From the NCBI GenBank assembly GCA_040954595.2, contig CM082576.2, forward strand, positions 17,035,028 to 17,099,027: a stretch of DNA of 64,000 nt, in the 5' to 3' direction. The notes under the pieces are model-generated. The model was not told the DNA's origin, did not search any database, and was given only the letters and a program-made list of their open reading frames with translations. The stretch comes from Balanoglossus misakiensis (lineage: Eukaryota > Animalia > Hemichordata). Position numbers and translations under genes: made by a program. This document shows positions 1-64,000 of the stretch, piece after piece (the stretch's first letter is position 1; the number at the start of each line of letters is the position of its first letter).

Positions 1-1832
1 GAGGACTCGGGGAATATTTGAATTCGTTTGCGTTCTCAGGAAAGTTCACGTATACGGGCGCTCGGAAGGTTGCAATACATAAACAAACTCGTCCTCGATC
101 GACCCTTCGTACCGCGTAGACAACATGACAGTGACACTTGCGGCATAATTTTTTTTACGTATAGCTTCGTTGACATGACTGCTTGGTACATGGTACACGG
201 TATGTATGGTGAACGAATGTCAAATCCAGCATCATCGAGAGGTTTGCTTTACGTGTGGGACCGAGCCATGTTGAGCCCGACATGTACTGCAGCCGTAGGA
301 AGACAAAATAAACAAAACGCCAGTCGAGGACAGATTTGGAAATTAATAAATATCGCCGTATTTATTCTGTGTACGTTTGCATTTCTTTTTTTAGCCCTCT
401 AAATGTTCGCATTGTCTGAAAACTTCCGTTATTCAGTCGGAAATTGTACACGTCCACTGGTTCTTGGGTGCGTCGCGCGTCCATCGAATAACACAATACA
501 TTATCAGTAATAATGTATAGCTATGACGTCACAAAATTCACTGGTATTGATAAAGCTATAATTTAATGGTAAAATATCGTTATGTCTGAAAGTGATGGAC
601 AGACTTCTTTGGAATTTAATATGAAGCTTTCTTAGGTTGTCTGCGTTACTTTAGTTTTGTTCAAATTGTTGCAAAATTTGCATTTTATAATTTTGAGCAA
701 TTTTTGCCATTTTTGGTCAAAATTTCTCTAAAACCACATGTCAGATTGCTTTGAAAATAATGTGTGCTGCTACAATTACATGGTTTTCAAAACTAGGGTA
801 GGTAGTTGGGGAAATTTTTTTTTTTTGAGAATTTTTTTATTTCTGTGGCTGCCATAGTAAAAAAAATGACGTCATAGTCCTTGCGTGGCGCGCGCAATTT
901 CATCATAATTCTTTGAAATTGCTTGTTGGATTGCTTTGAAATTTGGTAGGAATATTCCTAGGGATAACCAAAGGTTTCTCTGACTGCTTTGTATTTGGGA
1001 CACAAGTTCATACATGTAACAGATACATGTTCAACTTTTATTAAATTCTGATATTATAAATTTTTTCAATATTTAGTGACTTTGTTTTTGGTTGGCAAAA
1101 CTTCTCTTAAACCAATTGTCCCAGTTGTTTTGAAAGTTACTGTTAACAAGGCATTTGGTACCCCCAACTTACATTATTTACACTACATGTTTTCATAACT
1201 ATAATAAGCCAGCTGTAACAGAGATCACCAGGTATTCTATTTTAACTACCAGTGGCAGGTCAGTGAGTGTCTGTCCCAGGACTGACTGAAAGAAGTTGCT
1301 TGTCATGTGCGTTCGTACATACAATGTTTGGTCAAAAATAAATTTATTCTAGCACCACTTGTAAGACTGCAATGACACATGACAGTTTCTGGGCATGTTT
1401 CTTGGTTTTTTTTTTACATTTTCATATTTATATATGGTTAGGTCATATCTGCTTGCCAATGTCATATGTGATTTTTATTCTAGTGTATACATATTTCTGT
1501 GTAATCCTCAAATGGGACAACAGTGTCATTGATGTTATATTTTTTTAAATTGTTTTGTGCGTTATCCACCACAATTTGGATAATTGACTCAATTATGGCA
1601 ATGCTAAGACCACTGGCTTGCTTATTCTCCACTTTTGGTAAAAATCAATCCTGAGAATGTATCTGTCCACTGATAGTGATACAATTTGATTTGATTTCCG
1701 GGATCTTGGGATATGCTCATTTCAATGTCCTAAAATTAGGATGAATACTTCAATGCTGGATTTTGGTTAGTTTTGTGGTCAAACATTCATTTCTCAGAAA
1801 CCATGTCCAATTGCATTTATTTAGGTTGCAGG

Positions 1833-2178
1833 CAATCTGATTAAAATCAGGTGTAGAGTTAGGTGCTGTTCTGCTCTTGGTGTACGCGCCACTCTACATC
1901 TGAACCTATGCCAAAGAACACCTCATTTTAGCGAATGGATCCATTTGACCAATCACAGAGTGACTTTCCTGACGGTTTGGAACTCAGTGGTCACATGCAC
2001 ACCATGTGCTTCTAATCGAGCACTCTGATTGGCTTAATGATCATCGAGAAAGCGTGAGATTTTAACGAGATCTCCCATGGCATATGCTCAGATGTCGTGT
2101 CGGCGTCCCTTCAGAACAGCCAAGAATCAGCAAAGGTAAAGACGGCGCCCAACACTACATCTGATTTTAATCAGATTG
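1833..2178. mobile_element. Non-autonomous DNA transposon (MITE, ~346 bp) with 8-bp TSD, hAT- or P-like
   Basis: The left end CAATCTGATTAAAATCAGGTGTAGAGTTAGG matches the reverse complement of the right end (…CTACATCTGATTTTAATCAGATTG). GGTTGCAG flanks both sides (1824-1831, 2179-2186). Confidence 0.75.
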
Positions 2179-2476
2179 GGTTGCAGAATCCTGTGGCTGA
2201 CTATATTACCAACTGACCAAAAATAATGATATATTTTCTTTTTTTTTCTTCTGTGCAGATGAACATCTATGCTATATGCCAGCAATGTGAGGATAAACTT
2301 TAAATTTTTGAACTCTGTGAAAGATCCATTGGTTTTCTGGCAGTGGAAAGGATACACTCCATGGCTGCACTTCCTGACTTATGATATAAAGCCCTAAAAA
2401 GGTATGCTGCTACAAAACATTTTATTCTCTTCTTAGAATAAAATTGTAATACAACAGCACCAAAATTATCATTTAA

Positions 2477-5043
2477 AGAGCATATCTTGCCTTTTTAAAT
2501 CTTATCAGAAGGTTAAAAAATGTTCAAAAGAAATGTACTATTTTCCAAAAGTGACAATATTTTTGGGTATCGATTTCTATTTATTTGTTTTGTTCTCATA
2601 AAATGCTTCAAAATCCACCCCGTCCTGAAAAGTCTGAGTTCAGATTTGCTGCATTTTGGTCACGTGACGTGACGTCACAAGAGGAACCCGTCAGATAGAC
2701 CAGCTTTAGCAATGCTCACAGGTGTCATACGGTGTTTTCATGCTTTTCTCTGTAATACCACAATGGGAAAAGGAGTTGTTTGCCGTGGTTGCAGCAACAC
2801 ATTACCTAGACGGGAGTCACCCGTGTGAGTTCCACAAAAACGAATGAAAGTCTATGCCAGGATTATCGACATCGTACGGTGGATATGAAGCCGGTGCGGT
2901 GATGGCCGCGGCCGTAACTGTCAATGCATGACCGTTGAACGATAATCGGCCAGGTTCGAATCACGAGAAGACAATCCCCACCCATACAGGAAAATAGAAG
3001 CCTGTCAGCAGGAGAGGTCGACCAACAGATCGTTTATACCCGGTATTGGTGTTCATACAATGTTCCAGCGACCGCGATTTACACAGTACTGTAGACAAGT
3101 AGTAGTAGGTGAACTGGCAGGATGCGTAAACACAATTTTGCGTTGGCCGACATCATGTTGAGATTGTTTATAATTATTCAAGCTTCCGTCTGGCTAACAG
3201 GTACCCAGTGACCGCAAACTTCGATAATTAAGGTTGACAGCAATCGATGTAAAAACTTGAACGTTCAAAATATTACGGTACCGTTACTTTTTCACGTTTT
3301 TTTTTCAGTCGTATCTTTGTATGGCTTCGGCTGAATGGTCGCCATCTTTCTTTTCTAATTTCTTTGTTTACAAGTTTTATGTCGCACTATGTCCAACTCA
3401 TCGGCTCCAAAACGGGAAGTGTTAAATTGCGGGTTGCGGGCTGCGGGTTGCGGGTCGCCGATTGCGGGTCGTAAAATATGGTTGTGTTTTGATAATGAAA
3501 GAATAATAATATTATATGTCAACAGAAACGATCAAATGATTGCCTCCCAGAAGTTCAATTTACGCGATTTGCGCCACAACTCCGGCAGCGGACTTTGACC
3601 CTCACACTCACTACTGTGTGCGCGGCCTCATTAGCATAAATTAATCGGCCATAATCCCAGTCACTTCCAGCGGTAGTACTCGCTGAAATATGTAAACACT
3701 GAGTCCAGTGAGTTTTTCACGAAAGGAGTTTTGGGACCAGAAATAATCAGAGTTCAGGCTTGTATAGGTCGTTTTATTGAATTACGCTCACTTTGCTTTC
3801 TGTTGTGTTCAAATGTCCCTACACAAGTCGGGCCGTTGCAACTACACGATATAGAATGGGGTTGGCCCGCAGCTAGCTGTCCGTGGGAGTAATCAGCCCC
3901 TGCATGGAAACCATGTCGATCCGAACATATCAGCATTATATCAGATCATTTCACAACCACAACGTGACACAGAGATGCATTCGATCATCGTTGCGATTTT
4001 TATTCTGATTTTATTTTTATTCATTGTCAGCCCGCAAGCCGCACATTAATCACTTTCGCTCCAAAACACACTGTACAAATTTTGAAACAAAGTGTGTTGA
4101 ATAAATTTTGCCTCGTGTGAGTGAAAACTGTTTCCAAACTAAGATATTCGTGTGTATCAATGAAAATGTTTCATGCTTTGTGAGCGTGAGTGGGTCGGCC
4201 TGGCATGATCGCCTGTTGCTGTTGGTTGTATGGTTTCATTTTGTTATAATGCAGTATGAAGCATGTCAAGGAACTTCCATGATTACAGCGACAAGTCATA
4301 AATGTTTCTGTTTGTCATCACCAAAAAGGCATAGCTTACATGTAATTCAGAAGACAGAATTTTAGTGCTGGTAGTAAATATACATCGCGGCGCGATATGT
4401 GTCATCGCTGCCGATCGGCGCTGATGGAGTTCCCTTGGCCTTGTACAATAACACACGCGTATTTTGTCTGTTAAAGCAGTCATTGAAAATCGCCAAAAAG
4501 ACCACAATCAGTTGTCAATAAGTTGACATTGTCCAAGATAAGTAGATTTAGACCCAACACTCTAGACCTAAACCTCTGGGCAATATTCCACGGTTTAATC
4601 GAGGCACATCTGCTGCCATTGCATGTTGTGTACTGCTTGCAATGTGTAGCCGTAGCCTAACCGGGCCGAGTCGTTTTTTTTTCATAATCGCATCTCCCCT
4701 AGTTGATAAGGTATACATATGTACGTTTATTTTGAAGGGTACGGGGGATACAGAGTTGTACCCAGGCTGACACAGCAAAGCCGTTTAGATCACAGGCATG
4801 TATGGTTGCAATTCAACCACTGCAATGTACAGTGCTAAGTCTGTTGCAAACGTAAATGGGTTCCTCTTGTGACGTCACGGAAATGGGCGTGGCCTAAACA
4901 GAACTTTTTTTCTCAGGCCCTGAACATTTTTAAATTTAACATTTATTTATCCATATGAAATAAGTAAAAGGACACCAGCATTTAACACACAAGCCCAATT
5001 ATTATTTATCCTCAAAAGTGTGTTTCGAGGTAAGATAGGCTCT
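2477..5043 (+). mobile_element. Kolobok-type DNA transposon, non-autonomous or degenerate, with THAP-like remnant
   Basis: TTAA on both sides (2473-76, 5044-47). TIR AGAGCATATCTTGCC / GGTAAGATAGGCTCT. Subterminal inverted repeat TGACGTCACAAGAGGAACCC (~2670 and ~4858). A decayed MGKGVVCRGCSNT start at ~2763 resembles a THAP N-terminus. Confidence 0.7.
3414..4058. mobile_element. Mutator (MULE)-like MITE nested in the Kolobok element
   Basis: 9-bp TSD CTCCAAAAC (3405-13, 4059-67). Imperfect TIR GGGAAGTGTTAAATTGCGGGTTGCGGGCTG / CAGCCCGCAAGCCGCACATTAATCACTTTCG. Confidence 0.75.
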
Positions 5044-5047
5044 TTAA

Positions 5048-5229
5048 AGGTATACGGTCACCTCCAATTTAAATACACCATATATGGCAGAAATGGCATA
5101 TTTGAGTGTTCTAAAGAACATGTGGTGGCGCTCTTTTTTTCGCGTGTACCACCCACTGAAAATCTTTGATTGGCTGGATCTCAACTTGCCATGGTAACTG
5201 TAGCTATATTTGCATAGGTGACTGTATAC
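5048..5229. mobile_element. ~180-bp Kolobok-like MITE, with further copies at ~26210-26392 and ~36248-36399
   Basis: Starts TTAA|AGGTATACGGTCACC and ends GGTGACTGTATAC. The core TTTGAGTGTTCTAAAGAACATGTGGTGGCGCT recurs as the reverse complement in the two other copies. Confidence 0.65.
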
Positions 5230-5717
5230 AAGGATGTATGTGCTGTATGTAAATTTGTCTAAACTGTGAAAAATGTGGGCATTCGTCTTCTTTCATAGAA
5301 TTACATTCAGAATTGCTAGAAAAATCACTTAGACTATTGTCATTTTCACCACCGGTCCTCGAAACTTATAAGCCGTGGAAAAACGTCGCAGTTCATGTTG
5401 TTATAGAATCGATAACATTTGTCTCGGGTCCAAGGGTGAGATGCTATGTCGCTACGTGCGTCTGTAGGCGTTTTTCTGCCCAAACAACACGATCGTGCAT
5501 ATTGCACATGCTGATTGAAAAACGGGGAGTGTACGCCTGCTATGGCGTCCCTGTCTTCTGATGTAGTTGTCTTCAGATGTAGTTGTCTTCGAAGTAATCA
5601 ACAATAATAATAATAACAATAATAATTTATTTATAAAGTGACAATCTCCACAAAAAAGTGATCACAGCTGCTGAAAGATACATTACAATAAAAGGATAAC
5701 AACAAAACAAAATGTAA

Positions 5718-5850
5718 TCAATACAGTATTGAGTAAGCCAACTTAAAAAGTTCATCCCGTTTGTTCATTATGCTTTGGGCATTTGTGCAGATGCATGTTA
5801 AAGAAGTTTTCTTTTTAGTAATAACTTCATGCAACTGATGATGTGGCTTA
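5718..5850 (-). pseudogene. Fragment of a CR1/L2-type LINE endonuclease N-terminus
   Basis: LTCICTNAQSIMNKRDEL matches the start of APE-like endonuclease domains (xCxYTNAxSxxNKxxEL). Confidence 0.45.
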
Positions 5851-6297
5851 CTGGCTTTGTTGGAATTGGACTTCACACTTTCCGTTATATCTGTATCTGC
5901 GTTCACAGTGAACTTGGACTTCAGTCTCTTCGTTGTACATGTGTCTGTGTCTGTAATACTGGTAGTGTTGTTAGTAGAAATGTCTCCACATGAACTGCCA
6001 CTGATTTCAGCACTATCACTGGCAAACACTAAATCTTCATTTAATAACTTACTATATATACAATATTTACATTTTGCTCATCTCCAGCTAGTCGTTTTAC
6101 ATGAACGAATATTCACTGGAAGCTGGTTCTATAAAAATGGGGCTTCAGAACAGAAAGCCCTATCACCATACGTTTTTTGTAATTGGTTATGAAAGTATTT
6201 AGTTTAAAATCATTGGCAGAATGACGGTTTCGCCTAGGTACATGAAAACTTACAAATCTTACAAATCAGATATTGTTGGCCAGCTCCATATAAACAT

Positions 6298-7337
6298 TTA
6301 AAAGTAATAATAAAAATCTTGTAGGTGATACAGTGGTGAACAGGTAGCCTCTGCTTCATCCAGCATATTCTGGGTAAGGTACTCAAAGGCATCTATCACC
6401 TCATCTTCAGGAACATATGCAGTAGCTGCCAACATACGAACAGAAAGTCCAAAATCAGAGTCCCTCTGATACAATTTGCTTGCAGTCCCCCTGACTGCAC
6501 CTGGCGGTAGATATTTTGTGATCGTTGGTAAAAGCAACCCCTCACAGTTGTGTTGGGAAAGATTTCTTCGATCGCACTTTTAGCTGCGCTGTAAAAAATA
6601 TAGCATGCGACCAACACTGGGTCCACTATCATACAGTAAAAAGTCTTCCCCACAAGTTGTGCACTGCAAGAGATGAAAGGCGGGAGAGTTAATTAACAAC
6701 GGTTACCTGTGTAATTGTTTTAGTTTTGAACATGGCCCAAGGAGTAAGTTAGATTGACTAACCGAATTTTGCTAAGGCCGGGGAAAATAATTTGGTCATC
6801 AAATGTTTTGTGGCAAAACAAATTAGCAGCGAGTAATTTTAGTTCTAAATTACCAGTTAATTTTTTACAATTATGTCAGTCTTGGAACAAAATCAACCCG
6901 TTTGATACACATTTACTTACAAGTTCAAAAATGTGGGTTAATAATATTAAAATTGACAATTTCTCTAGCAAAACAAGAAAGTGTCAAAACGATATGTAGT
7001 TTGATTTTGATAAAATGTTATGCACACAAAAGACGAATATTCTTACCTTATACTCGTCTGAAATTTTCATGTTAACAGGACTTGAAGGAATAGGATTAGG
7101 GGCACCAACAGTTTGCTTGTATCTCCTGATAGAATGGCGAATGTGTTTGATTGGAAGTAGCTGTGTTGAGCAGCCCTCTGATGTACTCTGCACTGCTTGG
7201 GTGATGATTTGTTGGGAGGTTTCTTCAGTTTCTATGGATTGTCTCTGCTCCGCAGGTGTCGGCTGCATGTGTGTGTTCGTCGACATGATGTCTAAATTCC
7301 TCTTGTTAATAAGGTAGAAATAACTGGGAGCACACAA
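6298..7337 (-). pseudogene. Degenerate MULE (Mutator) transposase
   Basis: Frameshifted pieces AAKSAIEEIFPNTTVRGCFYQRSQNIYRQVQSGGL and VRMLAATAYVPEDEVIDAFEYL resemble the MULE core (…FP…GCxFH). Upstream linker ETSQQII…LPIKHIRHSIRRYK. Confidence 0.7.
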
Positions 7338-10205
7338 TGGAGTTTGTAGTACAAGAACAAAAAATTTAATTGAAACAATTAGCTTTCTAATGTCAAGAAA
7401 GTCTTACAGAAAAAATGTTCTATGGTCTAACGCTTACCCTGCTTGGTTGAGGTCGAGAGGAATTATTGAGACCATATCAGTCCTGGTCAAGTTCAAGTCT
7501 CTCCAAGGCACAGAAGTCTTTTATTCACCTAAATCCGTTGTTCATAGAAGTCTTTCTCCAGACAACACGATACATTTTGTAGGGCCAGTTAGTTAGATCT
7601 CAAATTCCCAAAGCGATGTGATTCAGTGTGACGTGCTAGTCCTCCATGCAGTGTCGAGAAATGTTCCTCGTGGTTTATGTGAGAATGCATTTTATACCAG
7701 TGACCAGCCGGCAAAATAATATTATAATGAACTAATTGAAAAGCAGGGCCTTTTGTCATGCAAAAGAAAAAACTACGCCAAGCAACCAAGTGCACAGAAC
7801 TAAATACGGTGCGTCGTAATACAATGAAAACTTAAAAAAACACAAAGTTGAATAATGCAGAGTAGTTACATGCTAACCTACATGCAAGTTTTCAAAATCC
7901 TCTCAACAATGCATCTGCAATCACATTGTCTTTCCGTTTTATGTGGGCTTTTGCCAAATTATATATCATATAGATATAACAGTGTTCTGCCAAGGCAGTG
8001 TGTTTGCGGGATTCCGGAATTTTTTTTTTTTAAATGACGCAAAAAGTTTACTGTCACCAGGTAGGCAGACGCGGCCTGCAGGCCCCGGTAAATTTGCCCC
8101 TATAAATTCAAACAGGGAATGCACTTATTACGTGTCTCCGCGAAGTATAAGCGGGCTGTGCTGGGACGTGATGCAACCATAGCAACGTCTAATTTGCATA
8201 TTTTGAAAGACCTGTTTTAATTGGCATGATAACTTTGGAACCAATCACTGCCTTTGTTTCGTTTCGCCTCTAATCTCAACTCTTGTGAGCAGCAGTAATT
8301 AAAAAATGGCTTCCCCCGAAGATCGTAAACGCCAAGGTCGAACAATACTCAGTTTTTTTGGCTATTAGACCTCAAAACAAGAAAAACAAGATCAAATAAC
8401 GACTAAGCAAATTGTATTTCTCAGCCATCTTCGTTCGTATCGGAAACAGGAACTGAAAACGTGAGTGAGTGTACATCACAATCTTCAGCAGTAGCTGTAG
8501 GCGATCAGTCTCGCAGTGTACCAGAAACACAAACTACCGCGAGGTATGTTCGACAATTTTAAGATAAATGGCTTCAAGATTTCAAATGGCTGCATTTTGA
8601 CCGCGAAAAGAATGCAATGTCATGTAAACTGTGCATCAAGCATAATAAACTAAATATGATGACTGGGGCGAACGTTAATTTCCGTACAAGTACTCTCACT
8701 CGCAATGCAGACAGTAATGATCACAAGGCCGCGGTACTTGAAGATTCTATGATTCCAGACTTTCAGAAGGCACTTGAGAATGTCAAGTCCGAAAAAGGAA
8801 GAGCCGTTATATCTGCCCTGAAAATTGTGTTCTGGTTATAGTGTGGTATGATGTGTATTCCCATAGGATTTTTGTGCTAAAATTGATTTTTTTGCTGTTT
8901 TGGCTTCTATGGGGACCCAACTACCCGAAAATGATGGGGTGCAATTTTAAGGGCCCCTCCATCATATTTTTCTGGGGGGGGGTACTTCCGTTTTGTGGTA
9001 TGATGTGTATTCCTGTAGGATTTTTGTGTTAAAATTGATTTTTTTTTTGCTGTTTGGCTTCAATGGGGACCCAACTACCCAAAAATCATGGGGTGCAATT
9101 TTTAGGGCCCCTCCATCAATTTTTTTTCGGGGGGTCTCTTCTGTTTTGGTCACTCGAGGATATTTGTTCACCTATTTACTCTATCATCATGGGAATTTGG
9201 GCTACAATTAATTTGTTTTTGTTGTGTTTGCTTTGGAGGGGACCCACCTGGCCAAAAATAATAGGGTGCAAATTATAGGGCCCCTCCATCATTTTTTATT
9301 TGGGGGGGGGGCACTTCCATTGTGGCCACTCCAAAGTTGTTCGTTGGCCTATTTACTCTATTATCATGGGGATTTGGGCTACAATTAATTTGTTTTTGTT
9401 GTTTTTGCTTTGGAGGGGACCCACCTGGCCAAAAATAATAGGGTGCAAATTATAGGGCCCCTCCATCATTTTTTATTTGGGGGGGGGCACTTCCATTTTG
9501 GCCACTCCGAAGTTGTTTGTTGGCCTATTTACTCCCTTCTCATAGAATATTTTGCGACATTTTTTATTTTCTTTGATGTTTTGGTTTCAATGGGGCTCCA
9601 CCAGAACTAAAATGGGGTGGGTTCAAATTTTTGGAACCTTCCATCATGTCTTGAGGGGGGGGGGGGGTAATCATTTCTGTTTTGGCCACCCTGAAGATAC
9701 TTGTTCACCTATTTACTATACGGTTAGTATTGTCGTGGTATTTCTTGCAATTTGGTTTGCTCCTTTGGCTTGAATGCAGACTGACTGCCGAAAAGTGATG
9801 GTGTGCAAAATGTTGGACCCCTTTACCACATTTTTTGGTGGGGGGGGGGGGGGGGGGGTTCTCTATATTTGTTTTCGCCAACCCGTTGTAACAGTTGTTT
9901 TTTAATCGTAGATTTTTTCGTTTATTCTAAATTTAGTATACTAAGGTAAATTAAAACTTCTTTATATATAATAAAGTACATAATGTGTATTTTAGTTTAT
10001 TTTCCGAGCTACAGTCCCATCTCATAAAATGAACCCTTGAGGCACCCTCCCTACCACGGAAGGTGCAATAAACAACCCAAGAAGCATAACGATTCTTTTC
10101 TGATATCTTGGTATTCTCAATCATCATTTTCACAAAAAACAGTTCTGTTTGATCTACTCATCGTCAGTGTCGTTATCTTCAAGAACATTTTCCCTTAATT
10201 GGTTT

Positions 10206-10439
10206 TCAGTCTCCACCATAGCATTTGCAGAGGGTAGTACATGGTAAATCATTCTTTGAGCAACTGCAACGTCCCCTACAACCTGCTTTGCAGCCACATT
10301 TGATAAGCTCTAGTACTGCCTTTGGTGCAGGGAGAGCAAGACATTTTACTGGATAAAACACGCCATTCTCCGATTTCCACCCATTCTTTTCGATTGGTGG
10401 AAGTTCAGGACAATTTGTTGCGTATGATTTATCCCTCAT
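10206..10439 (-). pseudogene. Academ transposase C-terminal Cys-rich (CXC/tesmin-like) fragment
   Basis: GW…PAPKAVLELIKCGCKAGCRGRCSCSKNDLPCTTLCKC. Confidence 0.7.
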
Positions 10440-11783
10440 TGTGATGAAGGGGTGGCACCCTTTTCACAGATCACGCAAATCTTGTTTTTATCTGACATAT
10501 TAATTCTGTAGTTTATTGCAAAATGTCCAAATAGCTATCGATCTGGAACGTAAAACGCGGCTTGCGGTGCTAAGAAAATAGCCAATATGTATTTAGTAAT
10601 AAAACTGAGATGTAGTTCACAGACTTGTTTTATTTTCAGTAGTATTGAGCTACAAAATGAGCCAAATTTGATATTGTTAATGTTTACCAAAACAAGTTTT
10701 AGAAGTAAGACATAATTCAAGGGCTTTTTACAGCACTATTACGCTTTTGGCATGAAAATTTTGAAAATACTACTTTAAAATAGACAATACTTCAACTGAT
10801 ATGTACTTCACAGGCTTTATTTACGACAGTATTTAACTTTGAAATGAGTTCAACTGAATATCGTTTTAATACCCAAAAAAACAAGTGTTGAACTCAAACG
10901 TACTTCAGAGTTTTTGCACAGACTGATATCGGTGAGAATTTTAGTACAATGGTAAATATCTCAGACATTGATTGTGCTACGAAAGAATAAACAACTCTTA
11001 ACGAAAAAGTTCACATCTACACAGACTTTCACTAATTGCCCCGGGAAAGAGGAAAAAGAGTAACCCTAATATATTATACTATTTGGTATAGCCTAGTATA
11101 CTATACTTTTGTAAACCATAGAAAACATGAGTGTGGTGATGAGTTGGGTGGCGGTCCTAGGTGAGGGGAGGTATATTATGGAGGGGAGGTATATAAATCC
11201 AAATCAGAGAGATATTTGTGGTTGATTTGTTAGAGTCATAATTCAACTAAGTATATTTATAAAACTAAGACAGCGCTGTAGTATATGTGACAACTGATAC
11301 AAATGTAGGTAACTGATATGTTTACCCCATAAACCGTTTAATATTAGAGATTTCCAAAATGTGGAGGGGCCCTAAAATTTGACCTCCCTCATTTTTGAGC
11401 AGTTAGGTCCCCATAGAAGTTGAAACAAAAAAAAGGAAATTGGAAGAAATCCTTTACAAATACACATGTCACACTATGAAGGTTAGATCAATGAACAAAT
11501 ATCTCCAGGGCTGCTAAAACTAAAGTGACCCCCCTGCAAGAAAATGTGATGGAGGAGTCCAACAAATTGATTTCCATCTTTTTGGGGGTGTTTATTCATC
11601 ATTGAAACCAAAACAGCAAACAAAACAAATAACTATCAGCAAAAACTCCTACGAGAATACAGGAAATAGGTGAATAAATACCGTTAAGATTGTCGAAATG
11701 GAGGTGCCCCCCTCCCACAAATGTAATAGAGGGGCCCTAAAATTTGCATGTGATCTTTTGTGACAAGGTGGGTGCCCATTTAA

Positions 11784-13717
11784 AGGGCGAGGCTCGTCAC
11801 CTATGAACCTGTGAGGGCGCCCTTGCGTGGGACTCTCTGGCAACGCGACTGGGGCCTCTCTAGCAACGCGACGTGCGATGAGCTCAGAAATCCCATAATT
11901 ATGTGCGAATGACGAATAACTCTTAGACTATGATCACCATTCAAATTCCGAATTTACAGCAGAAATTTCAGTGCCGAAAGCCTTTCTGATTTTTTGTGAG
12001 AGAAGGCTGTGTACCGCATGATGTCAAGCACTTATGTCCAGTCTCTGCAGCACGCAATCGCTTTGAACAGCGTTTGGAGACAACAACACAAGCGACAGAA
12101 ACAGCCGTACGGCCCACAACAGAGAGGTGAGTGTCTGTGACAGTTGAGAGGTTCGTCCGTCACTTGTCTGTGTACTACCGGTAAAAGTAGGCCCCTACAT
12201 TGAAGCTACTCACTGTAACAACTATGTTGTAGCCCTCCTGTGTTCCAGAATTCACGCGGCCTCCCGTCATTACACGATGGAGGCTGTACAATGCCGGGTT
12301 ATGTGTGACGCTGCCCGGGAACGCACATCACTGTACGCAAGGCTAGTGTTGGACAATGTCCGTGTATGGCTTCGTCATATAATTTATTTTTTATCGAGGA
12401 CATTCTCTAAGTTTTTATGATATTAGGTCATGCTGATATATTTTTCTCGATCTTTGTTTCAGATCAATCTGTCACAAGTCACCATTCAACTTGAAGCTAA
12501 CATTGGAAAGATGCGTCTCCAGCCCCTGTTGAAATTTCCACTGTTATATAGTTGAACTACATGTAATTATTAGACTAAGCAAATAAAACTGTGTTTATGT
12601 TAGGGTAATTCGTATAACAAGTGTCTGATTCACTTTTTTGTACGGATGTGTGTAGTGTATGAACTTGATTAACAAATAAATGTGTACCGTTCTTGGTGGA
12701 TTGGCTGGGTCAGTGCAGCTGACGCGCGCAGAACACCGGGCGGCTTCTAAGCTGGGCCCGGAAGAGAGAACAAACATTGCCGTGTACGATAATAAGCCTC
12801 GCTTGTGGGGGAAGACTGCGATGAAAGCAAATTTTATGAAGATGTACACATTACCAGTCACAGTCACCGACTGTGTACCAGTATATACGGTGTTCGACGG
12901 GAAGGACTTTGTAATCAACCGAGAAGCAAACTGCTCGGATTGGCAGCGATAATTGCTAGCGATTGCTCAGGTACGGATATAGGCCTACAAATAGGCGGTC
13001 AGATCAGCGATGATTTACGGCAGCTAAAACACATAAGTGTACTGTAAAAGATTAATACATCGACAAAGAACTGAGCTAAGGTTTATACCAAGGTGTGCTT
13101 TCAGTCCGTAGCGAGGTCGATTTTGTTGTGGGCCGTCTTTGTTGGTGTCTGCCGTTTTCATTTATACGAGCTATTTTCTCTCGTATTACGTATATACTAC
13201 ACGGGCATATATCGATCATCATAAAATTGTGCCGCAAAATAAATACACGAAACTTTCCAGATGAACTGTTTAATAGTGGACGGTTTGTCACTAAAAGAAA
13301 CATTTTGGTTCATGTTCAACTTCAGTGTGAAGCAAAAGGCTGATTATGGAGACCAACCTCTGTGCATGGGAGGGCTGTGTGTCGTACGGCCGATACCTTC
13401 ACCACAGCCGGCCCTGCTCACTCAAAATACCGGGCAAAGCTGGCGATTCCCGACCGATCTTTGGGCAGTCATTTCGACTAGAATTTCCGTCTCTGAATCA
13501 AAACTCGTGGACCGATAACCGTTACCGAGCACACCTCATCCATACGGGACGACCAAACGCTCCAAAATGCCTCACAACTTGTACAACGGCCCCTTTTTGG
13601 ACTTTATGCGAGAGAAACCACGGCCATCTTTATCTAGCTCGCACACAGGTTCTGCAGTGCATTGTGGGTAAAAGTAATGTTTATCAACAAAGGCTATTTC
13701 GGGACGATACCCGCCTT
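11784..13717. mobile_element. Kolobok-type non-autonomous element nested in the Academ TIR array
   Basis: TTAA on both sides (11780-83, 13718-21). Imperfect TIR AGGGCGAGGCTCGTC / GACGATACCCGCCTT. The flanks rejoin into one Academ subrepeat (…GCCCATT TAA GTCAAAACAGC). Confidence 0.7.
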
Positions 13718-16247
13718 TTAAGTCAAAACAGCAAAAAAATTCTTTAGCAGAAAATTGTACGAAAATGGAGTAGATAGGTGAATAAATATCTTCGGGGAGG
13801 CCAAAACGGGAGTACCCTCCCAGAAAAAAGTGATGGAGGGCCCTAAAAATTGCACCCCATCATTTTCGGGTAGTTGGGTCCCTATTGAAGCCAAAGCAGC
13901 AAAAACAATCAATTTTAGCACAAAAATCCTAAGGGAATACATATCATACCACAAAACGGAAGTACCCCCCCCCCAGAAAAATATGATGGAGGGGCCCTAA
14001 AAATTGCACCCCATCATTTTTTGGTAGTTGGGTCCCCATAGAAGCCAAAACAGCAAGAAAATCAATTTTAGCACAACAATCCAACGGGAATACACATCAT
14101 ACCACAAAACGGAAGTACCCCCCCCCCCCGAAAAATATGATGGAGGGGCCCTTAAAATTGCACCCCATCATTTTCGGGTAGTTGGGTCCCCATAGAAGCC
14201 AAAACAGCAAAAAAATCAATTTTAGCACAAAAATCCTACGGGAGCTGTGTTTCATGACATACCATACCGCACTATTAGCAGAGGAGGATGTCGCGCTCAA
14301 CAAATATGACAGCTTGTTAGATCTTGTGCAAATACTTGGATGCCCTGATGTGTCAAATCTGGAAACGGGGAAAAGAGTCACATATGCATCGGACAAATCA
14401 GCATGTGAAGTGCTCGAGTGCATTGCAGCTGTTATTCGCAAAGACGTTGAGATCCCCTGTCATCAGTGTTTTGTGTGATGGGAGCACTGAAATCAGTGTT
14501 AAGAAAAAAGCTGGTGGTGTATGCCAGAATTTTGGATCCAGACACCTGCAAGCCATCGACTAAATTCCTGTGTAATTTGGAGGTGCATAGTGTAACAGGC
14601 AAAGCAATATATGAAGAACTAACCAGTGTGATGAACGCTAAGCACTTAAAGCAGCTGCCAATGTCAAGGTATTTCAGCTTGGAACAGATGGAGCCAAGGT
14701 TATGACAGGGACTGGTGAAGGGCTGACTGGCTGAGAAAAAACCCCAATGATGTTAAATTACCACTGCATTGCTCACCGCCTCGCATTGGTGACTTCCTAG
14801 GCAGCAAATGAAGTACCCTACATGTACCTTGTTGAGTACCAGCCTTTGCTGACTGGTATTTTCTACTTCTTCAAAGCTTCAGCCAACCGTACAACAAAAC
14901 TAGCAGATGTGCAGAGTTTGCTGGATGAGCCAATGTTAAAGATAAAAGAAGGTACATGAAGTGAGATGGCGTTCTGTCTACCTGGCTGTGAAAACTGTAT
15001 ACCATTACCAGTGCTTGGATTCATTCATTTCACTTTTCACCACTGACAAAGATGCCAAGGCCAAGGGTTATGGTATCAAAATGTCCAAGTATGACTTCAT
15101 AGCCACTACCTACCTGCTGATGGATATACTGCCAATAGTATCTGAACTGTGTCTTGTGTTCCAGAAATCTGACCTTGATGTCAGCATGGTGGAAGTGTCA
15201 GTGAATCACTGTACAACTGCCCTAAACAAACTGAAACATAGTGAAGTGGAGCACACTACTTACCTCCATCAATTGCAAAGTGAGCATCTTACAGTTGAGA
15301 AGGGAAAACTTACCTTCAAGGGCAGCCATGTTATTCATGGAACATTGACTCAATCAGAGAGAAGTTTATTAATGCCCTTTTGGAGAAGATTGACCAGAGA
15401 TTTCCAGAGAATGATAGCAATACCATTAATGCTTTTGGTGTGCTTGCAATGAGACCGATATCATTCTGTTCTCAGGCAGAACTTCAGACTTGGAGCAATG
15501 AGAAAGTGCAGTATGGAGAACCAAAGGTTGCAAAACCAGGAAAGGATGTGTGAGTGCCACTGCAACTGTAACTACTGAACCAATCATTGATACAGAATCT
15601 ACCAGGAAAGACTGGTCTATGGTGAAGCCGTTGCTGGCTATCCTAGAAACAACATGGCTAACCTGTACTGGGCTCTGATTTATATGTACCATAAAGAACA
15701 GTTCCCAAATGTACTTCAGCTAGCCTCGCTAGCTTTTACTGCCCCTATCCATACTGCTGATTGGGAACAGGGATTCAGTCAGCCCAGAATCAGGTGAAAA
15801 CAGCAGCAAGGAATAGATTGTCTTCAGCTCGAGTGGATTTCCTATTGATGGTTAAACTTGAAGGCAGTCCGGTAGAGCAGTTTGACTTCACTGCTGTATT
15901 CAATTGTTGGAAAAATGCAAAAAGCAAGAAAAATGTTTACTACAGGCTCAGGCCGTTCAAAATAAACAAAACTCAAGACAACTGTGACATGTAATGTTGA
16001 AGAACATGTACATTGCGCATTGTTGAGAGTTCATGCCTATGACCAGTGTTTTATACCCTGTTTTATACCCTGCAAAAGTTGCTGAAAGTTCATTACAGTG
16101 CAGTTTGTTCATATTCAAATGTTCCATTTACATTACATTGCCATAAAAAAATCATATACAACTCACCATGTAATGCCTGGTATGTAATAAGTGCATTCTG
16201 TGTTATTATGAGACAATTGATTTTGGTATGACACCATTCTTTCTTAA

Positions 16248-16751
16248 AGGCACGTAAGCTGCAACTGGATAAAAAATTAAAGTTTTAAATAATCTCATAT
16301 ATGCTTTTAATTATGTCTATTAAATGCTATTTCATGATAATATATCAAGCTCAACACTTATTTATGACAAAATCGCCAAAAATTAAAGAAAAACGAAAAT
16401 TCCTACAATTTTAAAAAAAGTGCAATATTGCAATGAAAAATGAAAATCTGATGTCTCAGTGGTGTACATTTACTTCCATGAGCTCAAGTGGATGAGATCA
16501 TGTTTTGTTTATGAAGTTTCACAACCGGAAATGCAACATTTTCATTGTATCTTGCATTTTCCCACGGTGGCGGCCGTAATCGCTTGCGGCAAAGGTTTAT
16601 TATTTATCTGGTTAAAACTTGCATATGCACTCATATTTAGGGTTTATAATGCTTGTGTATTGTTCACTGCCTTCATCTGCATGGACTAATGGTAGTGCAG
16701 TTTGAAAAAAAAATTATGAAAATTATCCCAAAAGTTACAGCTTACGTGCCT
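16248..16751. mobile_element. Kolobok-type MITE
   Basis: TTAA|AGGCACGTAAGCTG…CAGCTTACGTGCCT|TTAA. Confidence 0.8.
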
Positions 16752-17979
16752 TTAAAATGACCCCACTTTTTTAGCCTTGAGGGGCCTTGAGGCCCCACCA
16801 GCCAAGGAGCTTGGCAGAACACTGGGCATTGTCTTTAAGTTACAGTATGCAGTAAGCTGATTTAATGTAAACTGTGTTTGTTCCATCGTATTGTTTTGGA
16901 AATCAGTACGATTAGAGAGAAAAGCCTTTCTGTTACATACACCCTTTTCTTGAGTCTAAGAGTTCGACCGAGGTTAATCTGAAAGTGTTTCAACTGGGGA
17001 AAACAACACATAGCTGTTAGCTGTTCACGAAAGTTTGGAGGAGACGCCAAATAAGGCATTTAAAAATTCTTTGTTGGGCGCCGTGAGTAGATCATAGCTA
17101 TGCGTTGTTGCCAGCTGACAGCCTCGCTTATTCCCTAGGACAGATTTTACACTTATGAAAAAGCTGGACAAACTGTAATAGTATGACAGAATTAAGGTTG
17201 AAAATTCTACAAAAATGATAATGTTTTGATGGTAATCAGCCAATACAGTATCTGGATAATTTAAATGAAATTGTCGAACTATGAAAGAGTTACTTGGACA
17301 TTGCTCATGTTGGCAGAAAAAAATTACTAGAAATCTGACAGTAACAAATATCAGTTCCATAAAAAAAACTTTATTTTCAAAGGTTTAACCAACATTACAT
17401 GTACATATGAAAAAATACTTTACAGTCAATTTTTATCCATTTCATTGTTTAATACAATAGAAATGAACATGAAAGTTTCTACCAACTTTCCTGATACTTT
17501 TTGAACTTTGCATAATGAATGCAAGAAATGTGAAAAGTAGGACGTCTACAAATCAGTCTGAGCACTTAAACAGTTCAAAACTTCAACACAAGAATCAAAC
17601 AGAAGGTTCATCATATCAATGTTTCTTTCAAACACCTCAGAAATTTCTAAACAAACTTAATACAGTAAAACCTGAGAAAACTGGACACCCATGGGACTGC
17701 AAAAATTGTCCGGTTTTGACTGTGATCCCGTTTGGAGAGGGTGGGCGTGGCCAATTTCTTTTGTTTCCAAACTAAACACTTTAGGGTTTCTGACTTCACA
17801 TTCACATACAACATATGCAACTACACATACCATTTGATGCTTTGAACTCGGGGACCTGTAGACTAGTGAATGACAAAGCTTTTTCCTGCAACATAGGACC
17901 AGAAATAGGAATGTTCTAATAGCCCTTGCTTGTTGGAACCACTCAGCGCCTATACATAAACTTTGTGTGTGTAGTAGTT

Positions 17980-19760
17980 GGTCTTTATTCAGTAATTCCA
18001 GGCCGTCGGCCCAATATACAATAAAAATTTCACTACATCTTTAAATGACAGGAAGACATATGACAAAAACCTATATTGGAGCATTATTGTACATTTTCAA
18101 TATCTTTTCTGCATATCATTGCATGAAATGTAAAAGCTGCTAATCTCTGCAACAAATCAGTATTATTTGATGACATCAAATCAACAAATTTTCTTTCAGA
18201 TGGTGATGTAAAATAAAAAGCTGGTAAATATTTCTTTCTTAGACCATCAAAGAAGGGACAAATTAGTACAAAATGATACTCATTTTCAACCTCATTTCAT
18301 TCACATAATACACAAAGTCTGTCCATTCTGTCAATGTTGATCTTTCTATCAGTTTCTATTTTAAGGTAATGAGATGAGCACCTTAATCGTGCCAACATTT
18401 TCATATATGTTTATAGACCTTAACAACTGAAAGGTATTTTTCTAGTACAACTAAGTAATGTTTTAAATCCTCTATAACATGAAAGTTTGTCACTTGTACA
18501 AATTTCACTATACCAATTACAATACAGAATATATTTAAGGTTTCCCACAAATAAATCCATGAAACTTTTCTCGTCAGAAACTTCTTGTTTTTCCCAAACA
18601 TCCCTTAAATTGCACTGATAAAGAATATTTTTAGTATGATGTATCCATGTAGGTTTTGTTCTTACACCTGATTTATCAATACGGTATAACATTTCATAGC
18701 ATTTCTTAGGATATCTAGTACTATCCATTTTTAACAGTTTGACCCAATATTTGATACATTTCTTAGCTGTGTAAAAATAAACTGGATATCGCCCACATTC
18801 TCCAAGAACAGCAGCATTTGAAGTATTGCAAGAAACACCAAAAAATAGTTTACAAGCTAAATATTGAAGACGCTCCAAATTGTCATATTTTGTGTAGCCC
18901 CACACTTCAGAACCATATGTTATAATAGGCAATACCATGGCATCAACAATTTTGAAAAATACATCACAACTAAAATTTCCAGTCTTTGTGTTGGCTCTTG
19001 TAATACCCATCAACACTTTTTTCGCTTGTAAGGCAAGAGTTTTTGTAGAGGTAGACCACTGTAATCTATTAGAAAAAATAACACCGAGATACTTATAGAA
19101 AGAAACAACACAAAGTCTTTCTCCATTAAAGGACCATTTCTCGGTCTTTGAAAGGCATCCACCACCTTTAAATACAACAATTTTTGTCTTGTCTAGATGA
19201 ACTGACATTTTTCCATTTAATACAGTAAATATTCAAGCGATTCAAAAGGCGCTGCAAACCAATGACGGTCTCAGCAAAGAGTACTACGTCATCTGCAAAC
19301 AATAAACACATTATTTCAACTATATCAGGTGAAAGTTGAACACCGCGAAGACCGCTCCCATGTATATCTTTTACCAGTTCATTTATGAAAAAAGAAAATA
19401 AGAAAGGGCTTAACATGCACCCTTGTCTAACTCCTATTGGACAACCGAAATAATTTGTATATTTGTAATCGGTGCGAACATGTATGATTTTACATCAACA
19501 TACATCGCATGAATAAGTTTGAACATTTTTCCCCTTTAAAAGTACATACCATAATCTTTGCCGTTCAACAGTGTCAGGCTTTTGAGAAATCCACAAAAGC
19601 ACAATAAAACTTGCCCCGCTTTCTAGAAAGATATTTCTGTATGATAGAATGTAAAATAAAAATATTATCTGTAGTGGAATAGCCTCTTCGAAAACCTGCT
19701 TGTGATTCATCAATCTTAGAAAGTAAACTTTGTGTGTGTGGACACAAGCGAATCAAAGGA
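17980..19760 (-). mobile_element. 5'-truncated non-LTR retrotransposon (RT pseudogene, RTEX/L2-group-like)
   Basis: QAGFRRGYSTTDNIF, FVDFSKA, GVRQGCMLSPFLF, LLFADD, YKYLG and VLGECGRYP spread across frameshifted ORFs 18420-19756. Confidence 0.85.
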
Positions 19761-20117
19761 TTAATTCTCTGTGTTTACAAAAGGCAAATAGTATCTCTGA
19801 AACGTTTCAAATGTTAACCAGTGTGACCGTGGTATTATATACCCACCACTTGACTTCATACATAAATATGAACACACAGATTGAATGACACACACACTTA
19901 CACCAAACAAACTAACAAACAAACAGAAACACCTTATAACCATACTATAACTAACTATAACTACAACTAACAAAATAACTTAATATACATCTATAAATAA
20001 GCTGTTCAAATACAGATGTGTACACTTAAATTGACTAAATTTACAAAAATATATACAAACTGTACCGTTATGCCAGTGACGTTCGACCCAAAACTCTGAT
20101 GATAGGACTACATGTAC

Positions 20118-21395
20118 AGTTTCTCCTGGATCTGAATGATCTATGCAGGGATATTCTTACTGCCACTGAGAAAAGATCAGTACTTTCTGTCCTAGTTTCT
20201 CCTGGATCTGAATGATCTATGCAGGGATATTCTTACTGCCACTGAGAAAAGATCAGTACTTTCTGTCCTAGTTTCTCCTGGATCTGAATGATCTATGCAG
20301 GGATATTCTTACTGCCACTGAGAAAAGATCAGTACTTTCTGTCCTAGTTTCTCCTGGATCTGAATGATCTATGCAGGGATATTTTCACTGCCACTGAGAA
20401 AATATCAGTACTTTCTGTCCTAGTTTCTCCTGGATCTGATAGTCTCGGTTACCCAGAGCCCTCTGCTTCTTCCGTTAGGCACTCCAGAAAGAGGGTCTGG
20501 GGAAACCCGGTAGACAAATCGCCAGGCGGAATCGGGACAGCTGCGATGCATGACGGGAGATTAATATTCGATACGATATTATGATATGACGATATTAGAA
20601 AACTATTTACCAAACTTCTCTCTCTCTTTTCAATTTGTATACAGTTTTAGCAGGTCTAGCACTTCTCAGCATGTTTTCTTTATCGTATGTCATACATGTC
20701 GGCCGTGACGTTCACGCGCAGGACGTCGCCATTTTGGAATATTAATCTCCCGTCATGCATCGCATCTGTCCCGAGTCGGCCCGGCGATTTGTCTACCGGG
20801 TTTCCCCAGACCCTCTTTCTGGAGTGCCTAACGGAAGAAGCAGAGGGCTCTGGGTAACCGAGACTACTGGATCTGAATGATCTATGCAGGGATATTTTCA
20901 CTGCCACTGAGAAAAGATCAGTACTTTCTGTCCTAGTTTCTCCTGGATCTGAATGATCTATGCAGGGGTATTCTTACTGCCACTGGGAAAAGGATAGTAC
21001 TTTCTGTCCTAGTTTCTCCTGGATCTGAATGATCTATGCAAGGATATTCTTACTGCCACTGAGAAAAGATCAGTACTTTCTGTCCTAGTTTCTCCTGGAT
21101 CTGAATGATCTATGCAGGGGTATTCTTACTGCCACTGGGAAAAGGATAGTACTTTCTGTCCTAGTTTCTCCTGGATCTGAATGATCTATGCAGGGATATT
21201 CTTACTGCCACTGGGAAAAGATCAGTACTTTCTGTCCTAGTTTCTCCTGGATCTGAATGATCTATGCAGGGATATTCTTACTGCCACTGGGAAAAGATCA
21301 GTACTTTCTGTCCTAGTTTCTCCTGGATCTGAATGATCTATGCAGGGGTATTCTTACTGCCACTGGGAAAAGGATAGTACTTTCTATCCTAGTGT
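20118..21395. repeat. 75/76-bp tandem minisatellite (~11 units)
   Basis: Unit AGTTTCTCCTGGATCTGAATGATCTATGCAGGGATATTCTTACTGCCACTGAGAAAAGATCAGTACTTTCTGTCCT starts at 20118, 20194, 20270 and onward. Confidence 0.95.
20440..20866. mobile_element. Palindromic MITE, AcademH-like (TAG…CTA ends, 10-bp TSD)
   Basis: ~130-bp TIR starting TAGTCTCGGTTACCCAGAGCCCTC. CTGGATCTGA is duplicated at 20430-39 and 20867-76. Confidence 0.85.
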
Positions 21396-21539
21396 AGTGG
21401 TGTCATCTAGTTTCTCCTGGATCTAAAAAAAGCATGAACTTTCAGAAGAGCGGTTTCAATACTATGGTGTTGTCTATATGCAGATTGTAGTGGTTCCAAT
21501 TTAGTGAGTTAGCGGTGAGATAAGTGGCGAGTTAAGTGG

Positions 21540-21975
21540 CTATAACTTTTTCCAGGACTTTAGAGAGGAACGGCAGGTTTGAAACTGGATGGTGATGGTG
21601 CTATCATGACAGGTGACTACATGGTCATCACCAGTTGATGCAACTTTCCTCTCTGAAGTATTCACCGCTCTGACACAAAATCTTTCTGGTGGTTTCTGCT
21701 GGTTGTTACTGTATTTCACTATGGTGATGGTGCTACCATTACAGGTGACCACATGGTCTTCACCAGTGATTGTAAAAGCCCTTCCTCTCTGAATGTAGTC
21801 TTTGCTATTTCCTTCAGCCCAGCTTCCAAATAAATTTTCAAAAGAACTGGCTGGGTATTTTTCAGTATGTTCCAGTCACCTGGCATGACAACCAACCAAT
21901 CCAATTCATTACTGTATACATATTTTAATTTTGTCAAATGATCAAATATTTTTCCATCACCCACAACTACCAAGT
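21540..21975 (-). pseudogene. Academ-like transposase fragment (copy 1)
   Basis: VVVGDGKIFDHL…LDWLVVMPGDWNILKN resembles the GD…PGxxH core of Academ-group transposases. Paralog at 27671-27928. Confidence 0.5.
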
Positions 21976-23139
21976 ACTATCTGGTTGTTACTGTACATTT
22001 CACTATGGTGATGGTGCTACCATTACAGTCGACCACATGGTCATGTCCAGTTGATGTAACTTTCCTCTCTGAAGTATTCACTGCTCTGACACAAAATCTC
22101 AGAAACTTTCTGGTGGTTTCTTTTTTAAGTCTGATTCCGTTGAATGATTTCAAGGCATCTGATACTCACAGGTGGTATGATCAGGAAATCTGAAAATAAT
22201 TGACAAAAAGGGTTCAGCTGACACTTTTCAATTCATGGTCAAGGGAAATCTACCTTTTTGACAGACCATTTACCTTCTAACGTATTTGGCTAATTAACAC
22301 TGACATTGAATTGTTTGCTTAGTTGAAATTGGGCTTTTATTGGACCAATAATCTTGTCATTTCTGAAAATACCTTTTAGTGACTGTTTCCCGGTCCTATA
22401 CTTCTCCAACTTTCTTCATAAAAGCATTCTTGCACATAATGCATAGCTTTCATATCTCTTGCTTTTTTTATATTCATTTTATTTCTAAATAAACAATTGA
22501 AAATATAGCTGAAGTGCAAGTACATTTTCAAAAGTATTTTAACACAACTTTTCCCAAAATGACATGTTTACAGTTGTTATTTATAAATGTCAAGCTTTTT
22601 CATAAATAGTAGATATTTACAAAATAAATCAAAACATGGCTTTACTTTTAGACTTTCCTTGTTGTCTCTATAGTTGACCCAAGAGGAAAAGATACAATAC
22701 TTTGCTAATGAAATTACATAATTAACAAATCTAATGAAAGTGGAATTGTGAAGGGGTCTATATCCAAGAATTATCATGTAAAGATTAGCCGAAAAATCTA
22801 CAATATCTCTTGCTGTCTCACGGAGCTCATCAAATGAAAATTCCATTGAAGCCCCTTTTTGCAGAAGACTGAACTGCTCCTCTTCTTTGAGATTTCGAAG
22901 TGGTTTGTAGTTTGTAGCTTTACAGTCCGGAATGCTGCAGTTCAGAATGAGTGACTCTCTTTTCTTCAGTTTTTGCCCCTTTATCCTGGCATCCTTGTAC
23001 AGTTCGTCGATCTTTTGTACAAGATCGCAGCATCTTGCACTTGAAGATGCAAAAAAATATATCCGATCAAGAGATACTTCCTGAAGATAAATAGAAAAGA
23101 AGGAAAAGATTTAGTGATAAATTTTAGCAGAATTGATTT

Positions 23140-23605
23140 AATGATTTAACATGATGTCCATGGTAGCATCAGTTGGAACCATGGCAACAACAGGAAGAAA
23201 TGGGCTTGTATAATCCCTAATAGTGTTCAGGTGCTGGTCCAAATGGATTTTCAATTCTGCAACAGTTTTTGCTTGGATAACATTTTCTGTTCGAATTGGC
23301 AATAATGTGTTGGGAGAAGAAATACTTTCTAATGTCCAGTCTGACAGTTGGTTTAAAAATCTTCGATGAGTGTCCTCTTGTTCTAGCTTCATGGTGGTGT
23401 GTAAACAAACTTTCCAGGTAAACTTTGTCAATTCCATTCACAAAACGGAAAACTTGAATTAAGTCTCCTCTTCTCCTTCTTTCCTCCAGTGTGGTTATGT
23501 TGAGAGCTTTTAATCTTTCCATGTCATTTAAGTTCTTTAGTTCAGGTATCAACTTGGTTGCTCTTTTTTGTACTTTTTCCAGAAGATCAATGTCTTTTTT
23601 CATAC
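23140..23605 (-). mobile_element. CR1-type LINE 3' fragment
   Basis: KDIDLLEKVQKRATKLIPEL…LEERRRRGDLIQVFR…TRGHSSKI…RKYFFSQ is the typical CR1 ORF2 C-terminus. Confidence 0.85.
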
Positions 23606-24491
23606 AGTGGTTCCGTTAGATTTTTTTATCTGGCCTATTTTTATACGCGTTCAATATTTTTTCTCATGTAAAATGTGATAAGATTGCGTAAATAATAGGG
23701 TTGTGAAATATGCATATTCAAGCATCAGAATAAACTTCACTCATGTCATCACCAACATTCTTACAAAAGTGAAAACTATGTAATATTTAGAGTCGAACAG
23801 GCAGTGTTTAATTTGTTCACTTGTGGAAAAATACAACAACAAACTCTGCATCACCAAAACATGGACGCAAAGTTACGTCCGTGGTCAAACAGTACTACAG
23901 TGAATGAAGCGCGTTCAAAGGAATTGCCTTAATATGACTTCAACTCATAGTACACTCTTTGTTGTGATTGGACAAGGCATTTGATGCTTGTCACTTGGAT
24001 TAATAGACGCGTGCACATCAAATGCGACAATGGGACTGTCTCTCAGTTCAGGTCACGTACGAACGGTTTCAGTGCATGAAAAGTCTACTTCGTGATCATC
24101 ATCAGATCATTAACGACATCTTCGTTCAATCGATTGCGACGGCAATTTTTTACATGACTTTGGGTAATGAACTCTCTCTAACTTGGCACAGATGTGCCAT
24201 GTTTCCTCTGGCTGCTGAAATATTTTAGCAAATTTACTAATTGGGTATTCAAACCTTTAGTAAATTTCAAAAAATATTAGTAAACCTTCATTTTCCACAA
24301 AAAAAGATTATTTAAAACACAACTGTAACCTGTAGCACTCATTTTCATTGTTAACTCATTTTCATCGTTGACTTGATAACACACAGATTTAGGTAAACAA
24401 CACAGTGACACACACATCTATTATAGAGTACTGTACTGGTCTTTTATTTTCATCACTCAGTTAGCTCAGTGAGATCCATCAAACTAGTACT

Positions 24492-25400
24492 CTAGTCTCC
24501 ACTATTTACATAAAAGTCCATTTCCAGCAGGTTTTGCATACTGGAAAGGAGCTTCTCTAGAGTATTTGATAAATCCAAACAAGAAGAGCATGCTTCAGCA
24601 GAAGGCAAGTTTCTGTTTGAACTAACAATTCTCGTTTGTTTCATACTACACCAAACCTGGAAAGCTCTGCCAAAATCGAAATCCTCAATGTTCCTCAGTG
24701 ATGGGGTTTCTAAGGCAAAAGTCAATAAGTAGCTAACTGAAGAAACTTTGAGACTTGCTCTTGAGTTTGTTTTGATTCTGTTATATCTGGAGAAGCGGTG
24801 TTGGTGGGAAGAATCAATGCAATTCTTACCAATCTCACAATATTTGGGTAGATTTCCCTTTCAATTTTGGCTCGTTCTACCTCTAATATAGCTACTGGAA
24901 ACTGTTGGGCACTTTTATCGTTATGTATGACCTATATCCACGCCTTTCTGTTAATCAAGTGTACACTGCCATTTGAAATTGCTGATCTATGTGGATTTCT
25001 TTGCCAAAGTATGAGCATTTCTGAATAGTTTTGACAGCTTATCAAATGTTGCAGGGTTCATCAACTGCAGTGTCCCGTCCACTATCGGGTCACCCGGGGC
25101 AGCATTTGTTGCATGCAGGTAGTGCTGAGTATATTTATGCCCCTCTGAAGTTTCATGTGTATTCAGAGCTTCGTGTCTGAGATTTGTCGAGCATTTAACG
25201 AATGCACCATACACATGTTTTTTGTACTTGGCAACTGGTTGGTTTTTCTTGGCAGTGGGTGCGTACTCAGCTCTGCATAATTTGCAGTACAACTTTTGCT
25301 TGCTGGCACTATCGTCCGTGATTAACCAATCTTGAAATGCAATTTTCCTTGATTGGGCCATTATCTTCTTACGTTTAGTGGCATCGTACTCCCTGTTTGC
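24492..25400 (-). pseudogene. Internally deleted hAT (ZNF862-like) transposase
   Basis: The N-terminal DWL…LYCKLC…NLRHEALNTHETSEGHK (24987-25361) abuts the C-terminal dimerization remnant RFSRYNRIKTNSRASL…FDFGRAFQVW. hAT-like end CAGTGGTTCC at ~23606. Confidence 0.7.
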
Positions 25401-25639
25401 TTGTAAGGCTTCCTCCGTTTGGCTGGGAGAGTTGGCAGGCCAAGATAATTATGCAGATAATTACTTTGAAGCTCATGCAACAAGTACGGTACTTTGATTA
25501 GTTAATTTTCATTTCAAGGTTATACATCATTCTGTCCAATCAGATTGTTTCTTTTATTTGCAATTTATGAACAGATGGGGGTCACGTACCTTACTTGATT
25601 TTAGAATTCACCCACTTTAAACAGAAACAGAGACTAAAT

Positions 25640-26530
25640 AACGATGGCGACAGTCTTACAAAATAGTATAACATGTACAATTTTTTGGCATTGCTGGATT
25701 GTTGGGCAGGAGGGAGGGGGGGGGGGGGCATTGTCCTGTTGTGTTGACATGTACACATAGCGCCAGGCAATGATTGACAGGCACAATTGATTGATAGAAT
25801 CTGATTGTTAGAAAAGATGCAAAGACTTGACTAAATATGAATGAAAAATGTTGTATAATGAAAAATTATTTGCATATCTCGTGGGGGTCAGAGATCTTTG
25901 CACTGGGGAAAGAAAGTAATCCCGCTATAAAATAAAAAGTTAGGCCGCTCGTGTGGTTTTCGTGGAGTCGTACAACTTCTCGCCTACGACTCGAAATTGC
26001 AGGGCTCCACAGAAACCACTCGTATACGATGACGTCAAAAGAAGAAAAATATCATGGGATTATATTATATAAATATCCAGTGTTTCTTAGATCTGTGCTT
26101 CAAAATGCATTTAATAATAATGTGATAAGCATGGCTACTGGTATAACTGTTACAAGTCTCGTATGAAAAGCACCAAATGCTAAGCTACTCATTTATAATT
26201 AAGTATTTGAAGTACATCACCTATGCAAATATAGCTACAGTTACCATGTCAAATTGAGATCTGGCCAAGCACGGATTTTCAGTGGGTGGCACACGCAAAA
26301 AAAAATAGCACCACCACATGTTCTTTAGGACACTCAAATACGCCATTTCAGCCATATGTGGGCGTATGTAAATTGGAGGTGACTGTATACCTGTAATACA
26401 GTCAGTAATCCCACCATTTCCAAGATCAGATGTTGTATGGGCATATCAAGCTCAGGCGGTTAAAGTTTATATAAGTTCACCTAACACTCTCGAAAAAACC
26501 TCCAGATTCTAAAGTAACAAATGATGTGTT
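25640..26530. repeat. Duplicated segment paralogous to ~35625-36457 plus 39670-39740
   Basis: Shared GATGGCGACAGTCTTACAAAATAGT… through GGGCATATCAA and GGTTAAAxTTTATATAAGTTC…CAGATTCTAAAGTAACAAAT. Confidence 0.85.
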
Positions 26531-27410
26531 ATGATTTAGCTGAATTTGGTAAAATAGAAGTTTACAAAATCTGGATGATTTAAATGAAATTGTCGAACTA
26601 TGAAAGAGTTACTTGGGCATTGCTCATGTTGGCAGGAAAAAGGTACTAGAAATCTGACAGTAACAAATATCAGTTCCATAAAAAAACACTTTATTTTCAA
26701 AGGTTTAACCAACATTACATGTACATATGAAAAAATACTTTACAGTCGATTTTTATCCATTTCATTGTTTAATACAATAGAAATGAACATGAAAGTTTCT
26801 ACCAACTTGCCTGATACTTTTTGAACTTTGCATAATGAATGCAAGAAATGTGAAAAGTAGGACGTCTACAAATCAGTCTGAGCACTTAAACAGTTCAAAA
26901 CTTCAACAAAAGAATCAAACAGAAGGTTCATCATATCAATGTTTCTTTCAAACACCTCAGAAATTTCTAAACAAACTTAATACAGTAAAACCTGAGAAAA
27001 CTGGACACCCATGGGACTGCAAAAATTGTCCGGTTTTGAATGTGATCCCGTTTGGAGAGGGTGGGCGTGGCCAATTTCTTTTGTTTCCAATCTAAACACT
27101 TTAGGGTTTCTGACTTCACATTCACATACAATACACGCAACTACACTGTACCGGTATACCAGTGATGACCCAAAACTCTGATGATAGAAATACAGTTTCT
27201 CCTGGATCTGAATGATCTACCGGTATGCAGGGATATTCTTACTGCCACTGAGAAATGGTACTTTCTGTCCTAGTTTCTCCTGGATCTGAATGATCTATGC
27301 AGGGATATTTTCACTGCCACTGGGAAAAGGATAGTACTTTCTGTCCTAGTGTAGTGGTGTCATCTAGTTTCTCCTGGATCTAAAAAAAGCATGAACTTTC
27401 AGAAGAGCGG

Positions 27411-29430
27411 TTACAGTACTATGGTATTGTCTATATGCAGATTGTAGTGGTTCCAATAGTGAGTTAGCGGTGAGATAAGTGGTGAGTTGAGTGGTAATAT
27501 ATTTTTCCAGGACTTTAGAGCGGAATGGCAGGTTTGAAACTGGATGGTGATGGTGCTATCATGACAGGTGACCACATGGTCATCACCAGTTGATGCAACT
27601 TTCCTCTCTGAAGTATTCACCGCTCTGACATAAAATCTTTCTGGTGGTTTCTGCTGGTTGTTACTGTATTTCAATATGGTGATGGTGCTACCATGACAGG
27701 TGACCACATGGTCTTCACCAGTGATTGTAAAAACCCTTCCTCTCTGAACGTAGCCTTTGCTATTTCCTTCAGCCCAGCTTCCAAATAAATTTTCAAAAGA
27801 ACTGGCTGGGTATTTTTCAGTATGTTCCAGTCACCTGGCATGACAACCAACCAATCCAATTCATTACTGTATACATATTTTAATTTTGTCAAATGATCAA
27901 ATATTTTTCCATCACCCACAACTACCAAGTACTATCTGGTTGTTACTGTACATTTCACTATGGTGATGGTGCTACCATTACAGTCGACCACATGGTCATC
28001 TCCAGTTGATGTAACTTTCCTCTCTGAAGTATTCACCGCTCTGACACAAAATCTCAGAAAACTTTCTGGTGGTTTCTTTTTTAAGTCTGATTCCGTTGAA
28101 TGATTTCAAGGCATCTGATACTCGTAGGTAGTATGATCAGGAAATCTGAAATTAATTGACAAAAAAGGGTTCAGAAATACCTGACACTTTTCAATTCATG
28201 GTCAAGGGAAATTTACTTTTTTTGGCAGACCATGTTATTCACCTATAGCTGATCTAACTTAATCTAACTTTGGCTAATTAACACTGACATTGAATTGATG
28301 GCTTTAAATAAGGCTTGGATGGGGATACCCACTTGATGCATCAAATGCAGGGAAAACAACATTGGTTTGATCAGCTCGTGACCACAGCTGGGAAATCCAG
28401 GCAGTCCTCCCCAGTGAAGCTCCAAAGAATCGAATGATGGAATAAGTTCATCCTCATATTGTATTCATGGCCATACGTGTTCTCGGATTGTATTCAACCA
28501 CGTCTTATGATTGTCTTTCACATTTGAATTGATGTTTTCCAATTTACGATACAACTGTGATGGAGTTTGATCTTCAAATGCTGACAAATGTTTCTTGAAA
28601 TATACACTCCCAACAAGTCTAATGAATGCCAGTAAACCTTTGTGAAACTCATCAGTTGAGGTGTCTTCAAGGCTACCTTGGCATATTGTGCCACTTGTGA
28701 TAAATTCAGCATATTGATAAAATGTGCTATAGAAAGACCCTTTGCCGGCAAAAAAATGACACAAAATCACGTACATATGAATAGTATCTGCATTATTTTG
28801 CCAATCAGATTAAGTGGTGTGTGCTGCAAGTCAGGGTCACAATTTAAGGCCAATTTTCATTCTAACATATCAAGGTACTTGAGATTTGCTGGATCATTAT
28901 CAAGTTGAACATATATGTGTTTGTTTATGCATATAATAGTGGCAATAATACATGATATGTATCAGTATCAGGTGAAATAAGATGACACCATTCTCGTGTT
29001 TAGAACGCAGGGCATGTTGAATACATCTACTGTCTGCTTCTTCATTGCAGCTTTTGGGGATCCATTCGCCTACAACAGAATGAGTCACAAACATAGCAGA
29101 ATCTTAATTTGCCCCATCAAATCCATCTTGCAGTAACAAAGCACTGATTCCCCCTGTAAAATAGGGGCAACTAGTTTCAAACTCTCATATCAGACAGAAA
29201 ATTCGCCAATTTCCGTTTGTTTGGTCTACTACCAATGAAAACCTGCCAATTATGGAAGAGGGGTATCTCTTGAAATAATGTCAATCTCATCAACTTTGTC
29301 AACATTTTTGTCACGTCTCTGTCTTTCATTATGTCCATGGGACTTGTACCGCCCATTCGTTGAGGATCATCGAAGATCAAATGCACTTTAAGGGATAAGG
29401 GTTGAGAATCAACGCTCAGAGTCAAGTTCT
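27411..29430 (-). pseudogene. Academ transposase remnant (XPG/PIN-like region and core)
   Basis: LIFDDPQR, CNEEADSRCIQHAL, FFAGKGSFYSTF, LIPSFDSLELHWG, plus the GDGK…PGDW fragment. Multiple frameshifts. Confidence 0.65.
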
Positions 29431-29736
29431 GATTTGAAAAATATGATGTTTACCGCACATTGAAAAAGACGACGGTATTCACTGTTTAGCTAGAAGGAAT
29501 AAGAACCAATTGATAGGATGAAATCAGAGATCGCATGTTGACATCCTTAATCACACGTGTCAACATAATCCATCTCTTCAGATGAAATCTGTAAGACAAA
29601 ATAGATTTATAGGAATTACATGAGGAATGCTGTAAGTCAAATTAGTTTAGATCCAGCAAGAATCAAATGGTGAGACAATTAAGGGCAAGTAATTTTCTGT
29701 GGTGAGGTGTTATTTTGTACAAGTGGTTATAGCTTC

Positions 29737-31020
29737 AGGGCTCCCGTTTGATATTTAATTTTTTACGTGCAGTGCACTCAAGGAGCTAAAATAATTTGCG
29801 TGAAATTGTATTGGAATTACGTGCAACAAACTAACAATAGACAACAGCTTTCCGGTAATTAACAACTTTTAATGGGCTATTGCTTCGTCTACTCTGTCTC
29901 AACACTGCCAATGCAACGATACATAAACATGAAAGAGATCGTGCATTAGTTTCTTCCCTCCCCCCTCCCCAACTTACACATTAGTCCACACAAGTAGCGA
30001 ATCCTGAATCCTTGTGTTGTCGCAGAGAAAAACGATCAGGACACTCAAATTCTTTTGTTACATTACATGTCTAATGGTGTCTACGTGAATATTTACATAA
30101 ATTATAGAGCTGACACGTGCCCACTGTAAAGCAAACTTTACAGGATATACAGAAAAATTGAACAATTGACATTCACATGGGAGCAAAGCAAGATTCCCAA
30201 ATGTTTTGTATTGAAGTCACTAATACAAGAATTAGAAGCAGCCTAGCCGAAGACACGCTGAGTTCAGTCTGTAGCCTGTGACGATCCTTGACCTCGAGTT
30301 CAAGGCTTCTGCCTTTGTTTCTGGGCTAGGAAAAATTCTCTTGCTCGACGGAAGTCAAAAACGGCCATATCTGGTCCCTCTATTGAAACACGCATCAGAG
30401 TTTCAAGTCGTGCCTCCCTATGCAGCTCCGGAATTTTGACTTTATTCTGTTCTGGCACAAGAAACCCCGTTCACATTCCACGCTTGTTATCGGTATGCAA
30501 ATAAAAACTTCCACGAGTGATGCGAAGTCGGGAAATGCCGCTGTGTGATTCACGATTAACTCTTCACAGAAATTAGGTAGCTTTAGTTGACGATACCTGT
30601 TTACGAGACATTTGAACTGCGAGAAATCCGCTCGTAGCAGTGCCACATCGAATAGCCCATTATCGTGTCCGAAATGGTTGACGATCGTCTCCAGTGCAGC
30701 GGTACCATGATTTGCGATTTCCCGTTGCGCAGCTGGTAGGCGTTGGGGTTAAATACGATGTCAAATGAGGACAACATATCAAGCGCATCAGTTGGAAATA
30801 GCGTATTTTAAATTATCGAGCAGTTAATTGGTTTATGAAACCAGTGACAGCATTAGCTACTTGGGTTTGTCGTGCATCGTGAGAATTCAGCAGCTCCACA
30901 TCGCGAAAACGTGCCCGTTCCCCATCTATACGCTGGATGTTCATCTTGAAATCGGTTACGCGAACAAGAAGATTGTTATTGTCACGAAGCGCTGCCAAAC
31001 TATCGATAGTAGATAGAACC
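29737..31020 (-). pseudogene. hAT transposase 3' fragment with dimerization domain
   Basis: FPDFASLVEVFICIPITSVECERGFLCQNRIKSKFRSCI (30395-30646). hAT-like terminus CAGGGCTCCC at 29737. Confidence 0.75.
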
Positions 31021-31189
31021 ATCATTCGTGGAACAGAAAGGTCCAAGTTTTGAGTCTGGTTGAAATGGTGGCTGCAGTTGATGTGGTTGAAATGGCGGCT
31101 GCAGTTGATGTGGTTGGTATTCCTGCTCCTGTTTCTGATGTTGATGTTGTTGTTGATGATGATGAAGAGTTTGTGCATAATTTGTGGAC

Positions 31190-31835
31190 ATAATAATGGA
31201 TGCATTTGGTGGATAATGAAGATTGTTTGGTTTTTATTTTTCTGCCTTTGCAGTCCCGGTTGAAACACTGGAATCTCTTTTTCTTTAGAGATACATGGCA
31301 GTATCCAAGTGTGGTTGTGGCTGTTGCCGGCCCATAGACAACAAATGTTTCGTCAGTAACCTGCACAGTCGCAGGGTTTCGTCCCAGGGATTCAACAATG
31401 GAGTTCAATTCAGTTTGAATGTTAATTTTCACCGCATGGGAATGACTCAACTTCTTCTCTTCTGATCCACGCCTCCAATGGTGGCTTTGTTTGCCCTTCT
31501 TCTGACTCTCTGACTAAGTCGATGTGTTGGCATGTAAATGTTGTCAGATGAATTTGTGACGTGGCAAAAACATTCCGCTTGTTCTTGCAAACCTGGTGCA
31601 AGCAAATTGCACCTTGGTCTGTTACCTGTACCAAATTCTAATAATTCAGTCCAGTTGGTGTTGTCTTGACAGAAAAATACCATTGGTTACTTTCACGACA
31701 GCAGGGATGATCAATTTCCTTTTCTTTGCAAAGTTGCCACCAAGAGCTGCACCACACTTACATCTTTCAGGCTTGTACCTATTGAAATACCTTTCATCAC
31801 AGCTGTTGCAACATGCGGTTCCTCTCTTTGTGGCC
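31190..31835 (-). pseudogene. HMGXB3/Zisupton(KDZ)-like Cys-rich exon remnant
   Basis: After a TTCTAG acceptor it reads ATKRGTACCNSCDERYFNRYKPERCKCGAALGG, then ICLHQVC..FTCQHI and FQCFNRDC..KCIH. This resembles the RGxxxC..C..YxNRxKP..C..CG segment recalled from HMGXB3. Confidence 0.45.
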
Positions 31836-33194
31836 TAGAATTGGTTTTCACAATGTTACATGTACTCTTAAAATGAGAGTGCAATAATAAATATAATAGT
31901 GTAAAATGACAGTTAGGTGTCACAAAGATTTGAAAGAAGTAAAATGAAGTTATGTAAAAACATTGTTACCAAAAAACATTAAAATAAATTCATAAATCTC
32001 CAAGCAACTGGATTCCAGTCTAGGCACACGGGGCTGCAAACATGAAAGTTATAAATGGCGAAGTTCTGATCTGCATTTTCCCCAATTAACAATACTTGCT
32101 AGAATAAGGACTAGAAATTCCCAATCCAATTTGTTTCATCAGTTAATGATACACTTGTAATAGTTGTGGGAAGAAGTGGGTAGAGATACAAAAATGATCA
32201 GTCCTCTGTTATCTTTCTAAACCTGTAAGTTGCTTGCATATACCAACACAAGATGCATATTCCTATGAATGAGATTATAATCTTTGCTAAGCACTGATGA
32301 AGTATATTTTTCTTCAATGATATGTTTTACTGGACAAAAAGGATATACAAACTTGCGATACTTAAAATTAAAAACCATGGTACAGGTAAGACACAAGTTA
32401 GTGCAGCAACAGCTGTGTCATAGACGAGGATGTAACTCATGATAAACTTGAACATGAATTTTCTGTGAAACTAAGACTTTAAAGAAAAGGTAACAGAAAT
32501 TTTCACTACAATTCAAAAAGATATATGGTAGCTATGCATATGTTCCACAAGTTCCAATGTACTTTTATTTATCTTGAACATGAATAAGCAAAATCAATTT
32601 GTTAACTTTTAAAAGGACACTTATGATTGGTCTATACTCCTGGGAACAATTCTCTCCTTATTAATTACAGGCAGGTTCAGACAGTCAAATGCATTAAAGC
32701 CAACTATCATTTAGACACTGTACAACTCTTTTAGCTGATCCTGAACATTGTACTTGAGATGGTTTTGTTTAGTGAATTTAAATCCTGTCAAAAGAATATT
32801 CTCTTTTGGGACTTTTTCTAGACATGGCTCAGAGTAGACCGCCTTCCAACACGTTTTGATAGTGGTTTCCACTTGGTGGTCCAACCTCCATACCACCAAT
32901 GCAGTGTGACTGACAAGTCTTCAATAGCTGTTATCTCTCCTATTAAAGGGACCTCTTTCCAGTGTTGTAGAGTAGCAGCTGCCAACTGTCTACAACATAG
33001 GTAGTATCCTCTTCTTCTGTCCTATCAGTTTGTACAGGGGATGGACGTGGGCGTGACCCTGTATAAACCTGAAATGCCAGAAAGGTAATTTAATTACATT
33101 CAAGTCTAACATTATTACTGAATTTTCAAATACACAATTTTAAAGTTAAAAACAACCTGAAACAACTTAATATATAGGTTATCCATCGCTTAGT

Positions 33195-34108
33195 CCCATG
33201 GCAGCTCAGCGATGCCTGCAAGGATTTCGGCCTGACGATCAGCCTGAAGAAGACAGAAGTGATGGCACAGGATGTGGACTCCCCACCCAACATCAAAATC
33301 TCCAACCACCAGCTGGAAGTGGTGGACAAATTTGTCTACCTGGGCTCAACAGTCTCCAACTCCCTCTCTCTCGACGAGGAGTTAAACAAGCGAATCGGCA
33401 AGGCAGCCACCACCATGTCCAGGCTGGCAAAGAGGGTGTGGAACAACAAAAAGCTGACGGAGCACACGAAGACCCAAGTCTACAGAGCCTGTGTCCTGAG
33501 CACACTCCTGTATGGCAGCGAGTCCTGGACACTGTATGCCAAGGAGGAACACAAGCTGAATGCCTTCCACATGCATTGCCTCCGCCGAATCCTCAACATT
33601 ACCTGGCAGGACAAGGTGCCAAACACCCAGGTCCTGGAGAGAGCAGTGTCACCCAGCATTTACGCCATCCTGAAACAAAGACGCTTGTGCTGGCTCGGAC
33701 ATGTCATCCGTATGGAAGATGGCCGAATCCCAAAGGATCTTCTCTACGGAGAATTGGCTGAAGGATCGCGAGCAGCAGGGAGACCACATCTGCGGTACAA
33801 GGATGTCTGCAAAAGAGACCTGAAGGCTGTGAACATCGACCTGAGTACTTGGGAAGAGACTGCCATGAAGCGTGACACCTGGAGACTGACTGTCAAAGAA
33901 TGGCTCAAAAAGCTGGAAGACACTCTCGCACAGAGGGCGAAAGACAAACGCCTCAGGCGAAAGATGCAGAGCGCAACTGAAACTGCTGCATCAGAGTTCT
34001 TGTGCTCCAACTGCAGGAAGGATTGTCATTCCCGTATTGGTCTGACAAGCCACTCACGAAGCTGTTTCAAGCCATAGTCTCTCGAGACTGAAGGTTGCCT
34101 GATTTGAA
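33195..34108 (+). mobile_element. RTE (BovB-like) LINE 3' fragment
   Basis: FGLTISLKKTEV, FVYLGS, LLYGSESW, WLGHVIRMEDGRIPKDLLYGEL, and a C-terminal CSNC…H Zn finger. Confidence 0.9.
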
Positions 34109-34535
34109 CCATCCAAACGAAGTGTTCTTCGGTGAAGATTTAGGAGATCATCAGATAGTGGAGGTCTAGGCAGGTTTTGCACATTTCTTCTTAACTTTTT
34201 ATCTATTATTTCTCGCAATGGCCATTCAGTTGGTTGTACAGCCAAATATTCTGGCAAGCGTGAAGTGAGAAAGTGTTCCCACCAATTCTTGTGTTCTTCA
34301 GTGACAACTCTAACAGCACTGCTATTGAGGAGCTTTGGAATGTCTTGCAGTATTCTGTCTACATTCATTTTGTCACCAGATGGTGCTACCATGCCAGGAG
34401 TTCCTGTTGGCTTTGACTGTAAAAAAAAAAGATGAAAGCTTCAGTTACAACCATACTGTAATTCTGAAATTCTCTGACCATTATGCGATAATTGGTCACT
34501 AGTGTTATTCAAAACTTCTGATGCCACATAAGTAA

Positions 34536-35170
34536 TTACAAAGTGCTTTGAAAGAAGGAAATCTGCCCAAACATATCAAGAGGTAACAAAAATGGTATCT
34601 TTCTATCTTCAAGTATCTTGACGATTTCTCCACACAGGCCTTGACCAGTGCCATCTTCATACTCAACGTCCTGAAGGAAAACACTCTTTGCCTCTCCGGA
34701 ATTTGTTTTTATAACACATGCATTTACAGTCATCCTTTGAGAATTTGCAATTTATCTGTGCTTTCATTGCATAATATGGAAATGAACGGTGACTCAGCTA
34801 TCTGCGAATTTACCTCATCATCAATGGTAGCACTTATTGCTTCAAGTAGTTCATTGGCTGAAAAGTAGGAACTATACTTGACTCTCTGTTGGGTACCTAA
34901 TGTCAAATGCTGCAATCCGGGTACTTCAAGTTCTCTCATCAAATTCAGTTGACTCTCATATTTACTCAAAGGGAGGTTCTCACTGGCAAGCCAGTACACA
35001 ACTTTCAGAGATTTGATGATTTTCTAATTCTCTTGGACCCCACGCTTGCCTGGCCGTCTTCTCCAGCACTCTCTTCGGAGCTGTGGTAGTCGATGGATGA
35101 CATAACCTTTTCTACTTTCGTCACTGTACTAGGACTCCAATCTATTTTTTGCATGGCTTCCATCCTTCTT
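34536..35170 (-). pseudogene. hAT (DUF4371-type) transposase fragment
   Basis: YWLASENLPLSKY…ELLEAIS…SPFISILCNESTD. Confidence 0.7.
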
Positions 35171-36457
35171 GCTTGCTTCTATAAAAATACACGATACAGG
35201 GAAAAAATTACTATTAATGACACACAATCAGCTGAACAACTAGAGAAATAATACGTCAACAAAGATTTCATTCTTTTTGTTTGGATATGTTTTGAAATGT
35301 CTAGCCAATTTGTGGATCATTCTGAGGTGCAATGAAAAACCAACAAGCATGAATATTACAAAACAAATTGTCTTGTAATGAAGGGAAACAAATATTTTTT
35401 TAAAGTAATAGTGACACATACTCTCTCTTTTCTTGTTCTGCTTTTAGTCCTCCTTCTGTGGGCTTCCAATTTTCCACCGGTCCGCCGGGTGTTGTCAATC
35501 CCGCAGACTTTTGAAATATCTCTTGCAGGCTTCTATGATATGAAAGGGAGACAATGTTATCGTATCAATCATAAGCAATTCAAACGTGTTAAATTGTTAT
35601 TGTTGTACCCTATTGCAGAAGCATAAAGATGGTGACAGTCTTACAAAATAGTATTACATGTACAATTTTTTGGCAAAGGGGGGGGGGGCGGCAGTTGTCG
35701 GGGAAGGGGGATTGTCCTATGGGGCAGTTGCCGGGGGGGGGGGGGCAGTTGTCCTGATACTGACGCGATTTGTAGTTGTGTTGACACGTACACATAGCAC
35801 AATACAATGATTGACAGGCACAATGGATTGGTAAAATCTGATTGGTAGAAAAGACACAAAGTCTTTACTTTATGAATGAAAAATGTTCCATTATTTGCAT
35901 ATCTCGTGAGAGTCACAGATCTTTGCGCTGCGGAAAGAACGTAATCCCACTAAATAAAAAGTTAGGCCGCTCGTGGTTTTCGTGGAGTCGTACAACTTCT
36001 CACCTAAGGCTCGAAGTTGCAGGGCTCCACAAAAACAACTCATATACGATGACGACAAAAGAAGAAAAATTTCATGGGATTATATTATATAAATATCCAT
36101 TATTTCTTAGATCAGCTGTGCTTCAAAATGCATTTAATAGTAATGTAATAAGCATGTCTACTGGTATATCTGTTACAAGTCTCGTATCAAAAGCACCAAA
36201 TTCTAAGCTGCTCAATTGTAATTAAGATCTGAACTATTTATGATTAAAGGTATACGGTCACCTATGCAAATATAGCGACAATGACCTTGTCAAATGCGAA
36301 AAAAATAGCGCCACCACATGTTCTTTAGGACACTCAAATACGCCATTTTTGACATATATGGATGTATGTAAATTGGTGGTGACTGTAGTGTATAACTTTA
36401 ATACAATCAGTAATCCCACCATTTCCAAGATCAGATGTTGTATGGGCATATCAAACT

Positions 36458-39400
36458 CAATCAATCAATCAATCAATCAAATTTATTTCACTTTCAATTT
36501 TTTTTACATCGAATGGTGAAAAAATGTACTATTTAAGTGAAAAAAGGAGGTAGGAAAAATAGTGCATTCGCAGTTAGTCAAGTCCACCCCCTCATGGTGA
36601 ACAGTAGAACACTTGGTTAGTAATACATACAGAAAATAAAAGTCAAACTCTACTTTTCCTAACAAGGATTTCATCTGTTTCTTAAATGAAAATTTTGACC
36701 TTGTTGAGCGCATATTTTCAGAAAGTTTATTCCAAACCTTTGCTGCAGTGTACTTTATGGAATGTTGGCCAGCATTACTGTTAATTTTGGAATAAAAAGA
36801 TCGCCTATATCTTTTGATCTGGTATGATAAGAGTGTTGAATAGGAACGAAATACTCTGAAAATCCTGGTGGAAGCTTGCCATTAAGAGCATCATGAACAA
36901 ACGAGGACAGTTGAAGATCACGTTGCTTGTATACATTCAAAATATGTAACTCATTAAACAATGGTGAAGTGTGTGCAAGACGGTCAGATCCCGCCAATAC
37001 ACGTACAATTCTTTTCTGTGTGAGAAGTATTGGCCTCAAAAAAGATAAATAAGTATTTCCCCAAGTTTCTATAGCATAGGAAATGTGTGGAAGGATAAAA
37101 CAATTGTACAAAAGTATAAGAATATGTCGTGGGACAACATCCTTTATCCTATAAAGAATACCAGTCTTCATACTAATCGTTCTGTTTACATTTCTAATGT
37201 GATGTTTCCATGTTAACTTATTGTCTATTTCTACACCGATATACTTAGTTGTTTGTACTTCGTCTATTGTTACCCCTTTAACATCAATTTCTCCTGTTGT
37301 CTCTACTGACACGTTCTTACCTCTAAAACTAACATATTCAGTTTTCTTTGAGTGTAGAGTTAATTTGTTGGCATCACACCAGTTTATAACATTTTTCAAT
37401 TGTGAATTTACTTCTGAAAGATCTATTATATTTCTTGAATTAAATGTATGAAATAGACTGGTATCGTCTGCAAATAGACGAGTGTCAAAATACCTTGCTG
37501 CCCCTGCTATATCATTTACATAGATGAGAAAAAGTGTTGGACCCAGCACAGGACCTTGTGGAACTCCACAGGATATTTGTAATTCATCTGATCGTACCCC
37601 ATTTACATTTACATGTTGCCTTCTGTTGGCCAAATAACTTCTAAAAAGATTTTTAGGGAGTCCCCTAACACGTAATTGTCCAGTTTGTCTATCAAAATGT
37701 CATGATTCACGGTGTCAAATGCTTTCTTCAAGTCAAGAAATATCCTGATGACCTTATTTGCAATATCAATTTCGTCCAGAATTTTCTGTGCTAGTTCCAC
37801 AAGTGCCAACTTAGTACTATAATTCTCTCTGAAGCCATACTGGTAAGGGTACAGTAAATCAAATTTGTTAAAATAGGAAATAATTTGCTTATTAATAAGT
37901 TTTTCAAAAATTTTACTAATTTGTGGCAATACAGACACTGGTCTATAATTACCTGGATCAGTCGTATCTCCTTTTTTGAAGATAGGAGTCACTTTTGCTA
38001 TTTTTAAGGAATCTCGGAAAATTCCAGTTGTGAATGTTAAATTGATAATATAACTAAGAGGCTTAGAAATATATAATGCTGCATAGATTAACAATTTTGG
38101 GCTAATGTAGTCATAACCCACTGCCTTCCGCTTATCTAATGCTTGAAGTAATTTAAAAACTTCTTGTTCAGAGGTTCCTTGAAGAAAAAAAGAAAGCAAT
38201 GTACAATGTGATAAGTATGACAAGTAACATCTGTTTGAATGAGTTGTACTACTAGCAAGAGCCTCTCCAATTTGGACAAAAAACTCATTAAACCCATTGA
38301 CAATGTCACACTGGGTGATCAGGGTAGTCTGCGGACCAGCTGAAGACATTTGTAAACTACTTGGTAGATTTACATGTTTACCACCACCCCTCAGAATATC
38401 ATTAATAATTTTCCATGTCTTACTAGTATCTGCTTGATAGTATGTAAATTGGTCAGAATAATAATTTTGCTTAGCCTTTTTCAGAATATTTGTAAGCATG
38501 TTCCGGTAGCATTTGTATTTTGTAAAGACGTCTGGCCGATAATTAGTTTTTAAGACATTTGAGTAGAGCTTGTGTTTCTGGTCAATTGATTTTTACATTC
38601 CAGCAGTTATCCACGGTTTCCGTATTTTTCTTTTTGAACTAAGCTTTTTAGAAAGCAGTGGAGCATGCTTATTACAAATATTCGAGAAAATGTTTAAAAA
38701 TGAGTCATATGCTGTATTAGCATCAGTACTCTCATACACAGCTGCCCAATTGACACTACTTAACTCATCTTGAAATAAACCTATATTAAAATTACAGTAG
38801 TCCCTAAAGGTAACACTCTTTGGTTTTTGGAAATAAATACGAAGATCCTCAAAGATGGCAAATATAGGCAAATGGTCAGCAAGATGAACATCAATAGTTC
38901 CACAATTAACAAAATGACTATGTATATTTGTATAAATATGATCAATAACCGTTCTTGAATGATCTGATATACGTGTTGGCACAGTGATCATTTGAGTTAG
39001 GTTAAAAGAAGACATACTATTATTGAGATCAACCGTTTCATATGCATTTAAATCATACGCATTTACATTAAAGTCACCCACAAGTATGCACTGCATCTTC
39101 TTGCGGTCAATATCAGTCAATACAGATTCAAGACTTTCAAGGAATTCATCTATATTAGTGTTTGGTTTCCTATACACTACCCCAAGAATGAGTGATTTCT
39201 TCTTTGGCAAGTCAAATTTGAGCCAGATAGATTCAGAATGATTTACAGTCGCTTCAATGGAGGTATAATTCAAAGATGAGTCTATATATGCCCCAACTCC
39301 CCCACCCTGCTGGTCAGTACGACATTTTGTTTCCAAATGATAGCCTTCTAAACAATAAAGCTCTTTATTTTGAACCTGCCAGATCTCTGATAATGCTATA

Positions 39401-39670
39401 ACTTTGATTTTTGATTCATCAAGTGACTCATAAAACAGTTTAAAGTCATGAAAATTTCGACTGAGGGACCGAATATTACAATGAGATATAGAGAATGTAG
39501 AAATAGGTGTATTACTAACCAAGTTGCAGAACTCAGAGTAAGAATATGAATTACATTTCCTATAACAATCAGAGTTTAACAATTGTTCCGCTTCTACAGA
39601 AGTCATTGAAACACAATAAATCCACAGATTCAGAAAAATAAAAATAGTGAACGACTCTATCAACATTTGT
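36458..39670 (-). mobile_element. L2/CR1-group LINE (Crack/Daphne-like): near-full ORF2 (APE endonuclease + RT) with two frameshifts and no ORF1
   Basis: EN motifs HCNIRSL, LSEIW, GGGVG, GDFN, DHIY, DHLP (38593-39666). RT motifs NYRPVSVL, QYGFR, FLDLKKAFDTV, GVPQG, LFADDT, KYIG. (TTGA)n tail at 36457-36480. Empty site in the paralog at ~26455. Confidence 0.92.
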
Positions 39671-39734
39671 GGTTAAACTTTATATAAGTTCAACTAACAC
39701 TCTCGAAAAAAACCTCCAGATTCTAAAGTAACAA

Positions 39735-41205
39735 ATAATATGACAGAACCCCATGGCTCGATCGTGCAAGCACGGCGTAACGGTAGTATTTGCATCGAGT
39801 GTCTGGTGGTGTATTCTTGCTGGCCCCCGCACGAGCGACAGCAAGTGCTGGGGGCAGCAAGAATACACCGCCAGCACGAGTGCAAATACTACCGGGACGT
39901 CGTGCTTGCACGATCGAGCCATGGGGTTCTGTTATTATTACATATGTTAATCCCGTTTTAGGAGAAATCATCGGAATCACTTAATGAAAAACGAAAGAAA
40001 TGCGACCGCGGAATGATCTTGGTTGTTGAGTAATTTCGTGAACAGGCTACGATACGATAACATCATCAAATTTTCATTGGCTAATGTCTACCACACCCCC
40101 ATTTTTGATTGGACAGTGTTGTTTACTTGTTTACGAGTCTTTGGCCAGGGTCATGTACTGTTCTGCGGAACATCGCATCGCTTTCCACTCACTGCAAACT
40201 GAGGCGAGAGATGCCAGAGGGAATATAATGACAATATAAGATATATATAGTGAACTTCGGAAATTTTTAATCAACAAACAATGTCCCTAAAACATGAATT
40301 CTGAAAAAATGTCATAAATAATCAACAAGGCACCGTCTTTCGGTCGCGTGAATAACAACGATCGTGACCTCTCCCAGCAGTCTGCCAAAAACACGAAACA
40401 CTGAACAAATACAAACACCAAACGATGGAACACCAAAACGTTTTAAACATGACGATTTAAACAGTCATTGGCAAGCAAAAAGTTTCAAAGTATATAAAAA
40501 TGTCAACACACGGAAGTGTCCGTTTATTCATCGTCCGAATCGTACAAAACCATGGGACGTCGTCTCTTGGCAGCGGGCGCGTCGATGGAGCGCGATGCGG
40601 CTGTGGCTGTGCTGGTATTCCCTGCTACGTTGAAATTAAAATTAAATGTCCCGCCAGTGATGGTAGCGTTGGCGAACATACCAGCGACAGCACTACTGCT
40701 TGCCTGTTGGGAAGATAGAATGGGGACATCGACAGGTACTACAGCGCAATCGCGATTCTGAGATGTTTTGGGCTCGTACTGGGATTGAGCACCGGTTAAA
40801 ATGTGTATTTGCTTCTGTTGATTGTCAGAGGCGACCGCGTACCTGTTCAAACTGTTTCGGTCTTGTGGCCGCTTAACTGAACTACGGTATTCGGTGGAAC
40901 GCCTGCGTGTAGTAGCCAAGTTATGGATGTTTTTCTGGCACTGTGGTTTGGCGGCCAGTGCCTCTCTGCTTTTTTGAATTGATCGTCACGTATGACACTC
41001 TGTGGGTACTGCATTTCACGGAAATGTCTATCGATGGTTTTCTGATAACTCGATAATGAATCTGGCTCATATTCCATTCCGTTTTTCATGCGTACCGACC
41101 AGAAGAACGACGTGAGTAGATTATCAAGCTCACCGGGTGGTATTTCGTGAATTGGTCGCCTTTCCTCGGTCATGTTGATTTTCCATTCGTGTGATTCTTT
41201 ACGAA
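39735..41205 (-). mobile_element. Crypton element 1 (DUF3504 tyrosine recombinase pseudogene, internally deleted)
   Basis: EIPPGELDNLL..KNGMEYEPDSL..IDRH joined to NHSARK..SGHK..SLNRY. Terminal long hairpin at 39742-39932. Confidence 0.8.
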
Positions 41206-41461
41206 TCACACAGACCCAACTCCACCGGTCTTTCGCTGTTGCCAGCGCGTACTGACCTTTGAGCAGCTTCCCCGCCTCCTCAAACTGATGGTAGGACAGA
41301 ACCAGGGGACCGAGGGTATTGATCAGCTTGCTGGTCTCCCACAAGGTCCCCCGGCTGCTGTCTCCTTCCAAGTCTTGGATCAGGGCTCTGCAACGGTCTT
41401 CACGCGCTGCTTTCATTAACTGCCAGGCACCCTGGGATGTTCCATTTTTCTGTGGATTCAT
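41205..41461 (-). pseudogene. Gypsy-1 ORF3 N-terminal domain (truncated), homologous to the N-terminus of the TatD-bearing ORF3
   Basis: LWETSKLINTLG…KLLKGQYALATAKDRWSWV aligns with LWQVRELVNGIG…ELLIGQYTIAARRKRWGWI in ORF 56514-58883. Confidence 0.75.
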
Positions 41462-41466
41462 AATCT

Positions 41467-41497
41467 CTAAAGGACAGATAAGAAAAACAGGTTAGTA
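41467..41497 (-). promoter_or_regulatory. Putative 3' splice acceptor before Gypsy-1 ORF3
   Basis: Minus strand after the pol stop: TACTAAC CTGTTTTTCTTATCTGTCCTTTAG|AGATT ATG. Confidence 0.7.
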
Positions 41498-41500
41498 ATA

Positions 41501-42790
41501 TTACTGACAGGCTAAGCAGGTGTAGTGCCTGATGCACCTAGCCTCCCTCGGAGTTAGCCCAACACATTGCCCATGGTACCACTCATAGCATTTGTCACAC
41601 TGTATCATAAACTCACCCCGGTAAGGCCCCCTGCATATGCAGTGAAGTGTGGTGGATGCTACAGGTGCATTGGTCCCCTCCAGTTCGTGCAACCTAACAC
41701 TATGTAAAAATCTGCCTATCCAGGGTGGGACATCTTTACTCCTACACAACTTTAGCCTGTCATGATTCACTGTGACGATGGACCGGGGCATCTTAACCTT
41801 GTACAAGTATGGGGTCAGCCTTCTAATCACCCCCGGCCCTTTCCAACGCATGGCTGGCTCAATTTTTGGCTTTTGCCTTTAACTGCTGCTGATTGGAGGA
41901 CATGTATACGACATCCCCTACATCATTGGAGTGCATAATCACTCGCAGATCATAATCCTTCTTCATCCGCAACTGACTGGATTTCAGGTTCGATCGGGCA
42001 ACTTCGTGAGCTTGATGGAATGGCTGACTGCAGATCTGACGAACTGCTCACTACTCTCTGCCTCAGTAGACGGGGTTCTGAAAATCAAGTCAGCTGGCTG
42101 ATTGATTTCACGACCTAACATGAGCATGTTTGGAGTAAATCCCATCTGCCTATTCACGCAAGACCTTATTGCTCCCGCAATCTGGGGTAGATACGCATCC
42201 CAGTCAGTCTGAGACTTACTCACATACATGTAACACCTGATGGCGTCCATGACCACTCGGTTGTATCGTTCCACTTGACCATTAGCGGATGGCTTGTATG
42301 GTGTTGTGCGAGCTTTATGGATGCGTAAAACCTCGCAGATCGCAGCGAACAGTTTGCTCTCAAAATTAGGCCCCTGATCGGTGAATACCTCAAAAGGATA
42401 ACAAAAATGTGAGAAGAATCCGTTGACTGCCGCCTGTGCTGTCACTTCAGCTGTTTAAGACTAGGAGCGGAACGCATTCAACCCACTTGCTAAATTGGTC
42501 AACCATCATGAGGATATACTCATTCCCCCTGCTCGTCCGAGGCAAAGGTCCCAGGAAATCCAGATGTACTCTTTCCATGGGGCACCCCGCATGGTAGCGT
42601 GTCATTTGGTATCTGGCATGACGTGTTGGCTTCTTGCTGCTATTGCACACATTACAAGAATTTATGAAATTGGTGATGTCACTGGTCATGCCATAAAATA
42701 AGTACTTTCCTTGGACAATTGCCATCATCCTAGTAATACCCTGATGTCCCGCAGCTGGGATTTTATGGTTTAATTCCATAACTTCCGTGC
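41501..42790 (-). pseudogene. Gypsy-1 integrase with C-terminal PHD finger (frameshifted)
   Basis: H..GHQG..C..C Zn motif. RVHLDFLGPLP, TDQGPNFES, ANGQVERYNR core. WKGPG (GPY/F-like). CIC..MIQCDKCYEWYHGQCV..CLAC PHD finger. Confidence 0.9.
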
Positions 42791-42806
42791 GCAGCGACAG
42801 TGTTTA

Positions 42807-43460
42807 TGTTAAGGTCGGGGAACATCAGGTAAATTGCCGGGGAACTCAGGTTACATATTGACCCTATACACCGCCCCCCCCCTCCCCCCCCCCCCGCCGG
42901 CTTACGACTGAATGACTATATATCCATTATAACATACATGTGTATTTTCCACATCATAATGCATAACACACGCGAATATTGAAATGACAACCAACATAAC
43001 TACCATGGTCTGGTAGCCATATGTTTTGATTCATGAAAATGGATTAACCCTTTCAAGCCTGGCTTTCTTGGAATGTATCCGAATTTCTCCTATATTGAGA
43101 CATTTGATTACTTTGTGAATGGCGCCCTCTGTGTCAAGAGGTGGGAGGTGGGTAGCCTCGTTTTGGAAAAAAGACGCCATCTTGTTTTGGTGTGATTGTC
43201 GATGTCGAGCATGGTCTGATGTGAATAAAGAGTCCATTGAAATACAGTTGTGTGTCGACGTTTCAATGGTGGCAGCGGTGTAAACAATGGCCAAAAAAGT
43301 AGAATATTTCACCGGGGAGGAGAGAGGAGAACTGGAACCTTGGTTGGATAGATTCGATGCTATCATTGAGGCAGAAGGTAAAGAGAACAAAGCTGCAGCA
43401 ATAATACGCACGTGTTTGAAAGGAGATGCAGCGACCGTAATCCAATTGCTGTCGGTAGAT
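42807..43460 (+). mobile_element. 5' end (LTR, PBS, gag start) of a third Gypsy element in opposite orientation
   Basis: TGTTAAGG…GTTTCA (~42807-43265), PBS-like TGGTGGCAGCGGT (43267), gag-like start MAKKVEYFTGE…WLDRFDAI…LKGDAA (43287). Confidence 0.65.
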
Positions 43461-43856
43461 GGGTGCCGCATCTTCGGTGTTGATGGAGTGTTCCAATGTT
43501 GTGAAACTTCTGAGATCGAATTCCGTCTTGGAGAACACGTCTTCATACCCACACAACAGTTCTTTAAGCCTATGCCTCTCTCCCTCATTTAAATTGACGC
43601 ATGACCTCTCATAAAGATCTTCTAAATGAGAGGGGATCTCCAATTCGTCGTCTGTCTGCTTCTGAACCTCCTCACTCACGTCCTCATTCGGCAAAGATAC
43701 TGCGCTTGCCTCCATGGCTTGGCCAATGGTTTTTCCTTTTCGTAATACCACCGGCTTGTCTGTCGCATTTACCATACATACCTTTGGAGCGCAGCCCCCA
43801 GGGTGCAGGGTTCGCGGGATCATGACGTTCAACTCTCCCACCGGTTCTAATATGAC
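43460..43856 (-). pseudogene. Gypsy-1 pol, protease-to-RT linker
   Basis: IPSHLEDLY…LKELLCGYEDVFSKTEFDL..LEHSINT..AAPI is the usual pre-RT segment. The RT/RNase H itself is missing. Confidence 0.75.
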
Positions 43857-46224
43857 ATGAGTGAGCCGGTGTATCCTGCGGCAGTATTTTCGCGAGCGAA
43901 GCGAGTGAAAATACAGCAGGATACACCGGCTCACGAGTGAAAATAACATCCGTATCCCTCAAAGTGCCGCGAGGGGGCGTGCCGTTCTGTTATTATTGCA
44001 TATGTTCCACAATTTAGCGAAATTCTCGGCCTGGTTAATAGCAGCGGATTAATACTATAGGCAAAACACTTGTGATCCGCCCCAAGTTACTTGGTCACGT
44101 TTCATTGGTTAAAATCCATCAGCGCTATTGATATGCAAATTTATAACAGGGTCACACACTTTCATTTATCGGCGAGTCAAACACAACACGAATACATGTA
44201 AATAAAGTTCGATAAACAATTTAATGCGAAGCTAAACTGAACAATAAATAACAACAAGTAATAAACGAACATTCCAAACTTATCAAATGGGCATTACATC
44301 TCGCCGAAATGAGCGAAACTACAGCTGCGTTCAATCTGAGTCATCGGAGTCAGGGAAAATAATACGTCGACGTTTAGGGATAAGTGACTTGTTGACATTA
44401 AAGCTAAAATTGAAAGTTCCGCCAAAAATCTGAGCATTGGCAAACATACCGTGCACTTGAGGGGTGTTATTTAAAGCACTCACGTTGTTTGTAAGGACGG
44501 AAACATTAGATTGACTCGATACAATATTATTGGTATCGGTTGACGTCTTGTCGGCGATGGTTTTGTCAACATCGGTGGCACTTGAAGACGGTCGCGGATC
44601 GAAACTTTTCTTTGCGCCGCTCAGGATCTCGCTCATCTGTCGCTGTTGGAATTGATTGGCCACTGCGTATCTATTTAGGCTTGATACATTCTTATGACCA
44701 CTCAGTTGTGCTGTTGTATTTGGTGGGACTCCAGCGTCGAGGAGACGTTGAACACAGGCCTTTCTAGCGCTGTGGTTACTTAACTTTCCGGTCAGTCCCG
44801 CTGCTTTCGACATCGTTTTCATCAGGGATCGGAGTTTATTTATGCCCATTCGTTGATTTCTAAACCATATACTGTTGTTAACAGTGCAGGGAACGTACTC
44901 GATTCCAAGATAGAAAGGTGCGGAAGTGGTATTCATTTTCTGGGGTCGTCGCGAAGCAAAGTTCTTGTACACGCTGACAGCACATGTCTAGGAGAGGAAG
45001 GGGTGGCATAGGCTTTCGGAGCGAAACTTCGTGTATTGCCTGGTTCACCTCGCCGGGTTTTTGTGAGTCTTTCATTATACACGATATATTCGCCGTTCTC
45101 ATCTTCCTGCAAAGTCACGTCTCCCCATTCCATTTCATGATGTTCATCGCTGCCGCGAAGACCGAAAAGCTCAGTGTTGTTGAGCCAGATAGTATTCAAC
45201 AACGCGACCGCCGAATGAACACCGAGCTGACCCGCTTTCAGTAGCGCCGTTTCATGTTCCGCGGACACCGGCTCTGCTTTGTTTGGCAAGTTGCCCTTTC
45301 CGGCGTCTTTTAGTTGTTTACGTTTTGCTGCTAAGGCACGACGACTTGATGCGAACTCTTCGTCCCGAATTATGCTCTTGCCGTAGTTGTTATCACGCAG
45401 CCACCTGTCGATTAATTTTTGGTAGCTGGAAATCGAGTCCGGCTCATACTCTTCCCCGTTCTTTTTTCGAACGCCGATAAAAAAACGTGCAAGAAGGGGA
45501 TCGAGGTCAGAAGGCGGTATTTCCATCAAACCCCGACTTTCTGTTGTCATGGTCGCCTTCCATTCTTCAAATACCGCAACTTCTCTTTTCGTTTTCAACA
45601 CGGTGTTTTTGTTTTTGTGGTCTCCGACGAAAGCATTGACGCCCTCCGATGTAAAATCGACGAATCTCGGTCTTGCGCTCGCGCTCGATGTTGTCGGCAG
45701 GGACGACCCTGGGCTAGAAATATTCATATTTTTCTCCACCGTACTTGCCGAGGCTGATAAATCATGGCTCGTTTCACTTGTCTCGTCTGGATAATAGAAT
45801 TCGGTCCCTAAACTTTCAACATATATGCAGTTTGTCCAGTCGTAATACTGTTCATCCATGGAATAGAAAGGTTCGTCACAGCAGCAGACGACAATATTTA
45901 CAAACAAAAAAATAGTTCCGACACAGGTCGTCTTTGTTTTTACTAATTTGCATATCAGCTGTAAAAATACCACATTGTCGCGTGCACAACTAAACAACAA
46001 TAAGCTTTTTGCGATGTAAAATAAAACCTTTTGCAAATTGGAGGTATATAAAAACTACAAATGATTATGAAACACATGGTGATAAACTTTAAGAGATAAG
46101 ATCGATTGTGTAGGAAATTGGGGATCTTATTTTATGTTAGTTGCTCATTTGCATATGAGCTCGCAAAAATACCAGAATTATTATTGCACGGCCCGCTTGG
46201 AATACTGTAGTACATATGCAATAA
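43857..46224 (-). mobile_element. Crypton element 2 (DUF3504 tyrosine recombinase, one frameshift near 44975) inserted in Gypsy-1 pol
   Basis: RKKNGEEYEPDS, FGLRGSDEH (R), NHSARK, SGHKN, LNRY (Y). Terminal hairpin at 43860-43937. Inverted TTATTGCATATG / CATATGCAATAA at ~43993 and ~46213. Confidence 0.88.
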
Positions 46225-46324
46225 CACGTAGTCCTGCATATCTCCGTGTAAATTACATGGTACGCGGACCACAGAATTTGGTGGAATCGTCGTTCGTCTG
46301 CTCACAGACAATCTCGCAATCCGG

Positions 46325-46922
46325 TAGTCTCGGTTACCCGGACTCTCTTACTCTTTCTCTCGTCTCTAGAGGGCGCTGTGCGAGAAAGAGAGTCTGGGAT
46401 CACTGCACGTTAAATTTTCCGCGAACCGGAAGCATCTTTTAGTAATCGAGCGGTGCACCATGGACCCAATAACAAATCGCAGGGAATAGAGGAATGAATC
46501 GTGTTGTTGTTGTTGTTGGTGATAAAAACAGTTTTAAAAAATTAATTTGTCATTTCCTGCTACCGAAATCGTGGAAAACACGGCCTAGGTCGCCCAACGT
46601 CACTCGTGGAAAACATGACCTAGGTCGGCCAACGTCACTACGAGTGACGTTGGGCGACCTAGGCCGTGTTTTCCACGATTTCGGTAGCAGGAAATGACAA
46701 ATTAATTTTTTAAAACTGTTTTTATCACCAACAACAACAACAACACGATTCATTCCTCTATTCCCTGCGATTTGTTATTGGGTCCATGGTGCACCGCTCG
46801 ATTACTAAAAGATGCTTCCGGTTCGCGGAAAATTTAACGTGCAGTGATCCCAGACTCTCTTTCTCGCACAGCGCCCTCTGGAGACGAGAGAAAGAGTAAG
46901 AGAGTCTGGGTAACCGAGACTA
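46325..46922. mobile_element. 598-bp fold-back MITE, AcademH-like (9-bp TSD)
   Basis: TAGTCTCGGTTACCC…GGGTAACCGAGACTA with near-perfect ~280-bp arms. GCAATCCGG is duplicated at 46316-24 and 46923-31. Confidence 0.9.
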
Positions 46923-46944
46923 GCAATCCGGTGGAGGACCGTCT

Positions 46945-47340
46945 TCATCCCCAAAGGTCATCAGCACTTCTTCGTTGTTGACACGGGAGGATATTTTCTA
47001 ACCAGTCTAGATGAACCCCATGCAATTTGAGAAAGTCTACCCCAAGAAGCATCTCGTCCCCAATGGGGGCCACATAGACTTGTTCTCTGAAAACCGTTTT
47101 TCCCAGCTGCACCGCCACTGGTCCCACAATCGTTCCCCTCATCTTCAGGTCTCTGCCCGCCGTTTGCAATGTTACTGTTTTCAGGGCAGAGGGTTTGTCA
47201 TGCAACTGGGAGTAAAGTTTATCAGAGATTATTGTTACCTCAGAAGCAGTGTCAATCACAGCCTGCGTTCTTGTGCCTTGCACCTTTATGGGTACACGGT
47301 ACATTGAACCAGATCGCAACTGACAAATAGTTACCTGCAT
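46945..47340 (-). pseudogene. Gypsy-1 aspartic protease
   Basis: AVIDTASEVTIIS…MLLGVDFL. Confidence 0.88.
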
Positions 47341-47561
47341 GCTCCTCAGGCTAATTGCAATTATCCTCCTGGGTACATAACTCCGCGTCGTCAGCGACTG
47401 GAACCGCCATCTCTTGCAAAATGATTGGTCCCCTGGAGGAACTCAATGATTGCACATTGGTTGGCGCGTTCGTCGGTGACAACCGAGGTAATGTGCCCTT
47501 TGTGGGTTGATTTTCGGTTTTGTGGGTCAACCCTAGGGTGGCGGGGTTGACCCTCTCCCGT

Positions 47562-49271
47562 TTAAAGGACTCTCGGCAATCTGGACGTTTTTCTTGATGG
47601 GTGATCTGTTTTATCGCTTCCGGGACACTCCCGTTTAAAATGCCCTTCCTTACCACATTGGAAACACATGCCTCCAGGGGAGGGCTGGCGTCTTTGGGAA
47701 CGTGACATGGAGCGATCTCTCTCTGACAACATGTCGTCCAGTTTTGATGTGAGTGTGGACAACAATTGCTCTAAACGTGACAGTCGTTTCTCTACTACAT
47801 CTTTGTTGTGGGATGGGGATGTGGTGGTCGCCCGCACTTTCACCTCATATTCAGAGTCTGAATCTGAATCCATATCTGGGCCGACCTGTCTCACTCTCCC
47901 CTTTGGTATGTCCATGGGTAAGCGAGTGAACTTTGACTTTATCCATGGCTTCCTTGGGTGCACTGAGGAGCGCGTACTGACCTGCCTTTCTATCGATATT
48001 ACCCAGACAAAATTGTCGGATCACTTGTTGCTCGATGTACGCCGTCGGTAGGCCCACGTGCGCACGCGCCGCAAGCGTCCTAATTCGATTGGCCCATTTT
48101 TCTATGGGTTTGTCCGGATCTTGGTTTGTCTGGGGGAAACAGAGGCCCGCTGTTTGACGGCGCACATTGAAATGCGCCGGCGCAGTTTGGGGGCGCACCC
48201 TGCTGATTTCGGACTGCTTACATACCTGCTGTTTGTACCAATTCTTGACACCCGAATCTTGCCTCTAATTTCATCAAGAGATCAGTATAGCTGGTTGACA
48301 TATACAGGCGGTGCGGCGTTCATCCGCGGCTGGTGAAAGCTCTCGGGCGTAACCCGCACATCGTCCGTGTATGCCCCCATTGGTGGCAGTTGAAAAAGTG
48401 TGGGACGTGTCGTGCTTGTGGGTATTTGGTATTGGTTTGCTGGTGGGATTTGCTGTTGCTCCACATACACTATTGGTGCCGTCTGTGGTGGTTGGTCTGC
48501 CCATTCGCTTGGGTGGTTAATAGGTAGATCACTTTGTGCGGTGGCCTCTCCAGAAAATACCATAGGTGGTGTTTGCTGGTTCCTCCCAACCATATGCGTT
48601 GTTGGAGGTGCTACGTTCGTCTGTATTACAGGTGGTGGCGTTCCCGCCGGTGGCGCAGCGTTCGCCTGTGCCGTTAATGATGGCAGCACTGGCTGATTAA
48701 CCCGCAGCTCTGCAGTACTCACCTGTGGTGCATTTGGTGGCATTGGGTAAGGGGGCGTCCTGTAGTATGGTGTGTATGGATATCCGGGTTGTCACACTGC
48801 CGGTGCCATCGGTGGCTGATACTGGGGCTGATACGTTGGATAGTAACTGTATGGCCCAGGTGGGTACGTGGGGTAGCCTGCCATTGGGTACATGTAGCCT
48901 GATGGCGCTTGGGGGTAACCAGGTGGCATCGGAAGTGTTGGCGCAGGTGTTGACGGCGGTGCGTGCGGTTGTTGACCAGGATATACCGAATAAGATTGCC
49001 CATATGGCCCGCTTACATTCACAGACTGTGGCACTGGAGGCGTCAGCGATTGTCGGTACCAATAGTTACCAGGTGGCCCTCCACTGGGCATTTGCGAGAC
49101 TGGTCGGGGTGCGCTCGAATGCGTGATGGTCCCTTGCGACACCGTTTGCGTGGCCGTGGATACGATCAACGCTTGTGTTGTAGGCTGTGTTGCGTTCGGG
49201 GCCGTTACTAATTGGCTGATTAACTGCACAGGTGCTGCCGTTGTAGCAGCTTGCGCGTTTGTGACGTCTCC
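47562..49271 (-). pseudogene. Gypsy-1 gag (Pro/Gln-rich region, capsid-like region, CCHC knuckle), frameshifted
   Basis: CFQCGKEGHFKREC; Q..D..IEKWANRIRTLA..QFCLG; long P/Q/Y-rich tract. Confidence 0.8.
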
Positions 49272-50344
49272 AGGTATGTAGGGGTACTTCGAAGTGCATA
49301 CTCCGAGTTCAAAGACCGAGTCGGACTTCAAAGTCCGAGTACTCGGACTTGTACACTCAGAGTAGTGGCTGTACTCGGACTTGTATACACCGAGTTGCAC
49401 TCGGTGCTCGGACTTGCGTACTCCGAGTTACACACTGCCTATGAAAGACAACGGACGGCAAAAATCCTGTTTTCATTACTCAAGAAGTCATTTATTGCTT
49501 ACTACCATGATTGCATACTGTCCATGATGTCTTGTTGCGCCAGTTTTGAATAGGCATGGGCTTTACATCCATAAAAACATTCACAGGGCTAGATCCATGC
49601 AGTCACGGAGTGACCACTCGTTCACACAGTCACTCCCGGGTGTTCACTAAAGCATAGCACGTAACTGCACTCACACAACCGTTTTTCAAAATAAACAAAT
49701 ATTACGTTTATTTAGACATAAAAACGAAGGGCAAGTATACCGATCACGGAACAATGCGGAAGTCAGATTCATCGCGCGATCATCGGATGAGCGCAGTGCC
49801 TCGACCATATTTCAACCGATGACGTCAAAGGTCAGGTCATTCAAAAAATGGCGATTGTCGCATTGTAGTATGCGCGTTTCGTGTTCGTTAGCGTACTTTT
49901 CACTTAGCTACTAAAATTGACAAACCAATGAGCTCCTTATAAAATTCAGTGTAAAATCAGACTTGGATATGATCTAGTAGAAAGGAAAGGTCAGTATTTA
50001 AACGGAAATTACGCGTAGTGTGCATTTTGTACAGTATAGTACAGCATGTCAAGTTTGAAGTTATCATCTTGAAATAAAGTTGAATGTTGCGATACTTTCA
50101 AAACCCCTCGATCGATTTGACTGGAAGCTCAGTATAAAGTATTCCCACTTTTTATCGCAATATTGAATATTATTTGTGCTTTTAAAGGCTGGCTTTTATG
50201 CAACTGTAACTCGGAGTACGCAAGTCCGAGCACCGAGTGCAACTCGGTGTATACAAGTCCCAGTACAGCCACAGGGAACTCAGGCTCATAGTTGTGGTCA
50301 AATGAATAATATTATTATTATGAATAAAAAATGGAACAAATATT

Positions 50345-52847
50345 TATATATAATCTCCCAGTATTTCGAACGAGTATTACGTCAGCGAGGGACGAGTGAC
50401 TCCTCCATAGCGGCCGTATCAATCCGAGCCGATAGGCGAGGAGGGATACAGCTATGGAGGAGTCACGAGTCCCTCGCTGACGTAATACGAGTGAGAAATA
50501 CTGGGAGATTATGTATTTATTACATTCATAGACCCGGGACAGTCTTAATATTTTGCAATAAAATTTATTTTAATGGTTTCGGAAGGGTTTTAATTATTTC
50601 AAGCTGCGCATGGATATAGAGAAAAAATAGTGAAGAGGCTCAGCTCAGCTGATTCAGCTCATTCATAAATTTTGTGTGAGACAACGGAACATTCATGCAA
50701 GTCGAACAGAACAGAACAGAACACTATTAAATTGTCAACTAGTTTTGAAATGCAATGTTTCACAACAAATACAACAGTCACGAAATCAAACAGTCATCTC
50801 AATCCTGTGAACTATCGCTGGTATCGTAGCTTACGGCTCGACGTTTACACGGTCGCGGCGCTGGCTGACTCGCGGTCCCAGCAACATTGATGGCTACGTT
50901 GATCGTACACCCGGTCATGGTGGCCCCAGAAAACATTCCCGCAGCTGCAGCCGCTACGATACCTCCGTCCGATGATGTAGACTGGAAGGGAGACGCTGCG
51001 ACAGACGTGAGTTGGTGGGGATGGCTGTTTACAGAGCTTGGTAGGGCAAAAGAGCGTGAGGTGTGAGTGACATCTTCAGTTGGAAGGGCGGGCCGTGTGA
51101 CAGGTACCAGCTCGGTTTGCGGTTTGTCCTTGACGAGGATGTCTGACATTCGCTCTTGTTGGGAGAGTGAGTTTACAGCATACGAGTTGATCGACTGGAC
51201 ATTTCTGTGCCCTGAAAGCTGCATTATTTGTGTGGGGGCAACACCACTATCGTGCAACTTTTGGATGGCTTTTTTCCTGGCGCTGTGGTTTGTTTTACGG
51301 CCTGGAATGCCTGCTTTTGTCGCCATGGTCTGCACTATGCTTTCCAGTTTATTCTTTCCCATGGGTTGTCGCTTGTACCACATGTTGGTTATCGGGTTGT
51401 AATTAATGGCAAGGTAAAAACGGGATTCGGGCATACATAGCTCTGGTGGTCGATGAGAGCGGTATGCCTTGTATGACTCGATCGGACAGATAGCTTTATC
51501 GGTTACGGCAAACATCTTTGGACAATATGGGCGAACGAAACTTGCGTGTTGACCGGAGCGTGTTTTGTTGTCGCGCTCGTTAAATTCAAGATATTCCCGA
51601 CCCGCTGCCGTTTCTTTTAGCTGGATGTCTCCCCAGAGCAGTTTCTTGTTCTCATCGGAGGCCCGGAATCCTAACAATTTTGTGTTGTTCCACCAAACCG
51701 TATACAGAAGTGACTCGGGACTATGATTTCCAAGGACACCCTTCTCACCCATGATGTTGATTTCATCGTCGGTCAGGTTCCGCCGCACGGGATTTATTTC
51801 CTTTCCCCTTGCCCTTTAATTCGCATCTTTTGGCTCGCAGGGCTTCTTGCGATTTAGAGAATTTTTTATCCCTGCAAATGGAATATCTATATCCATTCTC
51901 CGCTAAATACCTGTCGATCCCACGCTGGTATGTTGTGAGAGTGTCCGGCTCGTAGTCAGACCCGTCGCTCTGCCTCGACCCGACGAAAAATTTCGACAGG
52001 CAGACGTCCAGAATTTCAGGCGGAATTTCATGTATATCTGTCGCTAAACCATCTTCTGTCTCCTCTATAAATTTCCTAATTTGTTTCACTGCGTTTGTGG
52101 TCGATTTTACAGTGTTCTGCTTTCTTTGGCTCGTTATAAAATCGTCAATGTCGTTCGACGACATAGCTATGTACCGCTCTGTCGCTGACATCTTCGATCG
52201 AACAAAATTTTTGAAGCGCAGACGACAGTCGCCAAAAATTTCCCGCCACAGTTTCAATACATCGAGCAAACTAATAAAACATCATTAAACGATATTTCAC
52301 ATGTGCTTTATTATTTGTAACCCCATATTTCCCAAACTTCAAAGCCCATCCACTATAGTATTTAAGCAATAAAACACTCCCAGCCATGGTATACCACGAG
52401 ATTTTGACCAGTTCACGACATATACGCACGAGCGATAGCGAGTGCGTATATGGAGTTGAACTGGTCAAAACCGAGTGGTATACCATGGCTGGGGGTGTTT
52501 TATTGCTATTATATTATGCCAGTATATTGAAACTTTGCATAAAACATTTTAAAAAGGCATTTTCTTTGACTATGATATATGACTGTGGTATATGGCTAAT
52601 ATATCACGGTCACGTGTCGTGTCTCGACCAATCAAATAGCGTGATTTACACCATCAATATACTGGTATAATATAATACGCAATATAACATCGTAGGATAG
52701 TTTTTTTATTTGTTTACAAACTGAAAGTAGTTCCGGCAGAATTATTGGCAGTGACATCATACTACGGTAATATGCAATCTGTTGATTTCTTATTACTTTA
52801 GTATGACGTCACATTCTGGTAATAACCGGGTCTATGAATGTAATAAT
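50345..52847 (-). mobile_element. Crypton element 3 (tyrosine recombinase, one frameshift near 51775)
   Basis: RQSDGSDYEPDTL, GFRASDE, NHSARK, SGHRN, INSY. Hairpin at 50349-50514. Inverted repeat ATTACATTCATAGACCCGG (~50520) / CCGGGTCTATGAATGTAAT (52826). Confidence 0.88.
52360..52676. mobile_element. Non-autonomous Crypton-type hairpin element nested in Crypton 3
   Basis: Hairpin AGCAATAAAACACTCCCAGCCATGGTATACCAC…GTGGTATACCATGGCTGGGGGTGTTTTATTGCT plus a short inverted repeat TATTATGCCAGTAT / ATACTGGTATAATA. Confidence 0.7.
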
Positions 52848-53752
52848 TACATATAATCCCATGATATCTTTCTTTGTTTGACGTCATCGTATACGAGTGG
52901 TCTTCGCGGAGCAGTGCAAGTTCGAGCCGCAGGCGAGAAGTTGTACGCTTCCGCGAAAACCACGAGTATACGATGACGTTAAACAAAGAAAGATATCATG
53001 GGATTATATATTTATCACATGAACAGTCTTCTTATTTTTCGTTAGAAGAGGCAGGACTAAAACAATTCAGTACCTTGCAACAATTTTGGAGCGGTGTCGT
53101 ATTTTACTGAGCGGGATTATGTCCCCCAGGAGATATATGTTGGGAGATTTTATGAATGATCAGCGATAGTTCACCATTTGCATATACGCAAATGGTGAAC
53201 TATCGCTGATCATTCATAAAATCTCCCAACAAGTCGTCCCGTTGAGTTCCGTTCGCTCGAAGTTCGGCCTTACACAAATGTAATCGATTCTCTAACAATT
53301 TTACTGCAACCTGTTGCCACGTCTTATACATTTCGTTGACTGGTGCAATAGAGAGGTTCAGTCGTCACGCTGAACTGGCTCGAAACAATTCCCCACACTG
53401 ATTCGACTCGGAACGTACCGGACTTGCGCCTAGCCTAGGCTATGTACACCTGACCCAAAACATTGACAGCCACGATCGTCCATGATCGTTGCGTCGACTG
53501 TCTTCTTTCCAAATTCCACCTTTCTGTTTTGAGCTTACAAAGCGTTATTGTCATGGAACCGTCATTTTTTTATTTCATTTCTGTATTGTAAATGCCGCGC
53601 GCTACACGTACTGTTTCTGTTTGACAACAAAGCTACGGCGAATCGGTGGAAATAGTTCCGGTTGATGACGTAACACAGGGGTGATCAGGATTTTTGATCT
53701 GTCCTGGTCTACGTCACACAGGTGGTGATCAGGGCCAGTTCATGTGATAATA
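52848..53752. mobile_element. Non-autonomous Crypton-type element in tandem with Crypton 3
   Basis: Hairpin TATAATCCCATGATATCTTTC…GAAAGATATCATGGGATTATA. Inverted repeat TTATCACATGAAC (53012) / GTTCATGTGATAA (53738). Decayed arms also at ~25950 and ~35970. Confidence 0.72.
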
Positions 53753-53755
53753 AAA

Positions 53756-53804
<49 letters not shown>

Positions 53805-54066
53805 GTTAAGGGGTTTAAAGAATTATATAAACAATTTATCAATTTAATAAGCACGGGTGGATTTTCTGTACAATCATTCCTGATTCTTCAGATTCATAAT
53901 TTAGCGTAGACTAGCCCACTAGTCGCTTGGTGATTTTTAAATCTCAATACTTTTTGTGTTTTCGGTGGTTTTTTGTCTTAATAAATAATTTCAATACTTT
54001 TTGCGTGCATGCTTGCCTTTAGCGTGTTTTCGGTAGTGAGGCGAGTTTCGAATTTGCGACTGAGCT

Positions 54067-54820
54067 TGTGGTTTCGGGTCACGTTCCCTACACAGCCCAT
54101 ACACTTGGAGCAAGTCTAAATTTAGCGCTTAAGACAACATTTTGTAGCGTTTTCCCCAACTTCAACGCCACGGAAAGGTTTCCCTAGTCAATGCCCGTAA
54201 CGCATACTCACCTAGTTGAGTGCGTGCAGGCGGTCCGGGTCCAGAACAAGTAGAGCATGTAGCACCAGACCATGGACGAGACGAGAGAGAACCCCGACTT
54301 CCGGTCCCACGGTGTTATATATAACCTTCACGGGGTCACGTGACTGGTCACATAAGGGTCACCACCCAATCAGCATTTCCACAGGAATCTCCAGGCACTG
54401 GTATACTCCAGGTGAGGTATTCTCCAGAAATACCCATCGTCGTAAAACCACGACCTGTTTACGGCAACTGCTACGCGCTACCGCCAACAGGCCGTGGTGG
54501 ATTTGGAAGGTTTTCGCGGATCCCAGCGTCAGTTCCAGCAGCCAGACAAAGGAACCAATCAGAGAGCCCGTCTCATAAAACTGCATAACTTATTTAAATG
54601 ACAGTGCAAAATGGCGGATTTAAAGCTGACAGCAGCCGAAGAGCTCGCGATAAAACGACTACTGATTGGCTAATTCCAATGTCGTTTCTCATGAATAATT
54701 CATTAGTCTACGTCCTAAATTCCGGGGTTCCCTACTGTAATCTGCCAGAGCCCGTTTTTTGCGTAGCTCCGCGGAGCGGAAACACGGTCGGCTCTGGCTT
54801 GCGAGAATGGAAATACCACA
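54067..54820 (-). repeat. 3' LTR of Gypsy-2 (~754 bp)
   Basis: TGTGGT…ACCACA inverted termini. A polypurine tract GAAGAAAACAGGGGAGAG lies immediately upstream on the minus strand (54821-54838). TATA-like TTATATATAA at ~54314. Confidence 0.75.
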
Positions 54821-54946
54821 CTCTCCCCTGTTTTCTTCTGAAGCGATGGGTTCCGTGTGGATCACTGGAAACTGGGAGATTCCTTTCATAGATGGTTAGA
54901 TGATTATGGACGGAACAGCCGACTCGAATCAATCCGGGATATGGCA

Positions 54947-57566
54947 CATTTTTTCATTTTTCTCTTTTGGGGACTGTTTAGAGCCATACCGTCGAGGTCG
55001 ATTCTTACATGATGGTGGCAAACACAATTTTACTGCCACTGGGGAGGGACCGGAAGTAACAAAAATCAACAAGCAAAAATATCCCCAGTGGCGTGGGCCC
55101 AGATAAAAGGGAAAGACCCATGGAAGGCAGCTCCGGATGTAATATGGATTTCACAGTCTAACACCAATACTGCAGCCTAGGACCCCCCCCAAAGATTACC
55201 CGTTCAGTCGAAGCCGTACAAGCGCCTGGTGTTGTTGGCAGCAGCTCCCAGTAGTTGGTTCAGAGGTATCCCCCGCCGCGCCGCAACCAGGACAGCAACA
55301 TCTCCGATAAAGGCTGGAGTGTTGGGCTTGGCACCATTGGCCACAGGGAAGTACGGGGAGTCCGTCTCCAAGAGAAGACGATCCTCTGGCACCGCCCTGA
55401 GTGCTTCAAGCTGAGGGGTAGAAAAAGTGTTAACACCAGCATTAAAGCTGAAGTAACAGTACGGATAATCCCTGATCCAGCACTCGACCACAAAACGATC
55501 TCCAGTGAAGCCATGGAAGTGGATCAACTGCTCACTGGCGCAGTACTCACGAACGAGTTCAAGAGCCCTACACCCGACAGCAGCAATACACACATCTCCC
55601 GTAGCTCCTCTGATGTGCAGAACCAGGACCTTCCGTGGATCACACAGGGAAAGGGCCAACCTGAACACGGTCTCCTGGAGGGGCCATTTGTCTGCCGCAA
55701 CAGAGAAATCTAACCCAACCTCCCCAATTGCTGCCACCTGAGGGGATTGGATTAATTCCTTGAACTTCTCCAGTCGATTTCCAGTCAGTGTTGCCGCCTG
55801 TTTGGGATGTATTCCCACAGCAATTTTCCAACGCTTACTCCGGGAAAGATTGGTGGGAAAAGTCGTAGGGTCACAGTAAACCTCCACCCCACCCAATACG
55901 GGAATCCCCGTCAGTGATTTCAGCATGGAAGGGGAGGAGACCACTACGTCCGATGTCACGCGGGTGACAGTACCCCGCCACGAAGAAGTCAATCGATCCA
56001 AATGAAAATGAGAATCAAAGGCTCCTAGTGGCGAAGCCGCACTGCCAACGCATTTCACCTTACCCTTAGACTTAGTCGGGTGAGGACCTACATCCAAACT
56101 CTGGCTCCCTGAAGCAGAAGCAGTTGCCGAGGCAATCAAATCTTGCACTTCCTGTGATCGGGACACAGTGCACGACTTCCTGGGCAGAGGATGGCTCTGC
56201 TTGGTTTTCTTGGCCTGCAGAATCTGCCGATCCCCGCTGAAGAGGCCTGCAAACTCATTTTTTCATTTTTCTCTTTTGGGGACTGTTTAGAGCCATACCG
56301 TCGAGGTCGATTCTTACATGATGGTGGCAAACACAATTTTACTGCCACTGGGGAGGGACCGGAAGTAACAAAAATCAACAAGCAAAAATATCCCCAGTGG
56401 CGTGGGCCCAGATAAAAGGGAAAGACCCATGGAAGGCAGCTCCGGATGTAATATGGATTTCACAGTCTAACACCAATACTGCAGCCTAGGACCCCCCCCC
56501 AAAGATTACCCGTTCAGTCGAAGCCGTACAAGCGCCTGGTGTTGTTGGCAGCAGCTCCCAGTAGTTGGTTCAGAGGTATCCCCCGCCGCGCCGCAACCAG
56601 GACAGCAACATCTCCGATAAAGGCTGGAGTGTTGGGCTTGGCACCATTGGCCACAGGGAAGTACGGGGAGTCCGTCTCCAAGAGAAGACGATCCTCTGGC
56701 ACCGCCCTGAGTGCTTCAAGCTGAGGGGTAGAAAAAGTGTTAACACCAGCATTAAAGCTGAAGTAACAGTACGGATAATCCCTGATCCAGCACTCGACCA
56801 CAAAACGATCTCCAGTGAAGCCATGGAAGTGGATCAACTGCTCACTGGCGCAGTACTCACGAACGAGTTCAAGAGCCCTACACCCGACAGCAGCAATACA
56901 CACATCTCCCGTAGCTCCTCTGATGTGCAGAACCAGGACCTTCCGTGGATCACACAGGGAAAGGGCCAACCTGAACACGGTCTCCTGGAGGGGCCATTTG
57001 TCTGCCGCAACAGAGAAATCTAACCCAACCTCCCCAATTGCTGCCACCTGAGGGGATTGGATTAATTCCTTGAACTTCTCCAGTCGATTTCCAGTCAGTG
57101 TTGCCGCCTGTTTGGGATGTATTCCCACAGCAATTTTCCAACGCTTACTCCGGGAAAGATTGGTGGGAAAAGTCGTAGGGTCACAGTAAACCTCCACCCC
57201 ACCCAATACGGGAATCCCCGTCAGTGATTTCAGCATGGAAGGGGAGGAGACCACTACGTCCGATGTCACGCGGGTGACAGTACCCCGCCACGAAGAAGTC
57301 AATCGATCCAAATGAAAATGAGAATCAAAGGCTCCTAGTGGCGAAGCCGCACTGCCAACGCATTTCACCTTACCCTTAGACTTAGTCGGGTGAGGACCTA
57401 CATCCAAACTCTGGCTCCCTGAAGCAGAAGCAGTTGCCGAGGCAATCAAATCTTGCACTTCCTGTGATCGGGACACAGTGCACGACTTCCTGGGCAGAGG
57501 ATGGCTCTGCTTGGTTTTCTTGGCCTGCAGAATCTGCCGATCCCCGCTGAAGAGGCCTGCAAACTC
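54947..57566. repeat. ~1.31-kb near-identical tandem duplication covering the TatD domain and 3' UTR
   Basis: 54947-56256 matches 56256-57566. Identical ORF sets are offset by 1310 (55204/56514, 55229/56539). Confidence 0.95.
55204..56166 (-). pseudogene. Duplicated TatD-domain segment of ORF3 (GTG-initiated in the ORF track, no native start)
   Basis: Identical to the C-terminal ~320 aa of ORF 56514-58883. Confidence 0.75.
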
Positions 57567-58883
57567 CGCTCTCTGCAAAGGAGAAAGAAAACCCAGCAAA
57601 ACCAAGAGCACTCTCCAGTGAACGAGTACAGCGGGAGAATTTGGCGGGTGGAGTCCAAACCGTAGCATGGGCTCCCACCCCAAATCCCTACATAGCTGAT
57701 GCATCAAAGGAAAATACTCTTCCTCTACCGATGAAACCGGCGGAAGAAAGACATGGCCAAACCGCTTGAAATAAACCAACAAGCTCATGGCCGGTGAACC
57801 TGGTGATCCCCCAACAATCCAGGAATGAAGAATGCCCAAAGCATGGAACACTCTCCAAGCCTCGAAAGGATGATCACCCCGGAGTACCGGAGGAACATGC
57901 TTACCCAAGACATGAGCCCTGAGGTCCACAGTTACCTCCGTGCACTCCGGCAAGGGACAACGAACATGACCTGCCGGCGGTATTCCAAGGTAGCCTGGGG
58001 GAAGAGGAACGAGAGGGGGTTGCCCTAAACCAACCGGGAGAAAAGCCTCACTAAAGGGTCCGACCAGAGAAAGAGGGCCAGATCGTTGCACCCGCTGACT
58101 CCCTGCGGAGCCAACAGGAGGCTGATTCAGAACCCCCTTCCCCTTCTTGCCTTTACTGGACTTCTTCTTACCCTGGCCGGTTGCCACCACAGCCTTCCTC
58201 ACCGCTGGTCCTCGTTGCGGGCTAGCCGTTTCCATAGGCGCAGGAAGTACTTCCGGCGCTGCCTCCACCGGGGCAGAAACCAACACCGGTTGCACCTCCG
58301 GTATGGATCCAACCGGTGGACATACCAGTTCCCCCGCCCCCGGCCCCCGAGCGCGTTGGACGTCTGGCAGATGTGCTGCGGGCAGCACCTCTTGCGGGAT
58401 ATCTGAGTGCACAGACTCCCGCTGCCATCTTTCCACTTGCTCAGGGTCCTGAAGACGGAAGTCCCGGTACATACCATCAGGTGGAACTTCATACGAAGCC
58501 GACTTCTTGGACCTTTGGGGAGCAGACCAAGTGTTTTCTCTTGGATTTGGATGAGGAAGATGTTCATCAATCCAAGCGCGATCAAAACCAAGGCAAAGAT
58601 CGACGTCTTTGCGCAGGGCTCTGATCCATCCCCATCGCTTCCTCCGGGCTGCTATGGTGTATTGACCGATCAGGAGCTCCTGGCCCTGTGCCACAGACCG
58701 GTCAGGTCCCATGGAGATAACCCCGATGCCATTGACGAGCTCCCGAACTTGCCAAAGGAAGTCATTGGTGGTAGCATCGGAGATCTCCTGGCTAAGACGC
58801 TGGCGAGCGGCACTTGGACCAGTCGGAGCGACCTCCTTCCATTGGCGCTTGGGTGAGTCAGGGGGAGGAGACGAAGAAGCCAT
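56514..58883 (-). CDS. Gypsy-2 ORF3 (~789 aa): unknown N-terminal domain, Pro-rich linker, C2H2-like finger, TatD-family metal-dependent nuclease
   Basis: Open frame. TatD motifs FDSHFH, GIHP, AIGEVGLD, VLHIR, HFHGF, LLETDSP, N..RLYG. Finger CPLPEC…HVLGKH. Likely start MASSS at 58883; the ORF track extends it to 58958. Confidence 0.88.
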   Translation of the reverse strand: MASSSPPPDSPKRQWKEVAPTGPSAARQRLSQEISDATTNDFLWQVRELVNGIGVISMGPDRSVAQGQELLIGQYTIAARRKRWGWIRALRKDVDLCLGFDRAWIDEHLPHPNPRENTWSAPQRSKKSASYEVPPDGMYRDFRLQDPEQVERWQRESVHSDIPQEVLPAAHLPDVQRARGPGAGELVCPPVGSIPEVQPVLVSAPVEAAPEVLPAPMETASPQRGPAVRKAVVATGQGKKKSSKGKKGKGVLNQPPVGSAGSQRVQRSGPLSLVGPFSEAFLPVGLGQPPLVPLPPGYLGIPPAGHVRCPLPECTEVTVDLRAHVLGKHVPPVLRGDHPFEAWRVFHALGILHSWIVGGSPGSPAMSLLVYFKRFGHVFLPPVSSVEEEYFPLMHQLCRDLGWEPMLRFGLHPPNSPAVLVHWRVLLVLLGFLSPLQRAEFAGLFSGDRQILQAKKTKQSHPLPRKSCTVSRSQEVQDLIASATASASGSQSLDVGPHPTKSKGKVKCVGSAASPLGAFDSHFHLDRLTSSWRGTVTRVTSDVVVSSPSMLKSLTGIPVLGGVEVYCDPTTFPTNLSRSKRWKIAVGIHPKQAATLTGNRLEKFKELIQSPQVAAIGEVGLDFSVAADKWPLQETVFRLALSLCDPRKVLVLHIRGATGDVCIAAVGCRALELVREYCASEQLIHFHGFTGDRFVVECWIRDYPYCYFSFNAGVNTFSTPQLEALRAVPEDRLLLETDSPYFPVANGAKPNTPAFIGDVAVLVAARRGIPLNQLLGAAANNTRRLYGFD

Positions 58884-58885
58884 GT

Positions 58886-58920
58886 CTGTGGACAATGAAG
58901 AGAAAGACAATAGATTAAGA
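58886..58920 (-). promoter_or_regulatory. Putative 3' splice acceptor before Gypsy-2 ORF3
   Basis: Minus strand: TCTTAA(stop)TCTATTGTCTTTCTCTTCATTGTCCACAG|AC ATG. Confidence 0.65.
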
Positions 58921-59310
58921 ACATGCCGGACAAGTATAAACAGAAATCCTCCGCGCATCCCTGGTCGTCACCCCAACGCAGTGTCCATGGTACCACTCCG
59001 AGCAAGCATCACACTGGATCATGAACTCACCACGATAGGGCTTCCGACAAACACAATATAGTGTCGATGATACATCGGCGATCTCTGCCTTACCTGTACT
59101 ATGCCGTTTGAGATTTTCTTGATACCTCATGACCCATTGGGGCAGATCTCGGCTCCGACATAGCTTAAGCCGATCATGGTGGGCAGTTACTATGGCCCGC
59201 TGGAATTTTACCTTATACAAGTATGGTGTTAACTTGTTGATTATAATCCCAGGTCCTTTCCATGGATGACTTAATTTCCGGCTTTTCCCTTTTCCTAGAA
59301 TTGCACATAT
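58915..59310 (-). pseudogene. Gypsy-2 integrase C-terminus with PHD finger
   Basis: WKGPGIIINKLTPYLYKV…YCVCRKPYRGEFMIQCDACSEWYHGHCVG…CPAC. Clearly homologous to, but diverged from, 41501-41851. Confidence 0.88.
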
Positions 59311-60964
59311 CGTGAGATTTGAGCGCCATAGTAACCGCAAATATCGTGGAACAGGAAGGTTAGTGTTTAAATCATTGTTTTTATTCGAAATATTGACCTC
59401 TGAGTTATGCTACGTTTGTGTCAGTGTCAAACGGACGCAATGTTTACATGGCAGCCAAATAGAATCGGAGAAATGAAGAAATGTTATCACGATACTTTGG
59501 ATTTCGTGTTATTATCGCTCGAGAATTTTATTGTTTTCTCAGACGAGGTGACAGGACAGAAACACGAGGCATCTCGCGGTTCCGTTTTCAATGTTGAATT
59601 TTATGTTTTGACTGCATTTGCTTGTCAGCTGACGGGTCTTCGCATTCATCAGAAGCTATCGTGCGTCGCTGAGATTTGATTCTTCATAAACGAAAATTAT
59701 TTCATAACCATACCAAATAAAACATTTCCAGAAATTTAGAAGTTTGTAGACTTTTCTGCTAGATGTCTTTTTAGTGTTGAAGTCACGCTGAACTGCCAAA
59801 TTTAACAGACTCGCCGTCAACACTCAAAGAGTGTGTACTTCTACGAGTGTGTCCTGTAACTGCCTTCCTTCGCTAACCATACAACAACAAATAGACGGTA
59901 AACGTTTATGCAATACCAATGGATTTATGTTTTAAAACTGGTCGACAGTCAGGAAATATGCATGAACAATCGATTAATTGGATTCTCCAGCGATACTATT
60001 ATATCTTGTGATTTTTTGTAGTGAAACTGGAAATCGGCAGGCTGCACTGCCAGTTGTTCTGCACATGCGCAGTTCCTCTGTCTTGAAAGAAAAGTCAAAT
60101 TTCACCAACTTATAAATGTGCATTCGGAAAATAAACCCCAAATGTTTTCTTTGTGACCAAAAATACTGCCAGTGTGATTTTGTGTTCAAATCTAACCTAT
60201 TATTATTTAAATTGACTTGTGATACCCTCTCTTAGCACAAAAAGCATAATTTCAGCCCCAAAATGGTTGCCATAGAAACATGTGATCACTAAACGGATAT
60301 CATTTTTGTTCGTTTTGAGCCAAGATACCCCTATGGTGAAATTTTTGTGGAAATTAGTAAAATAGGGGCTAATCATCAAAACGATGGCGTATGATTTTTT
60401 AAAGTAAGTTTCCAAATTAAAACGTAAGTGAGCCAAGAAAACTACAGGTCAGATAAATTGTTTTCTCGTAAATTCAACATTAGAATCAAATTTGGCGTTG
60501 GAAACAAACGGCGGGTCGCCAGTTCCTGGTCTGGGGACTGGTTGAGTCACATTTTGATACTAATGGTATCGCCATGACCGTTGACCTCGGAGACCACAAA
60601 TTTTGAATCACGCAGACGAGCTGGAGGTTTCACTAAGAGATTGTTGCAAGCAATGCCAAAATACATCGCGAAAACTGTGGATTTTCCAGCTTTATCTACG
60701 ATATGAGGTACAGTACGGATCAGGATTGTCGAGTATGACTACTGTAAGTTGGCCCATGTCGAAATTTAGCGATTCCGATGTTGACTTGGTGTGTTTTTTG
60801 GCGAGTGAAAATCAGTTGGGTATGAGACAAGTTGCATCCCTTGTCTTTTTCTTAGGGTAGAGTATATAGGTCGGCCAGTACAGTACGTGTTAGGGGCCGG
60901 GAGAAGACAGCATGCATAGGTATGTTGGATTTTAACACATGATAGATAACAAGAACTACTACAA

Positions 60965-60998
<34 letters not shown>

Positions 60999-61180
60999 TT
61001 TTAATATTTGTTCCATTTTTTATTCATAATAATAATATTATTCATTTGACCACAACTATGAGCCTGAGTTCCCTGTGGTACAGCCACTACTCGGAGTGTA
61101 CAAGTCCGAGTACTCGGACTTTGAAGTCCGACTCGGTCTTTGAACTCGGAGTATGCACTTCGAAGTACTCTTACATACCT

Positions 61181-61611
61181 CCAGATTTGAGTGGGGGGGT
61201 GGGGTGTATCGATGCGTAGGCCTAGTGGTTGACCATGTTTAAGATGCGATCAAGTGTTGGGTCACCTTTAGCGTTATTATCTCCGCTGCCCGAGGGCCGT
61301 TGTTGTGGGGTTGGGGATCCTGGTTCTCCTGTGACCGAGGTGTTATTATCCCCGCTACCAGGGGGCCTCTGCAGTTCTACAGGAGTCCCTGGTCTCTCCT
61401 CCCCAAGGGCAAGACTCTCTACTGGTGTGAAATCCACTCTCTGAATGAAATCCTCACTTATCTCTATGTCTGATATGGTGCGGATGAGGTCAAAGGTCAA
61501 GTTGGGGTGCTTTTTGCGCAACCCCATAATGGCATTGGCTGACATTAACCCAATGTGTCCTATGGAGCATAGCTCTGCGTGTGTACATGTATTTATGAAC
61601 ACTTTACTCAT
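61181..61611 (-). pseudogene. Gypsy-1 gag N-terminus with helix-hairpin-helix-like motif
   Basis: INTCTHAELCSIGHIGLMSANAIMGLR fits the HhH/ComEA-like pattern (INTA..EL..L.GIG...A..I...R). After one TAG it reads …LKSG and joins in frame to DVTNAQ at 49268. Confidence 0.72.
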
Positions 61612-62999
61612 CTTTGAAAAAAAAAATTATTTGAAGAAAGACAAGAATAATACTAATCCCTTATGTGAAGACAATTTCTCCTTTATTCCCTATTCTAGTG
61701 AGCTATGAATACCCAAACAATTTAAATATAACAGGCCCTGTGACACCTTAAAATGAACACTATTTTAGTACAAACCCACCTTAATTTTCTATCACAAGAT
61801 AACTTTTAATTCCCAAAACGTTTGAATATACGGGACCTTATGACACCTCACAATGAAAGCTATTGATTAACAGTGCGCTGTGGTACACTTTGCGGAGACT
61901 AATCCCCCTAATTTTTTATCCCAATGAATTTTTAACTCCCACAAAACTTAGTTGTATTAATAAAATACCCCTTCCCAGTCAAGATTTCACTCCCAAAAAT
62001 TTAATTTTCCGGTGCGGAATGTACGAAGTCTTGCGAGCGCAACACCGTAACTATAGTGACCGCTCAACAAAAGGTACACAAATACCGCACCCGGAGACAA
62101 ATAGTCCAAGAGATAGGTACCGTTAATTAGAATTTTTGGTAAGGAAGGTTTGAGAAGTCAATTCTATGTAAAAAATGGTGCTGATTCTTATTGACCCCAC
62201 TCAAGACAAAATTGCCATTTTGGCCATTTTTAACCCAAAAAAGAACATTTTTAGAAAACAATAAAACCCACTGTTTTCGTCACACTCTGAGATTTGATGA
62301 CATATGATATGTTTATTCTATGTAAAATTTGGTGAATAATACGAAAAAAAGCAGTCAGATTGACCCAAAACTACACAAAATTGCCTTTTTGACCATTTTT
62401 TGCCCAAAAAACGTCATTTTAGAAAAAAATTAAAACACATGTGTTTTCTTCATAATGATTTATCTGGTGATATATGGAAAGTCAATTCTATGTTAAAGGT
62501 CTCATGCCATGCCCTATACAACCACGCGTAAAATCACTATTTGGGTCTTGAAGTTAACGTATGTTACCATCTTGCAATGCGTTTTGCCCCTTGTGCTTAG
62601 ATAACAAGCAAGTAAAAGTGGCGGGTGGGCGTGTACCCCTAACCCACCTCAGTCGAGTTTTTTCGGCTTTTCGAAGTTCAGTCGAAGACTTATCTTGATG
62701 TGGACAAATAGTCTTTCACACCTTCGTAAATCCTCTGCCTGTAATGTGAGGCAAGGGCTTCCTTTGCTTTGAACACTGTTTATATAGCTTGTCTTTGTCT
62801 GTGGACCATAGACAGTGGAGAAAAGACGGACGTGCTACTGCCGCAGACAACAAAGGAAAACGGCGATAATCCGGGAGCAACGTCTGTTGGGTAACGGCCC
62901 GGTAATACCCATGTTGCAACACCGTGTAAACAGTCAGTCGCCATCTTGGATTTGACCGTACCGCATCTACTACGCGTGTTCCCTTTTTGCTGCACTGCA

Positions 63000-63800
63000 G
63001 CTGCATCACCTGTAACATCCTTGCTTACTAAATCGTGAATGTTTAAATCACCACTGGTAAAAAGGGCCTTGTTGTGTTTCCTTACAAAATACTCTACCCT
63101 CCTAAAAAACATATAAGTTGTGTCATTCACAGTGTACAGACCGCCCCGGTTCTCTTTGTTGACCCATTCTGTTGTGTAAGACAAAAATGTTGATACAGGC
63201 TGAATTGTACTCATACCCTCCAAACACTTTACCATGCTTCTAAACCCTGATCCACGTTTCTGAAGTTGAGATATGAGAGCCATAGGGATGTAACCACAGG
63301 CATACCTCAGAATGTTTTCTTCAACACGACTCATATCCCCGCTGAAGCTCTCATCAATTGTGGTGACCTTTTCCCTTTCTAAAACTAAACCTTCAAAAAT
63401 GTGCCTGGCTAAAATCATGAGAACAGGTCCTGATACTGTCAACCCAACTTTTGAACAAAGCTTGTGTAGACATTTCCGTAATTCTGGATCCAGGCGCAAA
63501 GAGTGGAATATGCGAAACATCTCTTCTCGGCGCCGCGAAGGAAGGAACTGTCTGTCTCCTCCAGTAACAGCAGGCCACAGCACTTGTATCACTGCATCCA
63601 GTTCACTTTTTACACTTACTGGATCACTTGACAATGTATCACACAGTTTCTTTGCAACAACTTTAACTTTGGAAACACCAGGTAATCTAGGACTGTTGAA
63701 AATGCTGTCAACGGTGAGTGGTTTGATTGAGGCTAGAAGGATCCGTTGGGCTTCCTGCGTTGCATCATCCATTGTCATTTGTAGTTTCCTGGTGGGTCTG
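63000..63800 (-). CDS. Uncharacterised TE-associated protein with P-transposase-C-terminal-like motifs, probably disrupted near 63000
   Basis: EENILRYACGYI…EWVNKENRGGLYTV…FFRRVE. Composition shifts after ~63000. May be an exon of a gene extending past the window. Confidence 0.4.
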
Positions 63801-64000
63801 TTCTCTGTGGGGAAAAATATTGTTATAGTTGATTGGTCAGTGACACTGGTGCCCGACAACAAAAATGAAAAGAAAGTTTTATCTTACATATTCAGAATAA
63901 CGCCACAGTAACTGTAAATTGCCACCACTGTTTTGCCAATATTTATGATGGAAAGCAAAACAGTGAAATTTCCCCCAAAGTGGCAGCATAGACAGCTATG

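What the first reader, a model, noticed from the sequence alone, without database searches (positions are those of the whole stretch)
54067..59310. Gypsy retrotransposon carrying a TatD nuclease as a third ORF in the env position
Seen: an uninterrupted ~789-aa ORF lies between the integrase-PHD stop (58915) and a PPT plus TGTGGT…ACCACA LTR, so it is inside the element. Its C-terminus keeps all canonical TatD metal ligands (HxH in DSHFH, E in GEVGLD, H in LHIR, H in FHGF, D in ETDSP). It is intronless and fused to ~500 aa of unrelated sequence, unlike host TATDN1/3. Known: TatD proteins are 3'-5' exonucleases or AP endonucleases; the ORF after pol in Gypsy/errantiviruses is normally env. Inference: this is an LTR lineage that encodes its own nuclease, possibly for cDNA or RNA:DNA hybrid processing, repair of integration intermediates, or defence against host sensing or competing elements. 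I do not recall a described Gypsy-TatD family, but could not check.
Basis: partly seen in the sequence, partly recalled or inferred. Interest (0 to 1): 0.92.

Follow-up and report, generated by a model that had tools for sequence, protein, structure and literature searches.

The report
Marine Gypsy retrotransposons carry TatD nuclease
This is the broken tail end of a jumping gene from a whole branch of Gypsy retrotransposons of marine invertebrates that carry, where a viral coat gene would sit, a conserved third gene for a TatD enzyme that is predicted to be an active nuclease, is likely made from its own spliced message and likely helps the element by degrading RNA in RNA:DNA hybrids.

Summary
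Confirmed in substance. A 789-aa open frame (56514-58883, minus) follows an integrase-PHD tail and ends in a TatD domain with all six metal ligands. The link to Gypsy is shown elsewhere: an intact gag-pol-ORF3-LTR element (L001), and 14 of 14 integrase-PHD contigs of an animal-contaminated bin carry the same ORF3. There the TatD follows the integrase tree, has dN/dS about 0.13, and has a splice acceptor before its ATG (15 of 16) with a donor in the LTR (6 of 6). The 'unrelated' 500 aa hold two conserved folded domains. Relatives occur in echinoderms, a hemichordate, bivalves and a brachiopod; a second Gypsy branch carries a sister TatD. It groups with animal TATDN2-like proteins rather than bacterial ones. 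Activity and role are untested. Ten literature searches found no description; Repbase/Dfam could not be searched. This scan noted the same layout before in a sea urchin.

The parts
59296..60542 (.). High-copy repeat that cuts off the Gypsy copy inside the integrase (not part of the element)
   Evidence: depth rises 10-40 fold and loose ends at 59296 and 60542 in 4 runs; no rve/RT/gag upstream
58915..59295 (-). Integrase C-terminal part with PHD finger and stop (remnant of pol)
   Evidence: PF00628 E 1e-10, PF22938 E 0.046; 60% identical to the integrase tail of the second Gypsy at 41504-41845
58886..58906 (-). Predicted splice acceptor (pyrimidine tract + CAG) 2 nt before the ORF3 ATG
   Evidence: same motif before the ORF3 ATG in 15 of 16 scorable elements against 8% of 2386 control ATGs; no RNA read seen
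56514..58883 (-). ORF3, 789 aa: N-domain, low-complexity linker with basic patch, finger + helical M-domain, TatD
58530..58820 (-). ORF3 helical N-domain (residues about 22-118), family-specific, no known family
   Evidence: pLDDT 84-98; own HMM hits 43 of 155 family rows, L001 and the second window element; only generic helical matches, best Z 8.5
58134..58169 (-). Lys-rich patch (residues 239-250), candidate nuclear localisation signal
   Evidence: sequence; 34 of 43 N-domain members have 5 or more K/R in 8 residues; no control for this count
57564..57965 (-). ORF3 M-domain (residues about 307-440): C-x4-C-x9-H-x4-H finger plus helical bundle ending in P-x-N-S-P...H-W-R
   Evidence: C309 96/97, C314 93/94, H324 99/102, H329 103/105 rows; pLDDT about 90; absent from 4 of 4 host TATDN2-like and 5 of 5 bacterial proteins tested
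56523..57329 (-). TatD domain, group II (HxH), six metal ligands intact
   Evidence: PF01026 E 4e-37; best solved relatives YcfH-type; Foldseek E 2e-12 to TatD structures
54947..56256 (-). Second copy of a 1311-nt tandem duplication (TatD half + 3' UTR); its first Met lies behind the HxH motif; private to this copy or an assembly artefact
   Evidence: 99.9% identical to 56256-57566; contigs of run X1 pass unbroken over both ends (records 3 and 5)
54821..54839 (-). Polypurine tract
   Evidence: same GGGGAG(G)AG|TGTRGT junction in 8 related contigs
54192..54820 (-). 3' LTR (about 246 nt without the insert; right end inferred), with TATA-like box at about 54315-54323
   Evidence: related LTRs are 190-375 nt
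54435..54809 (.). 375-nt MITE-like insert in the LTR, 8-nt target duplication (54810-54817, 54427-54434)
   Evidence: joint 54426-54810 in 4 of 4 runs
54206..54211 (-). Predicted splice donor (TAG|GTGAGT) near the LTR end; in a 5' LTR it would serve the ORF3 message
   Evidence: one such donor shortly before the primer site in 6 of 6 complete related LTRs
53907..54190 (.).
   Evidence: bin depth 40-fold above the LTR, joints 53986-54094 and 53938-54034
41195..49400 (-). Second, decayed member of the same clade: gag knuckle, protease, integrase-PHD, acceptor, start of ORF3 cut by a Crypton-like insert
   Evidence: N-domain E 1e-5; inside the 100* clade

Best explanation
The region is the damaged 3' end of a Gypsy LTR retrotransposon from a clade in which integrase ends in a PHD finger and a conserved, selected third gene encodes a TatD domain that is predicted to be an active nuclease, likely translated from its own spliced message and likely acting in the nucleus on the RNA strand of RNA:DNA hybrids or structured RNA to keep the element transcribed and mobile. 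Shown: ORF3 is an inherited part of the element, sits in the env slot, has three folded domains, keeps its ligands and evolves under purifying selection. Inferred from motifs: an LTR donor is spliced to the acceptor before the ATG, so the protein is made apart from Gag-Pol; basic patches suggest the nucleus. Inferred from kinship with TATDN2-like proteins (human TATDN2 degrades the RNA of R-loops and hairpins): an RNase activity, aimed by the finger/helical M-domain. Inferred and least sure: the benefit is removal of hybrids or guide/target RNA on which host silencing or stalling depends.
For: Element-borne: L001 has gag, a 1415-aa PR-RT-RH-IN-PHD pol, ORF3 with N, M and TatD, PPT, LTR and primer site. 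In bin G182, 14 of 14 Gypsy contigs with an integrase-PHD tail have the ORF3 directly behind; the other 2 of 16 family contigs begin inside ORF3. These pols form one clade, SH-aLRT 100, with L001 and the second window element. 0 of 22 other non-PHD Gypsy pols fetched have TatD behind them, 9 of these with 1.3 kb or more of downstream sequence. Co-descent: sister pairs match in both trees; Mantel rho 0.39, p 0.017 for 10 elements. Selection: TatD dN/dS 0.13 (L210/L218), 0.13 (L223/L224), 0.14 (L207/L212, dS near saturation); 126 of 142 family rows covering all six ligand positions keep H-H-E-H-H-D. Splicing: acceptor 15 of 16 against 8%, donor 6 of 6; ORF3s of LTR elements are typically spliced (PMC5408684, passage). 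Kinship: element TatDs and 4 host TATDN2-like proteins are split from 9 bacterial and 3 giant-virus TatDs at 100/100. TATDN2 as R-loop RNase: PMC10711561, abstract. RNase H, RT and integrase motifs of the clade are intact, so TatD is an addition, not a replacement.
Against: No activity, localisation, transcript or splice junction was observed. TatD enzymes also cut DNA (3' exonuclease, AP endonuclease; PMC10085689, passages), so the RNA preference rests on kinship alone, and the tree held no TATDN1 or TATDN3 and only 4 host rows, one of which is named TATDN2 by its source. 16 of 142 rows have lost one or more ligands, and 6 of 16 family contigs in G182 have a broken ORF3. The window's own copy looks dead: 5 synonymous and 10 non-synonymous changes among the 15 listed differences to run X1 that fall in the frame (a subset of a cut table). 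The Mantel test for the M-domain was borderline (p 0.052). Context could not be checked for the named echinoderm, bivalve and brachiopod proteins. G182 and L001 are collapsed short-read assemblies, so target-site duplications were not seen. Confidence that ORF3 is a selected element gene is about 0.97, that it is an active nuclease about 0.85; the figure below is for the whole mechanism.
Confidence: 0.5

Rival explanations
1. Same element-borne enzyme, but it works on DNA: a 3'-5' exonuclease or AP endonuclease that trims or repairs the element's cDNA ends or the gapped integration intermediate.
For: TATDN1, TATDN3, TatD, YjjV and YcfH have 3' exonuclease and AP endonuclease activity (PMC10085689, passages); best solved relatives by sequence are YcfH-type DNases; a finger domain could bind DNA; basic patches fit a nuclear step.
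Against: A separately spliced protein has no obvious route into the particle; most Gypsy elements integrate without such an enzyme (0 of 22 neighbours in G182); nearest host proteins are TATDN2-like, and human TATDN2 spared DNA in R-loops (PMC10711561, abstract).
Confidence: 0.27
2. The enzyme is a weapon or shield in the cytoplasm: it degrades small RNAs or double-stranded RNA to blunt piRNA/siRNA or innate sensing, or it destroys nucleic acid of competing elements.
For: Parallel capture of a DEDDy 3'-5' exonuclease as ORF3 in rotifer LTR elements, with a silencing role entertained by the authors (PMC5408684, passages); TatD has been co-opted for defence as QatD (PMC13434339, listing only); TATDN2 cuts hairpin RNA.
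Against: Basic patches point to the nucleus (uncontrolled); no small-RNA data were available.
Confidence: 0.15
3. The TatD fold is kept as a nucleic-acid-binding or scaffold module and catalysis is incidental.
For: 16 of 142 rows lack ligands yet several are long intact ORFs; earlier notes of this scan describe ligand-less TatD folds in flatworm Gypsy ORF3s (e1-8581076, not tested here).
Against: 126 of 142 rows at under 50% mutual identity keep all six ligands.
Confidence: 0.06
4. Neutral cargo: a processed host TATDN copy that landed in or beside one LTR element.
For: The window's copy is broken and the ORF is intronless.
Against: Same position in L001, in 14 of 14 G182 contigs and in a second window element; co-descent with pol; dN/dS 0.13; two extra conserved domains absent from host proteins.
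Confidence: 0.01

Closest known systems
Juno and Vesta LTR retrotransposons of bdelloid rotifers with a DEDDy-type 3'-5' exonuclease as ORF3 (PMC5408684; passages read)
   Same: Non-env enzymatic ORF3 behind pol, catalytic residues intact, nuclease function proposed but untested
   Different: Different fold (RNase D/DEDDy, not TIM-barrel TatD; the paper has no occurrence of TatD); family-specific gains in rotifers, with no clear departure from neutrality reported, against a clade-wide gene with dN/dS 0.13, two extra domains and relatives in four phyla
Orchid Gypsy elements with an AlkB m6A demethylase ORF (PMC9289625; abstract)
   Same: Host nucleic-acid enzyme fixed as an additional ORF in a Gypsy lineage, read as counter-surveillance
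   Different: Recent, one plant genus, a demethylase with activity shown; here an old, diverse animal clade and an untested nuclease
TatD group II (HxH): TATDN2, TATDN3, YcfH, YjjV (PMC10085689, passages; PMC10711561, abstract)
   Same: HxH motif, E, H, H, D ligands, TIM-barrel fold; groups with TATDN2-like host proteins
   Different: Encoded by a retrotransposon, intronless, multi-copy, fused to N- and M-domains that host proteins tested lack
Errantivirus env (ORF3 of insect Gypsy elements)
   Same: Third ORF between pol and 3' LTR, predicted spliced message
   Different: No env homology, no clear signal or membrane anchor; an enzyme domain instead. A 2026 survey of env-bearing elements in metazoans does not mention TatD (PMC13524379, term search)

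Membership tests
Ty3/Gypsy LTR retrotransposon | pol order PR-RT-RH-IN | tested here: met
   Met in relatives L001, L207, L209, L211, L212, L213; the window's copy keeps only the integrase tail
Ty3/Gypsy LTR retrotransposon | PPT, TG-starting LTR, primer-binding site | tested here: met
   PPT and LTR start in the window; LTR plus TGGCG-type primer site in 6 relatives
Ty3/Gypsy LTR retrotransposon | paired LTRs with a target-site duplication | tested here: inconclusive
   Window copy has no 5' LTR; L001, L209, L212, L221 are circularly collapsed contigs, which fits paired LTRs but hides insertion sites
TatD group II nuclease | PF01026 domain and TIM-barrel fold | tested here: met
   E 4e-37 above cut-off; Foldseek E 2e-12
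TatD group II nuclease | HxH plus E, H, H, D metal ligands | tested here: met
   All six in the window; 126 of 142 family rows
TatD group II nuclease | metal-dependent nuclease activity | not testable with these tools
   needs an assay
Host TATDN2 orthologue | falls inside the host TATDN2 clade | tested here: not met
   Forms its own clade (100/99) beside 4 host TATDN2-like rows (97/96); few host rows, none from the likely host phyla
Host TATDN2 lineage as donor | closer to TATDN2 than to TATDN1, TATDN3 or bacterial TatD | tested here: inconclusive
   Closer than to bacterial and giant-virus rows (100/100); TATDN1 and TATDN3 were not in the tree; by sequence TATDN1 chains scored E 2e-4 against 1e-15 for YcfH
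Errantivirus (env-bearing Gypsy) | ORF3 is a membrane fusion glycoprotein | tested here: not met
   Only Pfam hit is TatD; the most hydrophobic 19-mer (KD 1.9) lies inside the folded M-domain; no viral fold match for the N-terminal part
A named Repbase/GyDB Gypsy clade | RT placement among named clades | not testable with these tools
   no reference set of named elements was available
QatD / bacterial TatD equivalogs | NCBIfam curated cut-offs | tested here: not met
   70 bits against cut-off 230 for QatD; 111 against 206 for TIGR00010

The most novel reading that the evidence does not exclude
An old Gypsy clade spread over protostomes and deuterostomes domesticated a TATDN2-type R-loop RNase, gave it a finger-based targeting domain and expresses it in the env slot as a counter-silencing enzyme; two element lineages still carry it, and many 'uncharacterized' or TatD-like genes annotated in sea urchin, bivalve, hemichordate and brachiopod genomes are these transposon genes.
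Probability: 0.3. Interest if true: 0.9.

Novelty: new variant of a known kind. Interest (0 to 1): 0.74.

Why it matters
Fixed capture of a host enzyme by an LTR lineage is considered rare, and the known nuclease case (rotifer DEDDy ORF3) is patchy and showed no clear selection. Here a whole clade keeps a TatD with intact active site under strong constraint, which implies an unrecognised step in the life cycle or the host conflict of these elements that one purified domain can test. It also offers many natural, diverse relatives of TATDN2, a poorly soluble human R-loop RNase, and warns that apparent TatD expansions in marine invertebrate annotations may be transposons.

Tried and rejected
No genome is held for the window, so copy number and paired LTRs in the host genome were not tested. 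No RNA holder was listed. A search for pol-TatD fused proteins of 1555-4440 aa found none among 7988 candidates (weak), and none of 58 long family proteins carried an RT or integrase domain: read-through fusion to pol is not supported. Viral contigs: no relative of the L001 integrase, and 24 TatD-only hits without N or M domain. Prokaryote genomes: 80 loci kept, all TatD-only, so a direct bacterial contig origin is rejected; G182 is a bin contaminated with animal repeats (132 integrase matches), not a bacterial host. 'TatD replaces a dead RNase H' rejected. ESM Atlas gave only generic TatD clusters at 0.80. Fold searches for the N+M model: nothing under E 0.001 in BFVD; VIA hits were generic helical solenoids on the N-domain and the M-domain was barely tested, so its fold stays unassigned. 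Contig C341 with a PHD match is not a Gypsy element and was left out of the 14. Whether the two TatD-bearing branches share one capture is unresolved (90/64); the closest pol relatives of L221 (L227, L228) end too soon to tell. Literature: 10 searches; those pairing TatD with gypsy, retrotransposon or LTR retrotransposon returned 1, 2 and 2 papers, none about such an element by title or abstract. Subscription papers, Repbase Reports, Dfam and supplements were not seen and may hold a prior annotation.
Full report
OBSERVATION. The minus strand holds a 789-aa frame from 58883 to 56514 whose only Pfam hit is TatD_DNase, E 4e-37. H522, H524, E618, H653, H687 and D738 are present. Upstream is a frame ending at 58915 with a PHD finger and a faint integrase C-terminal hit; downstream are a purine tract and TGTGGT at 54820.

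THE COPY IS DAMAGED. Laying four public runs on 52500-61000 (2 samples) shows a high-copy repeat starting at 59296, which cuts the integrase; nothing further of this element is in the window. A 1311-nt tandem duplication repeats the TatD half and 3' UTR; contigs of run X1 pass unbroken over both of its ends, so it is private to this copy or an assembly artefact. A 375-nt insert with an 8-nt target duplication lies in the LTR and is skipped by contigs in 4 of 4 runs. The ACCACA at 54067 lies in a further repeat; the LTR probably ends near 54192. The window alone therefore could not prove the claim. It does hold a second, decayed Gypsy at about 41195-49400 whose integrase-PHD is followed by the start of a homologous ORF3.

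THE LINK TO GYPSY IS SHOWN ELSEWHERE. Of 80 metagenome loci kept, 3 matched beyond the TatD domain. L001 is a circularly collapsed 8.9-kb element: gag with CCHC knuckle, a 1415-aa PR-RT-RH-IN-PHD frame, a 690-aa ORF3 with the same three domains, PPT, 190-nt LTR and primer site. A search of 201 bacterial genomes of one family found one bin, G182, with full-length hits; it is contaminated with animal repeats. It gave 31 matches to the ORF3 profile and 132 to the L001 integrase. Of 16 contigs with the N-M-TatD family, 14 have an integrase-PHD tail directly upstream on the same strand and 2 begin inside ORF3; conversely all 14 Gypsy contigs whose integrase match reaches the PHD have the ORF3 (a fifteenth PHD match is not Gypsy). 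ORF3 is uninterrupted in 10 of the 16. Among 23 non-PHD Gypsy pols fetched (the best-scoring ones, not all 132), one (L221) has a related M+TatD ORF3 and 22 have none, though only 9 of the 22 have 1.3 kb or more of sequence behind pol.

IT IS INHERITED AND SELECTED. The PHD-bearing pols, L001 and the second window element form one clade (SH-aLRT 100). Sister pairs agree between pol and TatD trees (L208/L209, L207/L212 with L214, L210/L211, L205/L213); distances correlate (rho 0.39, p 0.017; M-domain 0.28, p 0.052). TatD dN/dS is 0.13 in the two close pairs and 0.14-0.15 in two distant pairs; three further pairs were saturated. A profile search of 1.84 billion representatives returned 150 best hits, nearly all of this family; of 155 rows aligned, 142 cover all six ligand positions and 126 keep them all. 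Named members are from Ptychodera flava, Strongylocentrotus purpuratus, Lytechinus, Diadema, Ostrea, Argopecten (five proteins in one 90% cluster) and Lingula (20 of 148 representatives looked up, 5 with a species name). Their genomic context could not be read, so their being element genes is inferred. Against selection on the window's own copy: 5 synonymous and 10 non-synonymous differences to X1 among those listed, as expected for a dead copy.

ANATOMY OF ORF3. AlphaFold with 71 sequences gives three confident domains joined by disordered linkers: a helical N-domain (about 22-118), an M-domain (about 307-440) opening with C-x4-C-x9-H-x4-H, conserved in over 95% of rows, and the TatD barrel (Foldseek E 2e-12). 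N and M match no Pfam family and no specific fold. The M profile hits 117 of 155 family rows and 51 of 69 proteins of the second family, but none of 4 host TATDN2-like or 5 bacterial proteins. A pyrimidine tract with YAG lies 0-16 nt before the ORF3 ATG in 15 of 16 scorable elements (2 of 18 had no ATG in range; L001 was the miss) against 191 of 2386 control ATGs; each of 6 complete LTRs has a single GTRAGW donor shortly before the primer site, and the window's LTR has one at 54211. This is the env-type arrangement of a spliced subgenomic message; no RNA read confirms it.

ORIGIN. In a 36-row maximum-likelihood tree the family (100/99), the second family (100/99) and four host TATDN2-like proteins (97/96) are separated from bacterial and giant-virus TatDs at 100/100; the two element families as sisters is not settled (90/64). 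TATDN1 and TATDN3 were not available for the tree. A TATDN2-type donor is thus likely, not shown.

MECHANISM. The clade's RNase H, RT and integrase motifs are intact, so TatD adds a function. Being made apart from Gag-Pol and carrying basic patches, it more likely works in the nucleus than in the particle. Human TATDN2 degrades the RNA of R-loops and hairpins (PMC10711561, abstract), whereas other TatDs are DNA 3' exonucleases and AP endonucleases (PMC10085689, passages). I commit to an RNase that clears hybrids or structured RNA at the element's loci (0.5), ahead of a DNA-processing role (0.27), a cytoplasmic anti-small-RNA or competitor role (0.15), a binding-only role (0.06) and neutral cargo (0.01).

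NOVELTY. Non-env enzymatic ORF3s are known (rotifer DEDDy and GDSL, PMC5408684, passages; orchid AlkB, PMC9289625, abstract), so this is a new variant of a known kind. Ten full-text searches found no Gypsy-TatD description; Repbase, Dfam, subscription papers and supplements were not seen.

Noticed in passing
L221-L224 (G182 contigs C1247, C1189, C535, C889); proteins P0005, P0169-P0237: A second TatD family (M-domain + TatD, no N-domain) is ORF3 of a complete Gypsy element without PHD (L221); the M profile hits 51 of 69 of these proteins; named members come from Saccostrea, Crassostrea and Mytilus, and 90% clusters reach 206 members.
   Followed up: partly
L236, L237, L240, L241 (frames behind pol): Other Gypsy lineages in the same bin have third ORFs of 250-500 aa that begin with a C2H2-type finger; L233, L238, L244 have long downstream ORFs without a Pfam hit. 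A finger-plus-cargo ORF3 slot may be general in these elements.
   Followed up: partly
G182: A 9-Mb bacterial species representative holds 132 integrase matches and at least 20 animal TatD-ORF3 contigs: heavy host contamination; some proteins of this kind carry bacterial names in NCBI (P0169, P0184, P0210).
   Followed up: partly
L001:8600-8790 and L209: The gag frame starts with a helix-hairpin-helix-like stretch (label recalled, no Pfam hit); a match at E 3e-4 in the L209 gag.
   Followed up: no
window 40524-41190, 44331-46054, 50799-52281: Three Crypton-like tyrosine-recombinase pieces (DUF3504 / phage integrase / QRICH1 hits); two of them interrupt the second Gypsy element.
   Followed up: no
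window 46325-46922, 39734-39939, 52838-53020, 53138-53231: Several long palindromic inserts (up to 283-nt arms, 99% complementary), MITE- or foldback-like.
   Followed up: no
window 37609-39672: Endonuclease and RT frames of a LINE (CR1/L2-like by recalled motifs).
   Followed up: no
window 19966-21538: 76-nt tandem arrays on both sides of an inverted repeat at 20433-20873.
   Followed up: no
P0224, P0115, P0127: Family members with added domains: NADAR (PF08719) behind TatD, and CCHC knuckles in the linker.
   Followed up: no
PMC6962438 (passage): A 'TATDN2' is annotated inside the giant squid Hox cluster among transposon-like genes; it may be such an element.
   Followed up: no
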